Assembly: GCA_019745315.1 (NCBI GenBank)
Contig: JAIETH010000001.1
Span: forward strand, 193,295 to 257,294
DNA: 64,000 bases
DNA from: Patescibacteria group bacterium
GTDB lineage: Bacteria; Patescibacteriota; Minisyncoccia; Phycocordibacterales; UBA918
Direction: 5' to 3'
Shown: positions 1 through 64,000 of the stretch, one piece after another
How the letters are laid out: each line of letters begins with the position of its first letter
How positions within the stretch are numbered: the first letter of the stretch is position 1
Program-made: the position numbers and the translations under genes
The notes under the pieces: generated by a model
What the model saw: only the letters and a program-made list of their open reading frames with translations
Told to the model about the DNA's origin: nothing
Databases searched by the model: none

Positions 1-478
1 AACATCAATAATCTGCTTGCCCGGCTCAAAGCCGCCGTGAGAGCTATCGATCTGCCGATCAACAATTCGTGCCCCACCAACACCGGTACTCACCGTATGA
101 TATGCCACTATTTTGTACCCAGTACCAGCCCCGTAGCGAGCCTCTCCAAGTCCAGCAACCGCAGCATCGTTTTCTATGTAAACAGGAGCATTAACAATAC
201 CCCGCAACCGCGCATGGAGTGGTTTCCCCACCCAGTCGATTAAAACTGACTCATGGATGATTTTTGAATGGTCTCCCGAAAGCATTCCTCGCACGCCTCC
301 TGCAGCAGCAGTGATCGTAGCTCCTTGTGTGAGCCGATCAACCTCTTCTGTAATACGTACGCATGCATCTTCAAATATATGGGGTGTTTCAAACGAAACC
401 TTTTGTTCTATCTTTTCGAATCCAGACGCAACTGCAATACGTGTCTTGGTACCACCAATATCAAACAGAAGGTACATA
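1..478 (-). CDS. ROK-family glucokinase, partial (N-terminal part; gene continues beyond window start)
   Basis: Reverse-strand translation from the ATG at 478 gives MYLLFDIGGTKTRIAVA...ENDAAVAGLGE. DIGGT is the ROK/sugar-kinase ATP motif. The frame is open to position 1. The start abuts the pgi stop at 479. Confidence 0.7.
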
Positions 479-1855
479 CTAGGTATTTAAAAGAGTACGT
501 GTCTCTTTTTTATAGAGCTCTACATGCGGTTGATCAAATGCATCAATATTCATCAGATGTGCTGTATATATAACTTCGAGCATTTTTTGCGCCATCGCCT
601 CGCCCATACTTTTTTCTGTCAGCAACGCTATGTCGTATGCAGTGTGAGGCATAGATGCCTTTACATATGCAGCACGAACCCCTTCCTGTATCGCAGACCC
701 AACTCGAGCGTATGATCGCGCACCTTTTATTTCAAGGAGTGAACCAAAACCATCTTTGGAGATACTCTGATCTTTCTCTGACCGCTCAGCTGATATAAAT
801 TGAGTATAGACAGGAGCTCCGCTCAAATACATCTGTGCAGTCGAATGGAGCTCGCGTGGCGTCATACAAAACGGCATCATAGTGGATGGCGCATCTTCCC
901 CATTTTTTGCTTCTTTCTTTCCCAGGCTTTCTGCTAAGAGCTGCTGGTACCACAGACTAAAACCTTCAAGACGTGGATCCTGCGCAAAGATAAGATGGGT
1001 ATGTGTTCCTTTTTGAGCAAGGAGAACATGGAGGGACGCTGCCATTACGGGTACGTTTGTGCATAGTATTTTTCTTTGAACCTCGACCGCTTTTCCGGCT
1101 ACAACATTTTCAAGAGGAAGCAAAAGTGAGCTCATGAGTGCATGAAATATTTTTGCAAGTGTAAACACACCATGATCAGCATCTGCTTGTGCAATTACCC
1201 CAGCACCTCCTGCTACAAAATTTCTCACAGAAAAACCAAGGAGTGCTAACGGTACTAGTCCTGCTGCTGTAAACACAGAGTAACGACCACCAATAGTCTC
1301 GGGAATATCAGCTGTTTCAATGCCATATTTTGTGGCATAGGATTGGAGTGGTGACGACGGATCGCTCACGCACACTGTTCGTCCATAGATGTCATCTCCA
1401 AAGACCTTGAAAAGCTTACTTAAAAGAAGATCGGTATTTGCAATGGTTTCTGTAGTAGTTCCCGACTTTGAAACTATAACAATGGCAAAATCGTGAAGCT
1501 CTGTTTTTGAAAGGAGATCACATACTCCGTGCACATGACTCGCATCTATTACATCAAGCACATGAAGCAGCGGAGTATCTGGTTTTTTAAGAGCGTGATA
1601 TACAGCCTCTGTCCCTCTACTTGAACCACCAATACCGACAAGAACTAGGTGCCGAACGACTCCTATGCGCCGCGCAATCTCTTCTGCTCGATAGAGATGA
1701 GCAGTATCAAAAGGAGCCACGAGAGCAGCCTCGGGCATACTGTGGTTTTTTTCATCAACACCATCTACAAGAATCTTTCGATACTCGTGGAGGAGCTCTG
1801 CTTTTTTTTGTATATCCGCCTCATGTATCCCCCCATTCGTATAGTCGTACCGCAT
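479..1855 (-). CDS. pgi: glucose-6-phosphate isomerase
   Basis: 458 aa with the PGI signature motifs GIGGSxxG and SKSGTTTET. Confidence 0.9.
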   Translation of the reverse strand: MRYDYTNGGIHEADIQKKAELLHEYRKILVDGVDEKNHSMPEAALVAPFDTAHLYRAEEIARRIGVVRHLVLVGIGGSSRGTEAVYHALKKPDTPLLHVLDVIDASHVHGVCDLLSKTELHDFAIVIVSKSGTTTETIANTDLLLSKLFKVFGDDIYGRTVCVSDPSSPLQSYATKYGIETADIPETIGGRYSVFTAAGLVPLALLGFSVRNFVAGGAGVIAQADADHGVFTLAKIFHALMSSLLLPLENVVAGKAVEVQRKILCTNVPVMAASLHVLLAQKGTHTHLIFAQDPRLEGFSLWYQQLLAESLGKKEAKNGEDAPSTMMPFCMTPRELHSTAQMYLSGAPVYTQFISAERSEKDQSISKDGFGSLLEIKGARSYARVGSAIQEGVRAAYVKASMPHTAYDIALLTEKSMGEAMAQKMLEVIYTAHLMNIDAFDQPHVELYKKETRTLLNT

Positions 1856-1865
1856 ACTTTTTTAC

Positions 1866-2648
1866 TTATACCTGTTTTGGTGTACAAAAGTTCGTCTTTT
1901 TCACAATGTACTCATACGCTTCTTCAACCGAATCAACGAGATGGAAAATATCCATATCTTCCTTGTCTATCATCTTGTACTTCTTATACATAGTCTCTTC
2001 AATCCATGACAAAAGCGGAGTCCAGTACTCCTTTCCATAGAGAATAATAGGCACCGGAGTTATCTTTTTTGTTTGCACCAATGTAATAATTTCAAACAAC
2101 TCATCCATAGTTCCAAAACCACCGGGGAAATACACATATACCTCAGCAGCAAATGAAAGCATTACCTTCCGTATGAAGAAAAAGTGAAACTTCTCTGTGT
2201 CTGTTGTGTACGGGTTAAGACTCTGCTCCATCGGAAGCTCAATATTAAGCCCTACAGAGTGCCCTCCTACCTTAAATGCGCCAACATTCGCCGCCTCCAT
2301 AACTCCAGGACCCCCGCCCGTGATAATGGCAAAGCCTGCCTTCGCTAGCTTAGCTGCAAGATCTTCTGCATCCTGATACACATCATCTCCTGCATGGCGG
2401 CGAGCGGAACCAAAAAAAGTAACTGCGAGACCGTATTTACGTAATATTTCAAAACCAGATACAAATTCCGACATGATGCGGAAAATACGCCATGACTGCA
2501 CGGCGTCTCCATTGGGATCGAGGAGATCTGACATCACACGACACTGTGCGTATTCGTCTTTTCGTTCGGGAACCGGCTCTTTTTTCGTACGTAACGTCGG
2601 AAATTTCATGTCATAAGTGTAGCACGCAGATCTGCCTCTGTGATACAC
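1866..2648 (-). CDS. LOG-family (TIGR00730) nucleotide-binding protein / cytokinin riboside 5'-monophosphate phosphoribohydrolase-like
   Basis: GGGPGVMEA and PGGFGTMDELFE motifs. The true start may be an internal Met (MKFPT). Confidence 0.8.
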   Translation of the reverse strand: MYHRGRSACYTYDMKFPTLRTKKEPVPERKDEYAQCRVMSDLLDPNGDAVQSWRIFRIMSEFVSGFEILRKYGLAVTFFGSARRHAGDDVYQDAEDLAAKLAKAGFAIITGGGPGVMEAANVGAFKVGGHSVGLNIELPMEQSLNPYTTDTEKFHFFFIRKVMLSFAAEVYVYFPGGFGTMDELFEIITLVQTKKITPVPIILYGKEYWTPLLSWIEETMYKKYKMIDKEDMDIFHLVDSVEEAYEYIVKKTNFCTPKQV

Positions 2649-2696
2649 AAAGCCCCGTAAAAACGGGGAGAAGTGTTGTAAATATCATCAGTAAAC

Positions 2697-2984
2697 TTAT
2701 ATGGCCTCTTCTATTTTCTTTTCAAGAGTATGTTCGATCGCAGAATACTTGGCATGGAGACGGTCATACGTATGACTCAGTGCGCGATCTAAATAACGAT
2801 GCTTGTTTCGGTATGTATGGACGTAATTTTGAATGCGAGGAGAATCTATTGAAAAAAGAAAGAGACTGAGTCCTATGAGCACCCATCCTGGTAGGATCGG
2901 CAATGCCACAAAGAGAAGGCCACACACAAGGAGACATGTCGCAACAATTTTTCGGAGCATTGGTTTTTTTCGTAATGTTTGCAT
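2697..2984 (-). CDS. small PGPGW-type membrane protein
   Basis: 95 aa with two TM helices and an LPILPGWVLIG motif typical of PGPGW/YbaN-like small membrane proteins. Confidence 0.45.
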   Translation of the reverse strand: MQTLRKKPMLRKIVATCLLVCGLLFVALPILPGWVLIGLSLFLFSIDSPRIQNYVHTYRNKHRYLDRALSHTYDRLHAKYSAIEHTLEKKIEEAI

Positions 2985-3007
2985 GTTCTTTTGTGCTACC
3001 TACCGCA

Positions 3008-3457
3008 TTAGATCCCGGGACAATTTCCTGCAGGAGCATAGCCTGCTGCCTCAGCCTCTTCTTTTGAAGCAAACCAGACCTTATTTTCTTCGCTTATTCG
3101 CTGCGCTCCGCTGCACCATGGCAAATGATACTTATCGCTCTTTTTTGAAGCCACATATGATCCCGAGGACGGTACAGAGGGGGTATTTGTAACCTCTTTT
3201 GAGCTTATATTCGTGGGCTTTCCAGCCGGTATACCCATGATCGGTGCTGCTATTAACGAAGACGTACCAGACGCCTCTTTCTGTACATTAAATTGTGGAT
3301 CGATACGTCGTATAGGCTCCTTTGTATCAACGGTCGAGGAAAGTCTCCCTAAAATGAAAAATATGACTGAAAGTAAGGCTATGAGGGTTATATAGAAGAC
3401 GCGGTCATTTGCCAAAAGACCCTTGATCTTTTCGGTTATTTCACGTATACTCCCCAT
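3008..3457 (-). CDS. membrane-anchored protein with degenerate Ada-like metal-binding C-terminal domain
   Basis: N-terminal TM helix. The C-terminus HLPWCSGAQRISEENKVWFASKEEAEAAGYAPAGNCPG aligns to the Ada N-terminal CRPSCRARHALRENVSFYANASEALAAGFRPCKRCQP. Only 2 of the 4 Cys are retained. Confidence 0.45.
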   Translation of the reverse strand: MGSIREITEKIKGLLANDRVFYITLIALLSVIFFILGRLSSTVDTKEPIRRIDPQFNVQKEASGTSSLIAAPIMGIPAGKPTNISSKEVTNTPSVPSSGSYVASKKSDKYHLPWCSGAQRISEENKVWFASKEEAEAAGYAPAGNCPGI

Positions 3458-3537
3458 ACCGTTATTACAGAGATATTATACATGACGTCTTGGGAAGACT
3501 CTCAAGACCAGTGATTAAACTAGCAACATAAGACACC

Positions 3538-3822
3538 ATGGCAACTAAAAAAGCCGGCGGAACCGCCAAAAACCTGCGCGACTCAAACCCAAAATACTTG
3601 GGTGTGAAGCGCGCAGATGGAGACTCAGTACGTATTGGTGAAATTATCGTTCGCCAGCGTGGTACAAAAATTCTTCCTGGAAACAATGTAGGTACAGGAA
3701 AAGATCATACTATCTTTTCACTCTCAAATGGAAAAGTTATGTTTCGTACACGACGAAAGACCAATTTTGATGGTCAGACACTCTCACGAAAGACCGTTGA
3801 TGTTGTGCCTCACGCAGCATAA
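3538..3822 (+). CDS. rpmA: 50S ribosomal protein L27
   Basis: [47 protein letters not shown] matches the L27 consensus. No SD is visible. Confidence 0.9.
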
Positions 3823-3840
3823 TCCCCTTTAAAGATTCAA

Positions 3841-3876
3841 CAAAGAAAAAACTCGCATATGCGAGTTTTTTCTTTG
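3841..3876. terminator. bidirectional rho-independent terminator (palindrome AAAAAACTCGCATATGCGAGTTTTTT)
   Basis: Perfect palindrome flanked by an A-run and a T-run. It lies between convergent rpmA and the PPIase gene. It is nearly identical to the element at 10119-10162. Confidence 0.7.
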
Positions 3877-3892
3877 TTTCTTAGAGTAGTCT

Positions 3893-4675
3893 CTATTGAA
3901 TTTCAATACTTGAAATAATTACAGGCTTAACAGGAAGGTTTGCTCCTTGTGTTTCTACTGCCCCAATAGTATCCACAACATCAAGTCCCTCAACTACCTT
4001 TCCGAAAACTGGGTGACTACTTCCCTGTGGCGGCTTATCGTAATCAAGTCCTATATTATCTACAAGATTGATGAAGAACTGACTTCCTCCTGAGTTTGGT
4101 TGTCCAGTATTTGCCATCGCAATAGTTCCGCGCACATTGGTCAAACGAGGATCAGCTACGAATTCATCAGCAATAGTATACCCAGGACCTCCTCGTCCAT
4201 AGATTGACGTATCGTCACCTTTTGAGTTTGAGTCCCCTCCTTGAATCATAAATCCTTGAATAACACGGTGGAATTTAGTGTTATCGTAGTACCCTTCTGT
4301 TGCAAGCTTTACAAAGTTTCCAACTGTCACTGGCATAGCATCTGCATAGAGCTCGAGGGCAATATCGCCATAGTTAGTATGGAAAACAGCAATTGGGTTT
4401 TTACCTGGTGTATTTTCTGCAGTCATGGTGTTTATAGGTCCTTGGATTGAATTACTGGTAACTTGTGCATTTTGCTCGCCTCCGCTCTGCTTTGCAACTG
4501 AGAGAGGTCCTGGAATCTCTTCACTATACTCACCCTTTGAAGAAGATAATCCTTGTACCTCTCCTGTTTTATATCCTATCCAAAGCCCCAGGATAATTAA
4601 GAGGGTGATACTTCCCAGTAAGGCGAATGCAATATGTTTAACATTTGTCATAATTTCACTTTGAATGTGGCTCAA
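3893..4675 (-). CDS. cyclophilin-type peptidyl-prolyl cis-trans isomerase, N-terminal membrane anchor
   Basis: FHRVIQGFMIQGGD cyclophilin motif. An alternative start (MTNVKH) at 4651 would remove the 20-nt overlap with rplI. Confidence 0.85.
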   Translation of the reverse strand: MSHIQSEIMTNVKHIAFALLGSITLLIILGLWIGYKTGEVQGLSSSKGEYSEEIPGPLSVAKQSGGEQNAQVTSNSIQGPINTMTAENTPGKNPIAVFHTNYGDIALELYADAMPVTVGNFVKLATEGYYDNTKFHRVIQGFMIQGGDSNSKGDDTSIYGRGGPGYTIADEFVADPRLTNVRGTIAMANTGQPNSGGSQFFINLVDNIGLDYDKPPQGSSHPVFGKVVEGLDVVDTIGAVETQGANLPVKPVIISSIEIQ

Positions 4676-5105
4676 TAATTATTGTACACTCCGCCTCCTT
4701 CTCCCCCATTTTCAACAATATATTATGGAGACCAATTTCTTTGAGCGGGTTTTTGAGGAGAATATCTTTTTCCTCAAGGTCTATATTGTACTCTTTTTTT
4801 ATAGCACTCAAAATATCAGATGCACGAAGACCCTTGAATAAGTGTCCTTCCTTATTCGCAGGAACCGCTATTTTGAGAGGTGACTCTTTTGTCTTGAGAA
4901 CAATGTCGTGTACGCGTGATTCTTTAACCTCTCGAGCGTGAGCTAGAGAGGCTTGCTGCGCCTCAGCAAGGCGAATATGTTCAGGAGTAGCCAATACCAC
5001 AAGCTTACGCGGGATAAGGTTGTTATACGCAAAACCATCAGCAACCTCTTTTACCTCGTGTTTTTTCCCAATCTTGGGCACATCTTTGAGAAATAGTACT
5101 TTCAT
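4656..5105 (-). CDS. rplI: 50S ribosomal protein L9
   Basis: MKVLFLKDVPKIGKKHEVKEVADGFAYNNLIPRKLVV is the L9 N-domain consensus. Confidence 0.85.
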   Translation of the reverse strand: MKVLFLKDVPKIGKKHEVKEVADGFAYNNLIPRKLVVLATPEHIRLAEAQQASLAHAREVKESRVHDIVLKTKESPLKIAVPANKEGHLFKGLRASDILSAIKKEYNIDLEEKDILLKNPLKEIGLHNILLKMGEKEAECTIIIEPHSK

Positions 5106-5177
5106 GAAATTTTTAAACTAAAGGTAGACGATCGCATAATAGCGCACCGGGAAGAAAGAGACAATTGACCCAAAAAT

Positions 5178-6512
5178 CTAGTTTCTATTGAGGAATTCTA
5201 TAGCTGCTTCAAACTGAGGATCTTTCTTAGCCTCACGATCTTCCTTGGTGAATTCAACTGTGACGTCTGGCGCAAGACCACCATTAGAGATCGAGCGACC
5301 GTTTGGAGTAAGCCAGCGAGCAATAGTGACCTTGAGAGAGGATCCTCCGGCAAGTGGCACCACCTCCTGTACAGAACCCTTCCCAAACGTGTGCGTACCT
5401 ATGAGAGTTGCGATTCCGTGCTCCTGAAGAGCTCCTGCAAGAATTTCAGAGGCCGATGCACTTCCTCCATCCACCAAGATCACGACATCAAAGTCTCTGT
5501 ATTGCTTAAGGTCTCTTCCTACGCTGCGATGCACCGTTTCTTCCTTTCCTTCACCAAAACTTTCTCGTACAACCACTTTCCCAGTCGGCAAGAAGTAACT
5601 TGCGATACCCACAGCACTCTGAAGATATCCCCCTGGATTACCACGGAGATCGATAATCAATTTTTGATTATCCCCTTGTATAAAGTCTCGAAGCGCGTCT
5701 TGCATTTGTGCTTCAGATGTCGCAGAGAAGTTATATAGACGAATAACAAAAGCTCCGTCTTTTTCTTCTGTCTTAATGGTAGGTATAACGATAGTATCTC
5801 GGGTCACTGTAATCTCTCGGAACTCTGAGTCTCCTTCGCGGTAGAAAGTAAGTTTAACCTGGCTCCCTTTTTCGCCTCGAATCTTTAACACAGCCTCATC
5901 TACACTCATCCCCTCAGTAGAGAGATCATCAATTTTTACCACTACGTCGCCACTCAATACACCCGCTTTTTCTGCAGGACTATCCGGAAGCGGTGCAATA
6001 ACCGTCACTGCATCATTTTGTATACCAACTTCCATGCCAACACCTCCAAACTCCCCTGCAATATTGTCAGCAAAGAGCTCAGCATCTTCTGGCGGCATAA
6101 ACACTGTATATGGATCACCGTATGACTTCACCAAGCCCTCCAGAGCGCCCCACATACGCTCCTGATCACTTAACGGGTCGGTTGTGGTAGAAACTACAAA
6201 GCGCTGATCGAGAAGCCCCCATACCTTCCAGAAGAGAGAAAGATCGACATCTTCTTTTGCAGCATATGAATCATCAAAGATAGAGCTTATGCTCATCTTT
6301 GAATCTCCTGTCATCGCACCAACTTGAATTCCAGAAAAAAATGTAGCGGTCGCAAACAGACATGCGAGTCCATATCCCAAGAGGGATTTTGTTTTTTTAG
6401 GCGCCTCGTGAGACACCGCTGTCTCTTCAGGTAAATGTTCCATCACAAAAGTATGCCATGGAAACGTATCTTCACAAAACAAATATGTGACGACAGTAAG
6501 TGCGTGATACAC
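5178..6512 (-). CDS. C-terminal processing peptidase (S41, Ctp/Prc family) with PDZ domain
   Basis: DLRGNPGG and GIGMEV motifs with a PDZ-like segment. The probable start is an internal Met (MEHLPEE, about 6443). Confidence 0.8.
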   Translation of the reverse strand: MYHALTVVTYLFCEDTFPWHTFVMEHLPEETAVSHEAPKKTKSLLGYGLACLFATATFFSGIQVGAMTGDSKMSISSIFDDSYAAKEDVDLSLFWKVWGLLDQRFVVSTTTDPLSDQERMWGALEGLVKSYGDPYTVFMPPEDAELFADNIAGEFGGVGMEVGIQNDAVTVIAPLPDSPAEKAGVLSGDVVVKIDDLSTEGMSVDEAVLKIRGEKGSQVKLTFYREGDSEFREITVTRDTIVIPTIKTEEKDGAFVIRLYNFSATSEAQMQDALRDFIQGDNQKLIIDLRGNPGGYLQSAVGIASYFLPTGKVVVRESFGEGKEETVHRSVGRDLKQYRDFDVVILVDGGSASASEILAGALQEHGIATLIGTHTFGKGSVQEVVPLAGGSSLKVTIARWLTPNGRSISNGGLAPDVTVEFTKEDREAKKDPQFEAAIEFLNRN

Positions 6513-6520
6513 TATAGGTA

Positions 6521-7432
6521 ATGATTGAACGCTACAAAGACACGGGGGTTACGTGGGTTGACCTTATGAGTCCAACCCCCGAAGAAATACGTGCAGTAAT
6601 GGAGGAATATAACATTCCTCCACAGCTCTTGGGCGACCTTTCGGGTCCTGTCCCTCGTTCAGAGGCAACAGCAAGTGAACATGCTATCAAAATTACCATC
6701 GACTTCCCTGTCGTTAAACGCAAAGACGTTGAGGGCTCTCACGAGATCAAATTCATCATCACCAAAAACACTCTTGTAACCGTACGATACGAAGACATAA
6801 CCGCGCTTCATAAATTTGGAAAAGAGTTTGAAGTGATGACAACTCTTAAAAGAACCACAAAAAGTACTAATGGCGGCTTTTTGTTTATCGCCATGATGAG
6901 CGCACTCTATGACGGACTATCGTCTAAGCTCGACTACATAGAATCGCGCCTCAACACCATTGAACAAGGTATCTTTGAAGAACGCGAGCGAGAGATGGTA
7001 TTTGAAATATCAAAAACAGGCCAAACGCTCATCACTTTTAAGCAAATACTCTTTTCTCATAAAGAGGTACTTGAAGTTGCAGAACCTATGCTCACAAAGA
7101 TGTTTGAAAAAGGCTTCGGAAGCCATATTCAAGAACTGTTGGTGTACTACCAATACCTCTCTCGCCGTGTGAGCACAAGTAATGCAGCGCTCCAGGAACT
7201 TCGCGACACCAATGACTCTCTTTTGTCGACAAAACAAAATGAAACCATGAAAGTATTGACCATCATGGCCTTTATTACCTACCCGCTTACCCTTATTTCC
7301 TCGGTCTTTGGTATGAACACCGAATACACCCCCTTTGTGGCAGGACCCTTTGGTTTCTGGATAATTATCTGTATTATGACAGCCTCCGCCTCAGCACTCT
7401 TTATATACTTCCGCTATAAACGCTGGTTTTAA
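6521..7432 (+). CDS. corA: CorA-family magnesium/cobalt transporter
   Basis: Two C-terminal TM helices with an FGMNTEY motif (the CorA GMN signature). Confidence 0.8.
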   Translation: MIERYKDTGVTWVDLMSPTPEEIRAVMEEYNIPPQLLGDLSGPVPRSEATASEHAIKITIDFPVVKRKDVEGSHEIKFIITKNTLVTVRYEDITALHKFGKEFEVMTTLKRTTKSTNGGFLFIAMMSALYDGLSSKLDYIESRLNTIEQGIFEEREREMVFEISKTGQTLITFKQILFSHKEVLEVAEPMLTKMFEKGFGSHIQELLVYYQYLSRRVSTSNAALQELRDTNDSLLSTKQNETMKVLTIMAFITYPLTLISSVFGMNTEYTPFVAGPFGFWIIICIMTASASALFIYFRYKRWF

Positions 7433-7520
7433 TATGACCCAGAGACAAAACCTCTTTAATCACTCACTCTGCATCTGTTGGTAGGGCATTTTTCTATGTT
7501 ATTAATCTTACCTCTCTATC

Positions 7521-8981
7521 ATGTTTAAGTTTTTCTCTCGAAAGAAAAAAGTAGATCCCCAAATTCCAGTCTATCTCACAAATACCCTCACGCGCTCTAA
7601 AGAAGTATTTACTCCGATACAAAACGGATACGTCAAAATATATAGTTGTGGTCCCACCGTCTATGATTTTGTACATATTGGAAACCTGCGATCATATGTA
7701 TTCTCCGACATACTCAAGCGCATGCTTCTTCTTAATGGATATGAAGTAGAGCACACAATAAACCTCACGGACTTTGGACATCTCTCAGACGATGGTGATC
7801 ACGGCGAAGACAAAATGATGATCGCACTCAAGCGTGATGGTAAGAAACCATCTCTTGAAGCAATGAAGCCTATTGCTGACCGATATTCTGAAGCATTCAT
7901 GGCTGACATGGAGGCACTTGGAAACGCGACACCAAACCACTACGCACGAGCGAGTGAGTATATCGTTGAAGAAATAGCACTGGTGAAAATGCTCGATGAA
8001 AAAGGATATACCTATGAAACACGAGACGGTGTCTATTTTGATATTTCACGCTTTCCTGCCTATGGAAAACTTGGCAACATAAATCTCCAAGCACTCAAAG
8101 ACGGCGCCCGCGTTGAAGCAAATCCTGACAAGCGACATCCAGCAGATTTTGCCGTTTGGAAAAAAGGAGAACTCGGATGGGACAGTCCATGGGGCAAAGG
8201 TTTCCCTGGGTGGCATATTGAATGTACTGCGATGATATTTGCAACGCTCGGAAAACAAATTGATATTCACACCGGAGGCATTGATCATATTGCAACCCAT
8301 CACAACGGAGAAATCGCACAAGCTGAAGCTGCGACAAGCAAGACTCCCTACGTGCGGTACTGGATGCATCATGCATTCATCACCATCGACAATACGAAGA
8401 TTTCAAAATCGTTAAGTAATGGCATACAACTCAATCACCTTGTAGAGCGTGGATATCATCCACTTGATTATCGCTACTGGCTCCTCACCGGCCACTACAG
8501 CTCGCCAATGAACTTCACCTTTGAAGCACTTGATGGTGCACGAAACGCACACTTCAAATTAAAGAGGTTTATCTACGAAGATCTCGCAGGGAAAAAGGGA
8601 GGAAAAATCAATGCGGCATATACGCAGAGGTTTATAGAATTCCTTAACGATGACCTCAATACCCCCGGAGCAATTGCCCTCCTCTGGGAAATAGTAAAAG
8701 ACAAAAATCTGACACCAGAAGATAAACGTGCGACTCTCCTTTCATTTGATGAAACACTCGTTCTCGGACTTAGTGATATACACAAAGGCGATATCGCACG
8801 GACCCTTGGTGTCGTAGAGATAGAATCACTGCCAGACGAAGTAAAAGAATTGATCGCTCTCCGTGAGGCTGCTCGAACTGAAAAGCGTTGGGCTGATGCT
8901 GATGTTCTCCGTCAACAAATCAACCTCCTTGGATACGTGGTAGAAGATGGTGCGAATGGAGCAAAGGTAACAAAGCAGTAA
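7521..8981 (+). CDS. cysS: cysteinyl-tRNA synthetase
   Basis: YSCGPTVYDFVHIGN (HIGH region) and KISKS (KMSKS) motifs. Confidence 0.95.
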   Translation: MFKFFSRKKKVDPQIPVYLTNTLTRSKEVFTPIQNGYVKIYSCGPTVYDFVHIGNLRSYVFSDILKRMLLLNGYEVEHTINLTDFGHLSDDGDHGEDKMMIALKRDGKKPSLEAMKPIADRYSEAFMADMEALGNATPNHYARASEYIVEEIALVKMLDEKGYTYETRDGVYFDISRFPAYGKLGNINLQALKDGARVEANPDKRHPADFAVWKKGELGWDSPWGKGFPGWHIECTAMIFATLGKQIDIHTGGIDHIATHHNGEIAQAEAATSKTPYVRYWMHHAFITIDNTKISKSLSNGIQLNHLVERGYHPLDYRYWLLTGHYSSPMNFTFEALDGARNAHFKLKRFIYEDLAGKKGGKINAAYTQRFIEFLNDDLNTPGAIALLWEIVKDKNLTPEDKRATLLSFDETLVLGLSDIHKGDIARTLGVVEIESLPDEVKELIALREAARTEKRWADADVLRQQINLLGYVVEDGANGAKVTKQ

Positions 8982-8991
8982 CCCACCACCA

Positions 8992-9020
8992 CAAATACAC
9001 AGGACCGACCTGTGTATTTG
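8992..9020. terminator. hairpin terminator (CAAATACACAGG/CCTGTGTATTTG, loop ACCGA)
   Basis: 12-bp perfect inverted repeat immediately after the cysS stop. Confidence 0.55.
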
Positions 9021-9031
9021 TATGTCTAAAA

Positions 9032-9592
9032 TTAATAAAATTGAAGAGGTTTCGTACTTATTTCAGGAAGAAACTTTCTGTATCGCGTATCCAAAAGATT
9101 GAGCTTGTAATTGATGCGATTGATAAAAACTCTATAGGTTTTGCTAATACCTCCGGTAATTTCAACCTGCACACGAAATGTCGCTGTTTTTCCTGCAGGG
9201 ATTTTGCAGTACAAAATAGTACCCAAGGTTACCTGAGACACGTCTTTTCCCTGACACGAAACCTCTGCAGTTGAAATAAAACCAGGAGCGGTTCCCTCAA
9301 TGTGATACACAAAACCTGTGGTCTTTTTGCTTGAAGCAACTGAAATAGGAACAGAAACCTCTTCTTTTTTTGCGGTGATTGCAATCACCAACAGATACTT
9401 TCCGATACCTTTATCTGGTCCATCGGGATTCCGTACTCGTGTAAAACGCTCTTGGGTTTTCTCAACCGCCACATCGATATACTCATCTATTCCCTGTGCT
9501 ATATATGTTTCTATAATCTCTGACTTCAGACTTTTTATTTTACTTTGTAATTCTTTTGCGGTCGGCTTCTTTATAGAGGATGATTTTTTCAT
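9032..9592 (-). CDS. hypothetical protein
   Basis: 186-aa ORF with coding-like composition and no recognisable motifs. Confidence 0.45.
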   Translation of the reverse strand: MKKSSSIKKPTAKELQSKIKSLKSEIIETYIAQGIDEYIDVAVEKTQERFTRVRNPDGPDKGIGKYLLVIAITAKKEEVSVPISVASSKKTTGFVYHIEGTAPGFISTAEVSCQGKDVSQVTLGTILYCKIPAGKTATFRVQVEITGGISKTYRVFINRINYKLNLLDTRYRKFLPEISTKPLQFY

Positions 9593-9656
9593 ACTCTAAT
9601 TATAATAGGATATATAACTCAAAGAAAAGACATATTGGTGCTTTCAGTTTTTTACA

Positions 9657-9688
9657 AAAAAAAACCTCCACTAGGAGTGAGGTCTGTC
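9657..9688 (-). terminator. rho-independent terminator for small GC-rich gene
   Basis: The reverse strand reads CCTCACTCCTAGTGGAGG followed by T9. Confidence 0.55.
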
Positions 9689-9700
9689 TGCAAAGGAGCT

Positions 9701-9949
9701 CTACCCTTTCAAATATTGCTCGAGGAACGCGCAGCGTATTACACCATCGACACTTCCCAACATCTCCACGCAAGGAGCGGGTGGCGGGACACGATTGTGC
9801 TTCATACACTGAACAATGAAGCTGAGGAATGCCGGATCAGTGTTCACACGATGCACGACAATACCCGCGTGCTCACCCAGCGCATGAAGGATGCGCTGGG
9901 TTGCTCCATGAACCTTACCGGCTTGTACATCTGTCCACTTCATCGTCAA
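9701..9949 (-). CDS. small hypothetical protein on GC-rich island (about 80 aa)
   Basis: AGGAG is 7 nt upstream of ATG 9943 (the TTG at 9949 is an alternative start). A terminator lies downstream. GC is far above its neighbours. No family recognised. Confidence 0.4.
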   Translation of the reverse strand: MTMKWTDVQAGKVHGATQRILHALGEHAGIVVHRVNTDPAFLSFIVQCMKHNRVPPPAPCVEMLGSVDGVIRCAFLEQYLKG

Positions 9950-10118
9950 TCTCCTACCGTTAGCTCTTTCGAGCGACTGGTATTCTGGATATCTTCCAGA
10001 CCGAACTGATCTCTTTTGAAACCAGCTTTTCAGAATCTAAATCTAGAATACAAAAAGCTAGTTTCAAAAAGTAAAGAGTATTATGCTACAATTTTTATAA
10101 ATTGTCTAGTTTCATTTT

Positions 10119-10162
10119 AGACATACAAAAAACTCGGCATATGCCGAGTTTTTTGTATGTCT
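10119..10162. terminator. bidirectional terminator, 22-bp perfect palindrome AGACATACAAAAAACTCGGCAT|ATGCCGAGTTTTTTGTATGTCT
   Basis: Directly downstream of the DEAD-box helicase stop. Its core is almost identical to the 3841-3876 terminator. Confidence 0.75.
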
Positions 10163-10172
10163 CTGGATAGAA

Positions 10173-11861
10173 TTATCCTTCGATCATTGTAAGCGCACTA
10201 CCTTTGTTTGCTCCACGTCCTGTGCGACCGATGCGGTGCACATAATCGTCGTAGGTAGCTGGAACATCAAAGTTAATAACATGAGTTACGTTTGCAATAT
10301 CAAGCCCACGAGCTGCAACGTCTGTTGCCACAAGTACTCGCACCTTCCCTTCCTTGAAGAGACGGAGAGCCTGCTGACGCTTTGAGTTATTTTTGTTTCC
10401 GTGAATAGACTCAGCAGTGATACCACCACGCACAAGCTTTCGCTCAAGCGCATCAACTCCATGCTTCGTGCGTCCGAATACGAGTACGCGAGAGAAATCA
10501 GGCTTCTTGAGAAGATCTACAAGAATATCAAATTTATCTGCACCACGTGGTACGCGGATAACATCCTGATCAATGTTCTTTGAAGTATCACGAGTCTTTA
10601 CTGAGATACGTACTGGTTCATTGAGGAATTCGCTAATAAGCTTTTCAATTTCTGAAGACAGAGTCGCAGAGAAGAAAAGTGTCTGACGATCTTTGGGAAC
10701 ACCAGCAAGAAGTGTGCGCATATCGTGCACAAATCCCATATCAAGCATACGGTCAGCCTCATCAAGTACGACTGTACGGAACTGAGCTGTATTAAGCTTC
10801 TTGCGTACAAGAAGATCCTTAAGACGCCCTGGAGTACCAATCACAAAGTGACGATGCGTTTTGAGCGCTTCAATCTGACGACTGATATTTGCTCCTCCAA
10901 ATGCACAAACTGACTTCACTGCAAGATTCTTCACAAAACCTTGAAGCTCTTCTTCAATCTGAATAGCGAGCTCTCGGGTTGGAACCACGATAAGGACGCT
11001 GTGCTTTGGCTCTTTCAAAACCTTGTCGATAAGAGGAATAAGGAATGCTCCTGTCTTCCCTGTTCCGGTGTTTGCAATACCTACCACATCCACTCCCTGG
11101 AGAATGTGAGGAATACTTCTATCCTGAATTGGAGTTGGTGCTGTATATCCTTTGATGGTAATTGCTTTTTTGAGTGTGTCTCCGATTTTAAAGTCGGTAA
11201 ACATGTGCTCAGGCACGAAGTGCTCAATTTCTTCGGTAATTACCGCTTTGTTGATGTAACGGTTTGGGTCAATTTTCTCACCCATTCCTCTGTTTCCACC
11301 TCGTCCACCACCGCCTCCACGTCCTCCGCGAGAAAATCCTCCGCCAGAACGTCCACCAAAATCACGTCCTCCGCCAAACGAAGGTCGAGATGATGGACGT
11401 GGGTTAGAACCCTCGTACGGACGAGATCCCTGGTATCCTCCACGACTTGGAGTACTAGTGCCTGCTGACGATCCACCACGGTATCCTCCTTCGCGAGGAG
11501 TATATGATGATCGTTCTCCTCCTCTATATGGGGCACGAGCTCCATCTGTTGAAGCACTTGCAGCGCGAGCGTTATATGAGCTTCGTGCTGCATATCCTCC
11601 TCCAGTACTTGGTCTCTGTGACGAACCACCAAAACCTCCAGTGCGAGGCGCACGTGAAGCTCCTCCGGTGTATCCACCAGTACGAGGAGCTCCAGATGAA
11701 CTTCCACCACGACCTCTATCTCCTCCACGAGAAAAACCTCCTCTCGAAGATGAGCTTGCTCCACCCGCGCCACGAGGACGAGATGAGCCAAAAGAGCGCC
11801 CGCCACGTGCAGGACTTCCACTATTTCTTTGTTCCATAATATTCTTTACGAGAAAATCCAA
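10173..11861 (-). CDS. DEAD-box ATP-dependent RNA helicase with about 190-aa N-terminal Arg/Gly/Ser-rich (RGG) low-complexity extension
   Basis: Motif I AxTGTGKT, the DEAD box VLDEADRMLDMGF, SAT and HRIGRTGRG. The N-terminus is GC-rich RGG repeats in frame. An internal Met (MGEKIDP) is a possible alternative start. Confidence 0.85.
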   Translation of the reverse strand: MDFLVKNIMEQRNSGSPARGGRSFGSSRPRGAGGASSSSRGGFSRGGDRGRGGSSSGAPRTGGYTGGASRAPRTGGFGGSSQRPSTGGGYAARSSYNARAASASTDGARAPYRGGERSSYTPREGGYRGGSSAGTSTPSRGGYQGSRPYEGSNPRPSSRPSFGGGRDFGGRSGGGFSRGGRGGGGGRGGNRGMGEKIDPNRYINKAVITEEIEHFVPEHMFTDFKIGDTLKKAITIKGYTAPTPIQDRSIPHILQGVDVVGIANTGTGKTGAFLIPLIDKVLKEPKHSVLIVVPTRELAIQIEEELQGFVKNLAVKSVCAFGGANISRQIEALKTHRHFVIGTPGRLKDLLVRKKLNTAQFRTVVLDEADRMLDMGFVHDMRTLLAGVPKDRQTLFFSATLSSEIEKLISEFLNEPVRISVKTRDTSKNIDQDVIRVPRGADKFDILVDLLKKPDFSRVLVFGRTKHGVDALERKLVRGGITAESIHGNKNNSKRQQALRLFKEGKVRVLVATDVAARGLDIANVTHVINFDVPATYDDYVHRIGRTGRGANKGSALTMIEG

Positions 11862-12115
11862 GAACCAAAAGGCTTTTAGGCACTTTTAATTCTTTATAAC
11901 GATTTTCTATAACCTCCGATTTTTATAATAAAAAATTAATCGGGCTTCTCGTAAGTTTTTAGCAGCCTTCTTTATCTATGGCGCTCCGGTTGTACGTGCA
12001 AGAGAGATGCACACCGTAATACGTGCAATATCTTGAAAAACTAATGAGACTAGTTACCCGAAGAATATAGCATAAAAATGCTTTTTTGGCAATATACTCA
12101 CTTAAAAACCTCCTC

Positions 12116-12472
12116 TTAAAGGATGTGCGGGACAAACACAAGTAATCCTACGGCAGCTGCAAAAATACTTGCCAGCAAGACCGCTCCCGCAGCAATATCT
12201 TTTGTATCGCGCGCGAGCGCATGATACTCAGGAGTGGTCAGATCAACATGAGTCTCGAGCGCCGTATTTATCGCTTCCGTAATAACAACAAGCCCCACAG
12301 CGCACACCAAAAGAGCGATCTCTACACTACTCAATTCAAAGTACCAGGCACATACCGCCACACCAAAACACGCACTTAGCTGAATAAGAGCGTGAGGTGT
12401 TTCTTTCACAAAAATAACGACACCGCGCATTGCACAGGAAAGAGCTCGTGCGCGTTCATGTATATATTTCAT
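12116..12472 (-). CDS. dgkA: diacylglycerol/undecaprenol kinase (DgkA family)
   Basis: 118 aa with 3 TM helices and an EAINTALE motif. Confidence 0.75.
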   Translation of the reverse strand: MKYIHERARALSCAMRGVVIFVKETPHALIQLSACFGVAVCAWYFELSSVEIALLVCAVGLVVITEAINTALETHVDLTTPEYHALARDTKDIAAGAVLLASIFAAAVGLLVFVPHIL

Positions 12473-12567
12473 ATAGTAACAACAAAAAAGTAGTGACTAA
12501 TCACTACTTTTTTGCATCCTTCTTTGGCTTTTTCTTTTCTTTTCGTTGTGCGTTATTTCCTTTCGCC

Positions 12568-12600
12568 ATATATATGTATTACCGATCCAGTAATACATAT
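12568..12600. promoter_or_regulatory. 13-bp perfect inverted repeat ATATATGTATTAC-(7)-GTAATACATATAT
   Basis: Seen directly in the sequence, in the intergenic region between dgkA (-) and the L,D-transpeptidase gene (+). Confidence 0.4.
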
Positions 12601-12715
12601 ATTTTACCACCTCATCACATCTTCCTCTTACCCTATTCACACCCCACACTATTAGATTTTGTTCCTATGCTCCTTGTATTTATCAATAGTATTATAGTGG
12701 TATCACAGCATTTGC

Positions 12716-13639
12716 ATGAATCTACGCATACTCTTTTTGGTGGCAGGAATTGTCATTGTACTCGCGCTCATCATTTTTGATGCCCCTACCCGTCTCAAAA
12801 ATTTTAAAGAACGAGACCAGTATGTATCTGTCAGCGTGAAGGATGGCGTGCTTGTCGTGGAGCGCACACAAAAAGCACTCCCTGAAGAAGAGAAAACAAC
12901 TATCGAAAAATTTATTGAGGTAGCAAGTGATATTTTCGAGACCGATGTACCTGAAGAAAAAGAACTCGTTTCATATATTGAAATAACCGACAGCTGTGGC
13001 CCGTATTTCGCAGGCGAATGTCTTAATGCACGCGCAGCGCCAAGTACCACGTCTCCCAAGGTAGGACAACTACGTAAAGGAATGGTACTTCGTACTGGGG
13101 GCACAGTACAAGCTGAAGGACATACCTGGCACTATGTTATTTTTGATGAATGGCTCAGATACCCAGAGCGCGCCACTGAAGGTTGGTATGTGGCAGGAGA
13201 TTATGTCACCCCATTTGATCACGAAACAATGCAAGAAATTAGTGCTGACAGTGAACCAATTGGTTCTAAGAAGATAGTGGTAGATCGTAGTGATCAAAAA
13301 CTGTACGCGTATGACGGCGACACGCTCTTTATGGAAGAAACGACGTCGACAGGCCTCGACACGAGCCCTACCCCCCGAGGAGAATTCGTCGTCTTTAGAA
13401 AAACACCAAGCAGATACATGCAAGGACCACTTCCTGGTGTGAGCGAAGATTATTATGACCTCCCTGGGGTTCCGTGGACTATCTATTTCACAAAAGAAGG
13501 AGCTGCCATACACGGTGCATACTGGCACGATAAGTTTGGGAGCCAGTGGTCTCATGGATGCGTGAACCTTGATATGGAAATCGCCCGAAAACTCTACGAA
13601 TGGGCTGACCTCGGTACTCGTGTAGTAGTGCAGGATTAA
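12716..13639 (+). CDS. L,D-transpeptidase (YkuD domain) with N-terminal TM and SH3b-like domain
   Basis: The catalytic motif HGCVNL, with IHG... upstream. An SH3_3-like segment GQLRKGMVLRTGGTVQAEGHTWHYV. Confidence 0.85.
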   Translation: MNLRILFLVAGIVIVLALIIFDAPTRLKNFKERDQYVSVSVKDGVLVVERTQKALPEEEKTTIEKFIEVASDIFETDVPEEKELVSYIEITDSCGPYFAGECLNARAAPSTTSPKVGQLRKGMVLRTGGTVQAEGHTWHYVIFDEWLRYPERATEGWYVAGDYVTPFDHETMQEISADSEPIGSKKIVVDRSDQKLYAYDGDTLFMEETTSTGLDTSPTPRGEFVVFRKTPSRYMQGPLPGVSEDYYDLPGVPWTIYFTKEGAAIHGAYWHDKFGSQWSHGCVNLDMEIARKLYEWADLGTRVVVQD

Positions 13640-13642
13640 AAA

Positions 13643-14095
13643 CTATTTCTTTTTGTATTGCCTATACGCCCACTCCCCAATTGAAACAAAGATAATAATT
13701 GCTACTGTTCCTACCAAATACACAAGACCCCATACACCACTCATAGCAAGATTATCGAACCATGTAGCGTTTAATGGAGTGGATAGGATACTATAAAATC
13801 CAAGCGGGATTGCTACAGAAGAAAAATAAAGCCAGATTCTAAAAACAAGGTACGAAGATGGTAATAATAAAAGTGGAGAAATAAATAGCACTTTCAAAAA
13901 AGCACCCCAATAAAAAGGAGTCCCTATTGTGTGTAACCAAAAATCAATACATTTACTATCTTCTAATGAACATGTTTCTTTAATAAAGAATAAAGAAAAA
14001 TAAGCAAACAACCATAAACTAAAAAATATAGTGGAAAAAAATATCAACCACTTCTGCTTCCCCTTCCAAAAAGCCCTGTACAAAAATGATTTCAT
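13643..14095 (-). CDS. hypothetical polytopic membrane protein
   Basis: 150 aa with multiple hydrophobic helices and a lysine-rich tail. Confidence 0.45.
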   Translation of the reverse strand: MKSFLYRAFWKGKQKWLIFFSTIFFSLWLFAYFSLFFIKETCSLEDSKCIDFWLHTIGTPFYWGAFLKVLFISPLLLLPSSYLVFRIWLYFSSVAIPLGFYSILSTPLNATWFDNLAMSGVWGLVYLVGTVAIIIFVSIGEWAYRQYKKK

Positions 14096-14109
14096 AGTAA
14101 TAATTAAAA

Positions 14110-16848
14110 TTATTTAAGCATCACCTCTATCTCTTTAAGTATATCAAGAAGTAGTTTTGATTCAGCTTGAGTAATTCCTTTTTTTGTAGATCTTTTAATC
14201 AAGTGCTCAAGTGTATGAATTGCTCCTCGAGAAAGAAATTTTCTTTTTTTATCGATTGATCTCTCTGCTGTTTTTGCAAGAGCTTCGAGTGATCGCTTAA
14301 GTGACCTTGGCGCACTCAACGCCTGTATTGCAGTATTAAGATCATCAAAAAGCTGATCGAGTGATTTTTTTATTGCATCAGGAGAAATATTTTTATCAAC
14401 CGCACCATCACCATTGCTATCGATAGAAAGAGTATTTGTTGTAATATCTGAACCCACCTCAACAGAACCGCGCAACGCACTTGTCACAGGAATGTCAGTA
14501 AATGATTGAGCAGCCACTACTTCGTCATCATCTATATGTTTAATTTTAAATGTAAAAGTTCCCGTAGCAGTACCATCTAAATTCACATTATATGATTCTT
14601 GAGAAGGAAGAGAGATGAAAACACTTTCCCCTATTTCTAAATAGGAAGCATTCGGTATAGTCTGCATAACATACTCCGCATTCGCAGATGCATCCATAGA
14701 CAAACCGACGCGTCCGCCCTCCTCATCACGAATCTCGAGAGAAACGGGTGAATGCATTTCAAGAGCGAGTATCTCTTCTGGGTCAGGTTCGTTTAAAGAA
14801 ACATAGTCTATAGAGCCTACGGATTCATTAATGAGCACGCTCTTTAGTATATTTAACACGGGACCAGATCCGATCATATTCGCATGATCTCTTTTTATGG
14901 GATCTCTTGTTATATTTTTATTATCATTGTAAGTATTTAAATCTACATACAGAGTCTCCACTGGCATAGCAGTCGCACTCTGCAGCACAACCGTTTCATC
15001 GCCAAGAGATGTAATGCGCGGAGTGGCTTGAACTCCATAAAAAGTTTCGCACGTAAGAGCAATGAGTCGCCTACATCCATACAGATTTTTCTTTGTAATA
15101 TATTCAATCCCACTAATGGTTCCAATGCCCCACCCTGCTACTTGCACGATGCGCACATCGGGCTTGCCATCTCCGTCAGAATCTCTCGGCATCCATTCGT
15201 CAAGACGTTCATGAACAGATCCAGCATCAGCGAGTAAGCTAGGAGTCAAAATTACAGGATGTTGTACATCTTTATACACTGGCTCTTTGCGCCCCTCACT
15301 TCCCTGTAGAAAGTTTTGTAACTCTGAGTAACTCGCAATATCTTCTCCATACGGTTTCCTGTAATCAAAAACGGATGCAATACCATCTCCTGTATACCTT
15401 TCACGATCACGTTTTTGTATTGTTGCGGCAAGCTGATCTAAGGAAGAGGTAAACGTCACAACAGGTGTAGAAGTTTGCTCAAAATATTTTTGAGAAGGCA
15501 AAAGGTTATATGCACCCGGTGAATACCGCACCGCATGGCGCCATGTTTCGTCTTCAAGTCCTATAGGAAATCTACTTAATGCGTTTTCCGCCCCATGAAG
15601 CATAGGTAATAACGTTTTTGGTGTACCGAGCTGAGGCACCGCTACTAATACGACGAGGTCAATTTTTGAAAATAGTGGATCGTTTCGTTCCTCTAGGTCG
15701 GCAAGTAATGCTTTGGCGAGCAGCCCACCATTGGAGTGAGCAATAATTGAAACCTTCCCTGTATCAGATGAATTCGCAAGATTATGCAGCTCTTGGTATA
15801 TGTATGGGGTATCTGTCGCTGATAGAAAAGACAACTTTTCATCGGTAACCTTGCCAGAAGTAAGTAATGTATCTATACCCAATCGCCAATCATAGGCTAT
15901 AGCTTTCCACTCTTTAATCTTGTCTTCAGATACAAGCGTATCGAGAGCCTCAGGCAAACCTGCGTATACAGGCACGCCTGATATAAAAGACTCGTACGCA
16001 GTGAGGATAATGTCATTCTCCTTGGTATAGATACCAATTTCTTTACTAGTACCATCCTCGTTCATAAACATATGTTCAACATCATCATCGGCACCAATTC
16101 CTACGTTTGGAGTCCATATTTGATCTTCTGACAGAAGCCCATCTCTGTAGAGATAACTCGATTGCACTCCAGGAAAGAAAGCAACATTAGAGAAACCACT
16201 CGGTGTAGAGGTTGCGGCTATATATTCAAAAACAAATGATCGTGAGTAGTCAGGAAGAGTCTTATCTACGTTATCATCCGTATTAAATTGAATGAAGTGA
16301 AGATAATCTGAAAATTCATATGGCCTGCTATTCCATGTATCAGTCTCTGGGTCGTATGTATCAGCAGTTGCAGGAAACCATACTACTTCAATAGCATATT
16401 TACCTGAAAGAACATCGGGACTACCTATAACCATACGTGGAAAAGCAACAGAAAAATCTTGAATGTCTTGTGAAATATTCTTTCTCACAAAATCATATGT
16501 TTCTCCTTCGATTGGAGTTTGTGACAAATAATTACCTGAATCATCAAGTTTATGCAAAAAGACGTACGCATCGTCATTTGGCGTATAGTTAATCGGTAAA
16601 AGGAAGCGAATCGTCCACTCACTACTTTCATCTATAAAATCTTGTGCATCGATCCCTCCTTCAACAAGCACGCCTCTATAAGTTCCAGAAAGCACAGCAT
16701 TGGGATCCAATTCAAAATCAGCAAAGATTGGTAGCGGTTTTAAAATAAATAAAAAAGCGAGCAATGCGCTCGCAACAATCAATAGACATCGTGGAGTGCC
16801 ACTTAAGGCATCTCTCGAAAGACCGTCAAATATGTGACAATCCCTCAT
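14110..16848 (-). CDS. large (912 aa) secreted protein with alpha/beta-hydrolase (lipase/PGAP1-like) core
   Basis: N-terminal signal/TM. The nucleophile elbow IIAHSNGGLLA (GxSxG-type). Long flanking beta-rich regions. Confidence 0.55.
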   Translation of the reverse strand: MRDCHIFDGLSRDALSGTPRCLLIVASALLAFLFILKPLPIFADFELDPNAVLSGTYRGVLVEGGIDAQDFIDESSEWTIRFLLPINYTPNDDAYVFLHKLDDSGNYLSQTPIEGETYDFVRKNISQDIQDFSVAFPRMVIGSPDVLSGKYAIEVVWFPATADTYDPETDTWNSRPYEFSDYLHFIQFNTDDNVDKTLPDYSRSFVFEYIAATSTPSGFSNVAFFPGVQSSYLYRDGLLSEDQIWTPNVGIGADDDVEHMFMNEDGTSKEIGIYTKENDIILTAYESFISGVPVYAGLPEALDTLVSEDKIKEWKAIAYDWRLGIDTLLTSGKVTDEKLSFLSATDTPYIYQELHNLANSSDTGKVSIIAHSNGGLLAKALLADLEERNDPLFSKIDLVVLVAVPQLGTPKTLLPMLHGAENALSRFPIGLEDETWRHAVRYSPGAYNLLPSQKYFEQTSTPVVTFTSSLDQLAATIQKRDRERYTGDGIASVFDYRKPYGEDIASYSELQNFLQGSEGRKEPVYKDVQHPVILTPSLLADAGSVHERLDEWMPRDSDGDGKPDVRIVQVAGWGIGTISGIEYITKKNLYGCRRLIALTCETFYGVQATPRITSLGDETVVLQSATAMPVETLYVDLNTYNDNKNITRDPIKRDHANMIGSGPVLNILKSVLINESVGSIDYVSLNEPDPEEILALEMHSPVSLEIRDEEGGRVGLSMDASANAEYVMQTIPNASYLEIGESVFISLPSQESYNVNLDGTATGTFTFKIKHIDDDEVVAAQSFTDIPVTSALRGSVEVGSDITTNTLSIDSNGDGAVDKNISPDAIKKSLDQLFDDLNTAIQALSAPRSLKRSLEALAKTAERSIDKKRKFLSRGAIHTLEHLIKRSTKKGITQAESKLLLDILKEIEVMLK

Positions 16849-16921
16849 ATATAAATATTGTATATCAGCTAAAATAGTTCGCCCAAATATATACTGTGCA
16901 AAACTAAAAAATATCTAAGAT

Positions 16922-17317
16922 TTACCTATTCAAAAACGTAATCGTAAGCTGGAGAACTGTTGCAAATGAAACCCAGAGAAGGTATGGAATATTAACTAAG
17001 CTCACCCACTTTGCGTATGGATAAATTGCAACGAGTGCCCAAACAAGAGTACCAAGTATTAAAAGGATATCGATAGATGCGAGCTCATTGTTTTTAAGTC
17101 CAAACTGGAGCGGCGTAAAAAGCGCATTGAATGCAATATTAAGAAGAAATGGGAGCGCAACCATAAATGGGATACGTCCTGTGAAATAGAGATACGCGAC
17201 GTATCCAAAAGAGACTGCAATGATGGCGTAGAGAACTGTCCATACTGGGCCAAAAAGCCATGACGGTGGAGCCCACGAAGGCTTCACAAGTGCCTGATAC
17301 CATCCATATGTTTCCAT
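16922..17317 (-). CDS. tspO: TspO/MBR family tryptophan-rich sensory protein (short form)
   Basis: PSWAPPSWLFGPVWTVLY matches the TspO N-terminal signature. Multiple TM helices. Confidence 0.75.
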   Translation of the reverse strand: METYGWYQALVKPSWAPPSWLFGPVWTVLYAIIAVSFGYVAYLYFTGRIPFMVALPFLLNIAFNALFTPLQFGLKNNELASIDILLILGTLVWALVAIYPYAKWVSLVNIPYLLWVSFATVLQLTITFLNR

Positions 17318-17434
17318 ATATCAAGTATACAGTACATACCCCATATTTCGCGTACACTATATAAAACAAAACTATTGACAAAATCATATAAAAGTAGTAT
17401 TTTCCTCAACAGACCATTTCCCAAAGGAAGATCC

Positions 17435-17896
17435 ATGCTTGCAGCTGCCATCAGCGCGGTGCGTCGCTTTTTCAGAAGCGACGACGCGGAGACCCTTGAG
17501 GCGAGGGAGAAACGCCTTGCAGAGCAACGTGAGCTCGGGGAAAATGCGTATATCCGCATCCGAGAAGCAACAACTCGGAACCAGTTCCATAACCCGCTCA
17601 CGTGCGCCATCGGAATCGGAACTGTAGGTCCTCTCCAGGTCTACACATTCCCGTTCAATGGGAATGGCGACATGTACACCGTCGCTGTGTTCATGTCCGG
17701 TCCCAGTGGCTGGACAGGTGCGATCGAATACAACACCTTCTTCGTTCTTCAGCTGGATATTTCTGTGGGGAGAAATCATGTTTCCCTGCAGACAAAACGA
17801 AATGGCCCCCTCGTAGAAGGGACCATTGACCAGGTCGGCGAGATAATCGCACGCGCCTGCACGCACACTCGCACCTATAATCGCACGGCGAGCTGA
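17435..17896 (+). CDS. hypothetical protein on GC-rich island
   Basis: AAGGAAG RBS 4-5 nt before the ATG. About 58% GC. A hairpin terminator follows. The overlapping minus ORF 17384-17866 is judged to be an artefact. Confidence 0.45.
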   Translation: MLAAAISAVRRFFRSDDAETLEAREKRLAEQRELGENAYIRIREATTRNQFHNPLTCAIGIGTVGPLQVYTFPFNGNGDMYTVAVFMSGPSGWTGAIEYNTFFVLQLDISVGRNHVSLQTKRNGPLVEGTIDQVGEIIARACTHTRTYNRTAS

Positions 17897-17902
17897 ACCA
17901 AT

Positions 17903-17930
17903 CCCAAGAACAGTGTTCTTGGGATTTTTA
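17903..17930. terminator. bidirectional terminator CCCAAGAACA-G-TGTTCTTGGG + T-run
   Basis: Perfect 10-bp stem between convergent genes. Confidence 0.7.
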
Positions 17931-17932
17931 AT

Positions 17933-18511
17933 TTAAAACGAGATAGCGAAAGGAAATGACATTGAAGCTGCATTCTCTTCAAGTCCTGAAGGATTGTCTT
18001 TTTCCAATATCAGAGTTGCATTTCCTGCGTATGCACCAGAGATCATTACGTATGCACGAAATGGTACAAACTCTGTCGTCATCCAGTCTGACTCAGCACG
18101 CGCAGTAACTTTTGCCATCAGTTGCCCCTCAGAATCAAGAATTGTTATAGGAAACACTCCTTCAGAAAACCACTGCCCACGTGCTTTTCCTACAATAGCA
18201 AACTCTGTTCCTGTTACCGCTCCAGGAAATGGTAACTCGACAGTGATCATATCCGCGTCAGCGTTGACATACGTAATATCTGGAGCAATCTCTTTGGCGT
18301 AGGTACGTCCGTCTGGTGTCGTACAACGCGGAGGCTGCATTTCTGATACTGGGTACCCCGCATCAACACAATCCTCATACGATAATACATTTTCTGGAGA
18401 CATATTCTGCTTACGCATTTCCTGCGTATAAAAGAATACAAATACAAGACCTAAAATAATTAGTAATGTTGCTGCAATACCTCCTATTGTATGTGTCATT
18501 TTCATACTCAT
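17933..18511 (-). CDS. Gmad2 Ig-like domain protein, membrane-anchored
   Basis: N-terminal TM. The C-terminal region ARGQWFSEGVFPITILDSEGQLMAKVTARAESDWMTTEFVPF matches the Gmad2/GerMN-associated Ig-like domain. Confidence 0.65.
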   Translation of the reverse strand: MSMKMTHTIGGIAATLLIILGLVFVFFYTQEMRKQNMSPENVLSYEDCVDAGYPVSEMQPPRCTTPDGRTYAKEIAPDITYVNADADMITVELPFPGAVTGTEFAIVGKARGQWFSEGVFPITILDSEGQLMAKVTARAESDWMTTEFVPFRAYVMISGAYAGNATLILEKDNPSGLEENAASMSFPFAISF

Positions 18512-18585
18512 GATTATACTGCATATTTAAAAAGAGTTGTGAGACAGGTATGAATAAACGCTGGACGTATCCAGCGTTTGAAAGA

Positions 18586-18837
18586 TCATGGGCGCGGCAA
18601 AAAGAGAATGACGAGCACAACGACCGCCGCGCAGATCTGCCACCAGTACTTCTTCGCGAACGCGAAGAGTGCGTCGAGAGCTTCCTTGGCGCGATTCTTG
18701 GGAGGATGCCTCCGAAAATCCTGATCGAAGGGCGCGACAATCCAATACGCGCGACCGAAGAGAAAGAAAACAAATCCTGCCACAGCAATCATGGCTGCGA
18801 TCAGGAAGTAGACAGCGATTGTCGGTAAAGATGTCAT
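18586..18837 (-). CDS. small 2-TM membrane protein (84 aa) on GC-rich island
   Basis: AGGAGGG RBS 7 nt upstream of the ATG at 18837. The palindrome AAACGCTGGA-CGTA-TCCAGCGTTT (18549-18572) lies downstream. Confidence 0.5.
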   Translation of the reverse strand: MTSLPTIAVYFLIAAMIAVAGFVFFLFGRAYWIVAPFDQDFRRHPPKNRAKEALDALFAFAKKYWWQICAAVVVLVILFLPRP

Positions 18838-18909
18838 CGTCTGACCCTCCTGTTCTGATAGAACTATACGGAAAAGTGCATTTCGATTCAAGTATGACGG
18901 GATGCGCAC

Positions 18910-20133
18910 TTAGTCTGCTGTATTTTTAGAGATACGATATATTGCTCCTGCTCGATCGTCAGACACATATGCAACACCTCCTGGCTCAACCAAAATATCT
19001 ACTGGTCGTCCAAGCGATTCTTTTGCAGGAGCGCCTGGAGCTAAGAAACCAGTGAGAAAATCAATCGGGCCACCTATCGCGTTTCGAGATTCATCAAGAT
19101 CAAAGCGCACCACCTTGTATCCTGTCGGCTCCTTACGATTCCATGATCCGTGATATGCAACAAGCATATCGAGACGCATATCTTCTCCCCATCCTTCTTC
19201 TGGAATAAATGCAATTCCTAATACAGCGGAATGCGCTTGGAGATCTATGTGTGACGGTGTTTTATCTGCACACGGATCTCGAATGTATGTTTTGTTATCA
19301 AAGTCTGTGTCGTGAATATTTTTTCCATAACAGAGAGGCCAGCCGTAGTCTTTTCCTTCGGTGAGTATGTTTACCTCGTCTGGTGGAATATCATCTCCAA
19401 TCAAATCGCGACCATGATCAGTTCCCCATACTTCGCCGGTAACAGGCTCCGTAGCCATAAACACGGTGTTTCGTAAACCAGACGCAAATGTCGTGACTTC
19501 CTTTGTTGCGAGATCAAGTGCGAGCACAGTTGCGCGTCGTTCATCTTTTTCTTCACACACATTACATGAAGAACCAACAGAAATGAGTAGTCGTTTCCCG
19601 TCAGGATGCATCAAAAGCGTACGAGTAAAATGCCCACTGCCTGTTGGAAATGTCGTGAGGGTCTCTTTATAGGTAGCCGTAAATGCGAGAGGATCATATG
19701 TATATGATTTAAGCTCGCCTGTTTCAGCGACATACAAGAGACACGCCCCTTCTTCACACTGAACCAGAATTCCATGTGGCTGCTGCAACCCCTCAAGTAC
19801 GACAACCGTATGATCCGCAACGCCATTTGCATCAGTATCTGGAAGCGCGACTATTTTTCCATCCTTGGTTAAGGAAACCAACATCATACCCCCATCGTCG
19901 CGAGTCATAACACGCGCGCCTGGAGTCTCACGAGAAAAAATAGTTGTTGTGAAGCCTTCCGGCGCCTCAAACGGAGCAATATCTCCTTGAGGTAACGGAG
20001 GCGCCGGCTTCGCTGTTTTGGTAACAAGATTCACCAGAAATGTCGGTGGTTTTTGTTTTACATACTCATACGCATAGTAACTCCCTACTCCGCATAGGAT
20101 CAGTATAGAGAAAATAATTCCGAGTGTTCGCAT
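18910..20133 (-). CDS. PQQ-dependent glucose/sorbosone dehydrogenase-like beta-propeller (GSDH family)
   Basis: DYGWP motif and multiple blade repeats. N-terminal TM anchor. Confidence 0.65.
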   Translation of the reverse strand: MRTLGIIFSILILCGVGSYYAYEYVKQKPPTFLVNLVTKTAKPAPPLPQGDIAPFEAPEGFTTTIFSRETPGARVMTRDDGGMMLVSLTKDGKIVALPDTDANGVADHTVVVLEGLQQPHGILVQCEEGACLLYVAETGELKSYTYDPLAFTATYKETLTTFPTGSGHFTRTLLMHPDGKRLLISVGSSCNVCEEKDERRATVLALDLATKEVTTFASGLRNTVFMATEPVTGEVWGTDHGRDLIGDDIPPDEVNILTEGKDYGWPLCYGKNIHDTDFDNKTYIRDPCADKTPSHIDLQAHSAVLGIAFIPEEGWGEDMRLDMLVAYHGSWNRKEPTGYKVVRFDLDESRNAIGGPIDFLTGFLAPGAPAKESLGRPVDILVEPGGVAYVSDDRAGAIYRISKNTAD

Positions 20134-20145
20134 ATCAATACAAAA

Positions 20146-21066
20146 CTAGATATTCAACACAAGCGTACTTCGAATAGTATCAAACCGCTTAATCAAAGCA
20201 GCTCTATCAAACTCTTGAACCGCTCCTTGTTCATAGTTTTCTGCCATAGTGTAGTGAATGAAGTAACGAAACGCGATGCACGGCTGTGTTCCACTGAGTG
20301 CGTAAACAACCTCTTCATATCTATTACCAGCACCAGCATTTGAAGAAGACGCAATTGAATAGGTCATACCATTTTCTGTTACCGTACTTGGAGTATGGGT
20401 ACCATCAAGGAAAAGATCAGCACTACAGCTCTCTACCCCCGCAATACTTTCAACACTGATATATGTATCATTTGAAAGATTGGTTCCTGTCGCAATCTTC
20501 ATAGGTATGGTGAACTTTACACCTTTTAGAATCTTCGCAGGATTTGCCTGATACGTATGAGCTTCGTCTATCGCATACGCATCTTCACCTGCAGGTATCC
20601 TGAGTGAGAAAGTGCTACTTGCACTCACATAGACACCAGAGAGATCAGATCCAGAAGGTGTCATGGCGACAGCCATACATCCCTTATATGTTTTCTCTTC
20701 GTTACTCTCGAGCATGAGCGCTCCATTGCCCTGTGCCCAAAACACTCGCGACTCGTCAGCGTTGGCATACCGTGCCCCGCTCGCTGATTCAACCTGAACA
20801 AGGGAAAGTGTATCGCCGTTTTCAAACGCAATTTCTACAGAACGACCCGCAGAGGTGTTACCTGAAAATATGTCTGGCTCTATGAACGTAGCATCAAACC
20901 GCCCTCCCTCACGACATACATACTGTGCTGTTGATTTTTTAAACAGAACCTCTTCGGCTTGAGGAGCTGTTTCTATGTTTTGATGTGTTTTTACATACCA
21001 CCCCCCAACACCAATAATTGCGATGAGTAATATGATCGAAAAAATAAGAGATTTTGTGCTTTCCAT
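20146..21066 (-). CDS. membrane-anchored protein with MliC (lysozyme inhibitor) domain plus C-terminal unknown domain
   Basis: YVCREGG...SASGARY is the MliC hallmark. Confidence 0.6.
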   Translation of the reverse strand: MESTKSLIFSIILLIAIIGVGGWYVKTHQNIETAPQAEEVLFKKSTAQYVCREGGRFDATFIEPDIFSGNTSAGRSVEIAFENGDTLSLVQVESASGARYANADESRVFWAQGNGALMLESNEEKTYKGCMAVAMTPSGSDLSGVYVSASSTFSLRIPAGEDAYAIDEAHTYQANPAKILKGVKFTIPMKIATGTNLSNDTYISVESIAGVESCSADLFLDGTHTPSTVTENGMTYSIASSSNAGAGNRYEEVVYALSGTQPCIAFRYFIHYTMAENYEQGAVQEFDRAALIKRFDTIRSTLVLNI

Positions 21067-21081
21067 ATGTGAATACTTTTA

Positions 21082-21978
21082 CTAATTAGATTTTGTTTCG
21101 TAGTAGCCTACTAATGCTTTTATACCTGCAAGGTTTTGAGCCCATTCAATCGTTTCATGAGTTTTAAGCTCTACTGTGATTGCTGGAATATTAATAGAAG
21201 CGAGCCATCCTTCAGCATCTCCTGTTACAGGATATGCATCAAAAGAATCTACTGCCGTATACCCTGCGGCTTTTGAATACGTATTCATAATAGCAAGCGT
21301 TTCTGGCAAAATGCCATTCTCGCACTCCGAAGCATACACCGCATTTGCCTGACTATGCCAAAAAACGACAGCGTCCGGAGCACTTTTTACAACAAATGTT
21401 TGTAAGGCTTTTGCTTCTGGCTCAGAGAATGGTGCAGTACCTGCACTCACCACCTCACTTCTCCAGGTACTTTCTGGTTTCCACTTACAGTCAAAGTTAC
21501 GATTAAGATCTACGTCGCGAGCATTAAAGCGACCGAGAGCGGTACTACTTGTTGGTACGTCAGAGAGTGCAAAGCGTCCCTCTTTTTGAATAACATCATA
21601 GAGACCATCTGGATTAAGAGATGGGATCACGGTAATACGAAGATTGTCGGAAATAAATGTAGGATTTGAAGAAAGGTAATCCATGAAAGAATATGCTAAT
21701 AACACACTATTCCATTCATACCCTCCATGGATCCCACCCACAAGAAGAAGATGTGTATCTCCATTTCCATACGTATACGCTTGTATTTCCCGACCCAAAA
21801 CCGAAGTACCGATAACTTCTTCTGAAACAAACGGTTTCTCCTCTTCGACAGAAATCGGCTCTACAACCGGAACATTCACAGCTGGCGTATCATTTTTCAA
21901 CCAGAGAAAACCAACAATACAACAGAGTACGAAAACAAAACCAATAGCAACACCGAGTCGCGCTCGAGAACTAAGCAT
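21082..21978 (-). CDS. M14-family zinc carboxypeptidase
   Basis: GGIHGGYEWNS zinc-binding region. N-terminal TM. Paralogous to the next gene. Confidence 0.75.
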   Translation of the reverse strand: MLSSRARLGVAIGFVFVLCCIVGFLWLKNDTPAVNVPVVEPISVEEEKPFVSEEVIGTSVLGREIQAYTYGNGDTHLLLVGGIHGGYEWNSVLLAYSFMDYLSSNPTFISDNLRITVIPSLNPDGLYDVIQKEGRFALSDVPTSSTALGRFNARDVDLNRNFDCKWKPESTWRSEVVSAGTAPFSEPEAKALQTFVVKSAPDAVVFWHSQANAVYASECENGILPETLAIMNTYSKAAGYTAVDSFDAYPVTGDAEGWLASINIPAITVELKTHETIEWAQNLAGIKALVGYYETKSN

Positions 21979-22901
21979 TATTTAGCGTAGAATTTAAGGA
22001 GAGCATCAACACCTGCTTTGTTTTTTGCCCAGTCAGTGCTGGTGTGAGTTGCAAGAAGTACGCTAATAGCTGGAATTTCTTTTTTCGCAAACCAATTCAC
22101 CATGTCTCCGGTGATTTCATAGAAATCAAAATCTTGGTACGCCTTGTATCCTGACGCATCAGCAAATGTTTTCATGATTGAGGTGGTCTCTCCTGAAACT
22201 CCATTGTGACAACTTGATGCAAAGACTCCACCCGCAGAGCTATACCACACCACAACCGCATCAGGTGTATTGGCCTCTACGTACGCTTTCACCGCCTGAC
22301 TTTCCGGCTCTGAAAAGACTGCAGCCCCTCCACTCACTGCCTTATTCTGCCACATACCTTTCTCGTTCCAGTCACAGTCAAAGTTGCGATTGAGGTCTAC
22401 AACGTTTGCATTGAAGCGACCTTTTATAAGAGTTTCTTGGGAACCAGAAATATCTGCCTGCGCAAAGCGACCTGTCGTACTTCCTACTACTTTACTTAAC
22501 CCATCTGGATTCATCACAGGAATAACAGTCACGCGAACATTTTTAGGAACGGTGCTCGATGACTGCGCAAGGTAGTCCATAAGCTCGTAGGAGACAAGTG
22601 CAGTATTCCAACTATAGCCACCATGAATTCCTCCAATAAACAGAAGATCCGTGTCTCCTTCTCCATAATGATACGCAACAATATCGCGTCCCTCGACAGA
22701 TTTTCCAATCACTGTTTTTGTTTTGTCTTTTTCTTCTTCTTTTACTTCACTCGTTGTCGTAGCAGTAATATCAACCATTGTAGGATTCGTATTCGGCATT
22801 TGAGGTGTTTCAGATTTTTTATAGAAAGAACTCTGTGTAAATAAATAACCTCCAATAACCACTACCACTATAACAACCACTGCGCTGATGAATATTTTCA
22901 T
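21978..22901 (-). CDS. M14-family zinc carboxypeptidase (tandem paralogue)
   Basis: GGIHGGYSWNT. Same architecture as 21082-21978. Confidence 0.75.
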   Translation of the reverse strand: MKIFISAVVVIVVVVIGGYLFTQSSFYKKSETPQMPNTNPTMVDITATTTSEVKEEEKDKTKTVIGKSVEGRDIVAYHYGEGDTDLLFIGGIHGGYSWNTALVSYELMDYLAQSSSTVPKNVRVTVIPVMNPDGLSKVVGSTTGRFAQADISGSQETLIKGRFNANVVDLNRNFDCDWNEKGMWQNKAVSGGAAVFSEPESQAVKAYVEANTPDAVVVWYSSAGGVFASSCHNGVSGETTSIMKTFADASGYKAYQDFDFYEITGDMVNWFAKKEIPAISVLLATHTSTDWAKNKAGVDALLKFYAK

Positions 22902-22990
22902 ATAACTCTATTTTAACACAAATACACAACCCTGATGGCGAGACCTCTCCAGCAGAAGACGCTTCAGAGTGACACCAATTACATAGACAT

Positions 22991-23011
22991 AAAAAAAGCC
23001 CGTGCTCACGG
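22991..23011 (-). terminator. terminator of GC-rich two-gene cassette
   Basis: GC hairpin (CCGTG-AGC-ACGG) followed by T7 on the minus strand. Confidence 0.45.
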
Positions 23012-23239
23012 CACCGGCTCTTGCTCCTTGACGATCTCTCGCACCTTCTCCATGAAAATGGCGAGACTTCTGCGTTCCTCGGACGTTAAAACCCGATCGA
23101 CGACGACACCCCTCCCGCCGATACGTTCGAACCCCTGCAGTCTGCCGCCTTCGAGAGTCAGTATCATTCCCGCCTTGCCAGGACATGCGATATCCACCAC
23201 CTCCTTCGCGCCATCGCCCTTGCGACAGTGGTATATCAC
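23006..23239 (-). CDS. hypothetical small protein (77 aa), GC-rich cassette gene 2
   Basis: ATGA overlap with the upstream gene. No family recognised. Confidence 0.4.
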   Translation of the reverse strand: MIYHCRKGDGAKEVVDIACPGKAGMILTLEGGRLQGFERIGGRGVVVDRVLTSEERRSLAIFMEKVREIVKEQEPVP

Positions 23240-23478
23240 AGACAGCGTCTGGAGCTGATCTGAACGCTCCGATAGGCTTCCGAGAGCTTTCGTGGAGTAT
23301 TTCGATTGATGACGAAGGCTCCCGACGCACGAAAGACATCATAGAGCTCCGAAATCTGAAGATTGGGCGGGCCGACAATAGCCCTGAAAAGGAACCGACG
23401 GAAGCTCGGGAAAAGGATCGCGAGAACGATCACACTTCCCACGATATAGATCACCCACGCCCAGGTGTTGGAAATCAT
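23236..23478 (-). CDS. hypothetical small N-terminal-TM protein (80 aa), GC-rich cassette gene 1
   Basis: CAGGAGA RBS 8 nt upstream of the ATG at 23478. One TM helix. Confidence 0.4.
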   Translation of the reverse strand: MISNTWAWVIYIVGSVIVLAILFPSFRRFLFRAIVGPPNLQISELYDVFRASGAFVINRNTPRKLSEAYRSVQISSRRCL

Positions 23479-23538
23479 CGGTTTTTTCTCCTGTATTCAA
23501 CCGGCGCACATACTACAACAAAACCGAGTTGGGGACAA

Positions 23539-24165
23539 TCAAACTACGTCTTCATTATTAACTTTTCCCTCCTCGATAACTGCCGCAACTATTCCCTTCT
23601 CTTTCCATCTCACATATCGATATCCTCCAACAACCACAATACCAGCACCAACAACAGAGATAATCAAATCCCACATAGTATCGCCATTGCTCGGCTGCAT
23701 AGTAGCAGTTGGGTGAAAAAACATGTCAATAAAAAATTCATATATCTCCCAAAGAACTGCAAGCGAGAGTGTAAATGATAGGGCAAGAAATGAAGTAAAC
23801 GCAGGAGAAATTGAAAGATCGCGCTCTCTAAAAAATATCACAAGCAACATAAAGCCTATGACAGTGAGACCCACACTTGCAGCTCCATGCAACATCAAGT
23901 CCCACCACTGAAATGTATTATAAAAATCTGCAATCTCTCCTAAAATAAGTGTTCCAAACATGAAAACGACAATACCTATTCGCAGGAGGTACGGTGTAAA
24001 TATATTGAAGCGTTTCTCAAGTACGTACGGAATAATAACCACTACCGCAGCTTGCGCCAGAACAAATAAACTCAACCAATCGAGTTTCCAAAGTTTATAA
24101 AGAGCTATACCTAAGAAAATAGCGTGGGCTACCTGTAGTACTCTGTAAGAGATATTTTTGAGCAT
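23539..24165 (-). CDS. hypothetical polytopic membrane protein
   Basis: 208 aa with about 6 TM helices. Confidence 0.5.
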   Translation of the reverse strand: MLKNISYRVLQVAHAIFLGIALYKLWKLDWLSLFVLAQAAVVVIIPYVLEKRFNIFTPYLLRIGIVVFMFGTLILGEIADFYNTFQWWDLMLHGAASVGLTVIGFMLLVIFFRERDLSISPAFTSFLALSFTLSLAVLWEIYEFFIDMFFHPTATMQPSNGDTMWDLIISVVGAGIVVVGGYRYVRWKEKGIVAAVIEEGKVNNEDVV

Positions 24166-24199
24166 TCAGCTCAGTATAGCTGAAAAAGAGAAAAGGATG

Positions 24200-25699
24200 C
24201 TAATCCTTCTTTTGATCGTATTTTTCTGAAATAAGATCAGCAGCGATCATGCCTGATTGATAAATGGTCGGCAAACCACTCCCCGGATGTGTACCACCAC
24301 CCACCAGATACATCTGATCTATTTCTTCAAATTTATTATGCGGGCGAAACATCAGCATTTGATCAAGACTATGCGCCATACTAAATACAGCTCCTCGATA
24401 GACGCCTGAAGCTTCCCAATCAAGTGGTGTAATTATTTTTTCGGTCACAATATGTTCTCGTATATTCTTTATAGGAGTACGCTTTTCAACTTCATTCAGT
24501 ACGATGTTTTTAAAAGTTTCTTTTTCTTTATTCCAATCAATGTTACTTGCATTATTCGGTACTGGAACGAGTATATAGATATTAGTCATACCCTCTGGTG
24601 CGACGGTTTTATCTGTCACCGACGCATTACGTACATAGAATGAAAAATCTTCAGAAACTTCGAGCGTTTTAAAAATTCTCTCAACATTCTTGCGATACTC
24701 TTTCGCAAACATAATAGTGTGATGCTTCATGTCTGGGTACTCCCCCCTGATACCGAGATAAATCATGAATGTTGAACACGAGTATCCTTTCTTGGCAATT
24801 TTCTCTGGACTATATTTCTTTAATACTCCTTCTGGGAATAGATGTGTCGCAGCATGCGCAAAATCGGCATTCAAAACTACTTCGTCTGCATATACCTTTT
24901 CTCCATTTTTTAGAGTCACACCAACAGCCTTCTTTCCTTCAAGAAGAACTTGGGACACAGGAGAGTTAAGATGAATAGTCCCACCTTTTTTCTCGACAAC
25001 AGCAGCCATTGCTTTCGATATTTTTGAAAGACCTCCTTCTACATGATAGATACCAAATGCATGTTCAATGTATGACAAGATCACGAAAAAAGCTGGGCAT
25101 GCAAACGGTGACATGCCGATGTATTTTGCTTGAAAGGTAAATGCGAGACGAAGCTTTTCAGCCTTAAAGTAGTTACCAAGATACTCAAAGAGAGATTTTC
25201 CGAGAGGTATCTGTGGAAGTGTCTTTATCACATTCAAATCTAAGAAATCTCGTACTGACGTATAGTTTCGTGCAAGAAAGGGTTTAATTTTTTCAAATCG
25301 GACTGACTCTCGCGCCATAAAACGATCGAAGCCCGCCTCTTCTCCTGGGAAATGTTTTTTGATCTCTGCTTTCATCCGTACTGCATCATCGTAGACATCA
25401 AAATTAAAGTCTTCATATGCAAGCTGATACATATGATTGAGACGCGTAAAGCGCATGTAGTCTTCACTTGATTCTCCGGAGCGTGCAAATACATCGTCCA
25501 GCATATCCTTAAGCATCAAAAATGTAGGACCGACATCAAAGGTAAACCCATCCTGCACAATTTCTGCATTGCGTCCCCCTACTATTTTTTCTTTTTCAAA
25601 TATATGTACGTCAAAACCGCGAGAGGCCAAAATCATGCCTGTCGTAAGCCCTCCCGGACCTGCTCCGATAATAAGAATTTTTTTTCGTGCGTCACTCAT
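24200..25699 (-). CDS. FAD-dependent oxidoreductase of the phytoene desaturase (CrtI) family
   Basis: N-terminal Rossmann KKILIIGAGPGGLTTGMILASRGFDVHIFEKEKIVGGR. The start was chosen at MSDARKK (25699), which forms an ATGA overlap with the UbiA gene stop. Confidence 0.75.
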   Translation of the reverse strand: MSDARKKILIIGAGPGGLTTGMILASRGFDVHIFEKEKIVGGRNAEIVQDGFTFDVGPTFLMLKDMLDDVFARSGESSEDYMRFTRLNHMYQLAYEDFNFDVYDDAVRMKAEIKKHFPGEEAGFDRFMARESVRFEKIKPFLARNYTSVRDFLDLNVIKTLPQIPLGKSLFEYLGNYFKAEKLRLAFTFQAKYIGMSPFACPAFFVILSYIEHAFGIYHVEGGLSKISKAMAAVVEKKGGTIHLNSPVSQVLLEGKKAVGVTLKNGEKVYADEVVLNADFAHAATHLFPEGVLKKYSPEKIAKKGYSCSTFMIYLGIRGEYPDMKHHTIMFAKEYRKNVERIFKTLEVSEDFSFYVRNASVTDKTVAPEGMTNIYILVPVPNNASNIDWNKEKETFKNIVLNEVEKRTPIKNIREHIVTEKIITPLDWEASGVYRGAVFSMAHSLDQMLMFRPHNKFEEIDQMYLVGGGTHPGSGLPTIYQSGMIAADLISEKYDQKKD

Positions 25700-26565
25700 A
25701 CTATATACACATTGAAATGGTAGACCAGATAGCCGACAAGATATGTTACAAAAGGATACAGCATATAGATAGAAAATACAGACCCCTTTTTGCGCAACAT
25801 ATAGAAACTTGCTGCGATAAGAACAAGATATGGAATCACGAGTCCTGTATGCGCATAGAGGCCTGACATCCACAGACAGAGCGCGACCGCGATATACCCC
25901 ACAAGACATACCCAAAGAGTAGCCTTCGCTTTCAAAATTGTGGCGATAGTTGCTATTCCTGCTTTTGTATCTGCCTCGATATCAGGGATTGCAGAGTATG
26001 CATGCATGACCGAAGACCAAATAGCTCCCGCAATCACTGGCAACCACCATATCTCTGTACCTCCTGCAGCAAAGTACCCCATAAGTCCTACACTCGCACA
26101 GAACACTCCATTTGAAAGACTATCGAGAAATGGTCTCGCTTTGAGACGCAGCGGAGGAAGCGAGTATGCGAGATTGAAAAGTATGAATGCAGCGCATGCC
26201 ATCTGCTCCAAGAAGGATGCTTGGTATAAGAGCGGAATAAAAGGAATTTGAAACAATATAATTGCCCATATAAGAGTCTTTTTCTCCTTAGCGTCTACAC
26301 GTGCTTCATACGTCCCCTTTTTTTCATTAAATGCATCGGTGTCTCCATCCGCAAGGTCGTTAATCCCATACACAAAGAGGTTTGCCGGGAGCGTAAAGTA
26401 GATGAGCCAAAAGACAATGTCGAGATTAAACACAACCGCATTACTCAACGACTGGGCTGCGCCAATACCGATGAGATAGGGGCCGAGTGCGTACATCCAA
26501 AAACGTGGACGTGATATATTCAATAAACGAAGCATCATAGTGATATCCATTGTAGTGCGAAACAC
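25696..26565 (-). CDS. UbiA-family prenyltransferase
   Basis: NDLADGDTD and DIEAD aspartate-rich motifs. 8-9 TM helices. GTG start at 26565, or ATG at 26550. Confidence 0.75.
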   Translation of the reverse strand: MFRTTMDITMMLRLLNISRPRFWMYALGPYLIGIGAAQSLSNAVVFNLDIVFWLIYFTLPANLFVYGINDLADGDTDAFNEKKGTYEARVDAKEKKTLIWAIILFQIPFIPLLYQASFLEQMACAAFILFNLAYSLPPLRLKARPFLDSLSNGVFCASVGLMGYFAAGGTEIWWLPVIAGAIWSSVMHAYSAIPDIEADTKAGIATIATILKAKATLWVCLVGYIAVALCLWMSGLYAHTGLVIPYLVLIAASFYMLRKKGSVFSIYMLYPFVTYLVGYLVYHFNVYIV

Positions 26566-26582
26566 TCAAAGAGTAAAATAAT

Positions 26583-27833
26583 ATGAAATTGGCTTTTATA
26601 ACGGATGGAACCTGGGGGGATATACTCCCCTTTGCGTTTGTTCTTAAGGAACTCAAAGGTCGTGGACATGAGGCTACTCTCTTTACTAATGCCTTTTACG
26701 AAACATTCGCCCATACACACGACATACCTTTTGCCTCCACTACATCAGCTGCAAGTCGTACTGAATTTCTCTCAAACCCAGATCTGTGGCATCCGACTCG
26801 CGGAATTGCCTTTCTAGGAAAAGCGACCGATGAGATGTTTGAGGAATCGTATCCTATCCTCGAAGAGAAACTTAGAGAAATGGATGCAATTATCTCTCAT
26901 TCGTTTACCTATGCGGCAAAAACACTCGCAGAGAAATATAACATCCCTTACATAGCGCTCTATACCGCACCCATGCAAGCACGAAGCCTCCATCGCTTCC
27001 CTGTTTTCTATGGTGGCAAAAACCCAAATACGCTCCCGTGGTTTATACGAAAAATATTCTATCCTATTGGAGATAGATTCTTCCTCGACCCTTACTTTGG
27101 CAAGAAGGTAAATAAAAAACGTAAAGAACTTGGGCTTGCACCCGCCTCTTCGTTTGTACACTGGGGTACATCTGATTTTCTCACCATTGGTCTCTGGCCT
27201 TCTTGGTATGCGCAACCAGAAATAGATCAACCTTTTTTAAAAACTACTACGTTTCCTCAAATTGAATTTAATACACACGACGACCCTGAACTTATTGACT
27301 GGATACAGAGAGGTGCACAACCAACGGTGGTTACTTTAGGAAGTGGCTATCTTTTTACAGAATCACTTAAGGTAACTCTTGAAGAAATTTCGCGCAGTCA
27401 TGGTGAGCGTTTTATACTCATCGGCCCACACGAAGAGAGGGATATGGCGAATGACACTGTTGCAGTGATTCACAACACACACCTCTCTTCAGTACTTGCG
27501 CGCTCTAAACTACTCATTAATCACGGAGGAGCCGGAACGCTCGCGCAAGGAGTACATGCAGGAATCCCACAACTCATTATTCCTCAAGGCCATGATCAGC
27601 ATGATAATGCATTTCGTATACAGGAACACAATCTTGGAGATGTACTCTGGTCTCAACATCCAACTGCAGAAGAACTATATATAAAAATGCAAAGCGTACT
27701 CTCTTCAACATTAATTCATGAACAATGCATCAAAGCAAAAAACCAGCTTGAAGAAGATACAGATGCCTGCGTACGCGCTGCCGATCTGATAGAAGAAAAG
27801 CTCCACAGGGAGCCTTTCAATACTTCTCGTTAA
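26583..27833 (+). CDS. GT1-family (UDP-glycosyltransferase / MGT / CrtX-like) glycosyltransferase
   Basis: The GT-B C-terminal motif HGGAGTLAQGVHAGIPQLIIPQGHDQHDNA. Confidence 0.75.
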   Translation: MKLAFITDGTWGDILPFAFVLKELKGRGHEATLFTNAFYETFAHTHDIPFASTTSAASRTEFLSNPDLWHPTRGIAFLGKATDEMFEESYPILEEKLREMDAIISHSFTYAAKTLAEKYNIPYIALYTAPMQARSLHRFPVFYGGKNPNTLPWFIRKIFYPIGDRFFLDPYFGKKVNKKRKELGLAPASSFVHWGTSDFLTIGLWPSWYAQPEIDQPFLKTTTFPQIEFNTHDDPELIDWIQRGAQPTVVTLGSGYLFTESLKVTLEEISRSHGERFILIGPHEERDMANDTVAVIHNTHLSSVLARSKLLINHGGAGTLAQGVHAGIPQLIIPQGHDQHDNAFRIQEHNLGDVLWSQHPTAEELYIKMQSVLSSTLIHEQCIKAKNQLEEDTDACVRAADLIEEKLHREPFNTSR

Positions 27834-27840
27834 CGTATTC

Positions 27841-28689
27841 TTATTTCAGGTGAGACTCAAGAAAAGCAAGAGTCTTATTCCACGCATCCATCGTTTCAGT
27901 CGGTGCATAGTTTGCTCCTGATGGATTTGCAAATGCATGTCCTACCCCTGGGTAGACATAGACTTCGTTTTGAATACCAAGCGTATTAAGAGATGCCTTA
28001 AAATCGTCCACCATCTTCATAGGTATCACGCGATCCTCTTCTCCAAACACTCCAAGCACCGGCCAACTGATCGCTTTCAATCTGTCTGTTGAAGTAGCCA
28101 TTCCTCCACCGTAGTACACAACGGTCGCATCAAGCTTCTCTCCTGAAAGAGCAAGTTCGAGTGACTGCTTGCCGCCGAAACACCATCTCAAAGACGCCAT
28201 CTTCTCTGCACCATTGTCTCTTAGGTATGCAGCTGCTTTGCGCATGTTTTCAGTACCAACTTCTTGCTTAAAGTTTGCGGTCAAGGCTTTTGCGCCATCC
28301 TGATCCTCGGCAACTCCGCCGAGCAGGTCAACCGCAAGAACCATGTATCCTTGACGAGCCAATGCATCAGCTGCTTCCTTTATCTCAGGACGAAGACCTC
28401 GATTCTCATGAACCATCACAATACCTGGATATTGTCCTTCTGATTCAGGACGAGCAAAGTATCCCTTTGCCCCCGGGAAATACTCGAGATCGGCAGTGAC
28501 CGTAATAGGAGTACCAGTATCAACTTTCATCATTTCAACATTCTTAGCCTCTTTTTCTGGAGTATTCATAGAAAAGAAATCAGTATTTGTATACGCAAAC
28601 CATCCGCCCACCAACAGCACACCTAAAGCTCCTACTATAATTATATTTTTCATAACCTGAGTATACCAAAACAATAAACACTTCTTCAA
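27841..28689 (-). CDS. dienelactone hydrolase family alpha/beta hydrolase, membrane-anchored
   Basis: DLH-type fold and a GVGHAF motif. Confidence 0.7.
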   Translation of the reverse strand: MKKCLLFWYTQVMKNIIIVGALGVLLVGGWFAYTNTDFFSMNTPEKEAKNVEMMKVDTGTPITVTADLEYFPGAKGYFARPESEGQYPGIVMVHENRGLRPEIKEAADALARQGYMVLAVDLLGGVAEDQDGAKALTANFKQEVGTENMRKAAAYLRDNGAEKMASLRWCFGGKQSLELALSGEKLDATVVYYGGGMATSTDRLKAISWPVLGVFGEEDRVIPMKMVDDFKASLNTLGIQNEVYVYPGVGHAFANPSGANYAPTETMDAWNKTLAFLESHLK

Positions 28690-28698
28690 TCTGCTTCT

Positions 28699-29643
28699 CT
28701 AGTCCATGAATCGTCTCAAAATTGAATCGTGAGGAATATATTGATCCACTTCATGTAGGCGCACAAACGGAACAGTGAAAACGAGTGTACCAGGATCACA
28801 GACACCACTCATTGCATATCCCCAGCTCGCACGAAACACAACAAGCCCACCCACTGGATCTAGGTCCGGATAAAAACTTCCAGGACTCATTCCTTCAAAA
28901 CACGGATTATCACCACGCATCTCATCTTGAGTCGCCCGTGCATTAATGAGTGTGTGTGCGTCAGGATAGAAATATGTAATCACTTTCTCGGTAGGAGACG
29001 GCAAAAACAATCCATCAGCACCCTGCTCATAGGTATCCGGAATAAAGTATTCATAATCATCAGACCAACTCGCACCATCTGGTGCAATGACATACGTTGT
29101 TAAAAATTCTCCACGGAATGAGTGAGCGGCTCCTTTGAAATAAATATCGGCAGCACCCTTCACCGTCACCACTCCCTTATCTATGTATAGAATTTTACTC
29201 TCGAGTCTATCAATACTGAGAAGTCCGAGCTCTTTCCCTGGCATCTTTGAATTAAATTCATCGAGACGCGCGTCAACGAGAGTTTCTTCATATCCCTCCA
29301 TCCAATCTCCGCCCTCCTCTCCTATGCGAACCTCATTAAAAATACCAAATGTTATAGATCCGTTTATCTCTTGTATTACCCTATCTGAAACACCATCCAT
29401 ACTCATAATAATGTCGAGAGTATTGTCTAGACCATCTATAGGGACTGGAATAGTTTTTATTTCTGCATTCACAATATGACAGCATCCAGGTCCGCTATAT
29501 GAAAAAATATCAATCATCGGCACAGGTTTTTCGACATACGGAAGAATTTTCTGAGTCACTACAGGAACCCAGAACTTCTGAGTACAGAGAAGCACTATTC
29601 CGACCAGTATGAGCACCAGAAGGGCTATACGCACATATTTCAT
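28699..29643 (-). CDS. hypothetical secreted/anchored protein
   Basis: 314 aa with an N-terminal TM helix. Confidence 0.45.
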   Translation of the reverse strand: MKYVRIALLVLILVGIVLLCTQKFWVPVVTQKILPYVEKPVPMIDIFSYSGPGCCHIVNAEIKTIPVPIDGLDNTLDIIMSMDGVSDRVIQEINGSITFGIFNEVRIGEEGGDWMEGYEETLVDARLDEFNSKMPGKELGLLSIDRLESKILYIDKGVVTVKGAADIYFKGAAHSFRGEFLTTYVIAPDGASWSDDYEYFIPDTYEQGADGLFLPSPTEKVITYFYPDAHTLINARATQDEMRGDNPCFEGMSPGSFYPDLDPVGGLVVFRASWGYAMSGVCDPGTLVFTVPFVRLHEVDQYIPHDSILRRFMD

Positions 29644-29697
29644 ACCATAGAGTATAGCAACAGAAGCGTAGTAAATGTACTCAAAAACTTATATACT

Positions 29698-30696
29698 ATG
29701 TGGATCATAGACATGAAAAAACAATCGTTTGTTTTTGCTGGTCTCATTACTGTAATTGCCTTTGCAATAGGTGCAACTGTCGGCTCTTCATATATCCTCA
29801 AAAAACACGAAGACCATCCCTTTACCAGCCCAGAAAAGTCACCTGATTACACGTTTATAAATCCTCTCTACGAACAAGTAGAAAATAAGCCACTCCTGAC
29901 ACGAGAAGTTGAAGAACTTAAGAGTGCCATTGAATCTGCAACCACAGAGGCAGTGAGCGAAAAAATCATTGATTATGGCTCGGTCTATTATCGCGACCTC
30001 AATAACGGTCCGTGGTTTAGTGTGGGCGATGAGCACTCCTTTAAACCAGCAAGTCTTTTTAAGGTACCTATCATGATTGGCTTCTTTAAGATAGCTGAAA
30101 CTAATCCTGAAATTTTAGAGAAAAAAGTCACCTATAGTACGCCGTATGAAAATGTTGCTCAACATCTAGTCGATAGCAGTACAACCACCATTGAAGTTGG
30201 TAAAACCTATACAATAAATGAGCTTATAGAATATATGATTATCTATTCTGACAATCTTGCTGCGTATTTACTCCTTGAAAACATTGACCCCTTAATTGTA
30301 GTGCAGGTCTTTGAAGATCTTGGTATACCTTCAAAGGAAGATACGGAAGCTCTTGAAGGTTTCGGACCACGCACATACGCAAGCTATCTCCGAATCCTCT
30401 ATAACAGCACATACCTAAATCCTGAATATTCAGAAAAAGCACTCGAGATTCTCTCTCGATCAACATTTAATCACGGTATGCGCTCTGTTTTAATACCTGG
30501 AGTTAAAGCGGGTCTTAAATATGGCATTGCAATAGAACCATCAGGTAAAAAGCAGCTCCATGAATGCGGGATCATATACTGGCAAGAATATCGTCCGCAT
30601 GTACTTTGTATCATGACAACAGGAAATGATTACGAACAAATGGCGACATACATAACAGATGTTACCCAACTTGTCCAAGCAGCGATTCTTAAATAA
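29698..30696 (+). CDS. class A beta-lactamase-like serine hydrolase
   Basis: SLFK (SxxK), YSDN (SDN) and KAG (KTG-like) motifs. N-terminal TM helix. Confidence 0.65.
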   Translation: MWIIDMKKQSFVFAGLITVIAFAIGATVGSSYILKKHEDHPFTSPEKSPDYTFINPLYEQVENKPLLTREVEELKSAIESATTEAVSEKIIDYGSVYYRDLNNGPWFSVGDEHSFKPASLFKVPIMIGFFKIAETNPEILEKKVTYSTPYENVAQHLVDSSTTTIEVGKTYTINELIEYMIIYSDNLAAYLLLENIDPLIVVQVFEDLGIPSKEDTEALEGFGPRTYASYLRILYNSTYLNPEYSEKALEILSRSTFNHGMRSVLIPGVKAGLKYGIAIEPSGKKQLHECGIIYWQEYRPHVLCIMTTGNDYEQMATYITDVTQLVQAAILK

Positions 30697-30698
30697 AA

Positions 30699-30717
30699 AA
30701 CAGCCCTTACGGCTGTT
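30699..30717. terminator. bidirectional terminator ACAGCC-CTTAC-GGCTGT between convergent genes
   Basis: Hairpin with A6 on one side and a T-rich tract on the other. The right arm overlaps the stop of the 52-aa gene. Confidence 0.55.
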
Positions 30718-30874
30718 AGTGATTAAGCTGGCGCATCTCCGCACCAAGCTCTGCGAAGCTCATTTCCTTAAGTCGACGGCTCAAGTCTCGAACCTCATGT
30801 GCGTCTCGACCACGATTATTCCTGTGATCAAGAATGCGCTCAATGAGAGCGTAACGATCTGATTGCTCATACAT
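30716..30874 (-). CDS. small protein (52 aa), not in ORF track
   Basis: AGGAGGA RBS 8 nt before the ATG at 30874. Translation MYEQSDRYALIERILDHRNNRGRDAHEVRDLSRRLKEMSFAELGAEMRQLNH. The terminator hairpin follows immediately. Confidence 0.45.
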   Translation of the reverse strand: MYEQSDRYALIERILDHRNNRGRDAHEVRDLSRRLKEMSFAELGAEMRQLNH

Positions 30875-30971
30875 ATAGAATTCCTCCTGTGCAAAATTCT
30901 ACACGAATCACCTGCCTACATCTATAGTCTATAAAAAGCTCCTGGATTCAGCCAGGAGCATACGCAACCAA

Positions 30972-31454
30972 TCACAATCGATGATATAGAAGAACTGCCT
31001 CGATATTCCCCCTGAGCACCCGACCACCCATCAAGGCGCTAAGAAAAAGAACTGCCTCCGTATCCTTTACTCCGAGCATGAAAGGAAGCAGGATGATATC
31101 GAGTACGATACCGAGCGCGAGAATCAGAGCAACAGCATACATCAGCTTCTTTTCTCGAGAACTCTGTATCACGTCAACCTGCTGATCATACCCCAACCTC
31201 AGGATCTGAAACCCCACATAGATCAGATGCGGTACACACCATGCCATCAAAGCCCAGATAATGAACATCGCCCAACCAATGACCGGGATTTCAATAAACC
31301 GGAGTGCCTCAGTGTGATTGATTACCACAAGAAGCAACCATCCTGCCTGGAAAAAGGCAGCGGCCATATAGAGGATACCCATACGGATCAGGCTCAGCCG
31401 CTTGAAACCCGCAGGGACGAGGAAGGAACGAATGCGTAAAATCGCTGGCAACAT
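30972..31454 (-). CDS. hypothetical membrane protein (GC-rich segment)
   Basis: 160 aa with 4 TM helices. AAGGGG RBS. Confidence 0.45.
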   Translation of the reverse strand: MLPAILRIRSFLVPAGFKRLSLIRMGILYMAAAFFQAGWLLLVVINHTEALRFIEIPVIGWAMFIIWALMAWCVPHLIYVGFQILRLGYDQQVDVIQSSREKKLMYAVALILALGIVLDIILLPFMLGVKDTEAVLFLSALMGGRVLRGNIEAVLLYHRL

Positions 31455-31520
31455 CAGAAAACCCCTTTTATGTCTCTGTTGATGGACTAGAACAATATAA
31501 TAAAATTATCTTTTGTCAAT

Positions 31521-31949
31521 TTAAAATGTATGAAATGATATGTAAACCATCATAGGGATCACCCACGTAAGCCAATCGAGTATTCCCTTTTGTCGTGATT
31601 GACCGTAGCGCTTTGGATGCGAATAAAATTCTTGGACAAAGAGAGCGATAATAGCTGCTCCCAGAAGAACATAGAGCGCCATCTCACTTCCAAGTAGTTT
31701 TTGTGAGATAAGCGCGGCACACACAATAAAAAACACGGATCCGAGAAAATGAAAAGCTGTGCGGTACACAATCAACTTATACCCAAAGTGATGAGGTCCA
31801 TACATCTCTACCGCACGATCAAGTGCCTGCATATATGACCTCCGTCCTCTGACGAGACGCCCCTCTATCTCACATGCAAATGGATACAGACGATCAGGAA
31901 CTGTTTCCATAAATTCATATATATTTTTAAAAAAACTCGCCATGATCAT
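31521..31949 (-). CDS. hypothetical membrane protein
   Basis: 142 aa with 3 TM helices. Confidence 0.45.
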   Translation of the reverse strand: MIMASFFKNIYEFMETVPDRLYPFACEIEGRLVRGRRSYMQALDRAVEMYGPHHFGYKLIVYRTAFHFLGSVFFIVCAALISQKLLGSEMALYVLLGAAIIALFVQEFYSHPKRYGQSRQKGILDWLTWVIPMMVYISFHTF

Positions 31950-32107
31950 TTTTTGATTACTAATATCTCTTATTGTGAGAGCTGACTTGTAGCATGTTTA
32001 CTATATCATCCTCCAAGGACTGTATTCATCGATCCTCGACAAATCTAAAAATAGTGCCACTATTACGACAGCACTGTCCTTATAGCTTTACTATTCCTTA
32101 TATTTTT

Positions 32108-33202
32108 ATGAAAACTTCTCTCTATCATCTTATTCCTCTCATAAGTCTATTTTTCTTGTCAATCGCTTTTCTGTATCCAACAACACTCAGCGCAGCAACA
32201 ACGCCTATAAAAATTGATGTTTTTCTTATTGCAGGACAAAGCAATATGATTGGCAATTCAGGCAGCAAGGACAGCGCGCCAACACTTCCTGCGAGCACCA
32301 CCTATCAATACAGAAACGGTAAGATTACAAGTGTTACCAACACACTTACTCCTGGAAAAGGAGCTGCATGGCCTCAGTTTGCGCAAAGCTATATAGGCAA
32401 TAGCACACGCAGAGTAGCTTTTATACAAGAAGCTGTAGGAGGTACTTCTCAGATTGCATCCATAGATAACGGTAATGGAAACTGGAGTACTTCTGGAAAA
32501 TTATTCAATGACTCCGTCCAAGAAACCACTGCAGCCCTTGCAGCATTCAAAAAAGCTGGTTTTGATCCAGCTCTAAAAGGTGTTTTATGGGGTCAAGGAG
32601 AAAATGATGCAGCAATGATTAATGGAAAGCGCATAACAGGCGACGAGTATAAAAAAGAACTCATTGAAATGATCGCCAATTATCGCACAGCATTAGGATC
32701 AACAACTCCATTCTATATATTTCAAACAGGAACAGCAGTAGATAGAAATGATAGTGGGTTTGCAGCTGTGCGCCGTGCGCAAGATGAGATCGCAGCAACA
32801 GATATATATACAGATATCGTGTTTCGAGATGCCATAACGTTTCCTAATCGAAAGATGATGGATAACTACATCCACTATAACCAGGCAGGCTACAACGAGA
32901 TGGGTGACCGAGGCGCTAAAAGTGTGATCTACCTACAAAACAACAAAAAAGCTCCCAAGGCGCCCTTAGCAAGTGTTGTGAGCGGTACATACACAGCAAC
33001 CACCACAGTATCCCTTTCATCAACACTAGGAAGCACTCTCTTATATTCGCTTGATGGACAAAACCCTACGTGTTCACGCGGGACTACCTATGAAAAACCA
33101 ATTGTCTTTTCAGCAAAGGGATCGCATACACTCAAGGCTGTTGCCTGTTCTGTAAAAAAAGATCTATCTCTGTTTTCTATATATCGCTATACAATTAAGT
33201 AA
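32108..33202 (+). CDS. sialate O-acetylesterase-like (SASA/DUF303) carbohydrate esterase with C-terminal Ig/CHB_HEX_C-like domain
   Basis: The GQSNMIG motif within IDVFLIAGQSNMIGNSG. Signal/TM from the Met at 32108; the longest ORF starts at 31994. Confidence 0.65.
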   Translation: MKTSLYHLIPLISLFFLSIAFLYPTTLSAATTPIKIDVFLIAGQSNMIGNSGSKDSAPTLPASTTYQYRNGKITSVTNTLTPGKGAAWPQFAQSYIGNSTRRVAFIQEAVGGTSQIASIDNGNGNWSTSGKLFNDSVQETTAALAAFKKAGFDPALKGVLWGQGENDAAMINGKRITGDEYKKELIEMIANYRTALGSTTPFYIFQTGTAVDRNDSGFAAVRRAQDEIAATDIYTDIVFRDAITFPNRKMMDNYIHYNQAGYNEMGDRGAKSVIYLQNNKKAPKAPLASVVSGTYTATTTVSLSSTLGSTLLYSLDGQNPTCSRGTTYEKPIVFSAKGSHTLKAVACSVKKDLSLFSIYRYTIK

Positions 33203-33266
33203 TCAAAAAGAAACTCTAGAGTGTTTCAGCTTTTTTCTTTGAAAGTTCTCCAAAGATTCCTCTAAC

Positions 33267-33782
33267 TCACATCATTTCTTCATTCTTAATCTTATTTATC
33301 AAAGGCTGCTCAGTAATTTTGACTGAATAGTGATCACCAAGCTTAGTGTCATAGGTCGTATGATGTGGTCGCTCTACTCGTACAAGTGGAACACCTCCCC
33401 TCTCCAGGCGCGTAATTAATTCTTTATACGATAACACTATAGGATATATCTCTATATGATCGAAGCTATTTGTTTGAGAGTTATCTGGTTTCTGATCAGA
33501 AAGCTCCAGGTACTGAAGAACTCCTGCCTCTGTCTCAATTCCCTTTTTAAATTTTATAATTGCTATCCGTCTCCCTGAGATAATAGATTGATATATAAAG
33601 TCGCTTTCAGTTTCAAATATTGCTCTGAGTACCTCAAAGACCTCCCCACTTTCACACCTATAACAGATGTGATCAGCGCGAACATCTTTTGCTAGATTAT
33701 TTTGTTCTATAAAACCATTAAAAGCTGAGACAAGATCATGTGCTTCTCTATAAAAGTCACTGATATTTTTTATATTTGGCAT
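33267..33782 (-). CDS. hypothetical protein (possible VOC/YecM-like fold)
   Basis: 171 aa. Only weak resemblance to any family. Confidence 0.35.
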   Translation of the reverse strand: MPNIKNISDFYREAHDLVSAFNGFIEQNNLAKDVRADHICYRCESGEVFEVLRAIFETESDFIYQSIISGRRIAIIKFKKGIETEAGVLQYLELSDQKPDNSQTNSFDHIEIYPIVLSYKELITRLERGGVPLVRVERPHHTTYDTKLGDHYSVKITEQPLINKIKNEEMM

Positions 33783-33820
33783 AGAAATATTCCTTAGTAC
33801 GATCTGCCCTTATTAAAAAG

Positions 33821-34342
33821 CTAGGACGAAAGATCAGCATAATTGAACAGCACTCCAAATTGTTTACACCACACCATCGCATACCGATACTCTTCTGTAT
33901 TTATATCTGAAGGAACTTCATAGTTTACATTGCCTTCAGTTGCTCGGAGTTCTCCTAGGCTTATATATTCTTTTGCATCGAGATCTTTCGCAAGATACAC
34001 ATACAAATCAGGTCCATTGAGTGTCTTAAAGTTTTCATACCGAACAACATCTCCTGAATCTGTCTTGATGATACGCACAGTACCACTCGCAGGATGACCT
34101 ATCGTGCCCACCACAGGTGCAGCATTTCTTGTGTTTGCCATTGCACCCTCTTCTTGTGCAATAGAGGTCGGCATATTTTCTGCACCACCTTCTGTTATCG
34201 CTACTTCAGAGGATTCAACTACCTTCTTTGATTCTGGCGCAACCTCATCAACTCGAACATGCCTAAACACCGGTGACATGGTGTAGTACAAAATACCAAG
34301 AACTACGATGCCAACTATTCCAATACTTATTTTTTTAATCAT
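33821..34342 (-). CDS. DM13 domain protein, membrane-anchored
   Basis: SGTVRIIKTDSGDVVRYENFKTLNGPDLYVYL...YAMVWCKQFGVLFNYA matches the DM13 consensus. Confidence 0.7.
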   Translation of the reverse strand: MIKKISIGIVGIVVLGILYYTMSPVFRHVRVDEVAPESKKVVESSEVAITEGGAENMPTSIAQEEGAMANTRNAAPVVGTIGHPASGTVRIIKTDSGDVVRYENFKTLNGPDLYVYLAKDLDAKEYISLGELRATEGNVNYEVPSDINTEEYRYAMVWCKQFGVLFNYADLSS

Positions 34343-34433
34343 GTTATGTGAAAGTCCGTCAATTTATTATGGCATTTTTGTTGGCATAGTTAAAACATGA
34401 AATGCGCCAGAATTTTGAGAAACTTTTAACTAT

Positions 34434-34730
34434 ATGTGGTGGTTATTATATATACGCATAACCAACGCTACTATGAAAAACAAAGACATTCCTCTGATTA
34501 TCGTAGGCACCCTCACCGTACTACTCATACCCCTCGCATTCAACTGGGATTGGACAGCAAGTGATTTTGTTATAGCAGGTGTACTCATTTTTGGTACCGC
34601 CCTCCTCCTTAATCAGATACGAAAAAAGATGAGTAGCTACCGGCTGCCTTTCGCAGTACTCGTTATTTTCCTTTTTGTATGGCTCTGGGCAGAACTCGCT
34701 GTCGGCATATTTACAAACTGGGGAAGCTAA
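34434..34730 (+). CDS. small membrane protein
   Basis: 98 aa with 3 TM helices. The probable start is the internal MKNKD. Confidence 0.4.
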   Translation: MWWLLYIRITNATMKNKDIPLIIVGTLTVLLIPLAFNWDWTASDFVIAGVLIFGTALLLNQIRKKMSSYRLPFAVLVIFLFVWLWAELAVGIFTNWGS

Positions 34731-34787
34731 ACACTACTGCGAGCGATTCTAGCAATGTATAAAAAAATCGCCTATTGGCGATACTCG

Positions 34788-35468
34788 TTACGCTTCAACA
34801 CTTCTTCTCTTCAGCGACCCTGGATCGATCAAGTCTTCCCATGGCGCGATATTGTAGCTCGCGCACACGTAGCCGCTTCCGCTTCGTTCAAACACAGTTA
34901 CGGATGCATTTTTCGGACGACCCCAGGAATGCCAGTCTTCAAGACTTGCACCTGTGAGAATGCGTCGCAGACAAAGTCCTGCTATGCCATGCCCAGAAAT
35001 GTACACGGTACTCAGAGAGGCACAAAAGGCCTGCGAAGAAAGAAATCTATTCAACCTCCGCTCCACACCAAGACATGACTCACCTCCCGGCGCTTCGTAG
35101 TGATAATAGCCGACTTCATTGAGGCGATCTTCTTCACCAGGATACATCTGAAGAACTTCTTCTCGAGGATGTCGGTGCCAAACCCCCATATCTCGCTCAT
35201 CAAGGAGAAAGCTCTTCAGAACACGAGAGAAACCAGCCGCAACAGGGATGGCCTTCGTCCGTGAATAGGTCGAGCACCATGCAACCTCGATATCTGGAAA
35301 CTCACGACGTAGATACTCGGCGGTTATATCCCGCTGAAGTACACCGAGATCTGTCAGAGCCGAGTCGCGATTTGCTATCCCGGCCTTGATAGCACTCTGC
35401 GCATCGACATTGTGGATGCACTGCGGATGCCTCGTGAACACAATGCGCCGTGGCATGTTGTGCGACAT
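34788..35468 (-). CDS. histidine phosphatase superfamily protein (GC-rich segment)
   Basis: TRHPQ (an RHG-like motif) near the N-terminus and a later SGHG. GGAAAGGG RBS. Confidence 0.45.
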   Translation of the reverse strand: MSHNMPRRIVFTRHPQCIHNVDAQSAIKAGIANRDSALTDLGVLQRDITAEYLRREFPDIEVAWCSTYSRTKAIPVAAGFSRVLKSFLLDERDMGVWHRHPREEVLQMYPGEEDRLNEVGYYHYEAPGGESCLGVERRLNRFLSSQAFCASLSTVYISGHGIAGLCLRRILTGASLEDWHSWGRPKNASVTVFERSGSGYVCASYNIAPWEDLIDPGSLKRRSVEA

Positions 35469-35575
35469 TTTTATGCCCTTTCCTGCTCCAGGAAGTAGGT
35501 TACAACAAGTTATTCAAAAGCACTAGCGACACGCTTTTGCATAGGAAAAACTACACAGGTCTTTCCTATGTGGTA

Positions 35576-38254
35576 TTAGTAGTCAAACGTCCCGGCGCCA
35601 TCGAGCTCAACCGCAGGAGTCTCACACCCCACAAGCATATTTAAGAATTTATTTGTTGTTTTGTATTTATACCCAGTACCATAGGAAAGATTCCATGGCT
35701 TGAGCATCGTCTCGCTAAATGTTTCTTGAAACTTCTTGAGCGAAACACCAAGAGAAGCATCAAATGTGGTATTGATTTCACCTTTAAAGAATCCGAGCTC
35801 GGTGAGGAGTACCTTAGTCTTCTCTACCTCTGCTGAAGATGTATTTTCAGTCACACTATTATGCTCAACAAATGCCGGACACTGTATGCTCGCACTGCAA
35901 TAGAACGAGTTTATTTTCATAAGCGTTGTGCGGTACACATACCCTGTTGGCTCTGCAAGTCCCCACACCCCAAGCACTTCGCTCGCATGCTTTTTCTGGA
36001 AACGCTTCACAGCTTCAGCATCCTCTTTTGAATACACGCCATCAACAGGAAGGTTCTCTCCCTGCTTTTCATTTAAAAATGTTTCAAGCTTTCGCACATC
36101 CTCTGCATCATTTTCTACATTGAGACCTATATATGAACGTATATGCGGAGCACACACACCTACAGATGTATTCTCTACTTTCTTTTCTTCGCCGTATACA
36201 CAAAGTTCCTGCTTATGGTGAGAAAAATATTTATAGTTTGAAGCATTTGGATCTTTGCACCCAAATGGCTTATGGATCGAGGACCCAGATGATTCCTCAG
36301 TTGATTCTTCTACATCACCAAAAAGTCCAAAGATTGAGAAGCTCGGTGTCGTACATGAAATAGTATTAGCTGTTGTGTCGAGATCACAATCGTTAAGCAT
36401 TACCCACTGACCATTCGTATAGTGGAAAAGCTTAAGCGAGCTCTCATCAAGCCCATCTATCTCACTATCGGTATACTCATATTCAATAGTTACTTCAGCA
36501 TCAAAAGAATCAAGAATTGTTGATCCGTTGATAATCGCTTTAACGTCAAACACGGTCGCACCGACTTCGTTTGAGATTGTTTGCGGACGACCAATTGATG
36601 CAAGGACAGCATCGCTCGCGATTGCCTGCACCTGAATAACAAGCGTTGACGATGTCGCGGTAACTGCAGGAGGAGTGGTGACGGTAAAGGTCTTGCTTTC
36701 TGTCTCAACAAGAGTTGTGCCTCCGGCACTTGCAGTAATAGTGGTTGATGTTGCAACTGACGGCGTCGTACTTCCTGCACATCCCCCAGTGGTAAAGGAG
36801 CTGGCTGTAGAGGTCGCACTATTCCCTACCTGATCTCGGGATACTGCGCGGTAATGGTAGGTTGTACACGAAAGCAGCGGAGAAAGTGTGGTTGTGTGAC
36901 TGGTCACGCGTGGCGATGTATTCGCTTCAGAGGTGGTTGCACCAAGAGCAGAGGTGAGACCATAGAGCACTCGAGTAGATGCTCCTTCGTTTGTAGTCCA
37001 GGTAACACTTGCAGACGTTGACGCAGACGAGTTTGCCGCGAGACTTGTGATGAGAGGCGCTGTTACATCAGCTGTGGTAAATGTCCAGGTAGTTTTTGAA
37101 GATATACCATTGAAATAATTATTGGATCCATCTTTAAATGCCGTACCAGGAATAATGACGTAATACTGAACTCCTTCAAGGAGTGTCACACTTGGATCTA
37201 TGACAATTGAATTACTCCCACCACCTGTAACCTGGGCACTCGCTACATCGATCGTATCAACCGTACTGTCATCAGAATATTTTTTAATGAGAATATTCCC
37301 TGTATCTTTTGTTACCGTTTTACTAAAACTAATCGCGAGATTTGCAGTTGTTGTAGCGTTTGTACTTCCGGTCGAAGGAAAGAGTGTGGTCACTGCAGGT
37401 ACGTCAGCCGTAACAATAGACACATTTCGAGAGACAACAGTAGGAAGTGCTCCATCAGCACCAAACTCGACAACATACCCTTGCTGCGCTGAACACGGAA
37501 AGTCATTCCACTCACCATTTTGTGATGAGTACATGTATCCGCAATCCTCACCACTTCCATAATCATTCGGCTCACCACTTGCCCATCCGTTATATCCACC
37601 CGAAATTGGTAATCCCGTTGTTTCGTTATAAAACGCAGTACCACTCTCCGGGCCAGCAGCCCACTTCCATGTCTTTTCTGTTTCAGAGTCTGTCGCACTC
37701 AACCATCCGTCTCCCGAGAGACGCTGGTAGATAAATGTATTCTCTTCATCAGACGTAACTGTTGCAAGGTATCCAGTCGCACCATATGCACTCTGAGCCT
37801 CAGCAGCACTTTTTGCTGCAGACCAGGTAAAGCTACCTGAGGTAAATTTATACAAGTGACCATTATCTGCAAAAAAGATTTCTGTAGGATTTACCAGCGC
37901 CACTTCAAGTGTATCGGTTCCTGTAGAACCACGAGTATACGTGAGCGTTGAAAGTGCTGAGTTAAGATTCGTAACCGTACCCGAGAGATTCAAGGTATCG
38001 CTATTATTTCCACTTATCGTCACTCCTGAAGTAGCAGAAACTCTCACCGTACCACTAGTCACATAAATCTTAACCGGAGTTGTTGAAGCTCCATTTCCCA
38101 CAATCTGGAATCCCGAAATAGAAGTAGCAACGTTTGGAGTGGTGGTCGCATTATTGCCACTAGTGAGCGTAAGCACATCAGCGTTCGCCACAACAGGAAA
38201 TACAAAAAAGACTGCTGCAACAAGCAGGAGCATTCCGTGAAAATACCGAATCAT
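35576..38254 (-). CDS. large surface protein: signal peptide, C-type lectin domain, Ig/Fn3-like repeats, two C-terminal peptidoglycan-binding-like domains
   Basis: GEPNDYGSGEDCGYMYSSQNGEWNDFPC is the canonical C-type lectin signature. The C-terminus has PG_binding_1-like repeats. Confidence 0.7.
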   Translation of the reverse strand: MIRYFHGMLLLVAAVFFVFPVVANADVLTLTSGNNATTTPNVATSISGFQIVGNGASTTPVKIYVTSGTVRVSATSGVTISGNNSDTLNLSGTVTNLNSALSTLTYTRGSTGTDTLEVALVNPTEIFFADNGHLYKFTSGSFTWSAAKSAAEAQSAYGATGYLATVTSDEENTFIYQRLSGDGWLSATDSETEKTWKWAAGPESGTAFYNETTGLPISGGYNGWASGEPNDYGSGEDCGYMYSSQNGEWNDFPCSAQQGYVVEFGADGALPTVVSRNVSIVTADVPAVTTLFPSTGSTNATTTANLAISFSKTVTKDTGNILIKKYSDDSTVDTIDVASAQVTGGGSNSIVIDPSVTLLEGVQYYVIIPGTAFKDGSNNYFNGISSKTTWTFTTADVTAPLITSLAANSSASTSASVTWTTNEGASTRVLYGLTSALGATTSEANTSPRVTSHTTTLSPLLSCTTYHYRAVSRDQVGNSATSTASSFTTGGCAGSTTPSVATSTTITASAGGTTLVETESKTFTVTTPPAVTATSSTLVIQVQAIASDAVLASIGRPQTISNEVGATVFDVKAIINGSTILDSFDAEVTIEYEYTDSEIDGLDESSLKLFHYTNGQWVMLNDCDLDTTANTISCTTPSFSIFGLFGDVEESTEESSGSSIHKPFGCKDPNASNYKYFSHHKQELCVYGEEKKVENTSVGVCAPHIRSYIGLNVENDAEDVRKLETFLNEKQGENLPVDGVYSKEDAEAVKRFQKKHASEVLGVWGLAEPTGYVYRTTLMKINSFYCSASIQCPAFVEHNSVTENTSSAEVEKTKVLLTELGFFKGEINTTFDASLGVSLKKFQETFSETMLKPWNLSYGTGYKYKTTNKFLNMLVGCETPAVELDGAGTFDY

Positions 38255-38379
38255 ATGACAGTAGTATAAACTAGATGGATCTACTCAGATTGCACCCTCT
38301 GGGGATGCTTAAAATACGATCACACAGAAAAAGCCGCCTAAACAAAGTAAGCTGAGTAGCTTTGTGTTTAGGCGGCGAG

Positions 38380-39135
38380 TTACCCGCGTCGCTTCTTTAT
38401 ATAAGCAAACAAAGGTTGTTGCGGATAGGGGTTTGCAAGCCCCACCGTCATGCCGAAGGAGTGATGATTTTCTCCAGGGTAATGGTATCCGTTCTGGAAA
38501 AGCCACAGAGGCTCTCCATGCTGATGACCAACGCAGACCATGAAGTGATAGCCACCCAGGCATGAGTTCTTGCAGAGACTAAGGATGACACTTGGCTCTA
38601 CCGATTTCGGCACCGTATCCACAACGGCAGAGAACAATCCGCGAGCGTGATATTCCTTCTGTGCCCGGAGAAAATTCTGACGATGCTCCTCACTTGTGCG
38701 ACGCGAGCGAAACATGCGTTCTTTGGCGTAGGCAATGAACACAACATCGCCGACACCGACTCGTGAAGCCATACTGAAGGGACGCATACCATGACCCACC
38801 ACCGCCAGATTCTGCTCATGCTCACATTCCACGAATGTACCCGTGGAAATGTAATGCGCAAAGGCAGAGCAGTTCGTCAGATGAGAGTCGTAGTATCTCT
38901 CCGTATACTCGAGGACGCGAGCGCTGATAAGCTCATCAGCGATAGAGCCTTGATGGTACACACCCCAATTGCGAAACAAAAAATTGAGACCCCTATCAAA
39001 ACCCTTGATCCAATGCAGGCGCACGCCACGATTTGAGCGGATAATCCGCCCATTAGTGTAGATCGTCCTGATCGCGCTCATGTAGCCTTCGTCGGTACGA
39101 TCTATGCAGAGCAAAGGCTTGGCTTCATAGGCCAT
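38380..39135 (-). CDS. hypothetical Cys/His-rich protein (possible thiol hydrolase), GC-rich segment
   Basis: GAGGAG RBS 6-7 nt upstream of the ATG at 39135 (MAYEAKPLL). Conserved-looking Cys and His residues, including TNCSAFAHYI and CVGHQHG. Confidence 0.4.
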   Translation of the reverse strand: MAYEAKPLLCIDRTDEGYMSAIRTIYTNGRIIRSNRGVRLHWIKGFDRGLNFLFRNWGVYHQGSIADELISARVLEYTERYYDSHLTNCSAFAHYISTGTFVECEHEQNLAVVGHGMRPFSMASRVGVGDVVFIAYAKERMFRSRRTSEEHRQNFLRAQKEYHARGLFSAVVDTVPKSVEPSVILSLCKNSCLGGYHFMVCVGHQHGEPLWLFQNGYHYPGENHHSFGMTVGLANPYPQQPLFAYIKKRRG

Positions 39136-39267
39136 GATTTTCTCCTCTTTGCTTCCTCTGGAACTCTTTACCAAGCGAGACTATACAATAAATATTTTAA
39201 AATGGCTAGGTAACCTTCTAAAAAATATTTCTGACTAGATATCTACACCAAGCTGGTAACTTACACA

Positions 39268-40083
39268 CTATCTAAACGTCACTGTTCCGCTGTCGTACTT
39301 AAGTTCCAAGATGAGCTCACCACGGCTGGTGAAGAAAAAGGACGCGGTATTTTGGAGTAGCGCTATAAACTCTGATTCTTGCGAACCTTCACAGTACATT
39401 TTCGTAGAAACAATATTATCAAAAGTAATAAGGTTTTGATTTACCGAATAGCTTCCTCCCACGCTATTGCAATCAGTAGACGCGCTGAAGGTTTTGTCTG
39501 CATTGAATGTGAGCGCAAAAACATCTGGCTTTGTTGGGATAATTTCCCGCCCATCGTTATAAAGCGCTTTCTGCCACTTCCACTTTGTCATACCAAGTGT
39601 CATCCGATCTGGATCAGCTTCACCTTCAAAGCCGGTATCAAGAGCGAGCTTGCTCCCTTGTATGATTTCTTGATTACTATCAAGAACATAGAGCTTAGTT
39701 GGCTCAGATGTGAGACGCACGTACCGAATCTGCTTACCTTCTGGCTTCTGCCAATTGAGTACGTAGACGGTAGCGTCCACGTCATCTTTAAACCCTCGCT
39801 CAGTATTAAGCTCTCCAGTACGCACAAGACCATTCGTTTGGAGTCGATAGGTTGTGTAGTCTCTGTGTTCAAATACCACCTCCACCCTATCAACACGCGC
39901 AGCATATCGCTCAGTTGTCGGGCCCTCTTCCCATACCACTTCTTTTGCAGAAGTATCTACTGCCCCTGAGTCAGGAATCTCTGGAGCTGGCGCAGTAGCA
40001 CTCTCTTTGTTAAGCAAAAGAAATGCACACAGCCCTATGAGAGCCGCGACGAGAACAATAAGCATATATACTGCTTTTTTCAT
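39268..40083 (-). CDS. META (HslJ-like) domain lipoprotein/anchored protein
   Basis: The C-terminal region FNADKTFSASTDCNSVGGSYSVNQNLITFDNIVSTKMYCEG...FIALLQ matches the META domain. Confidence 0.65.
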   Translation of the reverse strand: MKKAVYMLIVLVAALIGLCAFLLLNKESATAPAPEIPDSGAVDTSAKEVVWEEGPTTERYAARVDRVEVVFEHRDYTTYRLQTNGLVRTGELNTERGFKDDVDATVYVLNWQKPEGKQIRYVRLTSEPTKLYVLDSNQEIIQGSKLALDTGFEGEADPDRMTLGMTKWKWQKALYNDGREIIPTKPDVFALTFNADKTFSASTDCNSVGGSYSVNQNLITFDNIVSTKMYCEGSQESEFIALLQNTASFFFTSRGELILELKYDSGTVTFR

Positions 40084-40090
40084 ATAGTAA

Positions 40091-40396
40091 TTATGTATCT
40101 TTTGGCAAACCCCACTGCCACTTTGGTTTTTCTCCTTTCTTGTAGGCTATAAAAATAAAAAGAATGGTAAGTACAATAAAAGGTAACCCCGACACTAAAA
40201 AATTACTTCCTGAATCAGGATTCCCTGGAATGGCTTCTTCTCTCACAAGCGCGAGAAGAGAGACGAGCGCGATGTACAGCGCTGTAGTGAACCATCCCTG
40301 CCAAGTTGCAGGTACCCATCCCCACCCCCATATCTTACGCTTAAACCAGTAGTGTTCGGGATTGTCTTGTATGTAATCAAGATATTTTTTAAACAT
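40091..40396 (-). CDS. small membrane protein
   Basis: 101 aa with 2 TM helices. Confidence 0.45.
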   Translation of the reverse strand: MFKKYLDYIQDNPEHYWFKRKIWGWGWVPATWQGWFTTALYIALVSLLALVREEAIPGNPDSGSNFLVSGLPFIVLTILFIFIAYKKGEKPKWQWGLPKDT

Positions 40397-40398
40397 GC

Positions 40399-40806
40399 TT
40401 ATGAGTGTGAATTTCGAAAAATCTTCTCCATTGGTCTCCCTTTTGCGAGCTCGTCAACAAGCTTATCGAGATAGCGCACCTCGCGCATGACCGTGTCCTC
40501 AATATCCTCTACCCGCACACCACAGACCATGCCGGTGATGAGTTTGCGTAAAGGGTTAGGCTTTGGAGCTTCCTTAAAGAAGGTCTCAAAATCCACTTCT
40601 TTTTTGATCTGTGAGCTCAACGCGCGTGCGGTGTATCCTGTCAGCCAACGGATGACTTCATCAACCTCTTCCTTGGTACGATCCTTCTTCTCTGCCTTAG
40701 CGATATACATTGGATAGACCTTTGCAAAGCTCATTGCATATACGCGCTTAAGAGTTGCTTCACTTGTTGGCTTCATACGTATAAGTATAGCAAAAAATAC
40801 CTCCAA
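40399..40806 (-). CDS. DUF2200 family protein
   Basis: [34 protein letters not shown] matches the DUF2200 consensus. The probable start is the internal MKPTSE. Confidence 0.55.
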
Positions 40807-40945
40807 GATGCGTGTGCGTTAAAAAAGACCATAGACTCCCATTCTACAGACATTGATCATATTAGAGACAGTGCGCGGTATACTATATTTTATGCGAAAA
40901 CATATACACCGTGCGTACCGGAAAGTATGCGATACATCCCCACAG

Positions 40946-41935
40946 ATGAAGCGAAAGATCCGTATCGCGTATGCCACACTCCTTGGTATCGCCATACTTT
41001 CAGGAGCAGCTATAGTCATGGTCGCCGAAATTCAGCTTAAGCGCCTTGAAGAAGCAGCGCGAATTCCAGAAGCCCCTCCATTCCCTATCAGCGTTAATCC
41101 TCAGCTCAAGACTATTTTTGAAAATCCTGAAGTCGATACCTATTTTGCTATCTATGTCTCTTCAGACTATAGCCGAAACAAGAAAATCAGCTGGCTTGAA
41201 GAAACGCTCGAAAAAATTGCCATATCACGTTGGTTTCAACAACTCGCTTCTCCGGTAGCGCGAGTACTCGTCATATATCCCGGAGAACGCAAAGAAGAAA
41301 TTGCTGAGGAATTTGGCGATATTCTCAAATGGGACGAGGAAGAGGAAGCTCGCTTTGTATCTCTTGTCGATCAGTCAATACCGAACCTTGATGAAGGAGT
41401 GTATTTCCCTGGACGATACCTGACTCACAAAGATGCTACTCCAGAGGAAATAGCGTCTCTAGTAACCACTGAATTTACTAGTGAACTTCTCAAGAGATAT
41501 CCTGAAGAACTCGCGGCTCAAATTCCGCTTAAAGAGACGCTTATCCTAGCCTCAATTCTTGAGCGTGAAGCGTATGACTTTACCGACATGCGAGAAATTT
41601 CGGGTATTATCTGGAACCGCCTTTTTATTGATATGAACCTCCAGCTTGATGCAACACTTCAGTATGCAAAAGCAGAAAAGACACCGGGAGTATGGTGGCC
41701 GCAGATAGTCCCGAAGGACAAGTATATTGAATCTCCATTTAATACTTACGAAAACGAAGGTCTTCCACCTGCACCAATTGCAAATCCTTCACTCGATGCA
41801 GTACTCGCAGCACTCAATCCCATAGAAACAAACTGCATGTTCTATTTTCATGATGACAATAGCAATTTCCATTGCAGTGTTACCTACGAAGAACATGTAG
41901 AGCTACTCAAGCAATACTACGGTCAAGGTCGGTAA
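40946..41935 (+). CDS. mltG: endolytic murein transglycosylase MltG (YceG-like)
   Basis: LILASILEREAY, YNTYENEGLPPAPIANPSLDA and ALNP motifs. N-terminal TM helix. Confidence 0.8.
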   Translation: MKRKIRIAYATLLGIAILSGAAIVMVAEIQLKRLEEAARIPEAPPFPISVNPQLKTIFENPEVDTYFAIYVSSDYSRNKKISWLEETLEKIAISRWFQQLASPVARVLVIYPGERKEEIAEEFGDILKWDEEEEARFVSLVDQSIPNLDEGVYFPGRYLTHKDATPEEIASLVTTEFTSELLKRYPEELAAQIPLKETLILASILEREAYDFTDMREISGIIWNRLFIDMNLQLDATLQYAKAEKTPGVWWPQIVPKDKYIESPFNTYENEGLPPAPIANPSLDAVLAALNPIETNCMFYFHDDNSNFHCSVTYEEHVELLKQYYGQGR

Positions 41936-41978
41936 ACCTTTTATTTAAGGCAAGATCAATCTGTGTAACTAGGTAGAT

Positions 41979-42491
41979 TTAGTTATCGATAACGATAACA
42001 TTTTCAATCTCTGTTGGCTCTTCAAACATATCAATAGTTTGCTGAACCAATTCCCTACTCACAACTGATCGGCTTGGATTCTTTTGATTATCCTCCCAAC
42101 GCTTCCATACTGTCTCAACAGATGATTGTATGTATATCACTTTGGTCTCAGCACCAACAGACTGTGTCACTTCTCGCAACCTGTCTCTACTGGCAACTGT
42201 TTGATTGGTCGAATCATAGAGTACGTTATTTCCATCTAGCAAAGCGCGCCTGGTCTTTTCGTATGACTCATTAAATATTTTTTCCCAATTATCCGCATCG
42301 GGCAGTATATTTGAATCCCAATTAAAGCCATGTGTGTGAAAGATATCATCAATACTCACAAACGCTATGTCAGTTTGTGTTTGTAACTGCTTTGCAATAT
42401 ACGATTTACCTGCATATGGAAAACCACACAAAATAAAAAGTGTTTTCTCTGAATCTTTTATAATTGAAACAATATTACCTAAATTTTGCAT
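41979..42491 (-). CDS. P-loop kinase-like protein (AAA_33 type)
   Basis: Walker A LCGFPYAGKS. Confidence 0.55.
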   Translation of the reverse strand: MQNLGNIVSIIKDSEKTLFILCGFPYAGKSYIAKQLQTQTDIAFVSIDDIFHTHGFNWDSNILPDADNWEKIFNESYEKTRRALLDGNNVLYDSTNQTVASRDRLREVTQSVGAETKVIYIQSSVETVWKRWEDNQKNPSRSVVSRELVQQTIDMFEEPTEIENVIVIDN

Positions 42492-42517
42492 TACTTAACT
42501 ATATAGAAATAATATAT

Positions 42518-42874
42518 CTAGCTTGTCTTTTTCAATGATCCTGCAAACTCAATATCAAGAGAAGATATCTTATCTTCAGCAAGCGCAACATAATAGACGA
42601 ACTTAGCGGGACTTGCGCTGAAGTCGCCACTCACGATTGTCTCAATGACCCAGGATTCATCTTTCTCTGTGACGTGAGAAATCTCTGTATCGAGATTCAG
42701 TCCTGACAACGATTTATCTATCCAAGCTGCAATTTGTTCTTTTCCACGCACCTCCTTACTCTCACCTCTATCAATAACAAGGGCGTCATCAGAAAACACA
42801 GAAAGCAAACCTTCTTTATTATGATTGTTCTTATGAAGGAAATATTCAGAAATAATATGTGGTAGATCGCTCAT
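42518..42874 (-). CDS. NTF2/SnoaL-like fold protein
   Basis: 118 aa with a SnoaL-like alpha+beta-barrel pattern. Confidence 0.45.
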   Translation of the reverse strand: MSDLPHIISEYFLHKNNHNKEGLLSVFSDDALVIDRGESKEVRGKEQIAAWIDKSLSGLNLDTEISHVTEKDESWVIETIVSGDFSASPAKFVYYVALAEDKISSLDIEFAGSLKKTS

Positions 42875-42900
42875 ATATTCAGTCTAGTTTTATGTTTCTG

Positions 42901-43245
42901 TTATATATCTGACCACACAGCCAGCTCATTACCGTCTGGATCAGCAAAATGAAAACGACGACCGCCAGGGAAGCTGAATATGTCTTTTGTTATATTTCCC
43001 GCAGCGGCTTCCACTTTTGCTTTCGTCTCTTCAAGATTATTTGAATACAGTATTACCAAAACACTTCCCTTAACTACCTCACCGAGAGCAAATCCTCCGT
43101 CTACACAATCACCTTCAAACGCAGTGTATTCAGTTCCGTAATCAGTAAATTTCCAACCGAATGCCTTTGTATAGAATTCTTTTATTGCGACTAAATTCGG
43201 TGAAAGAAATTCTATATATTGAATTTGCTCATGCGTAAGTTTCAT
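42901..43245 (-). CDS. glyoxalase/bleomycin-resistance (VOC) family protein
   Basis: FHFADPDGNELAVW is the typical VOC C-terminal motif. Confidence 0.7.
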   Translation of the reverse strand: MKLTHEQIQYIEFLSPNLVAIKEFYTKAFGWKFTDYGTEYTAFEGDCVDGGFALGEVVKGSVLVILYSNNLEETKAKVEAAAGNITKDIFSFPGGRRFHFADPDGNELAVWSDI

Positions 43246-43329
43246 AAAAATAGTATAGCAAAATTTATATAAAAGGTACCTGATCCCATTTCCCCATTTC
43301 CTTCAATAATAGAGTGGTGCTTGAGTAAA

Positions 43330-46146
43330 TTAGAAACCATATTTGTCCATACGGAGCTTGAACGCCGCACGGCCTCCCTCGGTGACTAATGTGATTTCTT
43401 CCTTGATCGCCTCGTTGTCGATTGCGCCAACCGCCTTGATTGCACCATGTGTCTGATCCCCAGCTTTCACGTAGTCGCAACAAACCACGAGTTCAGCATC
43501 GCCATTCACCACGAAGTTTGCGCTATGGCTTGCAAAGATAAGTTGTCGCTTGCTCTTTGCTTTCCATACTTGCTCGACAATTTCTCTAATCATTCGGCTG
43601 TCGATATCGTCCTCCGGCTGGTCGATGATGAGAGGCGCGCCCGGTTGATTGAGAAGCACAGTAAGCAATGCCGTTGCCTGTTGGCCGGCAGAAGCATCTT
43701 GGAATTCAATGTAGTCAGCTTTGGTCTTGTTGGTGCAGTACAAGAATTTGGGATTGAATTCGAGCTCGGCAACCGAAAGATCTATCCAGCTTGTCGAATC
43801 AAAGTTGGTAGCGATACGCGTGCGCTCGTTGTCGATAAATCCGCAGTTGTTGAGCACAGGAGTAGCCGGCAATGCTTCCGGTCCCTCCATGGAGTGAAGC
43901 GCGAGTTTTTCGAGCTCGGCTAGGATGCCGTTCCATTCAGCAAGCGGATCTGCGGCTTTCACTAGAGATTGGCAGATTTTGTCGATCTTATCCTCTTTGA
44001 TGTTCATGCCTGAAAAAGCGATCTTCAACTTTTGCGTGAGACGATCAGTGTCGAGACCGGTTGCGAGTTCCGCTTTGATCAGCCCGCCAGATAGAGCGGT
44101 GAATTGAGCACACTGCTTTTCGAGCGCGGCAATCTTCTGCGTGTGCAGGCCGTCCCATTTCTTGCGAAGTCCCTTGTATATCTTTTCCGGATCACCAAGA
44201 GCCGCAAGAGCATTGCGTTTTTCTGTCTGCTGTTTCTTAAGGATGGCGATACGCTTTTCAAGAGCCTGTATCTGATCAAGCTGTTGCTGATTGACGTTCG
44301 CTTTCGCTTTTGCCGCCTCGTACTTCTTTTCAAAAGCCGTCTTGAGCTTTTCCCATTCCTTTATCTCGTCATTGATTGCTTTGAGAGACGCCGGCTTGAA
44401 GAGGTCCGAGAGCGTGCTGACGGCCGTCTCGATCTGTGTAAATTTGGAACCAAACTTTGTGCGGATGCTCTTGATAAGAGCCTTGTTCTCCAGCTCGGCA
44501 TCTTCTTCTTCCTCATCCTCGGTTTCCAACGCTTCAACCAAAGTACCGACATGCTCTTGTGTCGTTTCGAGCTGATTCTTTAGATCATCAATGATAGTTT
44601 CTTCCTCGTCGTACTTTGCTTTCTGGTCGATGATTTTCTGATCGGCTTCAGAGAGACCCTTGAGACTCTTTCGCTGTTTGCCTACCTGTTCGGTAAGCGA
44701 AGCCATTTCAACGCTGTTTTTATTTACTTCCGTCTCGATCTCATTCATGCGAATAAGATCACCGTATGAGGAACGCATTTTTGCTTCAGTGTCGCGCACC
44801 TCGGACTTTATTTGGTCGAGTTCTTGCTTTATAGGCAACTCAACAAAACGCTTCAGTTCGTCGATGCGAACGCCGACGCTACTAAGTTGTTTCTGGCTGT
44901 ACGCTTGAATCGGGAGAAGATTCCGCACCTGTTGCTCTGTAGCTTGCTCGAAATCGCCATCACCAATCTTCAGCAATATTTCCTGTTTCTTGGAATTGCG
45001 CTTAACGATGTGTGGCACGTCATTGAGCAAGAATTCAACCTGTACCTCTCCGTCATGCTTTTGAAGCGTGTTGTCGATAAGGTGCTTGCGCTTGTTCTGC
45101 ACGATGTCCATGTCCTCGCTCTCCACCGGCTGATCACAAAGACCCCAGCGCAAGTATTCAAGAATTGTAGATTTGCCGGTTCCGCGTCCTCCAATGATTG
45201 CATTGTATTGCTGGTTCAAGTCGAGATCGACACGACCAAGGAACTTTGAATTTGAGACGGTAACCGAAGTGATCCAAAGATTAGGCATCAATGGCTCTAC
45301 CAGTGAAAGCCGAGACTCTTTTGCCAAGCAAGCCTGACGCAATGCTTCTGCGGTGGGCTCTGACCATTTTACGTATGTGATATGAGATCCGAGGTCCGAG
45401 TGATCGCGCTTACGATTATCGGATGTTTGAAAAACAGCAATCGGCTTGTATCCGTTGTTTTGCTGGCGTCCCTCAAGAATATTCTTCTTTCCGGTGCTGG
45501 TAGGCGCATAGTCTCCGTCGAGATATCCGCCGACACATCGCATCTCTTTGTAGTGCTTATCAAAACCGTCGCGGAAAAGCGTCTTATATCCGCCGTCCGT
45601 TACGTTGGGGAGAATAATAAATTTACCCTTGAGCCATTTGTGCTGATTGAGCTTGTCCTCAAGGTTGTTCAATCCGGTAAGTGCCGCCGGCGAAACGGAA
45701 TCGATGCTTGCAAGCTTGCTGTTGGTCTCAGGAGTAGCGTCAATGGTCAGTGCTGTAAGAATGTCATTCAACTTTGTTTCGTCAAAGTCTGCGCTAAGTA
45801 AAAGAATTGCTTGGCATGGTGGAGATGAAAGTGTGAGCTCGATACCTGGAAAGACAATAATCCGATCCTCTGGCGCAACATCCTCACCGATCAGATTAAC
45901 CTCTGATGCGGCCGCGGCTTTAACGTATGGGAAGAATGCAAAGTCGTGGTGATCGGTTATCGCAATAGCATTGAGACCTTTTGCTCGGCACGCCTGAATA
46001 AGCTCCTCTGCGTAAGCTTTTCTTTCTGCTGGTGTAGCGGCCTCATCTCCGTGCCAGTTTGCATCCCGTGGCGTATGGACTTGAAAATCGCATTTGTAGA
46101 AGTGTGCTCCTTTGTCCATAAAATGCATTTTAGCATTTTTAGACAT
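43330..46146 (-). CDS. PHP-domain phosphoesterase fused to SMC/SbcC-like ABC ATPase with coiled coil (938 aa)
   Basis: N-terminal PHP: CDFQVHTPRDANWHG...AIAITDHHD. Walker A GGRGTGKST after an N-box-like segment. About 300 aa of coiled coil. C-terminal signature SAGQQ, Walker B LIIDQPEDDID, H-loop ASHS. Confidence 0.8.
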   Translation of the reverse strand: MSKNAKMHFMDKGAHFYKCDFQVHTPRDANWHGDEAATPAERKAYAEELIQACRAKGLNAIAITDHHDFAFFPYVKAAAASEVNLIGEDVAPEDRIIVFPGIELTLSSPPCQAILLLSADFDETKLNDILTALTIDATPETNSKLASIDSVSPAALTGLNNLEDKLNQHKWLKGKFIILPNVTDGGYKTLFRDGFDKHYKEMRCVGGYLDGDYAPTSTGKKNILEGRQQNNGYKPIAVFQTSDNRKRDHSDLGSHITYVKWSEPTAEALRQACLAKESRLSLVEPLMPNLWITSVTVSNSKFLGRVDLDLNQQYNAIIGGRGTGKSTILEYLRWGLCDQPVESEDMDIVQNKRKHLIDNTLQKHDGEVQVEFLLNDVPHIVKRNSKKQEILLKIGDGDFEQATEQQVRNLLPIQAYSQKQLSSVGVRIDELKRFVELPIKQELDQIKSEVRDTEAKMRSSYGDLIRMNEIETEVNKNSVEMASLTEQVGKQRKSLKGLSEADQKIIDQKAKYDEEETIIDDLKNQLETTQEHVGTLVEALETEDEEEEDAELENKALIKSIRTKFGSKFTQIETAVSTLSDLFKPASLKAINDEIKEWEKLKTAFEKKYEAAKAKANVNQQQLDQIQALEKRIAILKKQQTEKRNALAALGDPEKIYKGLRKKWDGLHTQKIAALEKQCAQFTALSGGLIKAELATGLDTDRLTQKLKIAFSGMNIKEDKIDKICQSLVKAADPLAEWNGILAELEKLALHSMEGPEALPATPVLNNCGFIDNERTRIATNFDSTSWIDLSVAELEFNPKFLYCTNKTKADYIEFQDASAGQQATALLTVLLNQPGAPLIIDQPEDDIDSRMIREIVEQVWKAKSKRQLIFASHSANFVVNGDAELVVCCDYVKAGDQTHGAIKAVGAIDNEAIKEEITLVTEGGRAAFKLRMDKYGF

Positions 46147-46220
46147 CTATTAATATGACCCGTCTAGGTAACCAGGTACGATTTTTATGAGTGCTGGCTG
46201 TCTGGGACGATGTTAGAACT

Positions 46221-46775
46221 TTAATCATGAAATAAATAACTGAATGCTTGTTCTCGTGGCTTTTCAAAGTCATGCGAAATATCAAAATACTGAATTCCAA
46301 AATTTGCACACTCCTCTTTAAGATATTTGCTGAACTGAATCATTTCGTCAATTAATTTAAGCATTTCATCGTCAGAGATATTTTTTGTCCAATCCACTTC
46401 CCCTTGATGATATGTTCTTACCAAAGTAAGCTTCTCTTCCTTATTAAGTTCTGAATATCCGAGAAAACAACTTTTAACTTTATTGCCTTCAAGAATTAAC
46501 TCATTAACTTGACTAGGCAGAATCGTATCACCTTCAATGAGAAAATTATGTTCTTCATGAAAAAAGAATCCTAAAAGAGGTTTAGCTACTGGCCATGTTT
46601 TTTCTGCCCTCACAATGAACGACTGGTCGTAAGCCACACCTAGCTGCGGTGCTCCGTTTGCTAAGCCACCAAATAAAGCATCAAGTGGAAAATATGGAAT
46701 CCCCTTTTCAGATACTGCTCTCCTAGAAAGCAATGTTTTTCCTGAACGAGATGCACCACCAAGTATGTAGATCAT
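46221..46775 (-). CDS. P-loop NTPase/kinase-like protein
   Basis: Walker A GGASRSGKT at the N-terminus. 184 aa. Confidence 0.5.
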   Translation of the reverse strand: MIYILGGASRSGKTLLSRRAVSEKGIPYFPLDALFGGLANGAPQLGVAYDQSFIVRAEKTWPVAKPLLGFFFHEEHNFLIEGDTILPSQVNELILEGNKVKSCFLGYSELNKEEKLTLVRTYHQGEVDWTKNISDDEMLKLIDEMIQFSKYLKEECANFGIQYFDISHDFEKPREQAFSYLFHD

Positions 46776-46834
46776 AAGGAAAGTATAATGGTTCTAGCTG
46801 CTTAATCCTAACGAGAGTCCAACTAACAATTTTG

Positions 46835-46853
46835 CTGGGATACAGGGATTCGA
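46835..46853. repeat. direct partial copy of the tRNA-Gln 3' end (CTGGGATACAGGGATTCGA)
   Basis: 19/19 identity to 47079-47097. Confidence 0.7.
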
Positions 46854-46952
46854 TTCTTACAGAATCAGTACAGGTTGTCAGTATTTTAGTCCAAGTATTC
46901 CTAAAATACTAGGCAACCTTTTCTCACCCCATATCCTTCCGCTTGCGCACAG

Positions 46953-46980
46953 AAAAAACCGGCATAAAGCCGGCTTTCTT
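46953..46980. terminator. hairpin terminator CCGGC-ATAAA-GCCGG with flanking A-run and T-rich tract
   Basis: Seen directly in the sequence. Confidence 0.5.
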
Positions 46981-47033
46981 GAAATAGTCAGGATTCGACC
47001 TCGTCCCTCGGCACGACAGTCCCCCGGACTGTC

Positions 47034-47054
47034 GGTTCGAATCCCTGTATCCCA
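47034..47054. repeat. inverted 21-nt copy of the tRNA-Gln 3' end (GGTTCGAATCCCTGTATCCCA)
   Basis: Perfect reverse complement of 47079-47099, 24 nt away. A plus-strand tRNA cannot be formed. Confidence 0.7.
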
Positions 47055-47078
47055 TCTCTCATCACTACGTTCTTCGAG

Positions 47079-47149
47079 CTGGGATACAGGGATTCGAACC
47101 CCAATTAAAGGCTTCAAAGGCCTCTGTCCTACCATTAGACGATATCCCA
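47079..47149 (-). tRNA. tRNA-Gln (anticodon TTG)
   Basis: Reverse-strand sequence TGGGATATCGTCTAATGGTAGGACAGAGGCCTTTGAAGCCTTTAATTGGGGTTCGAATCCCTGTATCCCAG. 7-bp acceptor stem, U8, anticodon loop CTTTGAA, T-loop TTCGAAT. Confidence 0.85.
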
Positions 47150-47228
47150 AAAAATACTTCGACTAGAACGGTACTCTAGCGTTGCTCAATAGTGCCTTAT
47201 TTTTAAGCTCAAAACAAGACACTCCTCC

Positions 47229-48305
47229 CTATTCCTTTGTAGAAGGAATAGAGTCTATAACCGCGAGTTCAAGCGGGAGTACTGCGATATGTGTGCGGCC
47301 GACTTGGTCTGTGGCATCGAGAAAACGAAGGAGTGTTTTTGAGTTTATAAGTGTCTTTGGGTCTTTTGCAATCTCGCTAATTACAGCCTTATCTTCATCA
47401 CTAAAACTTGATAGATATTCCTCTGCATCACTCGGGGCATTTCTCTTTAGAATCACTGCGCGCATACGCTCAAGCAAAAGTCGTGCAAAGAGTTTCATGT
47501 CTATTGCCATCTCACCCGCCTCTCGTAAAGCCGCAAGTGCTTTCTCTGTAGAGTGCTCATGAATACCAGATACTACATTCATAATGAGTGCACTTCGCGG
47601 AGCACCTATGATAGCGGCTACCTCATCTGCTCCAGCCTTCGTATCAGGAGAGGCGGTGATTACCTTTTGCGTGATACCAAGCGCGTCTCTGAAAGAACCG
47701 TCTGCTGCTGCAGCAACGAGATCAGCTCCGTCAGGAGAAAGAGTAAATGCTTCGGATTTCGCAACTCCAATTATATGATCACGAAGCATTGCGCGTGTCG
47801 GCGCCTTAAAGCGATACACCTGACAGCGAGAAACGATGGTCTCAAGAAGTTTTTCTACCTCTGTGGTGGCAAGGATAAATACAACATGACGTGGAGGTTC
47901 TTCCAAGGTTTTTAAAAGTGCATTGAATGCTTCTTTGGTGAGCATGTGTACCTCGTCAATGATGTATACCTTTTGAGCTGACTCATATGGAAGAGTGAGG
48001 ACTGCCTCACGGAGCACACGCACATCGTCAATACCGCGGTTTGAAGCGGCATCTATTTCATAGATATCAATTTCTTTGGTACCAATCTCTCGCGCAAAGA
48101 TACGCGCAATACTGGTCTTTCCTGTACCACGAGGTCCTGCAAAGAGAAGTGCGTGCGGTACCTGTCCTTTTTGTATCGCTCCAGAGAGAGCGGTTACCAC
48201 ATGATCCTGTCCACGCACATCAGCAAATGACGCCGGGCGATACTTACGATACAGAACAGTGTGTTCTACCGCAGCAGCTTCATGTGTATCACTTTTTTTC
48301 TTCAT
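47229..48305 (-). CDS. dnaX: DNA polymerase III subunit gamma/tau (short form)
   Basis: HALLFAGPRGTGKTSIARIFAREI. 358 aa, with no tau C-terminal domains. Confidence 0.9.
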   Translation of the reverse strand: MKKKSDTHEAAAVEHTVLYRKYRPASFADVRGQDHVVTALSGAIQKGQVPHALLFAGPRGTGKTSIARIFAREIGTKEIDIYEIDAASNRGIDDVRVLREAVLTLPYESAQKVYIIDEVHMLTKEAFNALLKTLEEPPRHVVFILATTEVEKLLETIVSRCQVYRFKAPTRAMLRDHIIGVAKSEAFTLSPDGADLVAAAADGSFRDALGITQKVITASPDTKAGADEVAAIIGAPRSALIMNVVSGIHEHSTEKALAALREAGEMAIDMKLFARLLLERMRAVILKRNAPSDAEEYLSSFSDEDKAVISEIAKDPKTLINSKTLLRFLDATDQVGRTHIAVLPLELAVIDSIPSTKE

Positions 48306-48341
48306 CGCATGCAGTATAGCAAAGGTTCTCTGTATTGTAAT

Positions 48342-49229
48342 CTACAGAGTCTCGCGAGCTGTATAGCTCACGCTGGTTTCTATGAAGGTGCGGAGTATCT
48401 CTGTATCACGCACGATCTGATCGCTTCCTAACAGCACAATGCCGACACTTCGTGCTGGTGAGTCTTTAAACTTTTGTATGAAGAGACCCGCAAATGTTCG
48501 TCCTGCCTCGTCGGTATATCCATGCTTTCCTCCTTGGTAGCCTTCCACACCCACGACAGGATTGTTATTCAACCACCCTATGCGCTCCCCTACATACTGT
48601 GTGAGCGTTGTTATATCAAGCAAGTAGCGTTCATGTACAAAAATGTAGGTGAGGAGTGAGGCTATGTCGCGGGCAGTTGTTATATTTCCTGCATCAATAC
48701 CACTTGGGTCTACAAAGACAGTATCTTTCATACCTAAACGCTCTGCCTCTGCATTCATACGCCCAATGAAAAGGGATCTGCTAGCACTTTCTGCAACTGC
48801 TTCAGCGGCATCATTTGATGATTCAAGCAGAAGCGGGAAAAGGAGGTCTCGAACACTCATGCTCTCGCCTGCAACCATGCGACCCGATGACCCTTCGGTG
48901 CTTACTGCTTTTTCTGAAACTACCACTCTTTCTTTTAGATCATAGGTACGGAATGCCACATGTGCAGTCATGAGTTTTGTAACTGAGGCTAATGGAAGAA
49001 CTTTATTTTCATCAGTCGAGACAATAGACTCACCTGTTGCAGTGTCAAATACGAGCCACGCGTCCGCTGAGACCGATTCGCGGAGACCCATTTCGCCCTC
49101 TTCGAAGAGGGCGGTAAATACTGCTGCGTCATTTTTTGCAGATTCGTAATACATCTGATCACGAAACACACACGCGAGTACAAACGCCACTAGAAATATG
49201 ACGAGTGGAATATATACTGATCGTTTCAT
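48342..49229 (-). CDS. D-alanyl-D-alanine carboxypeptidase (S11, PBP5-like)
   Basis: SVTKLMTA (SxxK), SSND (SxN) and KHG motifs. N-terminal TM helix. Confidence 0.75.
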   Translation of the reverse strand: MKRSVYIPLVIFLVAFVLACVFRDQMYYESAKNDAAVFTALFEEGEMGLRESVSADAWLVFDTATGESIVSTDENKVLPLASVTKLMTAHVAFRTYDLKERVVVSEKAVSTEGSSGRMVAGESMSVRDLLFPLLLESSNDAAEAVAESASRSLFIGRMNAEAERLGMKDTVFVDPSGIDAGNITTARDIASLLTYIFVHERYLLDITTLTQYVGERIGWLNNNPVVGVEGYQGGKHGYTDEAGRTFAGLFIQKFKDSPARSVGIVLLGSDQIVRDTEILRTFIETSVSYTARETL

Positions 49230-49239
49230 AGAAAAATGT

Positions 49240-49266
49240 GTCCGATACTGATACGCGGCGCCAGAG
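49240..49266 (-). terminator. 12-bp GC-rich hairpin ATACGCGGCGCC-AGA-GGCGCCGCGTAT
   Basis: Perfect stem downstream of the gene at 49300-49746. The T-run is distal. Confidence 0.4.
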
Positions 49267-49299
49267 GCGCCGCGTATTCAACCACCTGCTTTAAAAAAC

Positions 49300-49746
49300 T
49301 TATGCTTTCTTAGCAACAGCCTTTGCTCCAGCTTCTACTTTCTTTGCTGCCTTTTTTACAACTTTTTTGACTGCCGCCTCTCCAACTTTTGCCTGGCGAG
49401 CACCTTTCTTTTCAAGAGTCTTCCAATGAGACTTCATTTCTTTTGCAAATCCCATCAATTCATCAGCGCTTGCATTCTTAACCTTGCCGTAGACCTTGAT
49501 AGTCTTATCAATCAACTGCTCATACTCCTCCTGAGTCATGTCTTTTGCTTTTTCGATTCCTTCAAGAACTTCTGCTTTAGCGCGAAGTGTCCAGCTCTTT
49601 ACCATCTTTCGATTCTTCTCTGCATGCTTACTTCCATAGAGGAAATACGCTCCTGCTGCACTGATGAGTGCCGCTGTTACACCAACACCTACTCCGACGC
49701 TTACTGCATTACTACTTTTCTTCGCTTCAGTTTTCTTGGTAGCCAT
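49300..49746 (-). CDS. YtxH-like membrane-anchored protein with Lys/Ala-rich tail
   Basis: VGVGVGVTAALISAAGAYFLYGSK is a Gly-zipper TM typical of the YtxH family. The C-terminus is AKKA repeats. Confidence 0.5.
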   Translation of the reverse strand: MATKKTEAKKSSNAVSVGVGVGVTAALISAAGAYFLYGSKHAEKNRKMVKSWTLRAKAEVLEGIEKAKDMTQEEYEQLIDKTIKVYGKVKNASADELMGFAKEMKSHWKTLEKKGARQAKVGEAAVKKVVKKAAKKVEAGAKAVAKKA

Positions 49747-49767
49747 ATATATTTATTTACATTAAAA

Positions 49768-50067
49768 CTAGGACAGGTCGTCTTCCGATTCTTTCTTTCG
49801 TGTCTTTCGAGATGTTGATTTACCTTTGACGAAGCGAGAAAAAAACGAAATTGCATTTCCGACAATTCCTTCGTGCACAAATGAGCGCATTGCGGACGCG
49901 TCCTCAGCAAGCTTTTCGCTGCCACGTCTGAGTCGCTCCGTAATATCATTTATGTTACGCAGAATCCGAATGAGGTATATGAGCGCAATAGAAACGAGAG
50001 CAGTAAGCGCAAGAACTGCAATCGATGTGATAACAAAGAACAGATTAGTCTGTAATACCTCATTCAT
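49768..50067 (-). CDS. small membrane-anchored protein (DUF948-like)
   Basis: N-terminal TM followed by a helical region. Confidence 0.4.
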   Translation of the reverse strand: MNEVLQTNLFFVITSIAVLALTALVSIALIYLIRILRNINDITERLRRGSEKLAEDASAMRSFVHEGIVGNAISFFSRFVKGKSTSRKTRKKESEDDLS

Positions 50068-50125
50068 ACCTATAGTGTAGCAGATTAGTGAGCACCCTCT
50101 CTAGGCGCTGTGCACAGAGAGAAAC

Positions 50126-50189
50126 ACTTCTCTGGCATAACTCTCCGCTACCTGCAAAGCGACTTCACTCCGAGTTATGCCAGAGAAGT
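50126..50189. promoter_or_regulatory. 18-bp perfect inverted repeat ACTTCTCTGGCATAACTC-(28)-GAGTTATGCCAGAGAAGT
   Basis: The right arm overlaps the last codons and stop of the dus gene. No T-run follows. Confidence 0.5.
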
Positions 50190-51197
50190 TTCCACAGGAG
50201 AATATGTTGCCAAAAATGCATTCGCAATCTTTTCTACCTCCGCGGCGTCTTTTGCTTCCATAAGAAGAACGCGTAATTCTTTAGCTCCATCAAAACCGTT
50301 AATGTATGCCTTGTAGTGTTTTTTCATGATGGCGAAGTTTTTGTGCGGCAAGAGTTCTTCAAAGAGATAGGTGTGTTCTATAAGTACACGGAAACGCTCC
50401 GAGAGTGGCACATTAGATAAATCTCGCTCTGGATGAAAAAGCCATGGATTTCCAAAAATAGCGCGTCCGAGCATAACGCCGTCGGCACCCGATACGCGCG
50501 CTTTCTCTTTCGCATCCTCAAGTGAGAGCGCATCTCCGTTTCCAATAATGCGTGCTGTACTTCCGAGCTCGTTTCGTATCTCTACCGCTCGCGCGATACG
50601 CTCCCATCGCGCAGGAACTTTCGACATTTCTTTTCGTGTACGGCAGTGAATGGTGACCGCAGATACTCCGGTACCTAAAAGAACGGGGAGCCATTCTTCA
50701 AGTTCATCTTTGTTGTATCCCAAACGCGTCTTCACTGAAACAGGAATTTTCCCATCAGCACCACGGAGTGCAGCCTCAATGACCGCAACAGCATTCTTTG
50801 GATTCTTTATCATCGCCGAACCACACCCCTGCTTTTCGATACCTGAGTCAGGGCATCCCATATTGATATCAACACCATCAAAACCAAGAGACACTGCAAG
50901 CCGTACTGCCTCTTCCATATACTCTGGAGTTGAAGAAAAAAGCTGCGCTACGATCGGTCGCTCTTCTTCGGTATAGATAAGGTCTGCTCTGAGCTTCTTT
51001 TGACCTTCTGCATCAGCGCGCACCAAACCATCCGCTGAAACAAATTCAGTCCACGTGACGTCAGGTCCGCCATATGAACCATCACTCCGCGTATGCGCAC
51101 TCTCTCGTGCAATGAGGCGTCTGAAGGCAGCGTCAGTGACGTCCGCCATTGGCGCTAATACGAAAAAAGGCTTCTGTAGTTTCTCCCAAAAAAACAT
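50175..51197 (-). CDS. dusB: tRNA-dihydrouridine synthase
   Basis: Dus-family FMN TIM barrel. CMGCP-type active-site region NMGCPD and the conserved lysine region. Confidence 0.85.
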   Translation of the reverse strand: MFFWEKLQKPFFVLAPMADVTDAAFRRLIARESAHTRSDGSYGGPDVTWTEFVSADGLVRADAEGQKKLRADLIYTEEERPIVAQLFSSTPEYMEEAVRLAVSLGFDGVDINMGCPDSGIEKQGCGSAMIKNPKNAVAVIEAALRGADGKIPVSVKTRLGYNKDELEEWLPVLLGTGVSAVTIHCRTRKEMSKVPARWERIARAVEIRNELGSTARIIGNGDALSLEDAKEKARVSGADGVMLGRAIFGNPWLFHPERDLSNVPLSERFRVLIEHTYLFEELLPHKNFAIMKKHYKAYINGFDGAKELRVLLMEAKDAAEVEKIANAFLATYSPVETSLA

Positions 51198-51201
51198 ATA
51201 G

Positions 51202-52155
51202 TTATTGTGCTGTTTCGTCCTCGACCGGCTCTTGTACCAGTACGCTACTCATTGATTCATCTTGAGGCCCTGTCGCCACACTTGCTTCCCCTTCTCCTGT
51301 AGCCAGAGCCGGCTCTGGCTCAATTGCTACCCCTCGCTCTTTCACATATACCTTATTTCCAAATCGCACGTCAATATATTCAAGATTTTCAAGCGCGACA
51401 TCTTTAAATTCTTCTGTTTGAAATACTGATTCAATATGTGCAAACACGTCTTCAATATCTGAATCCTTCGCCATCAAAATATTAGTACTGTTATTGAGGT
51501 GGAGTATCAAGTCGCCGTCTTTTGTTTCTGTGATCAGCCGCAATCGATGGCTATGCCTCTCTGCAATAGCATCTGAAAGCATACGGTAGCGTCGCACGGT
51601 TTCTGCATCATATACATTCACTCCACTTTCTGGCATTCGCCCCTCCACCACAAAACGCATCATGCTCTCGCCATTCAGTGACGGAGCGGGAGCATACGCA
51701 AACCCGGTCTCGTCCACAAATACACATGAGGGTGTTGAGGATGCTGTTGGCACCGAATCACACCACAGTGCGTATGGCTCATACTCTTCAAAGGTGACCG
51801 CAAGTTCATTTCGTGACGCACGAACAACAGATGCTCCATGCACGCGAGGTATTGAATTAATAGCCTCTACAATTTCATCGCGTGGAAACCCATATGAGAA
51901 GCGTCGTGGAATTAAAAGCGCGTATGAACCTGAAAGCGTAGATTCTACTTTCTTCTCGATAACTTCATGCGGCACTGTCGTTCCTCCAGAAACGGTAACC
52001 GCGTGTATGGTCACTGCGGGACGACGTGCACCGTACCAGACACCCACAGCAACAATAAGAACAACGCATGCCACCGCACCAGAGACAAGCATTCGTCGTT
52101 TATTTTGACGAGCTTCTCTTTTAGTGCGACGAAACGCGTTTCTCTTAAAGACCAT
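51202..52155 (-). CDS. ftsQ: cell division protein FtsQ/DivIB-like (POTRA domain)
   Basis: Basic N-terminus, one TM helix, POTRA-like VTIHAVTVSG...RVHGASVVRASRNELAVTFEEYEPYALW. Confidence 0.6.
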   Translation of the reverse strand: MVFKRNAFRRTKREARQNKRRMLVSGAVACVVLIVAVGVWYGARRPAVTIHAVTVSGGTTVPHEVIEKKVESTLSGSYALLIPRRFSYGFPRDEIVEAINSIPRVHGASVVRASRNELAVTFEEYEPYALWCDSVPTASSTPSCVFVDETGFAYAPAPSLNGESMMRFVVEGRMPESGVNVYDAETVRRYRMLSDAIAERHSHRLRLITETKDGDLILHLNNSTNILMAKDSDIEDVFAHIESVFQTEEFKDVALENLEYIDVRFGNKVYVKERGVAIEPEPALATGEGEASVATGPQDESMSSVLVQEPVEDETAQ

Positions 52156-52165
52156 AGATATGTCT

Positions 52166-53437
52166 TTAAACGATTTCAGTCATGCCTCCCATGTATTTCT
52201 GAAGAACTGGAGGAATTGCAATTGAACCATCAGCACGCTGATTGTTTTCAATGATTGGGATCAAGAGTCGAGGTGTTGCTGCTGCAGTGTTATTAAGCGA
52301 GTGCGCAAAACGCATCGCACCTGATTCATCGCGATAGCGAATGTTAAGGCGGCGTGTCTGGAAATCATGGAAGTATGACGATGAGTGTGTTTCTCGGTAT
52401 CGCTTCTCACTCGGCACCCATGCTTCGATATCGTATTTCTTCACTTGCCCCAATCCGAGGTCGCCTCCACAGTTAACTACGGTGTGGTGTGGAATACCGA
52501 GCGCCTGGAGCATCGCTTCAGAGTTCTCAGTCAATTCCTCATGGAATTTTACCGATTCATCGTGACGCGCTTCACACAACACAACCTGTTCGAATTTATA
52601 AAACTCATGCACGCGCATCAAACCCTTTGTATCTTTTCCATGACTTCCCGCCTCGCGTCTAAAACATGGAGAAAAACAGAAGAATTTAAATGGAAGTGCA
52701 TCGCGCTCAAGCACTTCGTCCATATAAAATCCCATCGCTCCCACCTCTGATGTTCCTGCGAGATAGTCTGCATCTTGTGTTTTGTATAGATCCTCTTCAC
52801 TTTGTGGGAGATACCCGGTACCAATGAATGGTTCTTTACGTACGAGAGATGGTACGAGAAGTGGTACGAAACGTGGATCACGCGCGAGTATAAAATCAGA
52901 AACGAAATTCCAGATCGCAAAGTTAAGCCGCGCACCCATACCTGTGAGGAAATACCCACGGAATCCTGCAACCTTAGTACCACGCTCAAAGTCTGCCATT
53001 TTATGTGCGAGCATCAGATCAACATGGCTCTTTGGTTCAAAATCAAATTTTGGAATTTCTCCCCATGTGCGCACCTCGACATTGCCTGCATCATCGTCTC
53101 CGTCTGGTACTGTCATATCAGGAATGTTTGGCACCTGCACCATAAGGAGTTGCCAGTCACGAATCACCGCCTTCAACTCTTCTTCTTCTTTCTGAATCTC
53201 CTCTTTCAAAACCTTCATGCTGGCAATGAGCTTTTCTCGTGCCTCCGCTTCAAGAGGCCCTGCAATAGATGTTGAAACTTGGTTTTGCTCCGCCTTCTTT
53301 GCTTCTACGTTTTGCAGAAGTGCACGACGCTTATCATCAAGCGCCATGAGGGCGTCAATGTCGACGGTGAGATGCTTCTTTACAGCTCCTGCTTTTATGA
53401 GGTCGAGGTTCTCTCGTATAAATTTGATATCAAGCAT
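52166..53437 (-). CDS. serS: seryl-tRNA synthetase
   Basis: N-terminal coiled coil, class II motifs, RREAGSHGKDTKGLMRVHEF. Confidence 0.95.
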   Translation of the reverse strand: MLDIKFIRENLDLIKAGAVKKHLTVDIDALMALDDKRRALLQNVEAKKAEQNQVSTSIAGPLEAEAREKLIASMKVLKEEIQKEEEELKAVIRDWQLLMVQVPNIPDMTVPDGDDDAGNVEVRTWGEIPKFDFEPKSHVDLMLAHKMADFERGTKVAGFRGYFLTGMGARLNFAIWNFVSDFILARDPRFVPLLVPSLVRKEPFIGTGYLPQSEEDLYKTQDADYLAGTSEVGAMGFYMDEVLERDALPFKFFCFSPCFRREAGSHGKDTKGLMRVHEFYKFEQVVLCEARHDESVKFHEELTENSEAMLQALGIPHHTVVNCGGDLGLGQVKKYDIEAWVPSEKRYRETHSSSYFHDFQTRRLNIRYRDESGAMRFAHSLNNTAAATPRLLIPIIENNQRADGSIAIPPVLQKYMGGMTEIV

Positions 53438-53522
53438 ATATATAATCCATTAGCATCTCCTAGTATGCCATATATAGAGCGACAAATGTACTCCCTGTCA
53501 ATATAAACAGAGTCATGCTCTC

Positions 53523-54494
53523 GTGCAAGATAACCTTCCGGCCGCCTTCCAAGCGACTCCGCTTCAGGTCATCTTGCACAAAAGCATATTTCAAATATTT
53601 GTATGTGCTACACTTTTAGTAATGTCATACGATGAGGATTATCCCATCCGTGAACTCAAAGAAGGTACTTGGCCTCCCCTCCTTAAAGAAATTTCTGATC
53701 CTCCTAAAAAACTGTATGCACGGGGAGTAATTGCTTTTGATGATGTAAAAATTCTTGCCGTCGTTGGGTCACGAAACTATTCTTCATATGGAAAAGAAGT
53801 AACGCGCACCCTTATCGCAGGACTTCGCGGATACCCTATCGCCATAGTCTCTGGACTCGCCCTCGGCATTGATGCCCTTGCACACGAAGCCGCACTTAAT
53901 GCAGGACTTTATACCATTACAGTACCCGGCTCTGGAATCGCTGATAGCTCTCTCTATCCTCGCTCGCACATTATGCTTGCACATCGCATTCTTGAAGCAG
54001 GTGGTGGAATCCTCTCTGAATTTGAACCAGATCAAGAGCCAGCGCCGTGGACATTCCCTCAGAGGAACAGAATCATGGCAGGCATGTCTCACGCTGTACT
54101 TATAATAGAGGCGAGTGAAAAATCAGGAACACTGATAACTGCTCGCCTCGGCATGGAATACAACAGGGACATACTCACCGTCCCCGGATCAATATTTAGT
54201 GGTAACTCATACGGGCCACACGTACTCATTCGTGATGGCGCAACTCCGGTGACTTCAAGTGCTGACATTCTGGAAGCACTTGGCCTTTCGACGCAACCAA
54301 ATACAGACACACTGACAGGCTGCAGCCCCGAAGAACAGGAAGTACTCGATCTTCTCGGAGAACCAACACCAAAAGACGCCCTCATTCGGAAGCTCGGGAA
54401 AGACACAAGCACCACAAATACTCTCCTTTCCATGATGGAGATTAGAGGGCTTATACAGGAGGTAGACGGCGTACTTATAAAGGTGCATCTGTAG
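53523..54494 (+). CDS. dprA: DNA processing protein DprA (Smf)
   Basis: AVVGSRNYSSYG and GLALGIDALAHEAAL. C-terminal winged helix. The start may be internal. Confidence 0.85.
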   Translation: MQDNLPAAFQATPLQVILHKSIFQIFVCATLLVMSYDEDYPIRELKEGTWPPLLKEISDPPKKLYARGVIAFDDVKILAVVGSRNYSSYGKEVTRTLIAGLRGYPIAIVSGLALGIDALAHEAALNAGLYTITVPGSGIADSSLYPRSHIMLAHRILEAGGGILSEFEPDQEPAPWTFPQRNRIMAGMSHAVLIIEASEKSGTLITARLGMEYNRDILTVPGSIFSGNSYGPHVLIRDGATPVTSSADILEALGLSTQPNTDTLTGCSPEEQEVLDLLGEPTPKDALIRKLGKDTSTTNTLLSMMEIRGLIQEVDGVLIKVHL

Positions 54495-54504
54495 TGTGCA
54501 AAAA

Positions 54505-54533
54505 TCGACTTTTCTCTAAAAAAGTGGTATAAA
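54505..54533 (+). promoter_or_regulatory. candidate sigma70 promoter (TCGACT-17-TGgTATAAA, extended -10)
   Basis: Seen in the sequence upstream of the 39-aa ORF. Confidence 0.4.
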
Positions 54534-54595
54534 GTAGTCTGGTAAAAACGATCTTCAGCAGCAAGCCGGAGACGCATTAAGGGAGGTGCCGAGAA

Positions 54596-54715
54596 ATGAC
54601 TTGGCTCGACGCGGTCAGCATGATCGCACTTGGTGCGGCACTGACCATCGGGGGGCAACGACTCCTCGTGTACTGGCTTCACAGACCATCCCTCACGGAA
54701 TGGGATCCCTACTGA
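54596..54715 (+). CDS. small hydrophobic peptide (39 aa), not in ORF track
   Basis: AAGGGAGGTG RBS 8 nt upstream. Translation MTWLDAVSMIALGAALTIGGQRLLVYWLHRPSLTEWDPY with one TM helix. A terminator follows. Confidence 0.45.
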   Translation: MTWLDAVSMIALGAALTIGGQRLLVYWLHRPSLTEWDPY

Positions 54716-54724
54716 CCGCCTCCA

Positions 54725-54752
54725 AGCGCCCGACCCCGAGGCGCTTTTTTGT
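54725..54752 (+). terminator. rho-independent terminator AGCGCC-(9)-GGCGCT + T6
   Basis: Seen in the sequence. Confidence 0.65.
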
Positions 54753-54822
54753 GCCTTATTTGTATACCTTATTTCAACATATCATTTGACAACAAACACA
54801 TTCCCTAGTATTTGTTGAGCAC

Positions 54823-57159
54823 ATGACCACCCTCGTAATCGTAGAGTCTCCCGCAAAAGCGAAGACCATAGAAAAATATCTTGGAAAGGAATACCGCGTA
54901 AAAGCGAGCGTTGGACACGTGCGTGATCTTCCAAAAAGTAACCTCAAAGCACTTGATATTCCAGGCGGCTTTATCCCCCACTATGAAATTTCGCGCGGAA
55001 AAGAAAAGGTGATCGCCGAACTTCGTGAAGCTGCAAAAAAAGCAAAGGTGGTGCTTCTTGCGACCGACCCCGACCGAGAAGGAGAAGCGATTGCATGGCA
55101 TGTTGCTGAAACTCTCAAAGACATCCACAAGAAACCTCAGCGCATTGTATTTCATGAAATTACTGAAGCAGCTGTCAAAGAAGCACTCGAGCACCCACGT
55201 CCTGTTGATCTTAATCTCAAAGAAGCACAAGAAGCGCGACGCGTATTGGATCGACTCGTGGGATACGATCTTTCAGGACTCATCTGGAAAAAAGTACGCT
55301 ACGGACTTTCTGCTGGTCGCGTACAATCTCCTGCGCTTCGCATCATCATGGAACGCGAGCGAGAAATTCGGGCATTCATTCCTGAAACATATTTCAGTAT
55401 TACCGCACACACTACCACTGAGAAAAAAGCTGCTCTGATACTCACGTGTGACGAAGAGCCACGCGACAAAGCATTTGCTGAAACAATTCTCTCTGAAGCA
55501 AAGGCAAACTCATGGAGTGTGGAGGATGTAAAAGAAACAGAACAAAAGCGCACTACACGTCCCCCTTTTACAACCTCAACACTTCAGCAGGTCGCTTCAA
55601 CACGACTTGGTTTTGCACCAAGTCGCACTATGGGCGTCGCGCAAAAACTTTACGAAGCAGGACTCATTACTTACATGCGTACTGATAGCGTGACTATAAG
55701 TCAGGTCGCACAAAAACAAATTCTGGGTGTCGTAGAAAAAGAATATGGAAAGAAATATGTAGCACCGCGTGCATTTAAAACAACAAGCAAGTCTGCGCAA
55801 GAAGCGCACGAAGCGATACGCCCTACCAATGTGTCAGTCCGTGACGCTGGCATGAATGAAGAACAAAAAAGACTCTACGCTCTTATCTGGACTCGCGCGG
55901 TTGCATCTCAAATGCAAGACGCTTTGGTGAAGCGCACCAAAATAACTGCAACAGTTGCAAGCAAAAAAGAAATCCCTTCGTTCTCTACAACAGGCTCACG
56001 TATCCTCTTTGATGGGTGGCTCAAAGCTGACCCCGCTGCTCGCGGAGAAGATGTGGAAGTACCTCTCGTACAGAAAGGAGAGAAACTTGATTTGGTTTCT
56101 ATCGATATGGAAACGAAAGAAACACAACCACCAAGTCGCTATACAGAAGCAGGTCTCATTAAAGAACTTGAGAAGCGCGGAATCGGACGCCCGTCTACCT
56201 ATGCGTCTACCATGAAGACGATTATTGATCGCGGGTATGTAGAAAAAAACGGACGCACCCTGCTCCCGACTGATACGGGCGACGTTGTATCTTCATTTCT
56301 TGAAACGCATTTTGCTGAATACATAAGCGACACCTTCACAAGCGAGATGGAAGACGAACTTGATGATATCGCACTTGGAAAACGAACATACGAAAAAACC
56401 CTTCGTGAGTTCTATACACCGTTTACCAAAGCGGTAAAAGCAAAAGACAAAATAGAGAAGCTCACAAACCTCGGCGAGGCTGACGCAAAACATGTGTGCC
56501 CCCTCTGTCAGAGCGGCATGATTATCAAACTTGGTCGCGGAGGAAAATTCCTTTCCTGCGAACGATTCCCTGATTGTATGGGGGCTCGCATGATCGATGG
56601 AACTGAAATAAAAGCTGATGAACCAATTGGAACCGATCCTAAAACAGAACTCCCTATCTTTGTATTAAGTGGACGCTTCGGGCCATACGTACAGCTTGGT
56701 GAAAAAACAAAAGAAAATAAAACTCCGCGTCGAGCAAGTATTCCAAAAGGAAAAAATCTTGCTGAGGTAACGCTTGAAGATGCGCTCGTGTACCTCTCGC
56801 TTCCTCGCGTACTCGGAGAACATCCAGACACACATGAACCAATCACCGCAAGCGTTGGACGCTTCGGACCCTTTGTCGTACATCAAAGCGACTTCCGATC
56901 ATTGAAAGGAGCAGACAACCCATACACCATCGAACTTGCTCGCGCACTTGAAATATTTAAGGAACCTAAAAAAGGACGTGCTGGAGAAACACTTCTTCGC
57001 GAGGTGGGACTCAATCCAAAAACTAAAAAACCTATCAAGATATTTGAATCAAAATCTGGACGATACTTCAAACGAGGATTCAAACGTATTTCAATTGCAC
57101 CTGATATCGATATAGAAAAGATGACTGTCGCTGAAGCTATTGAGTTGCAGAAGCAATAA
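54823..57159 (+). CDS. topA: DNA topoisomerase I
   Basis: TOPRIM N-terminus VIVESPAKAKTIEKYLG, a catalytic Tyr region, and a C-terminal zinc ribbon CPLCQSG...CERFPDC. Confidence 0.95.
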   Translation: MTTLVIVESPAKAKTIEKYLGKEYRVKASVGHVRDLPKSNLKALDIPGGFIPHYEISRGKEKVIAELREAAKKAKVVLLATDPDREGEAIAWHVAETLKDIHKKPQRIVFHEITEAAVKEALEHPRPVDLNLKEAQEARRVLDRLVGYDLSGLIWKKVRYGLSAGRVQSPALRIIMEREREIRAFIPETYFSITAHTTTEKKAALILTCDEEPRDKAFAETILSEAKANSWSVEDVKETEQKRTTRPPFTTSTLQQVASTRLGFAPSRTMGVAQKLYEAGLITYMRTDSVTISQVAQKQILGVVEKEYGKKYVAPRAFKTTSKSAQEAHEAIRPTNVSVRDAGMNEEQKRLYALIWTRAVASQMQDALVKRTKITATVASKKEIPSFSTTGSRILFDGWLKADPAARGEDVEVPLVQKGEKLDLVSIDMETKETQPPSRYTEAGLIKELEKRGIGRPSTYASTMKTIIDRGYVEKNGRTLLPTDTGDVVSSFLETHFAEYISDTFTSEMEDELDDIALGKRTYEKTLREFYTPFTKAVKAKDKIEKLTNLGEADAKHVCPLCQSGMIIKLGRGGKFLSCERFPDCMGARMIDGTEIKADEPIGTDPKTELPIFVLSGRFGPYVQLGEKTKENKTPRRASIPKGKNLAEVTLEDALVYLSLPRVLGEHPDTHEPITASVGRFGPFVVHQSDFRSLKGADNPYTIELARALEIFKEPKKGRAGETLLREVGLNPKTKKPIKIFESKSGRYFKRGFKRISIAPDIDIEKMTVAEAIELQKQ

Positions 57160-57235
57160 AAGAAATCCTTGAAGTTCTCGAGATCTTCGGCCGTTCACCA
57201 ATAACTACCTTTACACAATACCTTTAGGGGCTACA

Positions 57236-58792
57236 ATGGAGATAATGGCTAATCTTCGCTCTATTCTTGGTCACCTCACCTCAACGCAAAAAGAAGATCA
57301 TGCGTTAGTGGAAAAAGCATACTCTTTTGCTGAACGAGCACATAAAGACCACACGCGGTATTCGGGTGAGCCATATTTCACGCACCTCGCAAGCGTTGCC
57401 GACATGCTGGCTGAAATGGGCATGGGTCCCAAAACTGTTGCGGCAGCACTCCTTCATGATGTCGTTGAAGATATGGGCGTCACTCCTGAGGCAATACGCG
57501 ATGAATTTGGGCCTGAGATTCTCTTCCTTGTCGAAGGTGTTACGAAACTCGGAAGCGTTCGGTACCACGGAACCGATCGACACAATGAAAGTCTTCGCAA
57601 ACTCTTTGTTGCAACAAGTGAGGATATTCGTGTACTCATGATCAAGCTCGTTGATCGTCTGCATAATATGCAGACACTTGAACACGTTCCCAAAGAAAAG
57701 CAGCCACGTATTGCGCGCGAGACACTTGAAATCTATGTACCTGTCGCACACCGTCTTGGTATGGGACGCATTCGTAAGGAACTTGAAGACCTTGCCTTTC
57801 CCTATGTGTACCCTGAAGAATATAAAAAGGTGAATGCGCTCGTCGCCCCCGACATGAAAGATGCGCTCGAGAAACTGGAGAAGCTCCGCAAGACACTTCA
57901 GAAAAAACTAGCAGCAAGCATGAAGGATTTCAAGACGCACTATCGCGTCAAAGGAATGTATAGTCTCTTCCGTAAGCTCGAGCGACGCGAGTGGGACATG
58001 AGTCATATCTATGACCTTTATGCGATTCGTATTATCGTCCCTTCAGTTGACCAGTGCTATCAAGCGCTCGGTATCGTGCATCAAATGTGGCGACCTCTTC
58101 CACAGCGCGTGAAAGACTATATTGCATTTCCTAAACCAAATGGCTACCAATCACTTCATACGACCGTCATCACAAATGACAAGGTAATTCTTGAGATTCA
58201 AATTCGCACTGAACAGATGCATAAAGAATCTGAGTTTGGTGTTGCCTCTCACCTTATATACAAAGATGTGCAAGTTGGACAAACGGCAGCAAACCGCATG
58301 GCAGACTTGATACCGATGCTCTTTCGGCCATTTCTCTGGCGACGTGCCGCAGAAACTCCTGCAGTCACTACAAACAAAGAATACAATATTGAACAAGTTC
58401 CTGAATGGATCAAAGAAATTGCAGAGGTAAATAAAAATACCAAAGATACAGGAGATTTCGTTGCAGAACTTCGTGGCGACTTCTTCAGTCACAGAATTTT
58501 TGCCTTCACCCCCAAAGGCGACGTGATTGATCTCCCGATTGGAGCTTCTGTTATCGACTTTGCATACGCAATACACACTGATGTAGGAAACCATACAGCA
58601 AGCGCTAAGGTAAATGGCAAAATGGTGCAGCTCCATAAAGAACTAGGTAATGGCGATATCGTAGAGATATACACAAAACCAAGTAATAAGCCGAATGCGA
58701 AGTGGCTTAATTTTACGAAGACAGGACTCGCCCAGAGACACATACGACAAAGCATTGCGGATGCACGCAATGCTGAGCGACCGTCTATTTAA
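57236..58792 (+). CDS. rel: bifunctional (p)ppGpp synthetase/hydrolase Rel (short, HD + synthetase + TGS)
   Basis: HD motif HDVVED, synthetase YQSLHTTV, TGS domain near the C-terminus. 518 aa. Confidence 0.9.
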   Translation: MEIMANLRSILGHLTSTQKEDHALVEKAYSFAERAHKDHTRYSGEPYFTHLASVADMLAEMGMGPKTVAAALLHDVVEDMGVTPEAIRDEFGPEILFLVEGVTKLGSVRYHGTDRHNESLRKLFVATSEDIRVLMIKLVDRLHNMQTLEHVPKEKQPRIARETLEIYVPVAHRLGMGRIRKELEDLAFPYVYPEEYKKVNALVAPDMKDALEKLEKLRKTLQKKLAASMKDFKTHYRVKGMYSLFRKLERREWDMSHIYDLYAIRIIVPSVDQCYQALGIVHQMWRPLPQRVKDYIAFPKPNGYQSLHTTVITNDKVILEIQIRTEQMHKESEFGVASHLIYKDVQVGQTAANRMADLIPMLFRPFLWRRAAETPAVTTNKEYNIEQVPEWIKEIAEVNKNTKDTGDFVAELRGDFFSHRIFAFTPKGDVIDLPIGASVIDFAYAIHTDVGNHTASAKVNGKMVQLHKELGNGDIVEIYTKPSNKPNAKWLNFTKTGLAQRHIRQSIADARNAERPSI

Positions 58793-58798
58793 TTAATT

Positions 58799-59833
58799 CT
58801 ACAAAGAAAAGTTTGTGACTGCGTAGAGATCAGTATCATCTTCTTCTTGTTTTTCTTCCTTTGAACGATCGTCAATTGGTGTTTCTTCTTCAGTTTCAAT
58901 AACAGCACCCCCCGCCCCTACCTCGCTTTCAATCGCAGATACTATTCCGTCTCCTGAAGCCACTGCCGCAGCAGCTGCGGGCGCTGCAGCAAGAGCTCCC
59001 TGCTTCTTCTCTTCAACCATAAGTGCGATGATCTTATTAAGGTCATCCGATGAGAAGTAATCGATAACAACCTTTCCTCCAAAGTCAGTTTTTGCAATCT
59101 GTACGCGAGTACCAAGCGCTTCGGTCAAACGCTTTTCAATCTGCACCATTTCATAATTAAGATTTCCCCAATCCTTTTTACGCACCTTATCAACTGCAAT
59201 CTTTCGTGAGATACGCTCCACTTCGCGTACTGAAAGTTTCTTCAAAAGAATTTCTCTGTATAAAACATTCTGCTCGTCAGGTAAATCATTGAGCATAAGG
59301 AGTGTACGCGCATGCCCTTCACTAATACTTCCATGCTGCACTGCAAGCTGAAGAGACTCCGGCAAAAGCAAGAGACGCATTGTATTTGAAACATATTCAC
59401 GACTCTTGCCCACCTTCTGCGCAACTTGCGCGTGTGACATAGAGAATTGTTCTGCAAGCTGCTTGAATGCATGCGCTCTATCAATAGAGTTAAGATCTTC
59501 GCGCTGGAGGTTTTCAATGATCGCAAGCTCAAGCTTCATTCTGTCGCTTTCAGCGCCATCACGGATAATGACCGGCACCTGTTCAACACCAGCGAGGCGT
59601 GACGCACGAAGACGTCGCTCTCCAGCGATCAATTCATATTCAACTGCAAGACCTCCATCATCCTTTTGTACTTCTTTTCGCGTCACAACAAGCGGCTGCA
59701 ATACTCCATACTGTCGAATAGAATCTGCGAGGTCTTTGAGGCGCGCCTCATCGAACTCACGGCGTGGCTGAAATGGATTAGGGAAGATTTTATGTACCTC
59801 TACCCAGAAAATTGCATCGTTTTTAAATGACAT
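58799..59833 (-). CDS. parB: ParB/Spo0J-family partition protein with acidic C-terminal tail
   Basis: GERRLRASRLAGVEQVPVIIRD ParB box and HTH. No adjacent parA. Confidence 0.85.
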   Translation of the reverse strand: MSFKNDAIFWVEVHKIFPNPFQPRREFDEARLKDLADSIRQYGVLQPLVVTRKEVQKDDGGLAVEYELIAGERRLRASRLAGVEQVPVIIRDGAESDRMKLELAIIENLQREDLNSIDRAHAFKQLAEQFSMSHAQVAQKVGKSREYVSNTMRLLLLPESLQLAVQHGSISEGHARTLLMLNDLPDEQNVLYREILLKKLSVREVERISRKIAVDKVRKKDWGNLNYEMVQIEKRLTEALGTRVQIAKTDFGGKVVIDYFSSDDLNKIIALMVEEKKQGALAAAPAAAAAVASGDGIVSAIESEVGAGGAVIETEEETPIDDRSKEEKQEEDDTDLYAVTNFSL

Positions 59834-59910
59834 ATGTAAATGTTATAACGCAGACATTGTAGCATAGTGAGAATTGAGAAAAAGTGGAAATACTGCTATA
59901 TTTTCCAAAC

Positions 59911-59991
59911 GCCGGAGTGGTGGAATGGTATACACGGTGGATTCAAAACCCACTGCCGCAAGGCTTGAGAGTTCAAGTCTCTCCTCCGGCA
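59911..59991 (+). tRNA. tRNA-Leu (anticodon CAA)
   Basis: GCCGGAG acceptor stem pairing with CTCCGGC. Anticodon loop TTCAAAA. Long variable arm. T-arm GAGAG-TTCAAGT-CTCTC. Discriminator A. Confidence 0.8.
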
Positions 59992-59994
59992 CAA

Positions 59995-60185
59995 AGAGCG
60001 AAGCGACTATGTGCCGTAAAAAGTGCTTGCACTTTTTAGGAGAGACTTGAAGACCTTGCGAGCTATCTTTTCAAGTTTTTACGCAGAAAAGTAGCCACAA
60101 GGTGTACAGATCCTGTAAGGATCAAGTCTCATAAGGCAGAGCGAAGCGAAGTATTGTGACGGAGGAGAGACTTGAAGGCCGCAGA
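59995..60185. repeat. degenerate repeat units downstream of tRNA-Leu, including antisense (60038-60052, 60163-60177) and sense (60121-60131) partial copies of its T-arm
   Basis: AGAGCGAAGCGA occurs at 59995 and 60138. AGGAGAGACTTGAAG occurs at 60038 and 60163, and is the reverse complement of TTCAAGTCTCTCCT in the tRNA. A hairpin AAAAAGTGC-TT-GCACTTTTT sits at 60018-60037. Confidence 0.6.
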
Positions 60186-60190
60186 TACAC

Positions 60191-60224
60191 AAAAATAAAC
60201 AGCCTGGGAGGCTGTTTATTTTTG
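60191..60224. terminator. bidirectional terminator AAACAGCCT-GGG-AGGCTGTTT with A- and T-runs
   Basis: Seen in the sequence. Confidence 0.65.
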
Positions 60225-60390
60225 TGTATCGAGGCGGGGTCGCAGAAATTTTGCTCAAAGCAAAATTATCTGTGACCAAGTCTTTCTCGTCCCAATTGAC
60301 CCCCACACCCTATCGTGCTTTACTCTCGGCAGAACAGAGAACACTGATCCAATTGCACCCGCAATTAGATCACAGGAACAGGAGCAAAAA

Positions 60391-60783
60391 ATGTTCATGA
60401 TCTTGATCCTATTTCCCGCCGGGTACCTCATCAATATCCCCTATAGCTACCTCGCCGGAAACGAACGTCCATTTGAGTTAAGCTTCCTGGTCTACTTCCA
60501 AGGAGTGTCCTTATTTATATTTTGGTTCTTTTGGGAGCTTATCGTCGATCGCGACCACCCTCGACCCTCACGAAAACTGATTGCGAGCTTCTGGTACTTT
60601 CTATGCTACTGGCTCTCCCCAATTGCGCTGAATGGACTCGCCATCCTACTCCACGCATGGGAATATACGGAGTCGGCGGCGCTTGTATTCGAGCATCGAT
60701 ACACGACCCTCTGGGCTACCATACTCGTGGCTCTATGCTTTTTTATGGCCCAGCGGATCTGGGTACAGCAAAGAGTTCACTAA
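60391..60783 (+). CDS. hypothetical membrane protein
   Basis: 130 aa with 4 TM helices. AGGAGC RBS. The terminator ACCACCT-(7)-AGGTGGT + T7 follows at 60787-60813. Confidence 0.45.
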   Translation: MFMILILFPAGYLINIPYSYLAGNERPFELSFLVYFQGVSLFIFWFFWELIVDRDHPRPSRKLIASFWYFLCYWLSPIALNGLAILLHAWEYTESAALVFEHRYTTLWATILVALCFFMAQRIWVQQRVH

Positions 60784-60883
60784 CGCACCACCTCTCAACC
60801 AGGTGGTTTTTTTAAAAATACTACAAAGAAATATGTGTATTGAATAAACAACTTGCTATACTATTTGAGAAAAATCACCCACT

Positions 60884-61534
60884 ATGCAGAATCCACTTCA
60901 AAAAAATATACTGAGTAATGCCTCTTTGTGGGTACTCCTTCTTTCAAATATCATTGTTATTTATATCGCGCTCACAGAAGGATGGAACTTGACGACCCTC
61001 CTCTGGGTGTATTGGTTTCAAAGTATTGTGATTGGATTTTTTCATTTCATTCGCATACTCCAATTACAAGAATTTTCTACTGAGGGTTTTAAAATAAATG
61101 GTCAACCTGCTCAGCCAACACGCAGAACAAAAATTTTCACTGCGTACTTCTTTTTATTTCATTACGGTATTTTTCATATTGTGTATCTGATATTCCTCCT
61201 CACCGGTACCTTCACTGAGACGTACGGAGAAAGTCTTAATATTACTGAATCAAAAGCAATTCTATATGCTGCGTTAGTATTTTTTATTAACCATCTCTTT
61301 TCTTTTTTCTACAACAGACCGCGAGATACGAAGAAGCAAAATATCGGAGCATTGATGTTTTACCCCTACGCACGGATACTACCTATGCACCTCACCATTA
61401 TTCTGAGCTCGCTCTTTACGAGCGCCCTTCTTTTCTTCCTCGTACTTAAAACTTTTTCAGATATTCTGATGCATGTCATTGAGCATAAGGTTATTAAAAA
61501 GGAAGAGGAACAAAAATATCCAGCTACCAACTAA
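60884..61534 (+). CDS. hypothetical polytopic membrane protein
   Basis: 216 aa with about 6 TM helices. Confidence 0.45.
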   Translation: MQNPLQKNILSNASLWVLLLSNIIVIYIALTEGWNLTTLLWVYWFQSIVIGFFHFIRILQLQEFSTEGFKINGQPAQPTRRTKIFTAYFFLFHYGIFHIVYLIFLLTGTFTETYGESLNITESKAILYAALVFFINHLFSFFYNRPRDTKKQNIGALMFYPYARILPMHLTIILSSLFTSALLFFLVLKTFSDILMHVIEHKVIKKEEEQKYPATN

Positions 61535-61646
61535 GACCAGCCTGCGCCTCAGATAAGACCATTAAGGATAAATGTGGCTTTAAAAAACGCTCGTTTCGTC
61601 CCCACCCTACCCACAGAAAAAGACACATACGACGTTTAAGCCCCCG

Positions 61647-61655
61647 TGCTACAAT
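61647..61655 (+). promoter_or_regulatory. extended -10 promoter element TGcTACAAT, 9 nt upstream of the dnaB ATG (leaderless configuration)
   Basis: Seen in the sequence. There is no SD before the ATG at 61665. Confidence 0.35.
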
Positions 61656-61664
61656 AGCCGCACT

Positions 61665-63095
61665 ATGGCAGACGATACACGACAAAGCCCAACACCAACA
61701 CAAGGTGGTGCACGCGAAAAATCAAAAGGGCTTCGTGTACCTCCTCACAACCTTGATGCTGAACGAGCGCTCCTTGGCGCTATCATGCTCCGGCCTGACT
61801 CAATGCATGACGTATCAATCCTCATTGTTCCTGATTCATTTTATGCAGGAAAGCACGGCGATATCTACCGAGCGATCCTTGATCTTTTCTCAAAAGGAAA
61901 TCCTGTTGATCTTGTATCAATCTCTCACCTCCTCACCGAACGAGGATCTCTTGATCGCGTGGGAGGAGCGAGCTACATCACTGAACTTGTTGACGCTGTA
62001 CCAGCCGCAGGAAATGCGCAGTACTACGCTGAGCTTGTAAGTCAAAAGCATCTACTCCGCAATCTCATACGTGCAGCTGACGAGATCGCAGAACTTGGTT
62101 TCTCAAACCCTGAGGATGTGGATGCAATTCTTGATACCGCTGAAAAGCGCATCTATCAGATCACGCAGTCCCCTACCTCACAGAAGTTTATTTCAATCCG
62201 CGAAACCTTGGGCGAAGCATGGGGTAGGCTTGAAAAACTTCATGCATCAAAAGAAGAGATTCGTGGTGTGAAGTCAGGATTCCCGGCGCTTGATAACATG
62301 CTTGCAGGATTTCAAAAATCAGACCTCATCATTCTTGCAGCGCGTCCGAGTATGGGAAAATCTACTTTTGCCCTTGATATCACACGGAATGCAGCAATAA
62401 ATCACGGAGCAAAAGTTGCGTTCTTCTCTCTTGAAATGAGTTCACAATCTCTTGTAGATCGCATGCTCGCTGCGGAAGCTAAGGTTGATGCATGGAAACT
62501 CCGCACAGGAAAACTCTCGTCTGATAATGAATTCGCACTGGTGCAAGAAGCACTCGGACGATTGAGCGAAGCACCTATTTATTTTGATGACCAACCAGGA
62601 ACAAACATCCTCAAGATGCGCTCATCTGCGCGACGACTTAAAAATGAACACGGACTTGATCTCATCATTGTTGACTACCTCCAGCTCATGATGCCAACAC
62701 AATCTCGCGGAAGCGACTCAATGGTGCAGCAGGTTACAGAAATTTCTCGTTCACTTAAAAACCTTGCTCGTGAACTTGATGTACCGGTGATTGCGCTCTC
62801 TCAGCTCTCGCGTGCTGTTGAGCAGCGTGGTGGTAAGCCCCGATTGTCTGACCTTCGCGACTCTGGATCTATCGAGCAGGATGCGGATATCGTGATGTTC
62901 ATCCACCGCGATGACAAATTGAATCCTAATTCAGACAAGCCAAACATTGCAGAAATCATGATCGAGAAACACCGCAACGGGCCAACTGGCTATATCGAAC
63001 TCTACTTTGACGCAAAACGAACTACATTCCTTTCTTTGGATACAAACAATGCGTTCCAGGGAGCTACTTCAGGCGGCGGAGACGAAGACTTTTAA
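61665..63095 (+). CDS. dnaB: replicative DNA helicase DnaB
   Basis: The N-terminal domain PPHNLDAERALLGAIML. Walker A ARPSMGKSTFALDI. RecA-like C-terminus. Confidence 0.95.
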   Translation: MADDTRQSPTPTQGGAREKSKGLRVPPHNLDAERALLGAIMLRPDSMHDVSILIVPDSFYAGKHGDIYRAILDLFSKGNPVDLVSISHLLTERGSLDRVGGASYITELVDAVPAAGNAQYYAELVSQKHLLRNLIRAADEIAELGFSNPEDVDAILDTAEKRIYQITQSPTSQKFISIRETLGEAWGRLEKLHASKEEIRGVKSGFPALDNMLAGFQKSDLIILAARPSMGKSTFALDITRNAAINHGAKVAFFSLEMSSQSLVDRMLAAEAKVDAWKLRTGKLSSDNEFALVQEALGRLSEAPIYFDDQPGTNILKMRSSARRLKNEHGLDLIIVDYLQLMMPTQSRGSDSMVQQVTEISRSLKNLARELDVPVIALSQLSRAVEQRGGKPRLSDLRDSGSIEQDADIVMFIHRDDKLNPNSDKPNIAEIMIEKHRNGPTGYIELYFDAKRTTFLSLDTNNAFQGATSGGGDEDF

Positions 63096-63232
63096 TGTGA
63101 GCATGGCTTATTTCGTAAGTAAAAAACTCAGATACAAGGGTGAAATATGCTGGGAGCATATTTCACGGAGTGAAAGCCCGAGGCGTATTCAATATACGAT
63201 GAGAGGATTGAACGACGCAGACAACGCAGTAG

Positions 63233-63901
63233 GTGAGATTTTTTAATACGAAATATATGACTCCCATAGAAAGACTCGCTCTACTCTTTGAAAAATTCCC
63301 TGGCATAGGTCCTCGACAAGCACAACGCTTTGTCTATCACCTCCTCACACAAGACGGAGAGTATGTAAGCTCACTAACATCCCTCATTCAAGACGTACGG
63401 AGTGGTGTGCGAGAATGCGCGATGTGCTTTCGTTTTTTTGCGCACGGAAAAACTACCAACCTCTGCTCTATTTGTAGTAACAGCGAACGCGACCACACGC
63501 TTCTGATGATCATAGAGCGTGATGCAGACATAACACCGATTGAACGCTCAAAGACGTATAACGGTCTCTATTTTGTATTTGGTGGCACCATTCCACTTCT
63601 TGATCAGCACCACACAAAGAAAACACGAGGACCAGCGCTCCGAGCAATTATAGAAAAGCGACTTCAAGAAGGATTAAAAGAAGTAATTCTTGCGTTTTCA
63701 GTTAATCCTGATGGCGAAAACACGACACGCTATGTAGAAGTGCAGCTTGCACCATTTCAAGAGAAAGGTCTTTTGGTCTCAATCCTCGGCCGAGGCCTTT
63801 CGACAGGAAGTGAGCTTGAGTACGCTGACGCCGAGACTATCAAAAATGCCCTTAAAAACCGCTCAAAACAAGGCTTTTTAGAGATCCCACCTGAAGAATA
63901 A
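63233..63901 (+). CDS. recR: recombination protein RecR
   Basis: HhH, a C4 zinc finger (CAMCF...CSICS) and a Toprim domain. The probable start is MTPIERL. Confidence 0.9.
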   Translation: MRFFNTKYMTPIERLALLFEKFPGIGPRQAQRFVYHLLTQDGEYVSSLTSLIQDVRSGVRECAMCFRFFAHGKTTNLCSICSNSERDHTLLMIIERDADITPIERSKTYNGLYFVFGGTIPLLDQHHTKKTRGPALRAIIEKRLQEGLKEVILAFSVNPDGENTTRYVEVQLAPFQEKGLLVSILGRGLSTGSELEYADAETIKNALKNRSKQGFLEIPPEE

Positions 63902-64000
63902 TACAAGAACATCATTTCAATATCTTGCATAGATATTGACAAATATACTATATAGTGTTAATGTTATACCGGATTGTTACGGCGAGCAAAACGCACGCCT

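Follow-up and report, generated by a model that had tools for sequence, protein, structure and literature searches.

Putatively autonomous, Shine-Dalgarno-led gene cassettes of atypical codon usage in an apparently leaderless Patescibacteria genome

Autonomous units of a promoter, an open reading frame and a terminator, which are inserted between phage genes and deviate in composition, are known from lambdoid phages as 'morons' (Juhala/Hendrix). More generally, 'atypical' genes require separate composition models and are frequently lower in GC than typical genes (PMC6028130). The leaderless 'group C' is represented by M. tuberculosis, where a separate motif is located 6-8 nt ahead of the start in the remaining ~60% of the operons (PMC6028130); we infer that this motif is the Shine-Dalgarno (SD) ribosome-binding site. 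Patescibacteria are not among the groups mentioned in the survey text, which are Actinobacteria, Deinococcus-Thermus, Proteobacteria, Firmicutes and the FCB group (PMC6028130), and our literature search did not find leaderless expression reported in Patescibacteria. Here, we analysed a stretch of 64,000 nucleotides (the window) from a small, Paceibacteria-like genome of the Patescibacteria (CPR), in which a sequence-only reading had proposed at least ten short GC-rich cassettes with SD-led genes and private terminators, interspersed among core genes lacking SD sites.

Start signals of core genes and cassettes

The proposed lack of SD sites in front of the core genes was borne out, as 2 of 57 core starts were preceded by an SD core of 5 nt or more, compared to 7.4% in the background. 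A TANNNT motif was present 5-9 nt upstream of 24 of the 57 core starts compared to 7.6% of all ATGs in the window, and its strict form TAYAMT at 17 of 57 compared to 1.1% of all ATGs, with 6-7 nt as the commonest spacing. The extended -10 box TGnTAYACT was observed 6-8 nt ahead of the ATG in 30-42% of the core genes versus 1-8% of all ATGs. One example is the following:

48305..48321, minus strand: predicted leaderless core promoter, ttgcTATACT followed after 7 nt by the ATG at 48305

The same pattern of -10 box and ATG recurs at the starts 43245, 50067, 40776, 29643, 38254, 24165 and 17317, and also at 6521, 53622, 40892, 28653, 46775 and others. Judging from this spacing, most genes of the genome appear to be leaderless, with transcription starting at or beside the start codon. 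Such an architecture, in which the -10 box lies directly before the ATG, would be the reason why the core genes carry no recognisable SD. No 16S rRNA gene, which would have provided the anti-SD tail, was present in the window or among the CPR loci retrieved.

An SD leader and a hairpin/T-run terminator were detected for nine small genes (A, B, C/C2, E, F, G, I and J2, plus D as a weak case). The cassettes are given below with their predicted signals, where z denotes the excess of third-codon-position GC (GC3) with amino-acid control:

17375..17403, plus strand: cassette A, candidate promoter TTGACA-17 nt-TATTTT, the top promoter-like match in 9-28 kb (10/12 positions)
17424..17430, plus strand: cassette A, SD AAGGAAG with the ATG 4 nt downstream, as read from the sequence (duplex dG -5.6)
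17435..17896, plus strand: gene A, 153 aa, PGAP K2X96_01200 (GC3 0.62, z=7.0)
17900..17926, plus strand: cassette A, intrinsic terminator, a 12-bp stem followed by TTTTTAATTT
18845..18891, minus strand: cassette B, SD AGGAGGG (18845-18851, dG -10.8) and candidate promoter TTGAAT-17 nt-TATAGT (18863-18891)
18586..18837, minus strand: gene B, 83 aa, membrane protein with two hydrophobic segments (GC3 0.65, z=5.3)
18557..18580, minus strand: cassette B, terminator hairpin AAACGCTGGA-TACG-TCCAGCGTTT followed by ATT
23006..23478, minus strand: cassette C, genes C (80 aa, 23236-23478, N-terminal TM segment, z=5.2) and C2 (77 aa, 23006-23239, z=5.9), coupled via a GTGA overlap; SD CAGGAGA; terminator hairpin at ~22998-23018, then T7
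30716..30874, minus strand: gene D, 52 aa, K2X96_01270; SD AGGAGGA; terminator at 30699-30717 (z=0.6)
30938..31519, minus strand: cassette E, 160-aa protein with 3-4 TM segments (30972-31454), K2X96_01275; candidate promoter TTGACA-16 nt-TATTGT (31492-31519); SD AAAAGGGG; terminator at 30938-30959 (z=4.4)
34767..35482, minus strand: cassette F, 226-aa histidine phosphatase (34788-35468; Pfam His_Phos_1, E=1e-18); SD GGAAAGGG; terminator at 34767-34782 (z=4.0)
38333..39208, minus strand: cassette G, 251-aa protein (38380-39135); candidate promoter TAGCCA-17 nt-TATAGT (39180-39208); SD AGAGGAG; long-loop terminator hairpin at ~38333-38377 (z=6.6)
54578..54750, plus strand: cassette I, SD AAGGGAGGTG, putative 39-aa ORF (54596-54715) and hairpin/T-run at ~54726-54750, directly upstream of topA (z=3.2)
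9656..9943, minus strand: cassette J2, SD TAGGAGA and putative 80-aa ORF (9701-9943), with a hairpin followed by T9 (z=2.9)

The SD sites were found where they had been placed before, as exemplified by those of A and B. All nine cassette starts had an SD core of 5 nt or longer, versus 2 of the 57 core starts (Fisher p=1.5e-9), four of the cassette starts having been picked partly for their SD. That each cassette has its own terminator held for nine of nine as judged by eye, but only for six of nine in a strict scan; the same scan assigned terminators to 10 of 56 core genes. Matches to consensus promoters were recognised for A, B, E and G. Together, these signals support the view that each cassette would represent a self-contained unit of promoter, SD leader, one or more short ORFs and intrinsic terminator.

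Several of the signals are retained in related sequences. The promoter of cassette A is kept in relatives L162 and L170, and its SD is kept in L162 despite many substitutions in the surrounding leader. At the position of its terminator, L170 contains a hairpin of another sequence. For cassette B, the SD, the ATG and the -10 box are kept in L164 and L165 even though the region is 31% divergent. We rejected the annotated plus-strand ORF (18550-18828) as the gene of cassette B: it is reduced to 72 aa in L164, and the substitutions are distributed over the codon positions as 19/10/11 in the plus frame.

Composition and divergence of the cassettes

The window has a GC content of 44.2%, with a standard deviation of 5.1% across 200-bp windows. 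The GC contrast between cassettes and flanks is real, amounting to about 8-12 points, but is weaker than the 55-60% against 35-45% claimed before: the segments range from 49 to 58% and their 500-bp flanks from 38 to 48%, and the stretches 17380-17930 and 18540-18910 reach 52.3% and 51.2%, respectively. Two of the ten proposed segments even turned out to be ordinary for their length, since the GC content of 9640-10010 is equalled by 6% and that of 30700-30880 by 22% of the windows of the same length, and many stretches within core genes reach comparable values. The observed GC3 of A, B, C, C2, E, F, G, I and J2 is 0.49-0.68, as compared to an amino-acid-conditioned expectation of 0.36-0.44, and the proposed atypical composition stands in this respect, because eight to nine units deviate from genome-typical codon usage under amino-acid control. 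A gene for a TrlF-family ATPase, belonging to a family close to anti-phage ATPases, shows the same GC3 bias in the window (z=11).

The association of SD sites with GC3 excess extends beyond the window. In a survey of 870 ORFs from 50 other Patescibacteria loci, we observed a -10-like box at 37% of the starts versus 13% of shifted control positions, and an SD at 8% of the starts, which equals the background of 6-8%. The SD rate climbed with GC3 excess from 5-9% over 19%, reaching 43% and 30% in the two highest bins. Of the GC3-excess genes, 40% were SD-led, with typical genes at background level; the leaderless signal dropped from ~40% to 0-7% over the same range. Because GC3-deficient outlier genes were not enriched in SD sites (7%), the link between SD and GC3 is directional and does not simply follow from atypical composition. 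One of the SD-led GC3-high genes codes for an outer-membrane beta-barrel protein and lies on a Paceibacterota contig. CPR bacteria are not known to have an outer membrane, which points to a foreign donor for this gene.

The product of gene A is a soluble alpha/beta protein of a rare uncharacterised family, for which we found nine homologues in 1.84 billion representative proteins. Compared with L170, where the cassette is in place and the flanking genes are 85-95% identical at the protein level, gene A shows a dN/dS of ~0.11 and saturated synonymous sites (pS 0.74), while dS of the flanks is 0.5-0.7. Its GC3 is 0.63 in both genomes; as this value is shared in spite of the saturation, the composition appears to be maintained rather than decaying. 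Cassette B likewise diverges by 16-31% versus 2-6% in its flanks. Members of the A family occur in genomes with a GC content of 44%, 53% and 62%, where they are SD-led and each is followed by a terminator of its own. In the last of these, a CPR locus (L171), an A-like gene and a 546-aa ORF are inserted between rplE and rpsN; the A-like gene is SD-led and has a GC3 of 0.83 versus 0.90 in its neighbours, while the adjacent ribosomal-protein genes lack an SD. The use of an SD thus follows the gene family and not the donor genome.

The G family comprises 19 clusters with an invariant Cys89 and His197, and has no match in Pfam. Its members are SD-led in differing contexts in L005, L173 and L175, the homologue in L175 showing no GC3 excess.

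Origin of the cassettes

To the reading that the cassettes are laterally acquired, self-sufficient accessory transcription units in a genome of leaderless type, we give slightly more credence than doubt. Transcription of the native genes would be driven by the extended TGnTAYACT box, located 6-8 nt ahead of the ATG, and begin at or beside the start codon, and their mRNAs, having no 5' leader, would need no SD sequence. Between them lie at least eight short and mutually unrelated units that would be autonomous, each consisting of a promoter of its own, in many cases with -35 and -10 elements, an SD leader of ~20-30 nt, one or two short ORFs and an intrinsic terminator. Their products are genuine, if poorly conserved, accessory proteins, namely the small membrane proteins B, C and E, the predicted histidine phosphatase F, the Cys/His protein G and the alpha/beta protein A. 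The units may have arrived as packages of promoter, SD, ORF and terminator that could be expressed wherever they landed, much like the morons of phages; they would have adopted neither the composition nor the leaderless start signals of the host and would now be fixed in this species-level lineage.

The occurrence of family members in unrelated contexts, including the insertion between rplE and rpsN, fits lateral acquisition and is the sole sign of mobility. The earlier proposal of a foreign origin finds backing in these contexts and in the atypical composition, but not in the distribution among close relatives, where every cassette is fixed at its locus and neither flanking repeats nor mobility genes accompany it. 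All checked cassettes occupy the same positions in relatives that share 92-97% nucleotide identity, and all close relatives found carry them; these shared loci and the lack of presence/absence polymorphism among close relatives count against a lateral origin. The same holds for the failure to identify a donor, and for the observation of the A and G families on uncultured, mostly CPR-like contigs only and not in well-sampled GC-rich bacteria. Three genes in the window look leaderless despite a GC3 excess (the TrlF ATPase gene, the gene at 6521-7432 and the DUF2200 gene), which also argues in this direction. Further points against a lateral origin are that we detected no integrase, tRNA target, flanking repeats or empty sites at the cassettes, the tRNAs of the window being distant, that phage records and viral contigs gave no match, that the GC3 of A looks maintained, and that the link between SD and GC3 is directional. 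The cassette neighbours are housekeeping or envelope genes. The cassettes also adjoin an indel hot-spot.

Rather unlikely is the alternative that the cassettes are no foreign relics and represent native genes, forming a class with leaders and SD-dependent initiation throughout the lineage, whose high GC3 is actively maintained, for instance by GC-biased gene conversion at frequently recombining loci or by expression-linked selection. It would agree with the presence of A at the same locus and with the same GC3 in L170, with an SD status that tracks the gene family in hosts ranging from 44 to 62% GC even next to SD-less ribosomal-protein genes, with the coupling of SD sites to GC3 excess only, and with the occurrence of the families on CPR-like contigs only. 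The hyper-divergence of A and B relative to their flanks is compatible with frequent import of alleles. However, the A-like gene of L171 has a slightly lower GC3 than its neighbours and is plainly inserted into the spc operon, the G homologue of L175 lacks the excess, and family members reside in unrelated contexts. Moreover, pseudogenised copies are present in close relatives, gene A being split in one of them and gene G frameshifted in L166, and the outer-membrane protein gene of the same class points to foreign donors.

It is very improbable that the GC-richness reflects amino-acid content alone, with Ala/Arg/Gly-rich proteins encoded in genome-typical codon usage. The explanation does hold for gene D, whose GC3 excess is not significant, and for one further segment that had been counted among the cassettes:

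11270..11837, minus strand: Arg/Gly-rich N-terminal extension of a DEAD-box RNA helicase (Pfam DEAD and Helicase_C)

This extension has a GC2 of 0.83 and a GC3 of 0.20, so its GC content derives from Arg/Gly codons alone and it had to be removed from the list of cassettes. For all other cassette genes, z values of 2.9-7.0 refute it.

Non-coding RNAs classically stand out as GC-rich stretches of an AT-rich genome, and we give an equally small probability to the segments being structured non-coding RNAs or spurious ORFs. A and B contain long ORFs on both strands, the transcript of A has an unusually stable predicted fold (z=-4.9 including the terminator, -3.4 for the coding sequence alone), and I and J2 show no independent sign of coding, the exact ORF sequence of I and the ORF of J2 matching no gene on record. 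Yet the fold z values are near 0 for all cassettes but A, and Rfam matched only two tRNAs elsewhere in the window. Substitutions are biased to third codon positions in A, D, E, F, G and the minus frame of B (by codon position 1/5/11 for A versus L162, 1/1/4 for D, 6/8/21 for F and 11/10/19 for B). The minus-strand ORF of B is unbroken in four relatives, and the changes in its TM1 replace hydrophobic by hydrophobic residues. The AF2 model of A is confident when an alignment is given (pLDDT 80.5), F matches a Pfam family, the protein families have invariant residues, and TM segments are retained through conservative replacements. From the third-position bias, the small homologue families of A and G and the TM segments of B, C and E, we conclude that the cassettes other than I and J2 code for proteins.

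Even less probable is that all cassettes derive as copies from a single family of mobile modules, for instance integron cassettes, MITE-like elements or paralogous small membrane proteins. This had been suggested before, and the similar size and layout of the units and the several small hydrophobic proteins would agree with it, but all-against-all blastn and blastp comparisons revealed no similarity between the cassettes at the DNA or protein level. The segments have no further copy in the window and share no terminal repeats, and the units lie scattered, each behind a predicted promoter of its own, with no integrase among the annotated ORFs of the window.

An assembly or binning artefact, with chimeric joins to reads of a GC-richer organism, is barely credible even for a metagenome-assembled genome, because the cassettes recur with both junctions in at least seven contigs that stem from several further samples and assemblers (L001 from Logan, 100% identical; L162, L163, L168 and L169 from ENA; L164/L166, L165 and L167 from JGI; L170 from another NCBI assembly), which disposes of the chimerism considered earlier.

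As a broader proposal that we regard as improbable, SD initiation might be confined to autonomous GC3-rich accessory genes throughout Paceibacteria-like Patescibacteria, many of them coding for small membrane proteins, with GC3 being maintained and nearly all native genes being leaderless. If so, expression would be organised in two tiers, and the mode of initiation would mark, and could co-regulate, the genes that serve these symbionts in accessory functions and interaction. A sequence-only marker of the accessory compartment would then be at hand for thousands of CPR genomes.

Comparison with known systems

Integron cassettes differ from the units described here, as they form promoterless arrays next to an integrase, whereas our units are dispersed over 45 kb, have predicted promoters of their own and lack similarity to each other. 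Type I toxin-antitoxin and other small hydrophobic loci resemble cassettes B, C and E, whose products are short membrane proteins of 83, 80 and 160 aa and would be expressed from a strong SD as monocistronic units with a terminator. This remains a resemblance only, since A, F and G are soluble and we found no antisense RNA, repeats or family match.

Atypical, horizontally transferred ORFans or genomic islets share with the cassettes the deviant GC3 and codon usage, the few and patchy homologues, the pseudogenised copies in close relatives and a nearby indel hot-spot. Unlike these, the cassettes are single-gene units without integrase, tRNA or repeats, they deviate to higher GC, and their GC3 excess outlasts saturated synonymous divergence. 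Morons resemble the cassettes in that one or two small ORFs, frequently for membrane proteins, lie between a promoter and a terminator belonging to the unit, with a composition unlike that of the flanks, and in that the units stand between otherwise contiguous genes, one family member here splitting a ribosomal-protein operon. The cassettes differ from them by residing in a chromosome among housekeeping genes and not in a prophage. Phage genomes and records yielded no match, nor did viral contigs for the G family; in PHROGs, only F matched a family, of unknown function, and the ORFan units none.

With the leaderless 'group C' of the M. tuberculosis type, the genome shares a Pribnow box 6-8 nt from many start codons and a mixture of leaderless and SD-led genes. 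It differs in that SD sites are at background level in typical genes, both here and in the 50 Patescibacteria loci, and concentrated in genes with a GC3 excess. The case is a variant of known phenomena.

Base composition, codon usage and coding status

The genome is metagenome-assembled (locus tags K2X96_012xx; contig of 315,805 bp), and the window as a whole has a GC content of 44.2%. GC-rich segments are indeed present as described in the sequence-only reading, but they are milder than it claimed, with 49–58% GC versus 38–48% in the 500-bp flanks when its segment boundaries are used. Two of them, 9640–10010 and 30700–30880, are not unusual in GC for segments of that length, and ordinary genes of the window also reach comparable GC internally. 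For each gene, the GC expected at third codon positions (GC3) was conditioned on the amino acid sequence of the protein, with 39 core genes as the codon-usage reference.

Small genes of the GC-rich units, with GC3 excess over the amino-acid-conditioned expectation (z) and good −35/−10 promoters where listed
Gene A: 17435–17896, plus strand; z = 7.0; promoter TTGACA-17 nt-TATTTT
Gene B: 18586–18837, minus strand; z = 5.3; promoter TTGAAT-17 nt-TATAGT
Gene C: 23236–23478, minus strand; z = 5.2
Gene C2: 23006–23239, minus strand; z = 5.9
Gene D: 30716–30874, minus strand; GC3 not atypical, z = 0.6
Gene E: 30972–31454, minus strand; z = 4.4; promoter TTGACA-16 nt-TATTGT
Gene F: 34788–35468, minus strand; z = 4.0
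Gene G: 38380–39135, minus strand; z = 6.6; promoter TAGCCA-17 nt-TATAGT
ORF I: 54596–54715, plus strand; z = 3.2
ORF J2: 9701–9943, minus strand; z = 2.9

By these amino-acid-conditioned values, two of ten items, gene D and a helicase extension previously counted as a cassette, have the typical codon usage of the genome, and the others do not. The extension is an N-terminal Arg/Gly-rich (RGG-like) stretch of about 190–230 aa (11270–11837, minus strand) of a DEAD-box RNA helicase, and its third positions are AT-rich and genome-typical. Because GC at second positions is 0.83 but GC3 is 0.20, it reflects Arg/Gly composition alone and is no cassette. Just past the 3′ end of the helicase gene lies a perfect 44-bp palindrome (10119–10162; A-tract, hairpin, T-tract), which looks like a bidirectional terminator. 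Two candidate ORFs were rejected: ORF H (38309–38563, 84 aa) overlaps the 3′ end of G and has typical GC3, and a plus-strand ORF at 9635–10009 was dropped for the minus-strand ORF J2 with its Shine–Dalgarno (SD) site and terminator. The strongest GC3 excess of the window (z = 11) was found for a 938-aa TrlF-family AAA-like ATPase (43330–46146, minus strand; NCBIfam, E = 4e-152), which is similar to the anti-phage Ppl protein and belongs to a family close to anti-phage ATPases. Small P-loop kinase-like genes lie on either side of its gene, the one at 41979–42491 being AAA_33/Zeta-toxin-like, and the locus may be a defence islet.

Close relatives were reached by exact-sequence and exact-cluster look-ups, which yielded one contig produced by another assembler that is 100% identical (L001) and contigs from other samples with 92–97% nucleotide identity to the window (L162–L169). 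Genes A, B, C2, D, E, F and G show identical junctions in these contigs, and the mosaic is therefore not an assembly chimera. Substitutions at codon positions 1/2/3 amounted to 1/5/11 for A, 1/1/4 for D, 2/1/4 for E, 6/8/21 for F and 6/3/12 for G, patterns that point to coding sequences. Rfam gave no match within the cassettes, and folding z-scores, obtained with mononucleotide shuffles and core-gene controls, were ordinary except for A. The mRNA of this gene (17435–17930, plus strand) folds far better than shuffled sequences (z = −4.9 when the terminator is included and −3.4 for the coding sequence alone). Its coding sequence contains several perfect 9–12-bp hairpins, one of which (17801–17827) resembles a terminator when read on the minus strand, 3′ of the convergent Gmad2 gene.

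Gene B is annotated publicly on the plus strand as K2X96_01210 (18550–18828, 92 aa). Codon-position substitutions were 11/10/19 in the minus frame versus 19/10/11 in the annotated frame, four relatives keep the minus-strand ORF intact at 83 aa, with hydrophobic residues of its first transmembrane segment replaced by other hydrophobic ones, and the plus-strand ORF shrinks to 72 aa in relative L164. For these reasons, and because the minus-strand ORF also has an SD site, a promoter and a terminator, we rejected the plus-strand ORF and retained the strand assumed in the sequence-only reading; the public record has probably placed this gene on the wrong strand. Compared with L164 and L165, B diverges by 16% within the gene and by 31% upstream, versus 2–6% in the flanks, with SD site, ATG and −10 box kept, which suggests allele replacement or diversifying change. 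The hyper-divergent part covers the N-terminal transmembrane segment and the promoter region (18757–18909).

Initiation and termination signals

SD cores of 5 nt or more precede nine of nine cassette starts versus two of 57 core starts (Fisher p = 1.5e-9), a test inflated because SD sites partly guided the choice of start for B, C, I and J2. The starts of A, D, E and G match independent gene calls, and for F independent callers choose either the same ATG or a start four codons further 3′. All nine units have a hairpin with a subsequent T-run at their 3′ end; a strict scan recognised terminators in six of nine units versus ten of 56 core genes. Together with the promoters of four units, these signals bear out the earlier description of self-contained modules. 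ORF I (39 aa) has a very strong SD site, AAGGGAGGTG, and its own terminator, and lies directly 5′ of topA in the same orientation. A small protein or a leader/attenuator element are possible identities.

The core genes carry a −10 box immediately 5′ of the ATG, which would account for their lack of SD sites and is illustrated by four examples.

Core gene starts with a −10 box before the ATG
Start at 48305: upstream sequence ttgcTATACTgcatgcgATG
Start at 43245: upstream sequence ttgcTATACTatttttATG
Start at 50067: upstream sequence ctgcTACACTataggtATG
Start at 40776: upstream sequence ttgcTATACTtatacgtATG

A TANNNT motif 5–9 nt before the start occurs at 24 of 57 core starts versus 7.6% of all ATGs, and the strict form TAYAMT at 17 of 57 versus 1.1%. 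Spacings of 6–7 nt between −10 box and ATG are commonest and match the interval that usually separates a −10 box from the start of transcription. From this spacing we infer that transcription of the core genes would begin on the start codon itself. Most of their promoters are of the extended −10 type (TGn), and such an architecture is named group C, leaderless transcription, by GeneMarkS-2 (PMC6028130). Exceptions within the window, which combine a GC3 excess with leaderless-type starts, are the TrlF ATPase, the gene at 6521–7432 and a DUF2200 gene. In the start region of the minus-strand Gmad2 gene (18499–18520), a TATAAT box lies 1 nt from the first ATG (18511) and 7 nt from the second (18505), the latter probably being the true leaderless start. 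A 16S 3′ end of Patescibacteria (CPR) was not found among the loci compared.

The same division was seen in 50 other Patescibacteria loci, surveyed with 870 ORFs of at least 90 aa and first-ATG starts. Typical genes there have SD sites at 8% of starts versus 6–8% at control positions, whether shifted or internal, and a −10-like box 5–9 nt upstream at 37% versus 13% at shifted positions, and GC3-deficient outliers behave in the same way. Genes with a GC3 more than 0.12 above the locus median show SD sites at 40% of starts (7% shifted) and −10-like boxes at 5%; the SD rate climbs stepwise with GC3 excess from 5–9% over 19% to the two top bins, which reach 43% and 30%. The SD-led, GC3-high genes are again small accessory proteins, often of the membrane. 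One such gene, on contig L003 labelled Paceibacterota (13250–13975), codes for an outer-membrane beta-barrel protein (OMP_b-brl); this lineage is not known to have an outer membrane, and the gene must be foreign DNA unless it results from a binning error.

Encoded proteins and origin of the units

Gene F codes for a histidine phosphatase (Pfam, E = 1e-18), and B, C and E contain one to four hydrophobic segments each. The G family (19 clusters, about 250 aa) has no Pfam domain, and its profile found no match in PDB or in viral contigs. Its alignment (A2) shows invariant Cys89 and His197 (TNCSAF...YHFMVC) and a conserved C-terminal KKRR, a motif which by itself may suggest a hydrolase of the papain or NlpC/P60 type. 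No similarity between cassettes was seen in either DNA or protein comparisons, and they are therefore not one family.

Codon bias, tiny patchy families and members in unrelated contexts argue for lateral acquisition. An A-like gene, P0020, lies between rplE and rpsN in a CPR contig of 62% GC (L171), alongside a 546-aa coiled-coil ORF, and rplE and rpsN are normally contiguous in the spc operon. P0020 has its own SD site (GGAGA) with terminators on either side, and a GC3 of 0.83, slightly under the 0.90 of its neighbours; within this stretch of L171 (975–3305), it and the 546-aa ORF are each bounded by terminator-like hairpins. Another A-family member, in L172, has a GC3 of 0.75 versus 0.54 for its neighbour and the SD site GGGAGA, and homologues of G are SD-led in three other genomes with differing neighbourhoods. 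In one close relative A is split into ORFs of 103 and 74 aa, and in L166 G is frameshifted, an apparent decay in close relatives. Comparison with L166 also identifies 32348–41877 as an indel hot-spot between relatives of 92–97% identity: L166 is without the 892-aa lectin/PG-binding gene (35576–38254), so G and F are adjacent there, and peptide deformylase, Polyketide_cyc2, SOUL and a 965-aa gene occur at or near this position and at neighbouring junctions.

Every close relative carries all the cassettes checked at the same loci. In L170, where A is also in place, its flanking genes TspO and Gmad2 show 85–95% protein identity over the aligned parts (dS 0.5–0.7), whereas A is only 54% identical with saturated synonymous sites (pS 0.74), a dN/dS of about 0.11 and a GC3 of 0.63 in each genome. 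The fixed positions and the divergence patterns of A and B seem to count against a simple recent import; they would be expected if alleles were imported repeatedly or if a GC bias were maintained locally. They thus leave room for the main rival, in which the SD-dependent genes are a native class with maintained GC3; we consider it rather unlikely. Gene order around TspO and Gmad2 differs in distant relatives searched for an empty junction, which is therefore uninformative on A there. Among species-level genomes, the nearest resemble Paceibacterota, Lloydbacteria and Kaiserbacteria, without synteny and with 57–67% protein identity for one marker, a 407-aa dehydrogenase whose gene is widespread across phyla.

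With moderate confidence, we regard as the likeliest account that a genome of leaderless type would host mutually unrelated, self-sufficient accessory transcription units acquired laterally. Of the origins proposed earlier, foreign DNA or a module family, acquisition is thus retained and the single family is not.

Implications and relation to known systems

Neither leaderless genomes nor atypical genes are new as kinds, and no known principle is overturned by our findings. The near-exclusive pairing of SD sites with atypical genes in leaderless-type Patescibacteria genomes appears to be new; an earlier report of it in Patescibacteria was not found in the searchable literature, which is weak evidence of absence. 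These bacteria represent a large, almost uncultured share of bacterial diversity, and little has been described of their gene expression. Should most native genes be leaderless and SD sites mark a compositionally distinct set of accessory ones, SD-tuned or single-codon-model gene callers would mis-start or mis-strand genes, as exemplified by gene B. An SD site combined with a GC3 excess would then be a cheap flag of accessory or acquired genes in CPR genomes, the small membrane proteins of the units would be candidates for host-interaction or defence functions, and genetic tools for CPR would require leaderless promoter designs. While no link of the units to phages was detected in PHROGs, in phage genomes or, for the G family, in viral contigs, they are similar in layout to phage morons.

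Follow-up and report, generated by a model that had tools for sequence, protein, structure and literature searches.

A predicted carotenoid tailoring module of a CrtN-type desaturase, a LyeJ-type prenyltransferase and a glycosyltransferase in a Patescibacteria bacterium

The haloarchaeal bacterioruberin cluster has the composition crtB-crtD(CrtID)-lyeJ-cruF; examples are found in Halarchaeum (pCBA1220-01), on a plasmid of Halocatena salina (L010/L011 in our set) and in Haloarcula japonica (c0507) (PMC11946383). The C30 glycosyl-carotenoid cluster of Planococcus and Halobacillus is organized as crtNa-crtNc-crtM-crtNb-GT-AT-cruF. In Planococcus, diapophytoene desaturase activity was demonstrated for Orf1/CrtNa, and hydration of a C30 end group by CruF is followed by glycosylation, giving 5-glucosyl-5,6-dihydro-4,4'-diapolycopene (PMC8502411). 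Other CrtN-based C30 pathways, including the squalene route, are represented by crtN-ald-crtNb in Methylomonas and by hpnCDE with crtN/crtP in Planctomycetes (PMC10745290, PMC9907078); some CrtN-like enzymes are thought to work in C40 pathways (PMC9907078). Finally, lyeJ, crtD and cruF were detected in Patescibacteria from Lake Baikal with custom HMMs (E < 1e-15) and were interpreted as a bacterioruberin pathway (PMC9948471).

We analyzed a stretch of 64,000 nucleotides from a Patescibacteria group bacterium (GCA_019745315.1), here called the window. A preliminary description had pointed to three neighboring genes as a possible module for isoprenoid or carotenoid tailoring. All three open reading frames are present at the coordinates it gave, and the locus contains the following features.

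24200-25699, minus strand: CrtN/CrtNa-type FAD-dependent carotenoid desaturase (CrtI superfamily), 499 aa
25696-26565 (maximal ORF), minus strand: LyeJ-family UbiA prenyltransferase (lycopene elongase/hydratase type); homologue-backed start ATG at 26535, 279 aa
26536-26582: short intergenic gap that separates the UbiA-desaturase operon from the divergent glycosyltransferase gene
26583-27833, plus strand: GT1 nucleotide-sugar glycosyltransferase of GT-B fold, 416 aa, without a TM segment
23539-24165, minus strand: possible accessory gene (low confidence) for a polytopic membrane protein related to DUF2238 (the 'Wok' Lipocone family), 208 aa

Our main reading, which we hold with a probability of about 60%, is that the three enzymes form a self-contained carotenoid tailoring module. 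From their sequences they are predicted to act on an acyclic polyene by desaturation, then by C5 prenylation with hydration, and finally by glycosylation. The polyene backbone is probably C30, judged from the sequence of the desaturase. A prenylated and glycosylated carotenoid that has not been described before is the probable product, because the desaturase is of the C30 (CrtN) type and not the usual partner of an elongase.

The UbiA stop codon overlaps the desaturase start in an ATGA. This overlap is genuine; the minus-strand junction reads AGTATGAGTG, with GTA-TGA(stop) overlapping ATG-AGT. The operon architecture is one of two translationally coupled genes, UbiA and desaturase, with the glycosyltransferase in divergent orientation. 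The divergence had been described correctly, but its proposed spacing of 17-32 nt probably does not hold. The longest UbiA frame begins with a GTG at 26565, 17 nt from the glycosyltransferase start. However, all of the aligned UbiA homologues (25/25) start at the residue corresponding to M11, 'MLRLLNISRPRFW', so the alignment makes 26535 the likely start and about 47 nt the likely gap. Promoter-like matches in this gap were at chance level (9 against 10.7 +/- 3.4 expected), and we claim no regulatory element there.

The same three orthologues occur together in seven further independent contigs (L001/L002/L095, L003/L004, L006, L092, L093, L094 and L174), eight including the window. Their identity to the proteins of the window is 50-70% for UbiA, 46-66% for the desaturase and 36-52% for the glycosyltransferase. 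In 6 of the 7 contigs with both genes, the desaturase comes after UbiA, the two overlapping or lying no more than 63 nt apart. The gene order in L001 is different, and the association survives this rearrangement. Its recurrence in eight independent contigs, kept through a rearrangement, marks the trio as a functional unit, a predicted pigment-lipid module conserved in a few small-genome bacteria. One could still suppose that three functionally unrelated genes lie side by side by accident; the flanking genes vary among the contigs, and no common regulator or promoter was found. This is extremely improbable, given the co-occurrence of the orthologues through a rearrangement, the ATGA overlap that is seen again in L006, and the narrow group to which the glycosyltransferase belongs. 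The group consists of 11 proteins with 43-52% identity, the next relatives being at about 30%, and at least 6 of the 11 are encoded on contigs with the UbiA and/or the desaturase (including L092, L003 and L174). Synteny effectively refutes an accidental adjacency.

The UbiA protein matched PF01040 (E 3.3e-25) and has several hydrophobic, TM-like stretches. It narrowly passed the LyeJ model NF009516/PRK12875 (cut-off 205) with 214.2 bits; haloarchaeal LyeJ proteins encoded beside crtD and cruF reached 397-426 bits and the member of a Pacebacteria cluster 227 bits. Models of the MqnP, UbiA and MenA type gave only 15-23 bits, which argues against a quinone or haem-O prenyltransferase. The motifs NDLADGDTD (NxxxDxxxD, residue 69) and DIEAD (DxxxD, residue 195) are present, and their residues are invariant in an alignment of 26 sequences that includes haloarchaeal LyeJ. 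In a simple neighbor-joining (NJ) tree, the method also used for the desaturase, the UbiAs of the trio form a single clade (bootstrap 0.895) within the LyeJ-like family, among UbiAs of PSY/CrtI/CruF clusters. The model and the tree place the protein in the lycopene elongase/hydratase (LyeJ) family. Its enzymatic activity is predicted from this membership, the reaction of the family being C5 addition with hydration at the psi-end of lycopene. The other LyeJ-like loci of at least 6 kb (n = 47) contain a CrtI/CrtID-type desaturase in 40 cases, PSY in 38 and CruF in 24. GT1 genes likewise adjoin the LyeJ-like genes in L142 and L154, which are C40-type clusters.

Membership in the LyeJ family is also what a canonical C50 (bacterioruberin-type) pathway would predict. 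Here the UbiA would be a true elongase of lycopene, the desaturase would fill the role of CrtI/CrtD, the glycosyltransferase would produce bacterioruberin-like glycosides, and crtE, crtB and cruF would be encoded outside this region. The preliminary description and the Lake Baikal study read such genes in this way. Complete GGPPS-CrtB-CrtI-LyeJ-CruF clusters exist on other contigs of Patescibacteria type (L005 and many loci), and a Saccharibacteria genome carries lyeJ beside crtD with cruF far away (PMC9948471). In addition, Arthrobacter makes glycosides of bacterioruberin (PMC10991996), and enzymes of the CrtI family can be bifunctional and promiscuous (PMC11946383). The separate clade of the trio UbiAs, in contrast, is consistent with an altered partner or substrate, and the desaturase also speaks against a C50 pathway.

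The desaturase matched the Pfam family Amino_oxidase (E 2.7e-31) and scored 466.6 bits on the NCBIfam model TIGR02734 crtI_fam (cut-off 238), which makes it a member of the CrtI superfamily. Its nearest PDB entries are 4dgk (CrtI, 268 bits) and 4rep (CrtD, 215 bits). The protein has an N-terminal GAGPGG dinucleotide fold (residue 12) and a C-terminal YLVGGGTHPGSGLP motif, with MYLVGGGTHPGSGLPTIYQS at residue 463; the PROSITE-type pattern for this signature has N or G in position 1, which is Q here. In the NJ tree it falls within the CrtN/CrtNa clade of C30 desaturases (bootstrap 1.0). CrtNb/CrtNc branch outside this clade and CrtID is separate as well, the split between CrtN and the desaturases of CrtID/LyeJ clusters having a bootstrap of 1.0. 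Clade members with 49-59% identity to it are encoded by the opening genes of two kinds of cluster, crtN-ald-crtNb in Methylomonas (cf. PMC10745290) and crtNa-crtNc-crtM...crtNb...cruF in Halobacillus and Exiguobacterium; the second layout agrees with the Planococcus cluster (PMC8502411). The desaturases of the trio are not strictly monophyletic; the copy from L003 joins an ABC1-linked CrtN from Saccharibacteria.

An identity as CrtID/CrtD (NF058655) was rejected, since the desaturase scored 342 bits at a cut-off of 640 while a haloarchaeal CrtID reached 754 bits. The same holds for a role as the CrtD/CrtID partner of LyeJ, because it is only 26-29% identical to the LyeJ-linked enzymes of haloarchaea. 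The earlier label of a CrtI-like phytoene desaturase is thus correct for the superfamily, but the enzyme is neither the phytoene desaturase CrtI nor CrtD/CrtID and belongs to the CrtN/CrtNa clade instead. This placement changes the predicted chemistry. A tblastn search of the window found no second gene of the CrtI family besides 24200-25699. The gene lists of L001, L003, L006 and L092 hold a single Amino_oxidase gene each, and a broader set of probes, with CrtN, CrtNb and CrtNc among them, detected no second desaturase in L093-L095. An accompanying CrtP/CrtNb oxidase with aldehyde dehydrogenase was not found in these sequences.

The third enzyme has a Glyco_transf_28 N-terminal domain (PF03033) and an EryCIII-like C-terminal domain (PF06722) and is on this account a GT1 enzyme with GT-B fold; Glyco_tran_28_C (PF04101) and UDPGT (PF00201) were matched as well. 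The C-terminal sugar-nucleotide motif HGGAGT...PQGHDQ is located at residue 314. Among solved structures, GtfD/GtfA/GtfB and YjiC are its closest relatives (E 1e-16 to 1e-10). Automated labels on the orthologues read 'rhamnosyltransferase subunit B'. It had been called GT1/CrtX-like. The GT1 assignment stands, but on the model of the MGT subfamily (TIGR01426), which we take to include CrtX, the protein scored 74.7 bits, below the cut-off of 260.

We searched for the enzymes that could supply a backbone. As had been suspected, phytoene synthase is absent from the window; tblastn and a CrtB/CrtM profile HMM built from 65 sequences (positive controls 315-400 bits) gave a best window match of E 0.8. 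A profile of the hydratase CruF (PF04240; 40 sequences, controls 255-265 bits) had no match in the window or the trio loci. Altogether, neither the 64-kb window nor 167 kb of sequence surrounding the eight copies of the trio yielded a backbone synthase, a polyprenyl synthase or CruF, and the same 167 kb lack the CrtI/CrtID-type desaturase, phytoene synthase and CruF of the usual LyeJ loci. For CrtN-type genes the absence of a nearby synthase is normal: 14 of 80 loci have one within 10 kb and 66 do not. For a C50 pathway it counts as contrary evidence, with PSY, CruF and GGPPS in none of the eight trio loci against PSY in most of the ordinary LyeJ-like loci. Together with the clade, the CrtID score and the low identity of the desaturase, this makes a C50 pathway on lycopene unlikely. 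The Pacebacteria contig L005 has a full GGPPS-CrtB-LyeJ-CruF-CrtI cluster, which, with the lyeJ/crtD/cruF genes from Lake Baikal (PMC9948471), weakens the earlier remark that such a pathway would be unusual for a small-genome organism.

The possible accessory gene (23539-24165) is on the strand of the desaturase and lies 35 nt downstream of it. Its protein has no direct Pfam or NCBIfam match; 6 of 39 homologues weakly matched DUF2238, and it is 37% identical (E 4e-27) to the product of a gene in L174 that is annotated as PF09997 and lies about 1 kb from the glycosyltransferase. No homologue occurs in the remaining trio loci or in 2.4 Mb of CrtN/LyeJ loci. In L092 a TspO gene follows the desaturase. 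Related loci have light-related neighbors, namely a CarH/LitR-like regulator, TspO and photolyases; in L007 the CarH/LitR-like light-sensing regulator adjoins a patescibacterial CrtN.

Some of these neighborhoods bear on the idea that the trio modifies a non-carotenoid lipid. The amine-oxidase-fold enzyme would then be a saturase or isomerase, the substrate a polyprenol, a squalene-like compound or a scavenged host lipid, and the product a colorless prenylated glycolipid. A DUF2238/Wok-type lipid head-group enzyme adjoins the module in two contigs, and the desaturase clade adjoins ABC1/UbiB kinases in 18 of 80 loci. The clade is also present in Patescibacteria and DPANN archaea without known pigmentation, and some holders of CrtN lack any synthase and 'could have other functions' (PMC9907078). 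However, both core enzymes belong to clades whose characterized or context-assigned members all act on carotenoids, the mean column identity between the desaturase and CrtN of pigmented organisms is 65%, and there are the light-related neighbors of the related loci. We consider a non-carotenoid lipid very unlikely. The proposal of an isoprenoid or carotenoid tailoring module kept as a syntenic unit is supported, and none of the contrary observations named with it (a UbiA akin to quinone or haem-O enzymes, an oxidoreductase grouping with amine-oxidase-like enzymes that have no isoprenoid link, homologues that are never syntenic) was made.

A carotenoid tailoring module could work in the following way. 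The FAD-dependent desaturase would act on an acyclic, head-to-head isoprenoid backbone, in which it would introduce conjugated double bonds. Because no synthase or CruF is encoded in the window or in the 167 kb around the trio copies, the substrate is deduced from the desaturase clade only; the likeliest is C30 4,4'-diapophytoene or squalene, which would be converted to diaponeurosporene or diapolycopene. The membrane-embedded LyeJ-type enzyme would then alkylate the isolated terminal C=C with DMAPP, and water would quench the cation. In this way the end group would be extended by C5 and gain a tertiary hydroxyl, so that a C30 backbone would give a C35 or C40 product. LyeJ-type enzymes are not known to use C30 substrates. 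The soluble GT1 enzyme would transfer a sugar from an NDP-sugar to the tertiary hydroxyl, and the resulting amphipathic carotenoid glycoside, seated in the membrane, may serve in photo- or oxidative protection or in the control of membrane order. Hydration followed by glycosylation of a C30 end group has a chemical precedent in Planococcus (PMC8502411). The module has no linked backbone synthase (CrtM, Sqs or HpnCD); this enzyme may be encoded elsewhere in the genome or be absent.

If it is absent, the trio would be an orphan tailoring unit in an organism without any head-to-head synthase of the SQS/PSY family, and would make a C5-elongated C30 carotenoid glycoside (C35 or C40). We regard this as quite unlikely. 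We know of no described natural product of this class. One possibility is that squalene or a carotenoid precursor is scavenged from a host membrane, yielding a pigmented prenylated glycolipid. Another possibility is that the backbone comes from a non-canonical enzyme, for which one candidate is the adjoining DUF2238/'Wok' Lipocone membrane protein. Condensation of prenyl diphosphates by this family in carotenoid neighborhoods has been put forward as a speculation in a recent preprint.

Like the haloarchaeal bacterioruberin cluster, the locus has a LyeJ-family UbiA gene next to a co-oriented gene for a CrtI-superfamily desaturase, and the UbiA shares the Asp-rich motifs and most invariant residues with haloarchaeal LyeJ. 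It differs in having CrtN and not CrtID as the partner, in the lack of cruF and of a linked crtB, in the additional GT1, and in the gene order, which is lyeJ then desaturase here and the reverse in haloarchaea. With the Planococcus/Halobacillus cluster it shares a desaturase orthologous to CrtNa (about 50% identity, same clade) and a predicted logic in which desaturation is followed by a tertiary hydroxyl at the chain end and by glycosylation. In contrast to that cluster, a prenylating LyeJ-type enzyme and not the hydratase CruF would supply the hydroxyl, with the result that C5 is added, and the neighborhood of the trio is devoid of crtM, crtNb/crtNc and the acyltransferase. The CrtN pathways of Methylomonas and Planctomycetes use the same desaturase clade, and a backbone synthase unlinked to crtN is common to most CrtN-based C30 organisms; those pathways, unlike the trio, include the CrtP/CrtNb oxidase and aldehyde dehydrogenase and end in terminal oxidation to acids and glycosyl esters, whereas prenylation and glycosylation are predicted here. 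The genes from Lake Baikal have the same candidate-phyla-radiation context, with lyeJ beside a CrtI-family gene and cruF not clustered; that study left the desaturase subfamily unresolved and made no mention of a glycosyltransferase (PMC9948471). As lyeJ/crtD were already known from Patescibacteria, the trio is a further variation on a known type of locus.

The three open reading frames of the trio were found in the window as the preliminary description had reported them. Their positions, and that of a neighboring gene, are:

24200-25699, minus strand: desaturase, a 499-aa flavoprotein of the CrtI superfamily (Pfam Amino_oxidase, E 2.7e-31)
25696-26565, minus strand: UbiA prenyltransferase (PF01040, E 3.3e-25)
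26583-27833, plus strand: GT1/GT-B glycosyltransferase (GT) with Glyco_transf_28 N-terminal and EryCIII-like C-terminal domains
23539-24165, minus strand: 208-aa polytopic membrane protein, 35 nt downstream of the desaturase and on the same strand

The junction sequence bears out the proposed overlap: the stop of UbiA and the start of the desaturase have ATGA in common. An alignment of 25 homologues sets the UbiA start at ATG 26535 ('MLRLLNISRPRFW') and not at GTG 26565, and the former is almost certainly the true start. With this start the divergent spacer between UbiA and GT is ~47 nt, instead of the 17-32 nt originally estimated. Over positions 23000-28900 a promoter scan returned promoter-like sites at chance level only; terminator-like sites in this interval numbered 13, compared with 4.6 +/- 2.3 in shuffled sequences, and the top-ranked one lies within the GT coding region.

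All three orthologues are grouped on seven further independent contigs. The gene orders there (L-numbers denote loci outside the window; numbers joined by a slash count once) are:

L001/L002/L095: desaturase (+), GT (-), UbiA (+)
L003/L004, L006, L092, L093 and L094: GT (-) / UbiA (+) desaturase (+), with GT divergent
L174: UbiA (-) / GT (+), divergent, with UbiA truncated by the contig end

The UbiA and desaturase genes of L006, a locus from the NCBI assembly GCA_040384145.1, overlap by 4 nt, as they do in the window. Identity to the window proteins is 50-70% for UbiA, 46-66% for the desaturase and 36-52% for GT. The flanking genes vary among these contigs, which indicates that the association of the trio outlived rearrangement. 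This synteny excludes a chance adjacency of three unrelated genes; the trio is a genuine unit, as had been proposed. The orthologue group of GT is small: it comprises 11 proteins (43-52% identity), and no fewer than six are encoded on contigs that also bear UbiA and/or the desaturase; the next relatives of GT are at ~30%. A Planctomicrobium homologue of GT (27% identical) had no carotenoid genes around it.

The desaturase scored 466.6 bits on the NCBIfam model TIGR02734 crtI_fam (cut-off 238). Its earlier description as CrtI-like holds at the level of the superfamily; the subfamily is CrtN and not the CrtD/CrtID type. The protein is 55-68% identical to members of a strongly conserved clade (mean column identity 65%) from many phyla, and scanning GTDB with one genome for each species yielded 80 loci that belong to it, at 48-59% identity. 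In Methylomonas an aldehyde dehydrogenase gene and then a second CrtN-like gene come after the clade member; together the three make up the crtN-ald-crtNb unit of 4,4'-diapolycopene-dioate synthesis (PMC10745290). The clade member also heads the order crtNa-crtNc-crtM...crtNb...cruF, which is seen in Halobacillus, Exiguobacterium, Bacillus and relatives; in the Planococcus cluster, which has the same layout, Orf1/CrtNa was demonstrated to be a 4,4'-diapophytoene desaturase (PMC8502411). A neighbor-joining tree (200 bootstraps) placed every trio desaturase inside the CrtN/CrtNa clade (support 1.0), with CrtNb and CrtNc outside of it and the desaturases of CrtID/LyeJ clusters in a separate group (support 1.0). 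Tree, identity and model scores together classify the window protein as a CrtN-type enzyme, which would act in the C30 pathway.

An assignment to CrtD/CrtID, the desaturases that partner the lycopene elongase/hydratase LyeJ, was rejected. In addition to the separate grouping in the tree, the identity to haloarchaeal lyeJ-adjacent desaturases is only 26-29%, and the NCBIfam CrtID model (bifunctional phytoene/3,4-desaturase, cut-off 640; cf. PMC11946383) gave 754 bits for the haloarchaeal enzyme versus 342 for the window desaturase. Also rejected was orthology with the CrtI of L005, a Pacebacteria locus with a complete carotenoid cluster; the two desaturases are 28% identical.

The window UbiA reached 214.2 bits on NCBIfam NF009516 (cut-off 205). 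The meaning of this model was calibrated with two haloarchaeal crtB-crtD-prenyltransferase-cruF clusters (L010 and L011); their prenyltransferases scored 397-426 bits, which identifies the model with the LyeJ family. Models for homogentisate phytyltransferase, MqnP, UbiA and other prenyltransferases gave 15-43 bits, and a quinone, haem-O or DGGGP-type enzyme was rejected on these scores. Both Asp-rich motifs (NDLADGDTD and DIEAD) and the family-wide invariant residues of haloarchaeal LyeJ are present. A metagenome scan found 80 LyeJ-like loci; three of them reach 50% identity or more with the window UbiA, all with the trio, and the remaining 77 (33-43% identity) are situated in classical carotenoid clusters. 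The 47 of those LyeJ-like loci that span at least 6 kb contain a CrtI/CrtID-type desaturase in 40 cases, phytoene synthase in 38, CruF in 24 and GGPP synthase in 16. Neighbor joining placed the UbiAs of the trio loci in a clade of their own (bootstrap 0.895), which lies inside the LyeJ-like family. The lycopene-elongase type proposed for this protein is thus supported by model score and tree position alike.

Searches with tblastn and HMMs (built from 65 PSY/CrtM, 40 CruF and 19 GGPPS sequences; positive controls 255-427 bits) found no PSY/CrtM, CruF or GGPPS in the 64-kb window or the flanks of the trio loci, 167 kb in total. The absence of a phytoene synthase from the window was thereby confirmed, and neither crtB, crtM, cruF nor a polyprenyl synthase was found in any trio locus. 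By Pfam annotation the remaining large open reading frames of the window are housekeeping genes and secreted hydrolases, with no isoprenoid genes among them. The lack of a nearby synthase is not odd in itself, since an SQS_PSY gene lies within 10 kb at only 14 of the 80 CrtN loci, 13 of these in Bacillales. Such neighborhoods agree with the 'squalene route', where crtN has no linkage to sqs or hpnCDE; CrtN-bearing clades without any synthase also exist (PMC9907078).

An ordinary bacterioruberin pathway with its remaining genes elsewhere in the genome is plausible. PMC9948471 interprets patescibacterial lyeJ/crtD in this way, and complete clusters occur in related bacteria: L005 (Pacebacteria GCA_022763365.1, 4306-15667) holds GGPP synthase, phytoene synthase, a LyeJ-like enzyme, CruF and a CrtID-like desaturase, so that full C40/C50-type carotenoid synthesis is present in the candidate phyla radiation. 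We nevertheless disfavor this pathway for the trio, because the desaturase belongs to the wrong subfamily and crtB and cruF are consistently missing from the trio loci.

The 208-aa membrane protein offers a lead on the missing synthase. It has no direct Pfam, NCBIfam or PDB match; some homologues match DUF2238 weakly, and the motifs W-E-x-x-E-x-x-x-D and D-T-M-x-D are invariant across 39 homologues. Its single-sequence AlphaFold model was poor (pLDDT 60.7, pTM 0.33). DUF2238 is the 'Wok' family of the Lipocone superfamily, for which a carotenoid gene neighborhood was noted and a condensation of two prenyl diphosphates was speculated in a preprint (bioRxiv 10.1101/2025.01.14.632903). L174, the closest trio relative of the window, carries a DUF2238-annotated gene (2632-3267, minus strand; 37% identical) ~1 kb from GT. 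The family HMM found this one copy in L174 and none in the six other trio loci or in 2.4 Mb of CrtN/LyeJ loci; for this reason the gene was not accepted as a core part, and it is a candidate synthase outside the conserved module.

Some neighboring genes in related loci have a link to light, in keeping with a role in pigmentation. In a Patescibacteria genome (L007, 7682-11524) a MerR/B12-binding (CarH/LitR-like) putative light-sensing regulator is divergent from an ABC1-CrtN pair, a position that suggests light control of the CrtN-type desaturase. Two photolyase-family genes flank the L005 carotenoid cluster. In L092 the gene after the trio desaturase is a TspO/MBR gene (11526-11930), and such a gene is also found near the C40-type LyeJ clusters L111, L131 and L135; CrtK, encoded in the carotenoid cluster of Rhodobacter, belongs to the TspO family.

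The CrtN-type clade also adjoins an ABC1/UbiB-family atypical kinase (PF03109) in 18 of the 80 GTDB loci and in L007, L009 and L175. The pairing spans Verrucomicrobiota, Acidobacteriaceae, Patescibacteria, Saccharibacteria and Woesearchaeota, and we know of no described function for it. The loci are:

L007, L009, L012, L014, L015, L019, L026, L027, L035, L039, L041, L047, L052, L056, L064, L072, L076, L083, L084, L090, L175

A parallel UbiA-CrtN pairing in another ultra-small lineage is found on a Micrarchaeota (DPANN) contig (L008, 9095-11512). Here a distant UbiA (~30%; 110 bits on NF009516) is directly upstream of a CrtN-type desaturase that shares 56% identity with the one in the window, and genes of the mevalonate pathway (GHMP kinase, isopentenyl phosphate kinase-like, UbiD/UbiX-like) adjoin the pair.

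A non-carotenoid lipid as the product of the module is suggested by how often the desaturase clade is paired with these kinases in Patescibacteria and DPANN archaea; against this, both enzyme families occur in a carotenoid context.

The named relatives of UbiA are Pacebacteria (40% identity), those of the desaturase a Patescibacteria group (59%), Gracilibacteria (57%) and Saccharibacteria (48%). Judged from these relatives and the gene content of the window, the trio-bearing organisms are probably a small group of Patescibacteria. A tandem pair of M14 zinc carboxypeptidases is kept near the trio in the window (21082-22901) and in L001/L002 (L001 3832-5669), with 56-65% identity between orthologues, which indicates that these genomes are related. 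Gmad2-like immunoglobulin-fold proteins of ~190 aa, alike by eye in their C-terminal parts, are encoded within a few kb of the trio, both in the window (17933-18511, minus strand) and in L094 (6974-7543, minus strand). Two window proteins are very large, with a domain make-up unusual in a small genome, and their targets could be lipids or the surface of a host: one of 912 aa (14110-16848, minus strand) with an LCAT-like (lecithin:cholesterol acyltransferase/lipase) domain, and one of 892 aa (35576-38254, minus strand) with C-type lectin, peptidoglycan-binding and purple-acid-phosphatase N-terminal domains.

None of the three enzyme families is new, and Patescibacteria have already been reported to carry lyeJ/crtD. 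The novelty lies in their combination in a small group of probable Patescibacteria, where a prenyltransferase of the LyeJ clade is coupled with a CrtN-type desaturase and with a GT1 dedicated to the module, and where the loci lack crtB and cruF. The analysis shows to which families the enzymes belong, how the operon is built and that the synteny is conserved; the chemistry may be pictured in three steps. The CrtN-type enzyme would desaturate an acyclic C30 backbone (diapophytoene or squalene). The LyeJ-type enzyme would then use DMAPP to prenylate an isolated terminal double bond with addition of water, giving a C5-extended end group with a tertiary hydroxyl, and the soluble GT1 would glycosylate that hydroxyl.

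If this is true, lycopene-elongase-type prenyltransferases are not confined to C40-to-C50 pathways; enzymes of this type would have been combined anew with a GT1 and the C30 (CrtN) branch. The trio would be a compact three-gene cassette for a predicted new class of compounds, elongated diapocarotenoid glycosides, and reduced-genome bacteria would retain a dedicated unit for tailoring membrane pigments. This raises the question of whether the backbone is made by the cell or derived from a host. Furthermore, 'bacterioruberin genes' called in Patescibacteria from generic CrtD/LyeJ HMM matches may need reinterpretation. Interest in the module would grow with a genome free of backbone synthase, or with the detection of the predicted C35/C40 diapocarotenoid glycoside.

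A GT1 gene adjoins the LyeJ gene in two C40-type clusters (L142 and L154), and bacterioruberin glycosides are known from Arthrobacter (PMC10991996). The nearest chemical precedent for the trio is Planococcus, where diaponeurosporene is hydrated by CruF and a GT then yields 5-glucosyl-5,6-dihydro-4,4'-diapolycopene (PMC8502411); in the trio, the predicted prenylating hydratase would stand in for CruF.

What the first reader, a model, noticed from the sequence alone, without database searches (positions are those of the whole stretch)
41979..47149. Accessory block next to tRNA-Gln carrying a 938-aa PHP-nuclease/SMC-like ATPase fusion between two P-loop proteins
The gene at 43330-46146 fuses an N-terminal PHP phosphoesterase domain to a complete SbcC/Rad50-like ABC ATPase, with Walker A, about 300 aa of coiled coil, signature, Walker B and H-loop. 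The PHP domain is shown by CDFQVHTPRDANW and AIAITDHHD. The protein is effectively a single-chain analogue of the SbcCD/Mre11-Rad50 nuclease-ATPase, with PHP replacing the calcineurin-like nuclease. It sits in a block of non-housekeeping genes. These are an AAA_33 kinase, a SnoaL-like protein, a VOC protein and a second P-loop protein at 46221-46775 with a 74-nt gap to the ATPase. The block abuts a tRNA whose 3' end is duplicated, which is a hallmark of integrated islands. SMC-like ATPases paired with nuclease modules are recurrent in anti-phage systems such as Lamassu, Wadjet, OLD, PARIS and Gabija, so this reads as a candidate stand-alone defence or DNA-end-processing system.
Basis: partly seen in the sequence, partly recalled or inferred. 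Interest (0 to 1): 0.7.

Follow-up and report, generated by a model that had tools for sequence, protein, structure and literature searches.

The report
Lone TrlF/Ppl-type PHP-ATPase gene
The big gene is a member of an already named family (TrlF, sister of the anti-phage protein Ppl) that a tiny-genome Patescibacteria bacterium picked up as a single gene; the neighbouring genes and the tRNA repeat are not part of it.

Summary
The ORFs, motifs and tRNA-Gln 3'-end repeat are all real. The 938-aa ORF (true start probably Met10, 929 aa, 43330-46119) matches NCBIfam 'TrlF family AAA-like ATPase' end to end above its curated cutoff. It is collinear with E. coli anti-phage Ppl: an N-terminal PHP-like domain, then an SMC/Rad50-class ABC head split by a ~260-aa coiled coil.

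It is not a five-gene system. None of the four neighbours recurs beside 80 TrlF homologues. The 184-aa P-loop gene belongs to the Parcubacteria backbone downstream of DnaX-tRNA-Gln. A 95%-nt-identical copy in another Patescibacteria contig shares only the ORF itself.

The tRNA repeat brackets 244 bp, not the block, and recurs in relatives. Homologues sit among R-M systems, inside BREX, in a P2-phage hotspot, on >1,000 plasmids and beside recombinases, so a defence role is likely but untested.

Two twists. This clade replaces three canonical PHP metal-binding histidines (Q22, N181, R245), all strictly conserved. The whole superfamily, Ppl included, has Gln at the Walker-B catalytic Glu position. 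Nuclease activity is therefore uncertain.

Verdict: new member of a known kind; modest interest.

The parts
43330..46119 (-). trlF gene (929 aa from Met10; the ORF is open up to 46146). This is the only horizontally acquired unit that can be demonstrated.
   Evidence: NCBIfam TrlF_fam_ATP 509 bits, residues 12-937 against model 1-944. Homologues are 929-932 aa. blastn to L081 gives 95.2% over exactly 43330-46119, with no flank homology. GC3 is 0.54 against 0.27-0.36 for the four neighbours.
45277..46119 (-). PHP-like phosphoesterase domain (aa 10-290, 938-numbering) with a remodelled metal site: D20-F-Q22-V-H24, D28, T64-D-H66-H67-D68, E103, N181, D210, S242-D243-N-R245.
   Evidence: hhalign to YcdX puts Q22 on H7, H24 on H9 and H66 on H40. 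Family and Ppl alignments put E103 on E73, N181 on H101, D243 on D192 and R245 on H194. The states are invariant or nearly so in 83 clade members. The AlphaFold model is poor here.
44878..45276 (-). ABC-ATPase head, N-lobe (aa 291-423): Walker A G319-T327, Q-loop around Q418.
44092..44877 (-). Antiparallel coiled coil (aa 424-685) with an acidic apex loop at about 541-554. It has no CxxC zinc hook and no hinge.
   Evidence: Helices 424-494, 500-540, 555-581, 589-650 and 653-685, pLDDT mostly 80-90. No invariant Cys near the apex.
43330..44091 (-). ABC-ATPase head, C-lobe (aa 686-938): signature S819-A-G-Q-Q, Walker B L839-I-I-D842-Q843-P-E845-D-D, H-loop S873-H874.
   Evidence: Pfam AAA_21; motif table. 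The same DQPEDD is present in E. coli Ppl and the phage TrlF.
46221..46775 (-). 184-aa P-loop protein (GGASRSGKT). A native Parcubacteria gene, not a TrlF partner.
   Evidence: No Pfam, NCBIfam or PADLOC hit. It has 133 homologues, 60-85% identical, all about 184 aa and Parcubacteria/Patescibacteria wherever a source names the organism; some are named '2-phosphoglycerate kinase' by JGI. They lie in other contexts without TrlF. It is absent from all 80 TrlF loci.
46191..46222 (-). Conserved post-stop box, TAA-AGTTCTAACATCGTCCCAGACAGCCAGCAC, between the P-loop gene and trlF.
   Evidence: Single copy in the window. About 20 copies in Parcubacteria relatives, all on the coding strand, mostly 4-14 nt after a stop codon. 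No inverted partner.
42901..43245 (-). VOC/glyoxalase-family protein (114 aa); unrelated accessory neighbour.
   Evidence: Pfam Glyoxalase 36 bits. A very widespread small family, 70-90% identical in Kaiserbacteria and Paceibacterota and 75% in Chitinophaga. Never next to TrlF.
42518..42874 (-). SnoaL_2-like protein (118 aa); unrelated neighbour.
   Evidence: Pfam SnoaL_2 28.6 bits. Never next to TrlF.
41979..42491 (-). AAA_33 / KTI12-like P-loop kinase (170 aa); probably native.
   Evidence: Pfam AAA_33 53.8 bits. A 68%-identical homologue lies directly after tRNA-Gln in L094.
47078..47149 (-). tRNA-Gln(UUG). Part of the conserved backbone PBP-DnaX-tRNA-Gln.
   Evidence: ARAGORN; Rfam tRNA 62.8 bits. 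DnaX-tRNA-Gln linkage holds in about 40 of 45 related loci with enough downstream sequence.
46834..46853 (-). Direct 20/20 copy of the tRNA-Gln 3' end, 244 bp from the original.
   Evidence: Analogous copies occur at +133 to +172 nt in 4 relatives and at +1605 nt in one.
47034..47058 (+). Inverted copy of the tRNA-Gln 3' end. It forms a 25-nt, 96% inverted repeat with 47076-47100.
   Evidence: I1.
46853..46881 (-). The only sigma-70-like promoter match upstream of the P-loop/trlF pair (CTGACA-17-AAGAAT with TG).
   Evidence: Weak: the number of sites in the region is not above the shuffle expectation.

Best explanation
The 43330-46119 gene encodes a TrlF-family protein. It belongs to the Ppl/TrlF/Spaf_1101 superfamily of single-chain PHP-phosphoesterase plus SMC/Rad50-like ABC-ATPase proteins. 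A Parcubacteria (Patescibacteria) genome acquired it as a lone ORF. It landed in a variable, accessory-gene-rich stretch downstream of the conserved DnaX-tRNA-Gln backbone.

Shown:
- Family membership and collinearity with Ppl.
- The SMC/Rad50-class head and a ~260-aa coiled coil.
- Single-gene mobility.
- Non-association with the neighbouring genes.
- A defence/MGE neighbourhood for homologues.

Inferred: it works as a stand-alone anti-phage or anti-MGE sentinel, like Ppl. Two heads would sandwich NTP, and the naturally 'EQ-like' Walker B (D-Q) would favour stable binding over fast hydrolysis. The coiled coils and heads would engage DNA ends. A fall in the NTP pool and/or the appearance of free 3' ends during infection would release the N-terminal PHP-like domain to attack DNA.

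This clade has Q22, N181 and R245 in place of three metal-binding His. Its catalytic chemistry may therefore differ from Ppl, for example a two-metal or hard-metal (Mg/Mn) site with Arg replacing the third metal. Alternatively, the domain may act as a binding or sensing module.
For: Identity:
- NF045780 scores 509 bits full length.
- 2,772+ homologues, 60-98% identical across phyla.
- 1,274 cluster representatives at E<=1e-30.

Architecture:
-.
- Residue-level collinearity with PGAP-annotated E. coli Ppl, including DQPEDD.

Known Ppl mechanism: a PHP 3'-5' ssDNA exonuclease, inhibited by NTPs and triggered by 3'-OH ends. Sources are the review PMC12904381 and the primary reference, Xu et al., Mol Cell 2026, identified through PMC13434339.

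Defence/MGE context of family members:
- Type I, III and IIG R-M, GmrSD, DpnII, Fic, RadC, recombinases and TraG.
- Inside BREX-1 between pglX and pglZ.
- The P2-like phage hotspot between gpA and gpQ, with a protein scoring 465 bits to TrlF.
- Next to AimR on a B. cereus phage-plasmid.
- Mod-Res-TrlF on pMI3.
- 25 of 52 TrlF loci against 3 of 43 control loci carry such genes (Fisher p about 1e-5).

Single-gene acquisition:
- 95% nt identity to L081 confined to the ORF, in a Fic-RadC-TrlF-DsbA context.
- No neighbour co-occurrence.
- Relatives have the same backbone without TrlF.
- Elevated GC3.
Against: - No experiment exists for any TrlF-clade protein as a defence gene.
- In Photorhabdus, the only phenotype of the TRL operon mapped to trlG, not trlF.
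- Three canonical PHP ligands are replaced, so nuclease activity cannot simply be transferred from Ppl.
- The Ppl equivalog cutoff is missed by a wide margin (169 against 1000 bits).
- 60-98% identity across phyla is unusually high for a defence gene and could reflect a conserved cellular role.
- PGAP's GO term is double-strand break repair.
- The context-enrichment test used probes taken from TrlF loci and a control made only of Patescibacteria, so it is biased towards a positive result.
- The AlphaFold model of the PHP part has low confidence.
Confidence: 0.6

Rival explanations
1. TrlF is a DNA-end-processing or repair enzyme. It would be a single-chain SbcCD/Mre11-Rad50 analogue used for host genome maintenance, and its presence near R-M genes and MGEs would be incidental.
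For: - Rad50, SbcC and SMC heads are the best structural matches.
- PGAP assigns GO 'double-strand break repair'.
- Conservation across phyla is very high.
Against: - Distribution is patchy: 283 confirmed loci in a collection of 185,579 species genomes. That count is a lower bound, because it comes from a two-motif scan.
- Contexts vary, with no conserved repair neighbours.
- Members lie in a phage defence hotspot, inside BREX and on conjugative plasmids.
- Close relatives of the host lack it at the same locus.
Confidence: 0.15
2. In this Q22/N181/R245 clade the PHP-like domain is catalytically dead. The protein would be an NTP- or DNA-end-sensing scaffold that needs a separate effector, either TrlG-like, an adjacent restriction enzyme or Fic, or one supplied in trans. 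On this reading the window copy, which has no such partner, is an orphan or is inert.
For: - Three canonical His are replaced.
- The TRL-type Vibrio copy that is paired with a TrlG-like protein is even more degenerate, with Q-V-N and A-D-V-A.
- TrlG carried the Photorhabdus phenotype.
- Mod-Res-TrlF and Fic-RadC-TrlF arrangements recur with 4-9 bp gaps.
Against: - The substituted positions, and the retained ones (H24, D65-H66-H67, E103, D243), are under strict conservation. That argues for an intact, if altered, active site.
- 70 of 80 loci have no TrlG-like gene, and no universal partner exists.
- Gln and Asn can ligate Mg or Mn.
Confidence: 0.15
3. The five genes 41979-46775 form one integrated island, or a multi-gene defence system with two P-loop partners, inserted at tRNA-Gln.
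For: - All five genes are on the same strand and tightly packed.
- The only promoter-like site lies upstream of the P-loop gene.
- The tRNA 3' end is duplicated.
- L176 has a distant PHP-ATPase 2 kb from a P-loop-184 homologue.
Against: - No co-occurrence of any neighbour with TrlF in 80 loci.
- The P-loop gene and the kinase occur without TrlF in relatives.
- The repeat brackets 244 bp only, and the block has no integrase.
- Homology to the nearest TrlF copy ends at the ORF borders.
- The neighbours' GC3 differs from that of trlF.
Confidence: 0.03

Closest known systems
TrlF (Temperature Restricting Locus protein F of Photorhabdus laumondii; NCBIfam NF045780 'TrlF family AAA-like ATPase')
   Same: Full-length match above the curated cutoff. 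Same PHP ('histidinol phosphatase') plus AAA/ABC ATPase architecture.
   Different: The Photorhabdus and Vibrio/Pseudomonas versions sit in a trlR-trlF-trlG operon with an AlbA_2/'RecG-like' protein. The window copy is solitary. PHP motif states differ between subclades. No function has been shown for TrlF itself.
Ppl (E. coli single-gene anti-phage protein; NF042955; PADLOC Ppl)
   Same: Collinear domain order. Shared features are the Walker A, Q-loop, signature, DQPEDD Walker B, H-loop and C-terminal EGG..AF motif. It is a single-gene system carried on MGEs.
   Different: It scores only 169 bits against a cutoff of 1000. Ppl has all canonical PHP ligands (HxH, DH, E, H, DxH), whereas the window clade has QxH, N and DxR. 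Ppl's exonuclease activity and NTP/3'-OH sensing are demonstrated; nothing is demonstrated here.
SbcCD / Mre11-Rad50
   Different: The nuclease is a fused PHP-like domain, not a separate calcineurin-like Mre11/SbcD. There is no zinc hook. The Walker-B Glu is Gln. Distribution is accessory, not core.
SMC-like or ABC-ATPase defence modules (Lamassu LmuB, Wadjet JetC, Gabija GajA, PARIS AriA, Septu PtuA, OLD)
   Same: ATPase-level similarity: PADLOC LmuB 7.6e-9, AriA 1e-12, GajA 6e-9. Structural hits to JetC, LmuB, PtuA and GajA.
   Different: The partner genes (LmuA, JetABD, GajB, AriB, PtuB) are not among the five block genes; the rest of the window was not scanned for them. No Toprim or other effector domain is present. 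The effector is a PHP-like domain.

Membership tests
TrlF family (NCBIfam NF045780) | Whole-protein score at or above the curated equivalog cutoff (350 bits), with end-to-end coverage | tested here: met
   509 bits, residues 12-937 against model 1-944.
TrlF family (NCBIfam NF045780) | N-terminal PHP-type domain fused to an ABC/SMC-like ATPase with an inserted coiled coil | tested here: met
   The PHP part is sub-threshold in Pfam (22.8 against 26.4 bits) but aligns to YcdX and to canonical family members.
TRL operon (Hapeshi et al. 2020) | Linkage to trlG (AlbA_2/'RecG-like') and trlR | tested here: not met
   No TrlG-like sequence anywhere in the window. Only 10 of 80 loci have one.
Ppl (NF042955) | Equivalog score at or above 1000 bits | tested here: not met
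   169 bits, two partial stretches. PADLOC Ppl E 1.7e-37, partial.
Ppl (NF042955) | Complete canonical PHP metal-ligand set (HxH, H, E, H, H, DxH) | tested here: not met
   Q22, N181 and R245 replace three His. H24, H66, E103 and D243 are retained.
Ppl (NF042955) | Anti-phage activity, and 3'-5' ssDNA exonuclease activity gated by NTPs | not testable with these tools
   Needs expression, plaque assays and biochemistry.
Mre11-Rad50 / SbcCD | Rad50-type ABC head with a coiled-coil insertion | tested here: met
Mre11-Rad50 / SbcCD | CxxC zinc hook at the coiled-coil apex, and a separate calcineurin-like nuclease subunit | tested here: not met
   The apex is an acidic loop without Cys. The adjacent genes are VOC and a P-loop protein.
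tRNA-integrated genomic island | Direct repeats of the tRNA 3' end flanking the whole inserted block | tested here: not met
   The only copies are at 46834-46853 and 47034-47058. None lies near 41940-41980.
tRNA-integrated genomic island | An integrase or recombinase within the island | tested here: not met
   None of the five block proteins has a recombinase domain.
tRNA-integrated genomic island | Absence from the same site in related genomes | tested here: inconclusive
   TrlF, VOC and SnoaL are absent downstream of DnaX-tRNA-Gln in all related loci. However, the nearest relatives are only 50-64% identical in DnaX, so there is no true empty-site comparison.
Integron cassette array | attC-type imperfect palindromes after each ORF | tested here: not met
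   The post-stop box has no significant inverted partner in 0 of 21 copies. Three intergenic gaps in the block are only 26 nt or less than 90 nt.
Lamassu / Wadjet / Gabija / PARIS / Septu | The cognate partner gene(s) next to the ATPase | tested here: not met
   The neighbours have no PADLOC hits. Similarity is at the level of the ATPase fold only.

The most novel reading that the evidence does not exclude
The Q22/N181/R245 subclade of TrlF is a mechanistically distinct branch of the Ppl superfamily. It spreads as a bare ORF at 60-98% identity across Patescibacteria, Acidobacteriota, Verrucomicrobiota and Proteobacteria, and at about 45% into Bacteroidota and archaea.

Its remodelled PHP pocket would use a different metal or chemistry, or would act as a nucleotide or DNA-end sensor rather than an exonuclease. 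Its 'EQ-like' ABC head would be a non-hydrolysing NTP gauge.

If it also protects ultra-small CPR bacteria, it would be one of the few single-gene immune modules shown to work in that radiation.
Probability: 0.2. Interest if true: 0.55.

Novelty: new member of a known kind. Interest (0 to 1): 0.3.

Why it matters
The finding turns an apparently new 'fusion in an island' into a placed member of the Ppl/TrlF superfamily. It also removes four bystander genes and a misleading tRNA repeat from the picture.

Three things remain useful:
(i) A concrete, testable contrast between Ppl (canonical PHP site) and a very widespread clade with three conserved ligand substitutions.
(ii) The superfamily-wide Gln at the Walker-B catalytic position, which fits an NTP-sensing rather than motor role.
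(iii) Evidence that genome-reduced Patescibacteria exchange this 2.8-kb gene as a precise single ORF.

Tried and rejected
- Literature search for 'TrlF' at first returned only laser-spectroscopy papers. The name was traced through trlF/trlG co-occurrence.
- The primary Ppl paper could not be read.
- AlphaFold with 19 sequences modelled the PHP domain poorly (pLDDT below 50 for residues 1-36 and 182-281). No structural claim is made about the active site, and a second run was judged uninformative because coordinates are not returned.
- The window's own contig could not be fetched by exact look-up of DnaX. Only a 957-bp identical Logan fragment was found.
- attC/integron hypothesis for the post-stop box: rejected.
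- Rfam: nothing but the tRNA, plus spurious miRNA hits on the tRNA inverted repeat.
- Promoter and terminator scans were not above shuffle expectation.
- The 19-nt similarity between the kinase ORF (42309-42327) and the tRNA body (D3) was treated as chance.
- The L162 AAA_33 gene next to the P-loop-184 homologue is not detectably orthologous to the window kinase, so it was not used as an 'empty site'.
Full report
**1. What is there**

Window 41979-47149 carries five tightly packed minus-strand ORFs followed by tRNA-Gln(UUG) at 47078-47149.

| Coordinates | Size | Pfam result |
|---|---|---|
| 41979-42491 | 170 aa | AAA_33/KTI12-like kinase |
| 42518-42874 | 118 aa | SnoaL_2 |
| 42901-43245 | 114 aa | Glyoxalase/VOC |
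| 43330-46146 | 938 aa | AAA_21, AAA_23 above threshold; SMC_N, AAA_15 and PHP below |
| 46221-46775 | 184 aa | nothing; it has a P-loop (GGASRSGKT) |

The flanks are housekeeping genes: YceG/MltG at 40853-41935 and a DnaX-like clamp-loader subunit at 47229-48305.

**2. Identity of the large protein**

It matches NCBIfam NF045780, 'TrlF family AAA-like ATPase', over its whole length (509 bits, cutoff 350; residues 12-937 against model 1-944). It matches the sister models more weakly: Ppl_antiphage at 169 bits (cutoff 1000) and Spaf_1101 at 156 bits (cutoff 475). In PADLOC the best hit is Ppl (1.7e-37, partial). The weaker hits (AriA, GajA, LmuB, PtuA) are at ATPase level only.

The name TrlF comes from the Photorhabdus laumondii Temperature Restricting Locus, trlR-trlF-trlG (Hapeshi et al. 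2020, PMC7554251). There TrlF was annotated as a histidinol phosphatase. All temperature-tolerant mutations fell in trlG, a 'RecG-like' protein, and none in trlF.

Ppl is a validated single-gene anti-phage protein with PHP and ATPase domains (PMC11482910). A 2026 review describes it as a 3'-5' ssDNA exonuclease. It is inhibited by NTPs bound to both the PHP and NTPase domains, and it is activated by 3'-OH ends made by phage homing endonucleases (PMC12904381). The primary reference is Xu et al., Mol Cell 2026;86:180 (found through; not readable here).

**3. Anatomy**

Homologues are 929-932 aa and begin MDKGAHFYKCDF. DNA identity to the closest copy ends at 46119. Met10 is therefore the likely start.

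The AlphaFold model (pLDDT 71) shows these parts:
- An N-terminal alpha/beta domain, modelled with low confidence.
- An ABC head N-lobe, residues 290-423.
- A helical hairpin, residues 424-685, with an acidic apex loop.
- A C-lobe, residues 686-938.

Two deviations matter.

(a) Walker B reads IIDQPEDD. Gln occupies the position of the catalytic Glu. This holds in all 83 clade members, in a phage TrlF and in E. coli Ppl itself. By analogy with engineered E-to-Q ABC mutants (established knowledge), this favours nucleotide binding and head engagement over rapid hydrolysis. That is consistent with an NTP-sensing role. This step is inference.

(b) The PHP site is remodelled. The table maps the window residues onto the metal ligands of E. 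coli YcdX. The ligand positions were recalled from the 1M65 literature, and the residue identities were verified on the fetched sequence.

| Window residue | YcdX ligand | Basis |
|---|---|---|
| Q22 | H7 | hhalign |
| H24 | H9 | hhalign |
| H66 | H40 | hhalign |
| E103 | E73 | alignment with canonical members |
| N181 | H101 | alignment with canonical members |
| D243 | D192 | alignment with canonical members |
| R245 | H194 | alignment with canonical members |

The canonical members used were the Yersinia phage copy (DLHIHS / ITDHN / GIE / LAHI / SSDAHS) and Ppl (FHNHT / SDHN / GVE / LAHI / SDAHH).

The Q/N/R state is essentially fixed in the clade. Position 22 is Q in 81 of 83 sequences, and R245 is present in 82 of 83. 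Position 181 is N in 69 sequences, H in 12 and Q in one; the remaining sequence, the canonical phage copy, is gapped there. The domain is therefore constrained but non-canonical. Nuclease activity cannot be assumed from Ppl.

**4. The neighbours are not partners**

- tBLASTn of the P-loop-184, VOC, SnoaL and kinase proteins against 80 TrlF loci from bacterial and archaeal genomes found none of them.
- Clustering all neighbouring ORFs gave no universal partner.
- The P-loop-184 protein is 100% identical to a 'Patescibacteria group bacterium' protein on a 315.8-kb NCBI contig. It belongs to a family of 133 proteins that look Parcubacteria-restricted, 60-85% identical and all about 184 aa.
- In L164 the order SerRS-x-Dus-DnaX-...-tRNA-Gln-...-P-loop184 mirrors the window backbone, without TrlF.
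- In other genomes the P-loop gene follows TruB, RecG or an SDR.
- A 68%-identical kinase lies directly after tRNA-Gln in L094.
- The VOC protein belongs to a very widespread small family.

**5. The mobile unit is the ORF**

The closest homologue is P0001, 98% identical in protein sequence. It lies in a Logan contig in a Fic-RadC-TrlF-x-DsbA context. blastn identity to it is 95.2% over exactly 43330-46119 and nil outside.

trlF has GC3 of 0.54. The window mean is 0.39 (z about 1.9) and its four neighbours are at 0.27-0.36.

Identity of 60-83% to copies in WWE3, Saccharibacteria, Acidobacteriota, Verrucomicrobiota and Proteobacteria, and about 45% in Bacteroidota and archaea, indicates wide horizontal spread.

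**6. Context of the family**

Recurrent neighbours:
- HsdM, HsdS and HsdR.
- Type III Mod-Res, directly upstream with gaps of a few bp in L013, L055 and plasmid pMI3.
- Eco57I-type enzymes.
- EcoRI methylase plus GmrSD.
- DpnII.
- PD-(D/E)XK nucleases.
- Fic and RadC.
- Serine and tyrosine recombinases.
- TraG/TrwB coupling proteins.

Other placements:
- A TrlF plus TrlG-like pair lies inside a BREX-1 operon on a Vibrio plasmid.
- Another such pair lies on a P. cerasi plasmid.
- A TrlF scoring 465 bits occupies the gpA-gpQ hotspot of a P2-like Yersinia phage.
- One lies beside AimR on a B. cereus phage-plasmid.
- More than 1,100 plasmids, mostly conjugative, carry TrlF- or Ppl-annotated genes.

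With probes taken from these neighbours, 25 of 52 non-source TrlF loci scored positive, against 3 of 43 DnaX-centred control loci (Fisher p about 1e-5). The probe origin and the taxon composition of the control bias this test towards a positive result.

The family has 1,274 50%-identity cluster representatives at E<=1e-30.

**7. The tRNA repeat**

The 20-nt 3' end of tRNA-Gln is repeated directly at 46834-46853 and inverted at 47034-47058. No copy lies at the distal end of the block, and no integrase is present.

DnaX-tRNA-Gln linkage is conserved in relatives. Five of 49 relatives have an extra direct copy of their own tRNA-Gln 3' 20-mer: four at +133 to +172 nt and one at +1.6 kb. This is a lineage feature of unknown meaning. 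It is not evidence that 41979-46775 is one island.

**8. Verdict**

This is a solitary TrlF-family (Ppl-superfamily) gene, most likely a stand-alone defence module. Family membership is shown. The defence role is inferred from context and from Ppl. The mechanism is inferred, and the non-canonical PHP site weakens that inference. The finding is a new member of a known kind.

Noticed in passing
window 46191-46222 (minus strand); also L083, L084, L088, L093, L109, L123, L125, L162, L164, L177: A conserved, strand-specific box of about 30 nt (TAAA-GTTCYAACATCGTCCCAGACNGCCAGCA) begins 4-14 nt after the stop codon of different small genes in Parcubacteria. There are up to 5 copies per locus, about 90% identical between genomes whose DnaX proteins are only 50-60% identical. 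It is not in Rfam and has no inverted partner (0 of 21), so it is not attC-like. It may be a 3'-UTR/terminator element or a recombination or protein-binding site that marks small mobile genes.
   Followed up: partly
L094 1700-1990: An intact tRNA-Gln(CUG) is nested between what look like the 5' and 3' parts of a tRNA-Gln(UUG)-like sequence. It is flanked by a ~30-nt inverted repeat (AAGAAGTGATTTTAATACAAATTTGTGTGCATA / CATGCACAGAAATTAAAATCACTTCTT). This could be a tRNA inserted in a tRNA, or debris from rearrangement.
   Followed up: no
window 46834-46853, 47034-47058, 47076-47100; L084, L098, L106, L118, L123: The 3' 20-mer of tRNA-Gln is duplicated a short distance downstream (133-244 nt) in the window and in 4 relatives, and at 1.6 kb in one more. 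In the window an additional inverted copy forms a 25-nt, 96% hairpin with the tRNA 3' end. The function is unknown (att scar, terminator or processing signal).
   Followed up: partly
window 43621-43623 (Q843 codon); all TrlF and Ppl sequences examined (L166, L167-L170, L172, L173, L176): The whole Ppl/TrlF superfamily has D-Q-P-E-[DE] at Walker B, a natural 'E-to-Q' at the catalytic glutamate position of ABC ATPases. This fits NTP sensing rather than motor activity.
   Followed up: partly
L013, L055, L167 (pMI3); possibly L020, L052, L068: A Type III-like Mod (N6_N4_Mtase) and Res (ResIII helicase) pair lies immediately upstream of trlF on the same strand, in unrelated phyla (Nomurabacteria, Omnitrophota, Sphingobium plasmid). 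This suggests a recurrent three-gene arrangement.
   Followed up: partly
L003, L008, L022, L081 (also Fic in L013, L020, L061; RadC in L002, L007): Fic/DOC-RadC-TrlF with 4-bp or overlapping junctions recurs in Patescibacteria contigs. Some of these may be orthologous positions. Others have different flanks.
   Followed up: partly
L176 879-3851: A 990-aa distant Ppl/TrlF-superfamily protein with canonical PHP motifs (DLHVHT, SDSH, IIDQPEE) lies next to a serine recombinase and 2 kb from a P-loop-184 homologue in another Parcubacteria genome. It is a second, independent PHP-ATPase in such a variable region.
   Followed up: partly
L168 3981-7894 (Vibrio pLH80-1): A TrlF plus TrlG-like pair is embedded in a BREX-1 operon between a split pglX and pglZ. 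This TrlF has the most degenerate PHP motifs (ALQVNP, ADVAR). PHP decay may therefore correlate with having a TrlG partner.
   Followed up: no
window 46221-46775: The 184-aa P-loop protein defines a tight, apparently Parcubacteria-restricted family with no Pfam, NCBIfam or PADLOC model. JGI sometimes names it 2-phosphoglycerate kinase. It appears in at least five different genomic contexts.
   Followed up: partly
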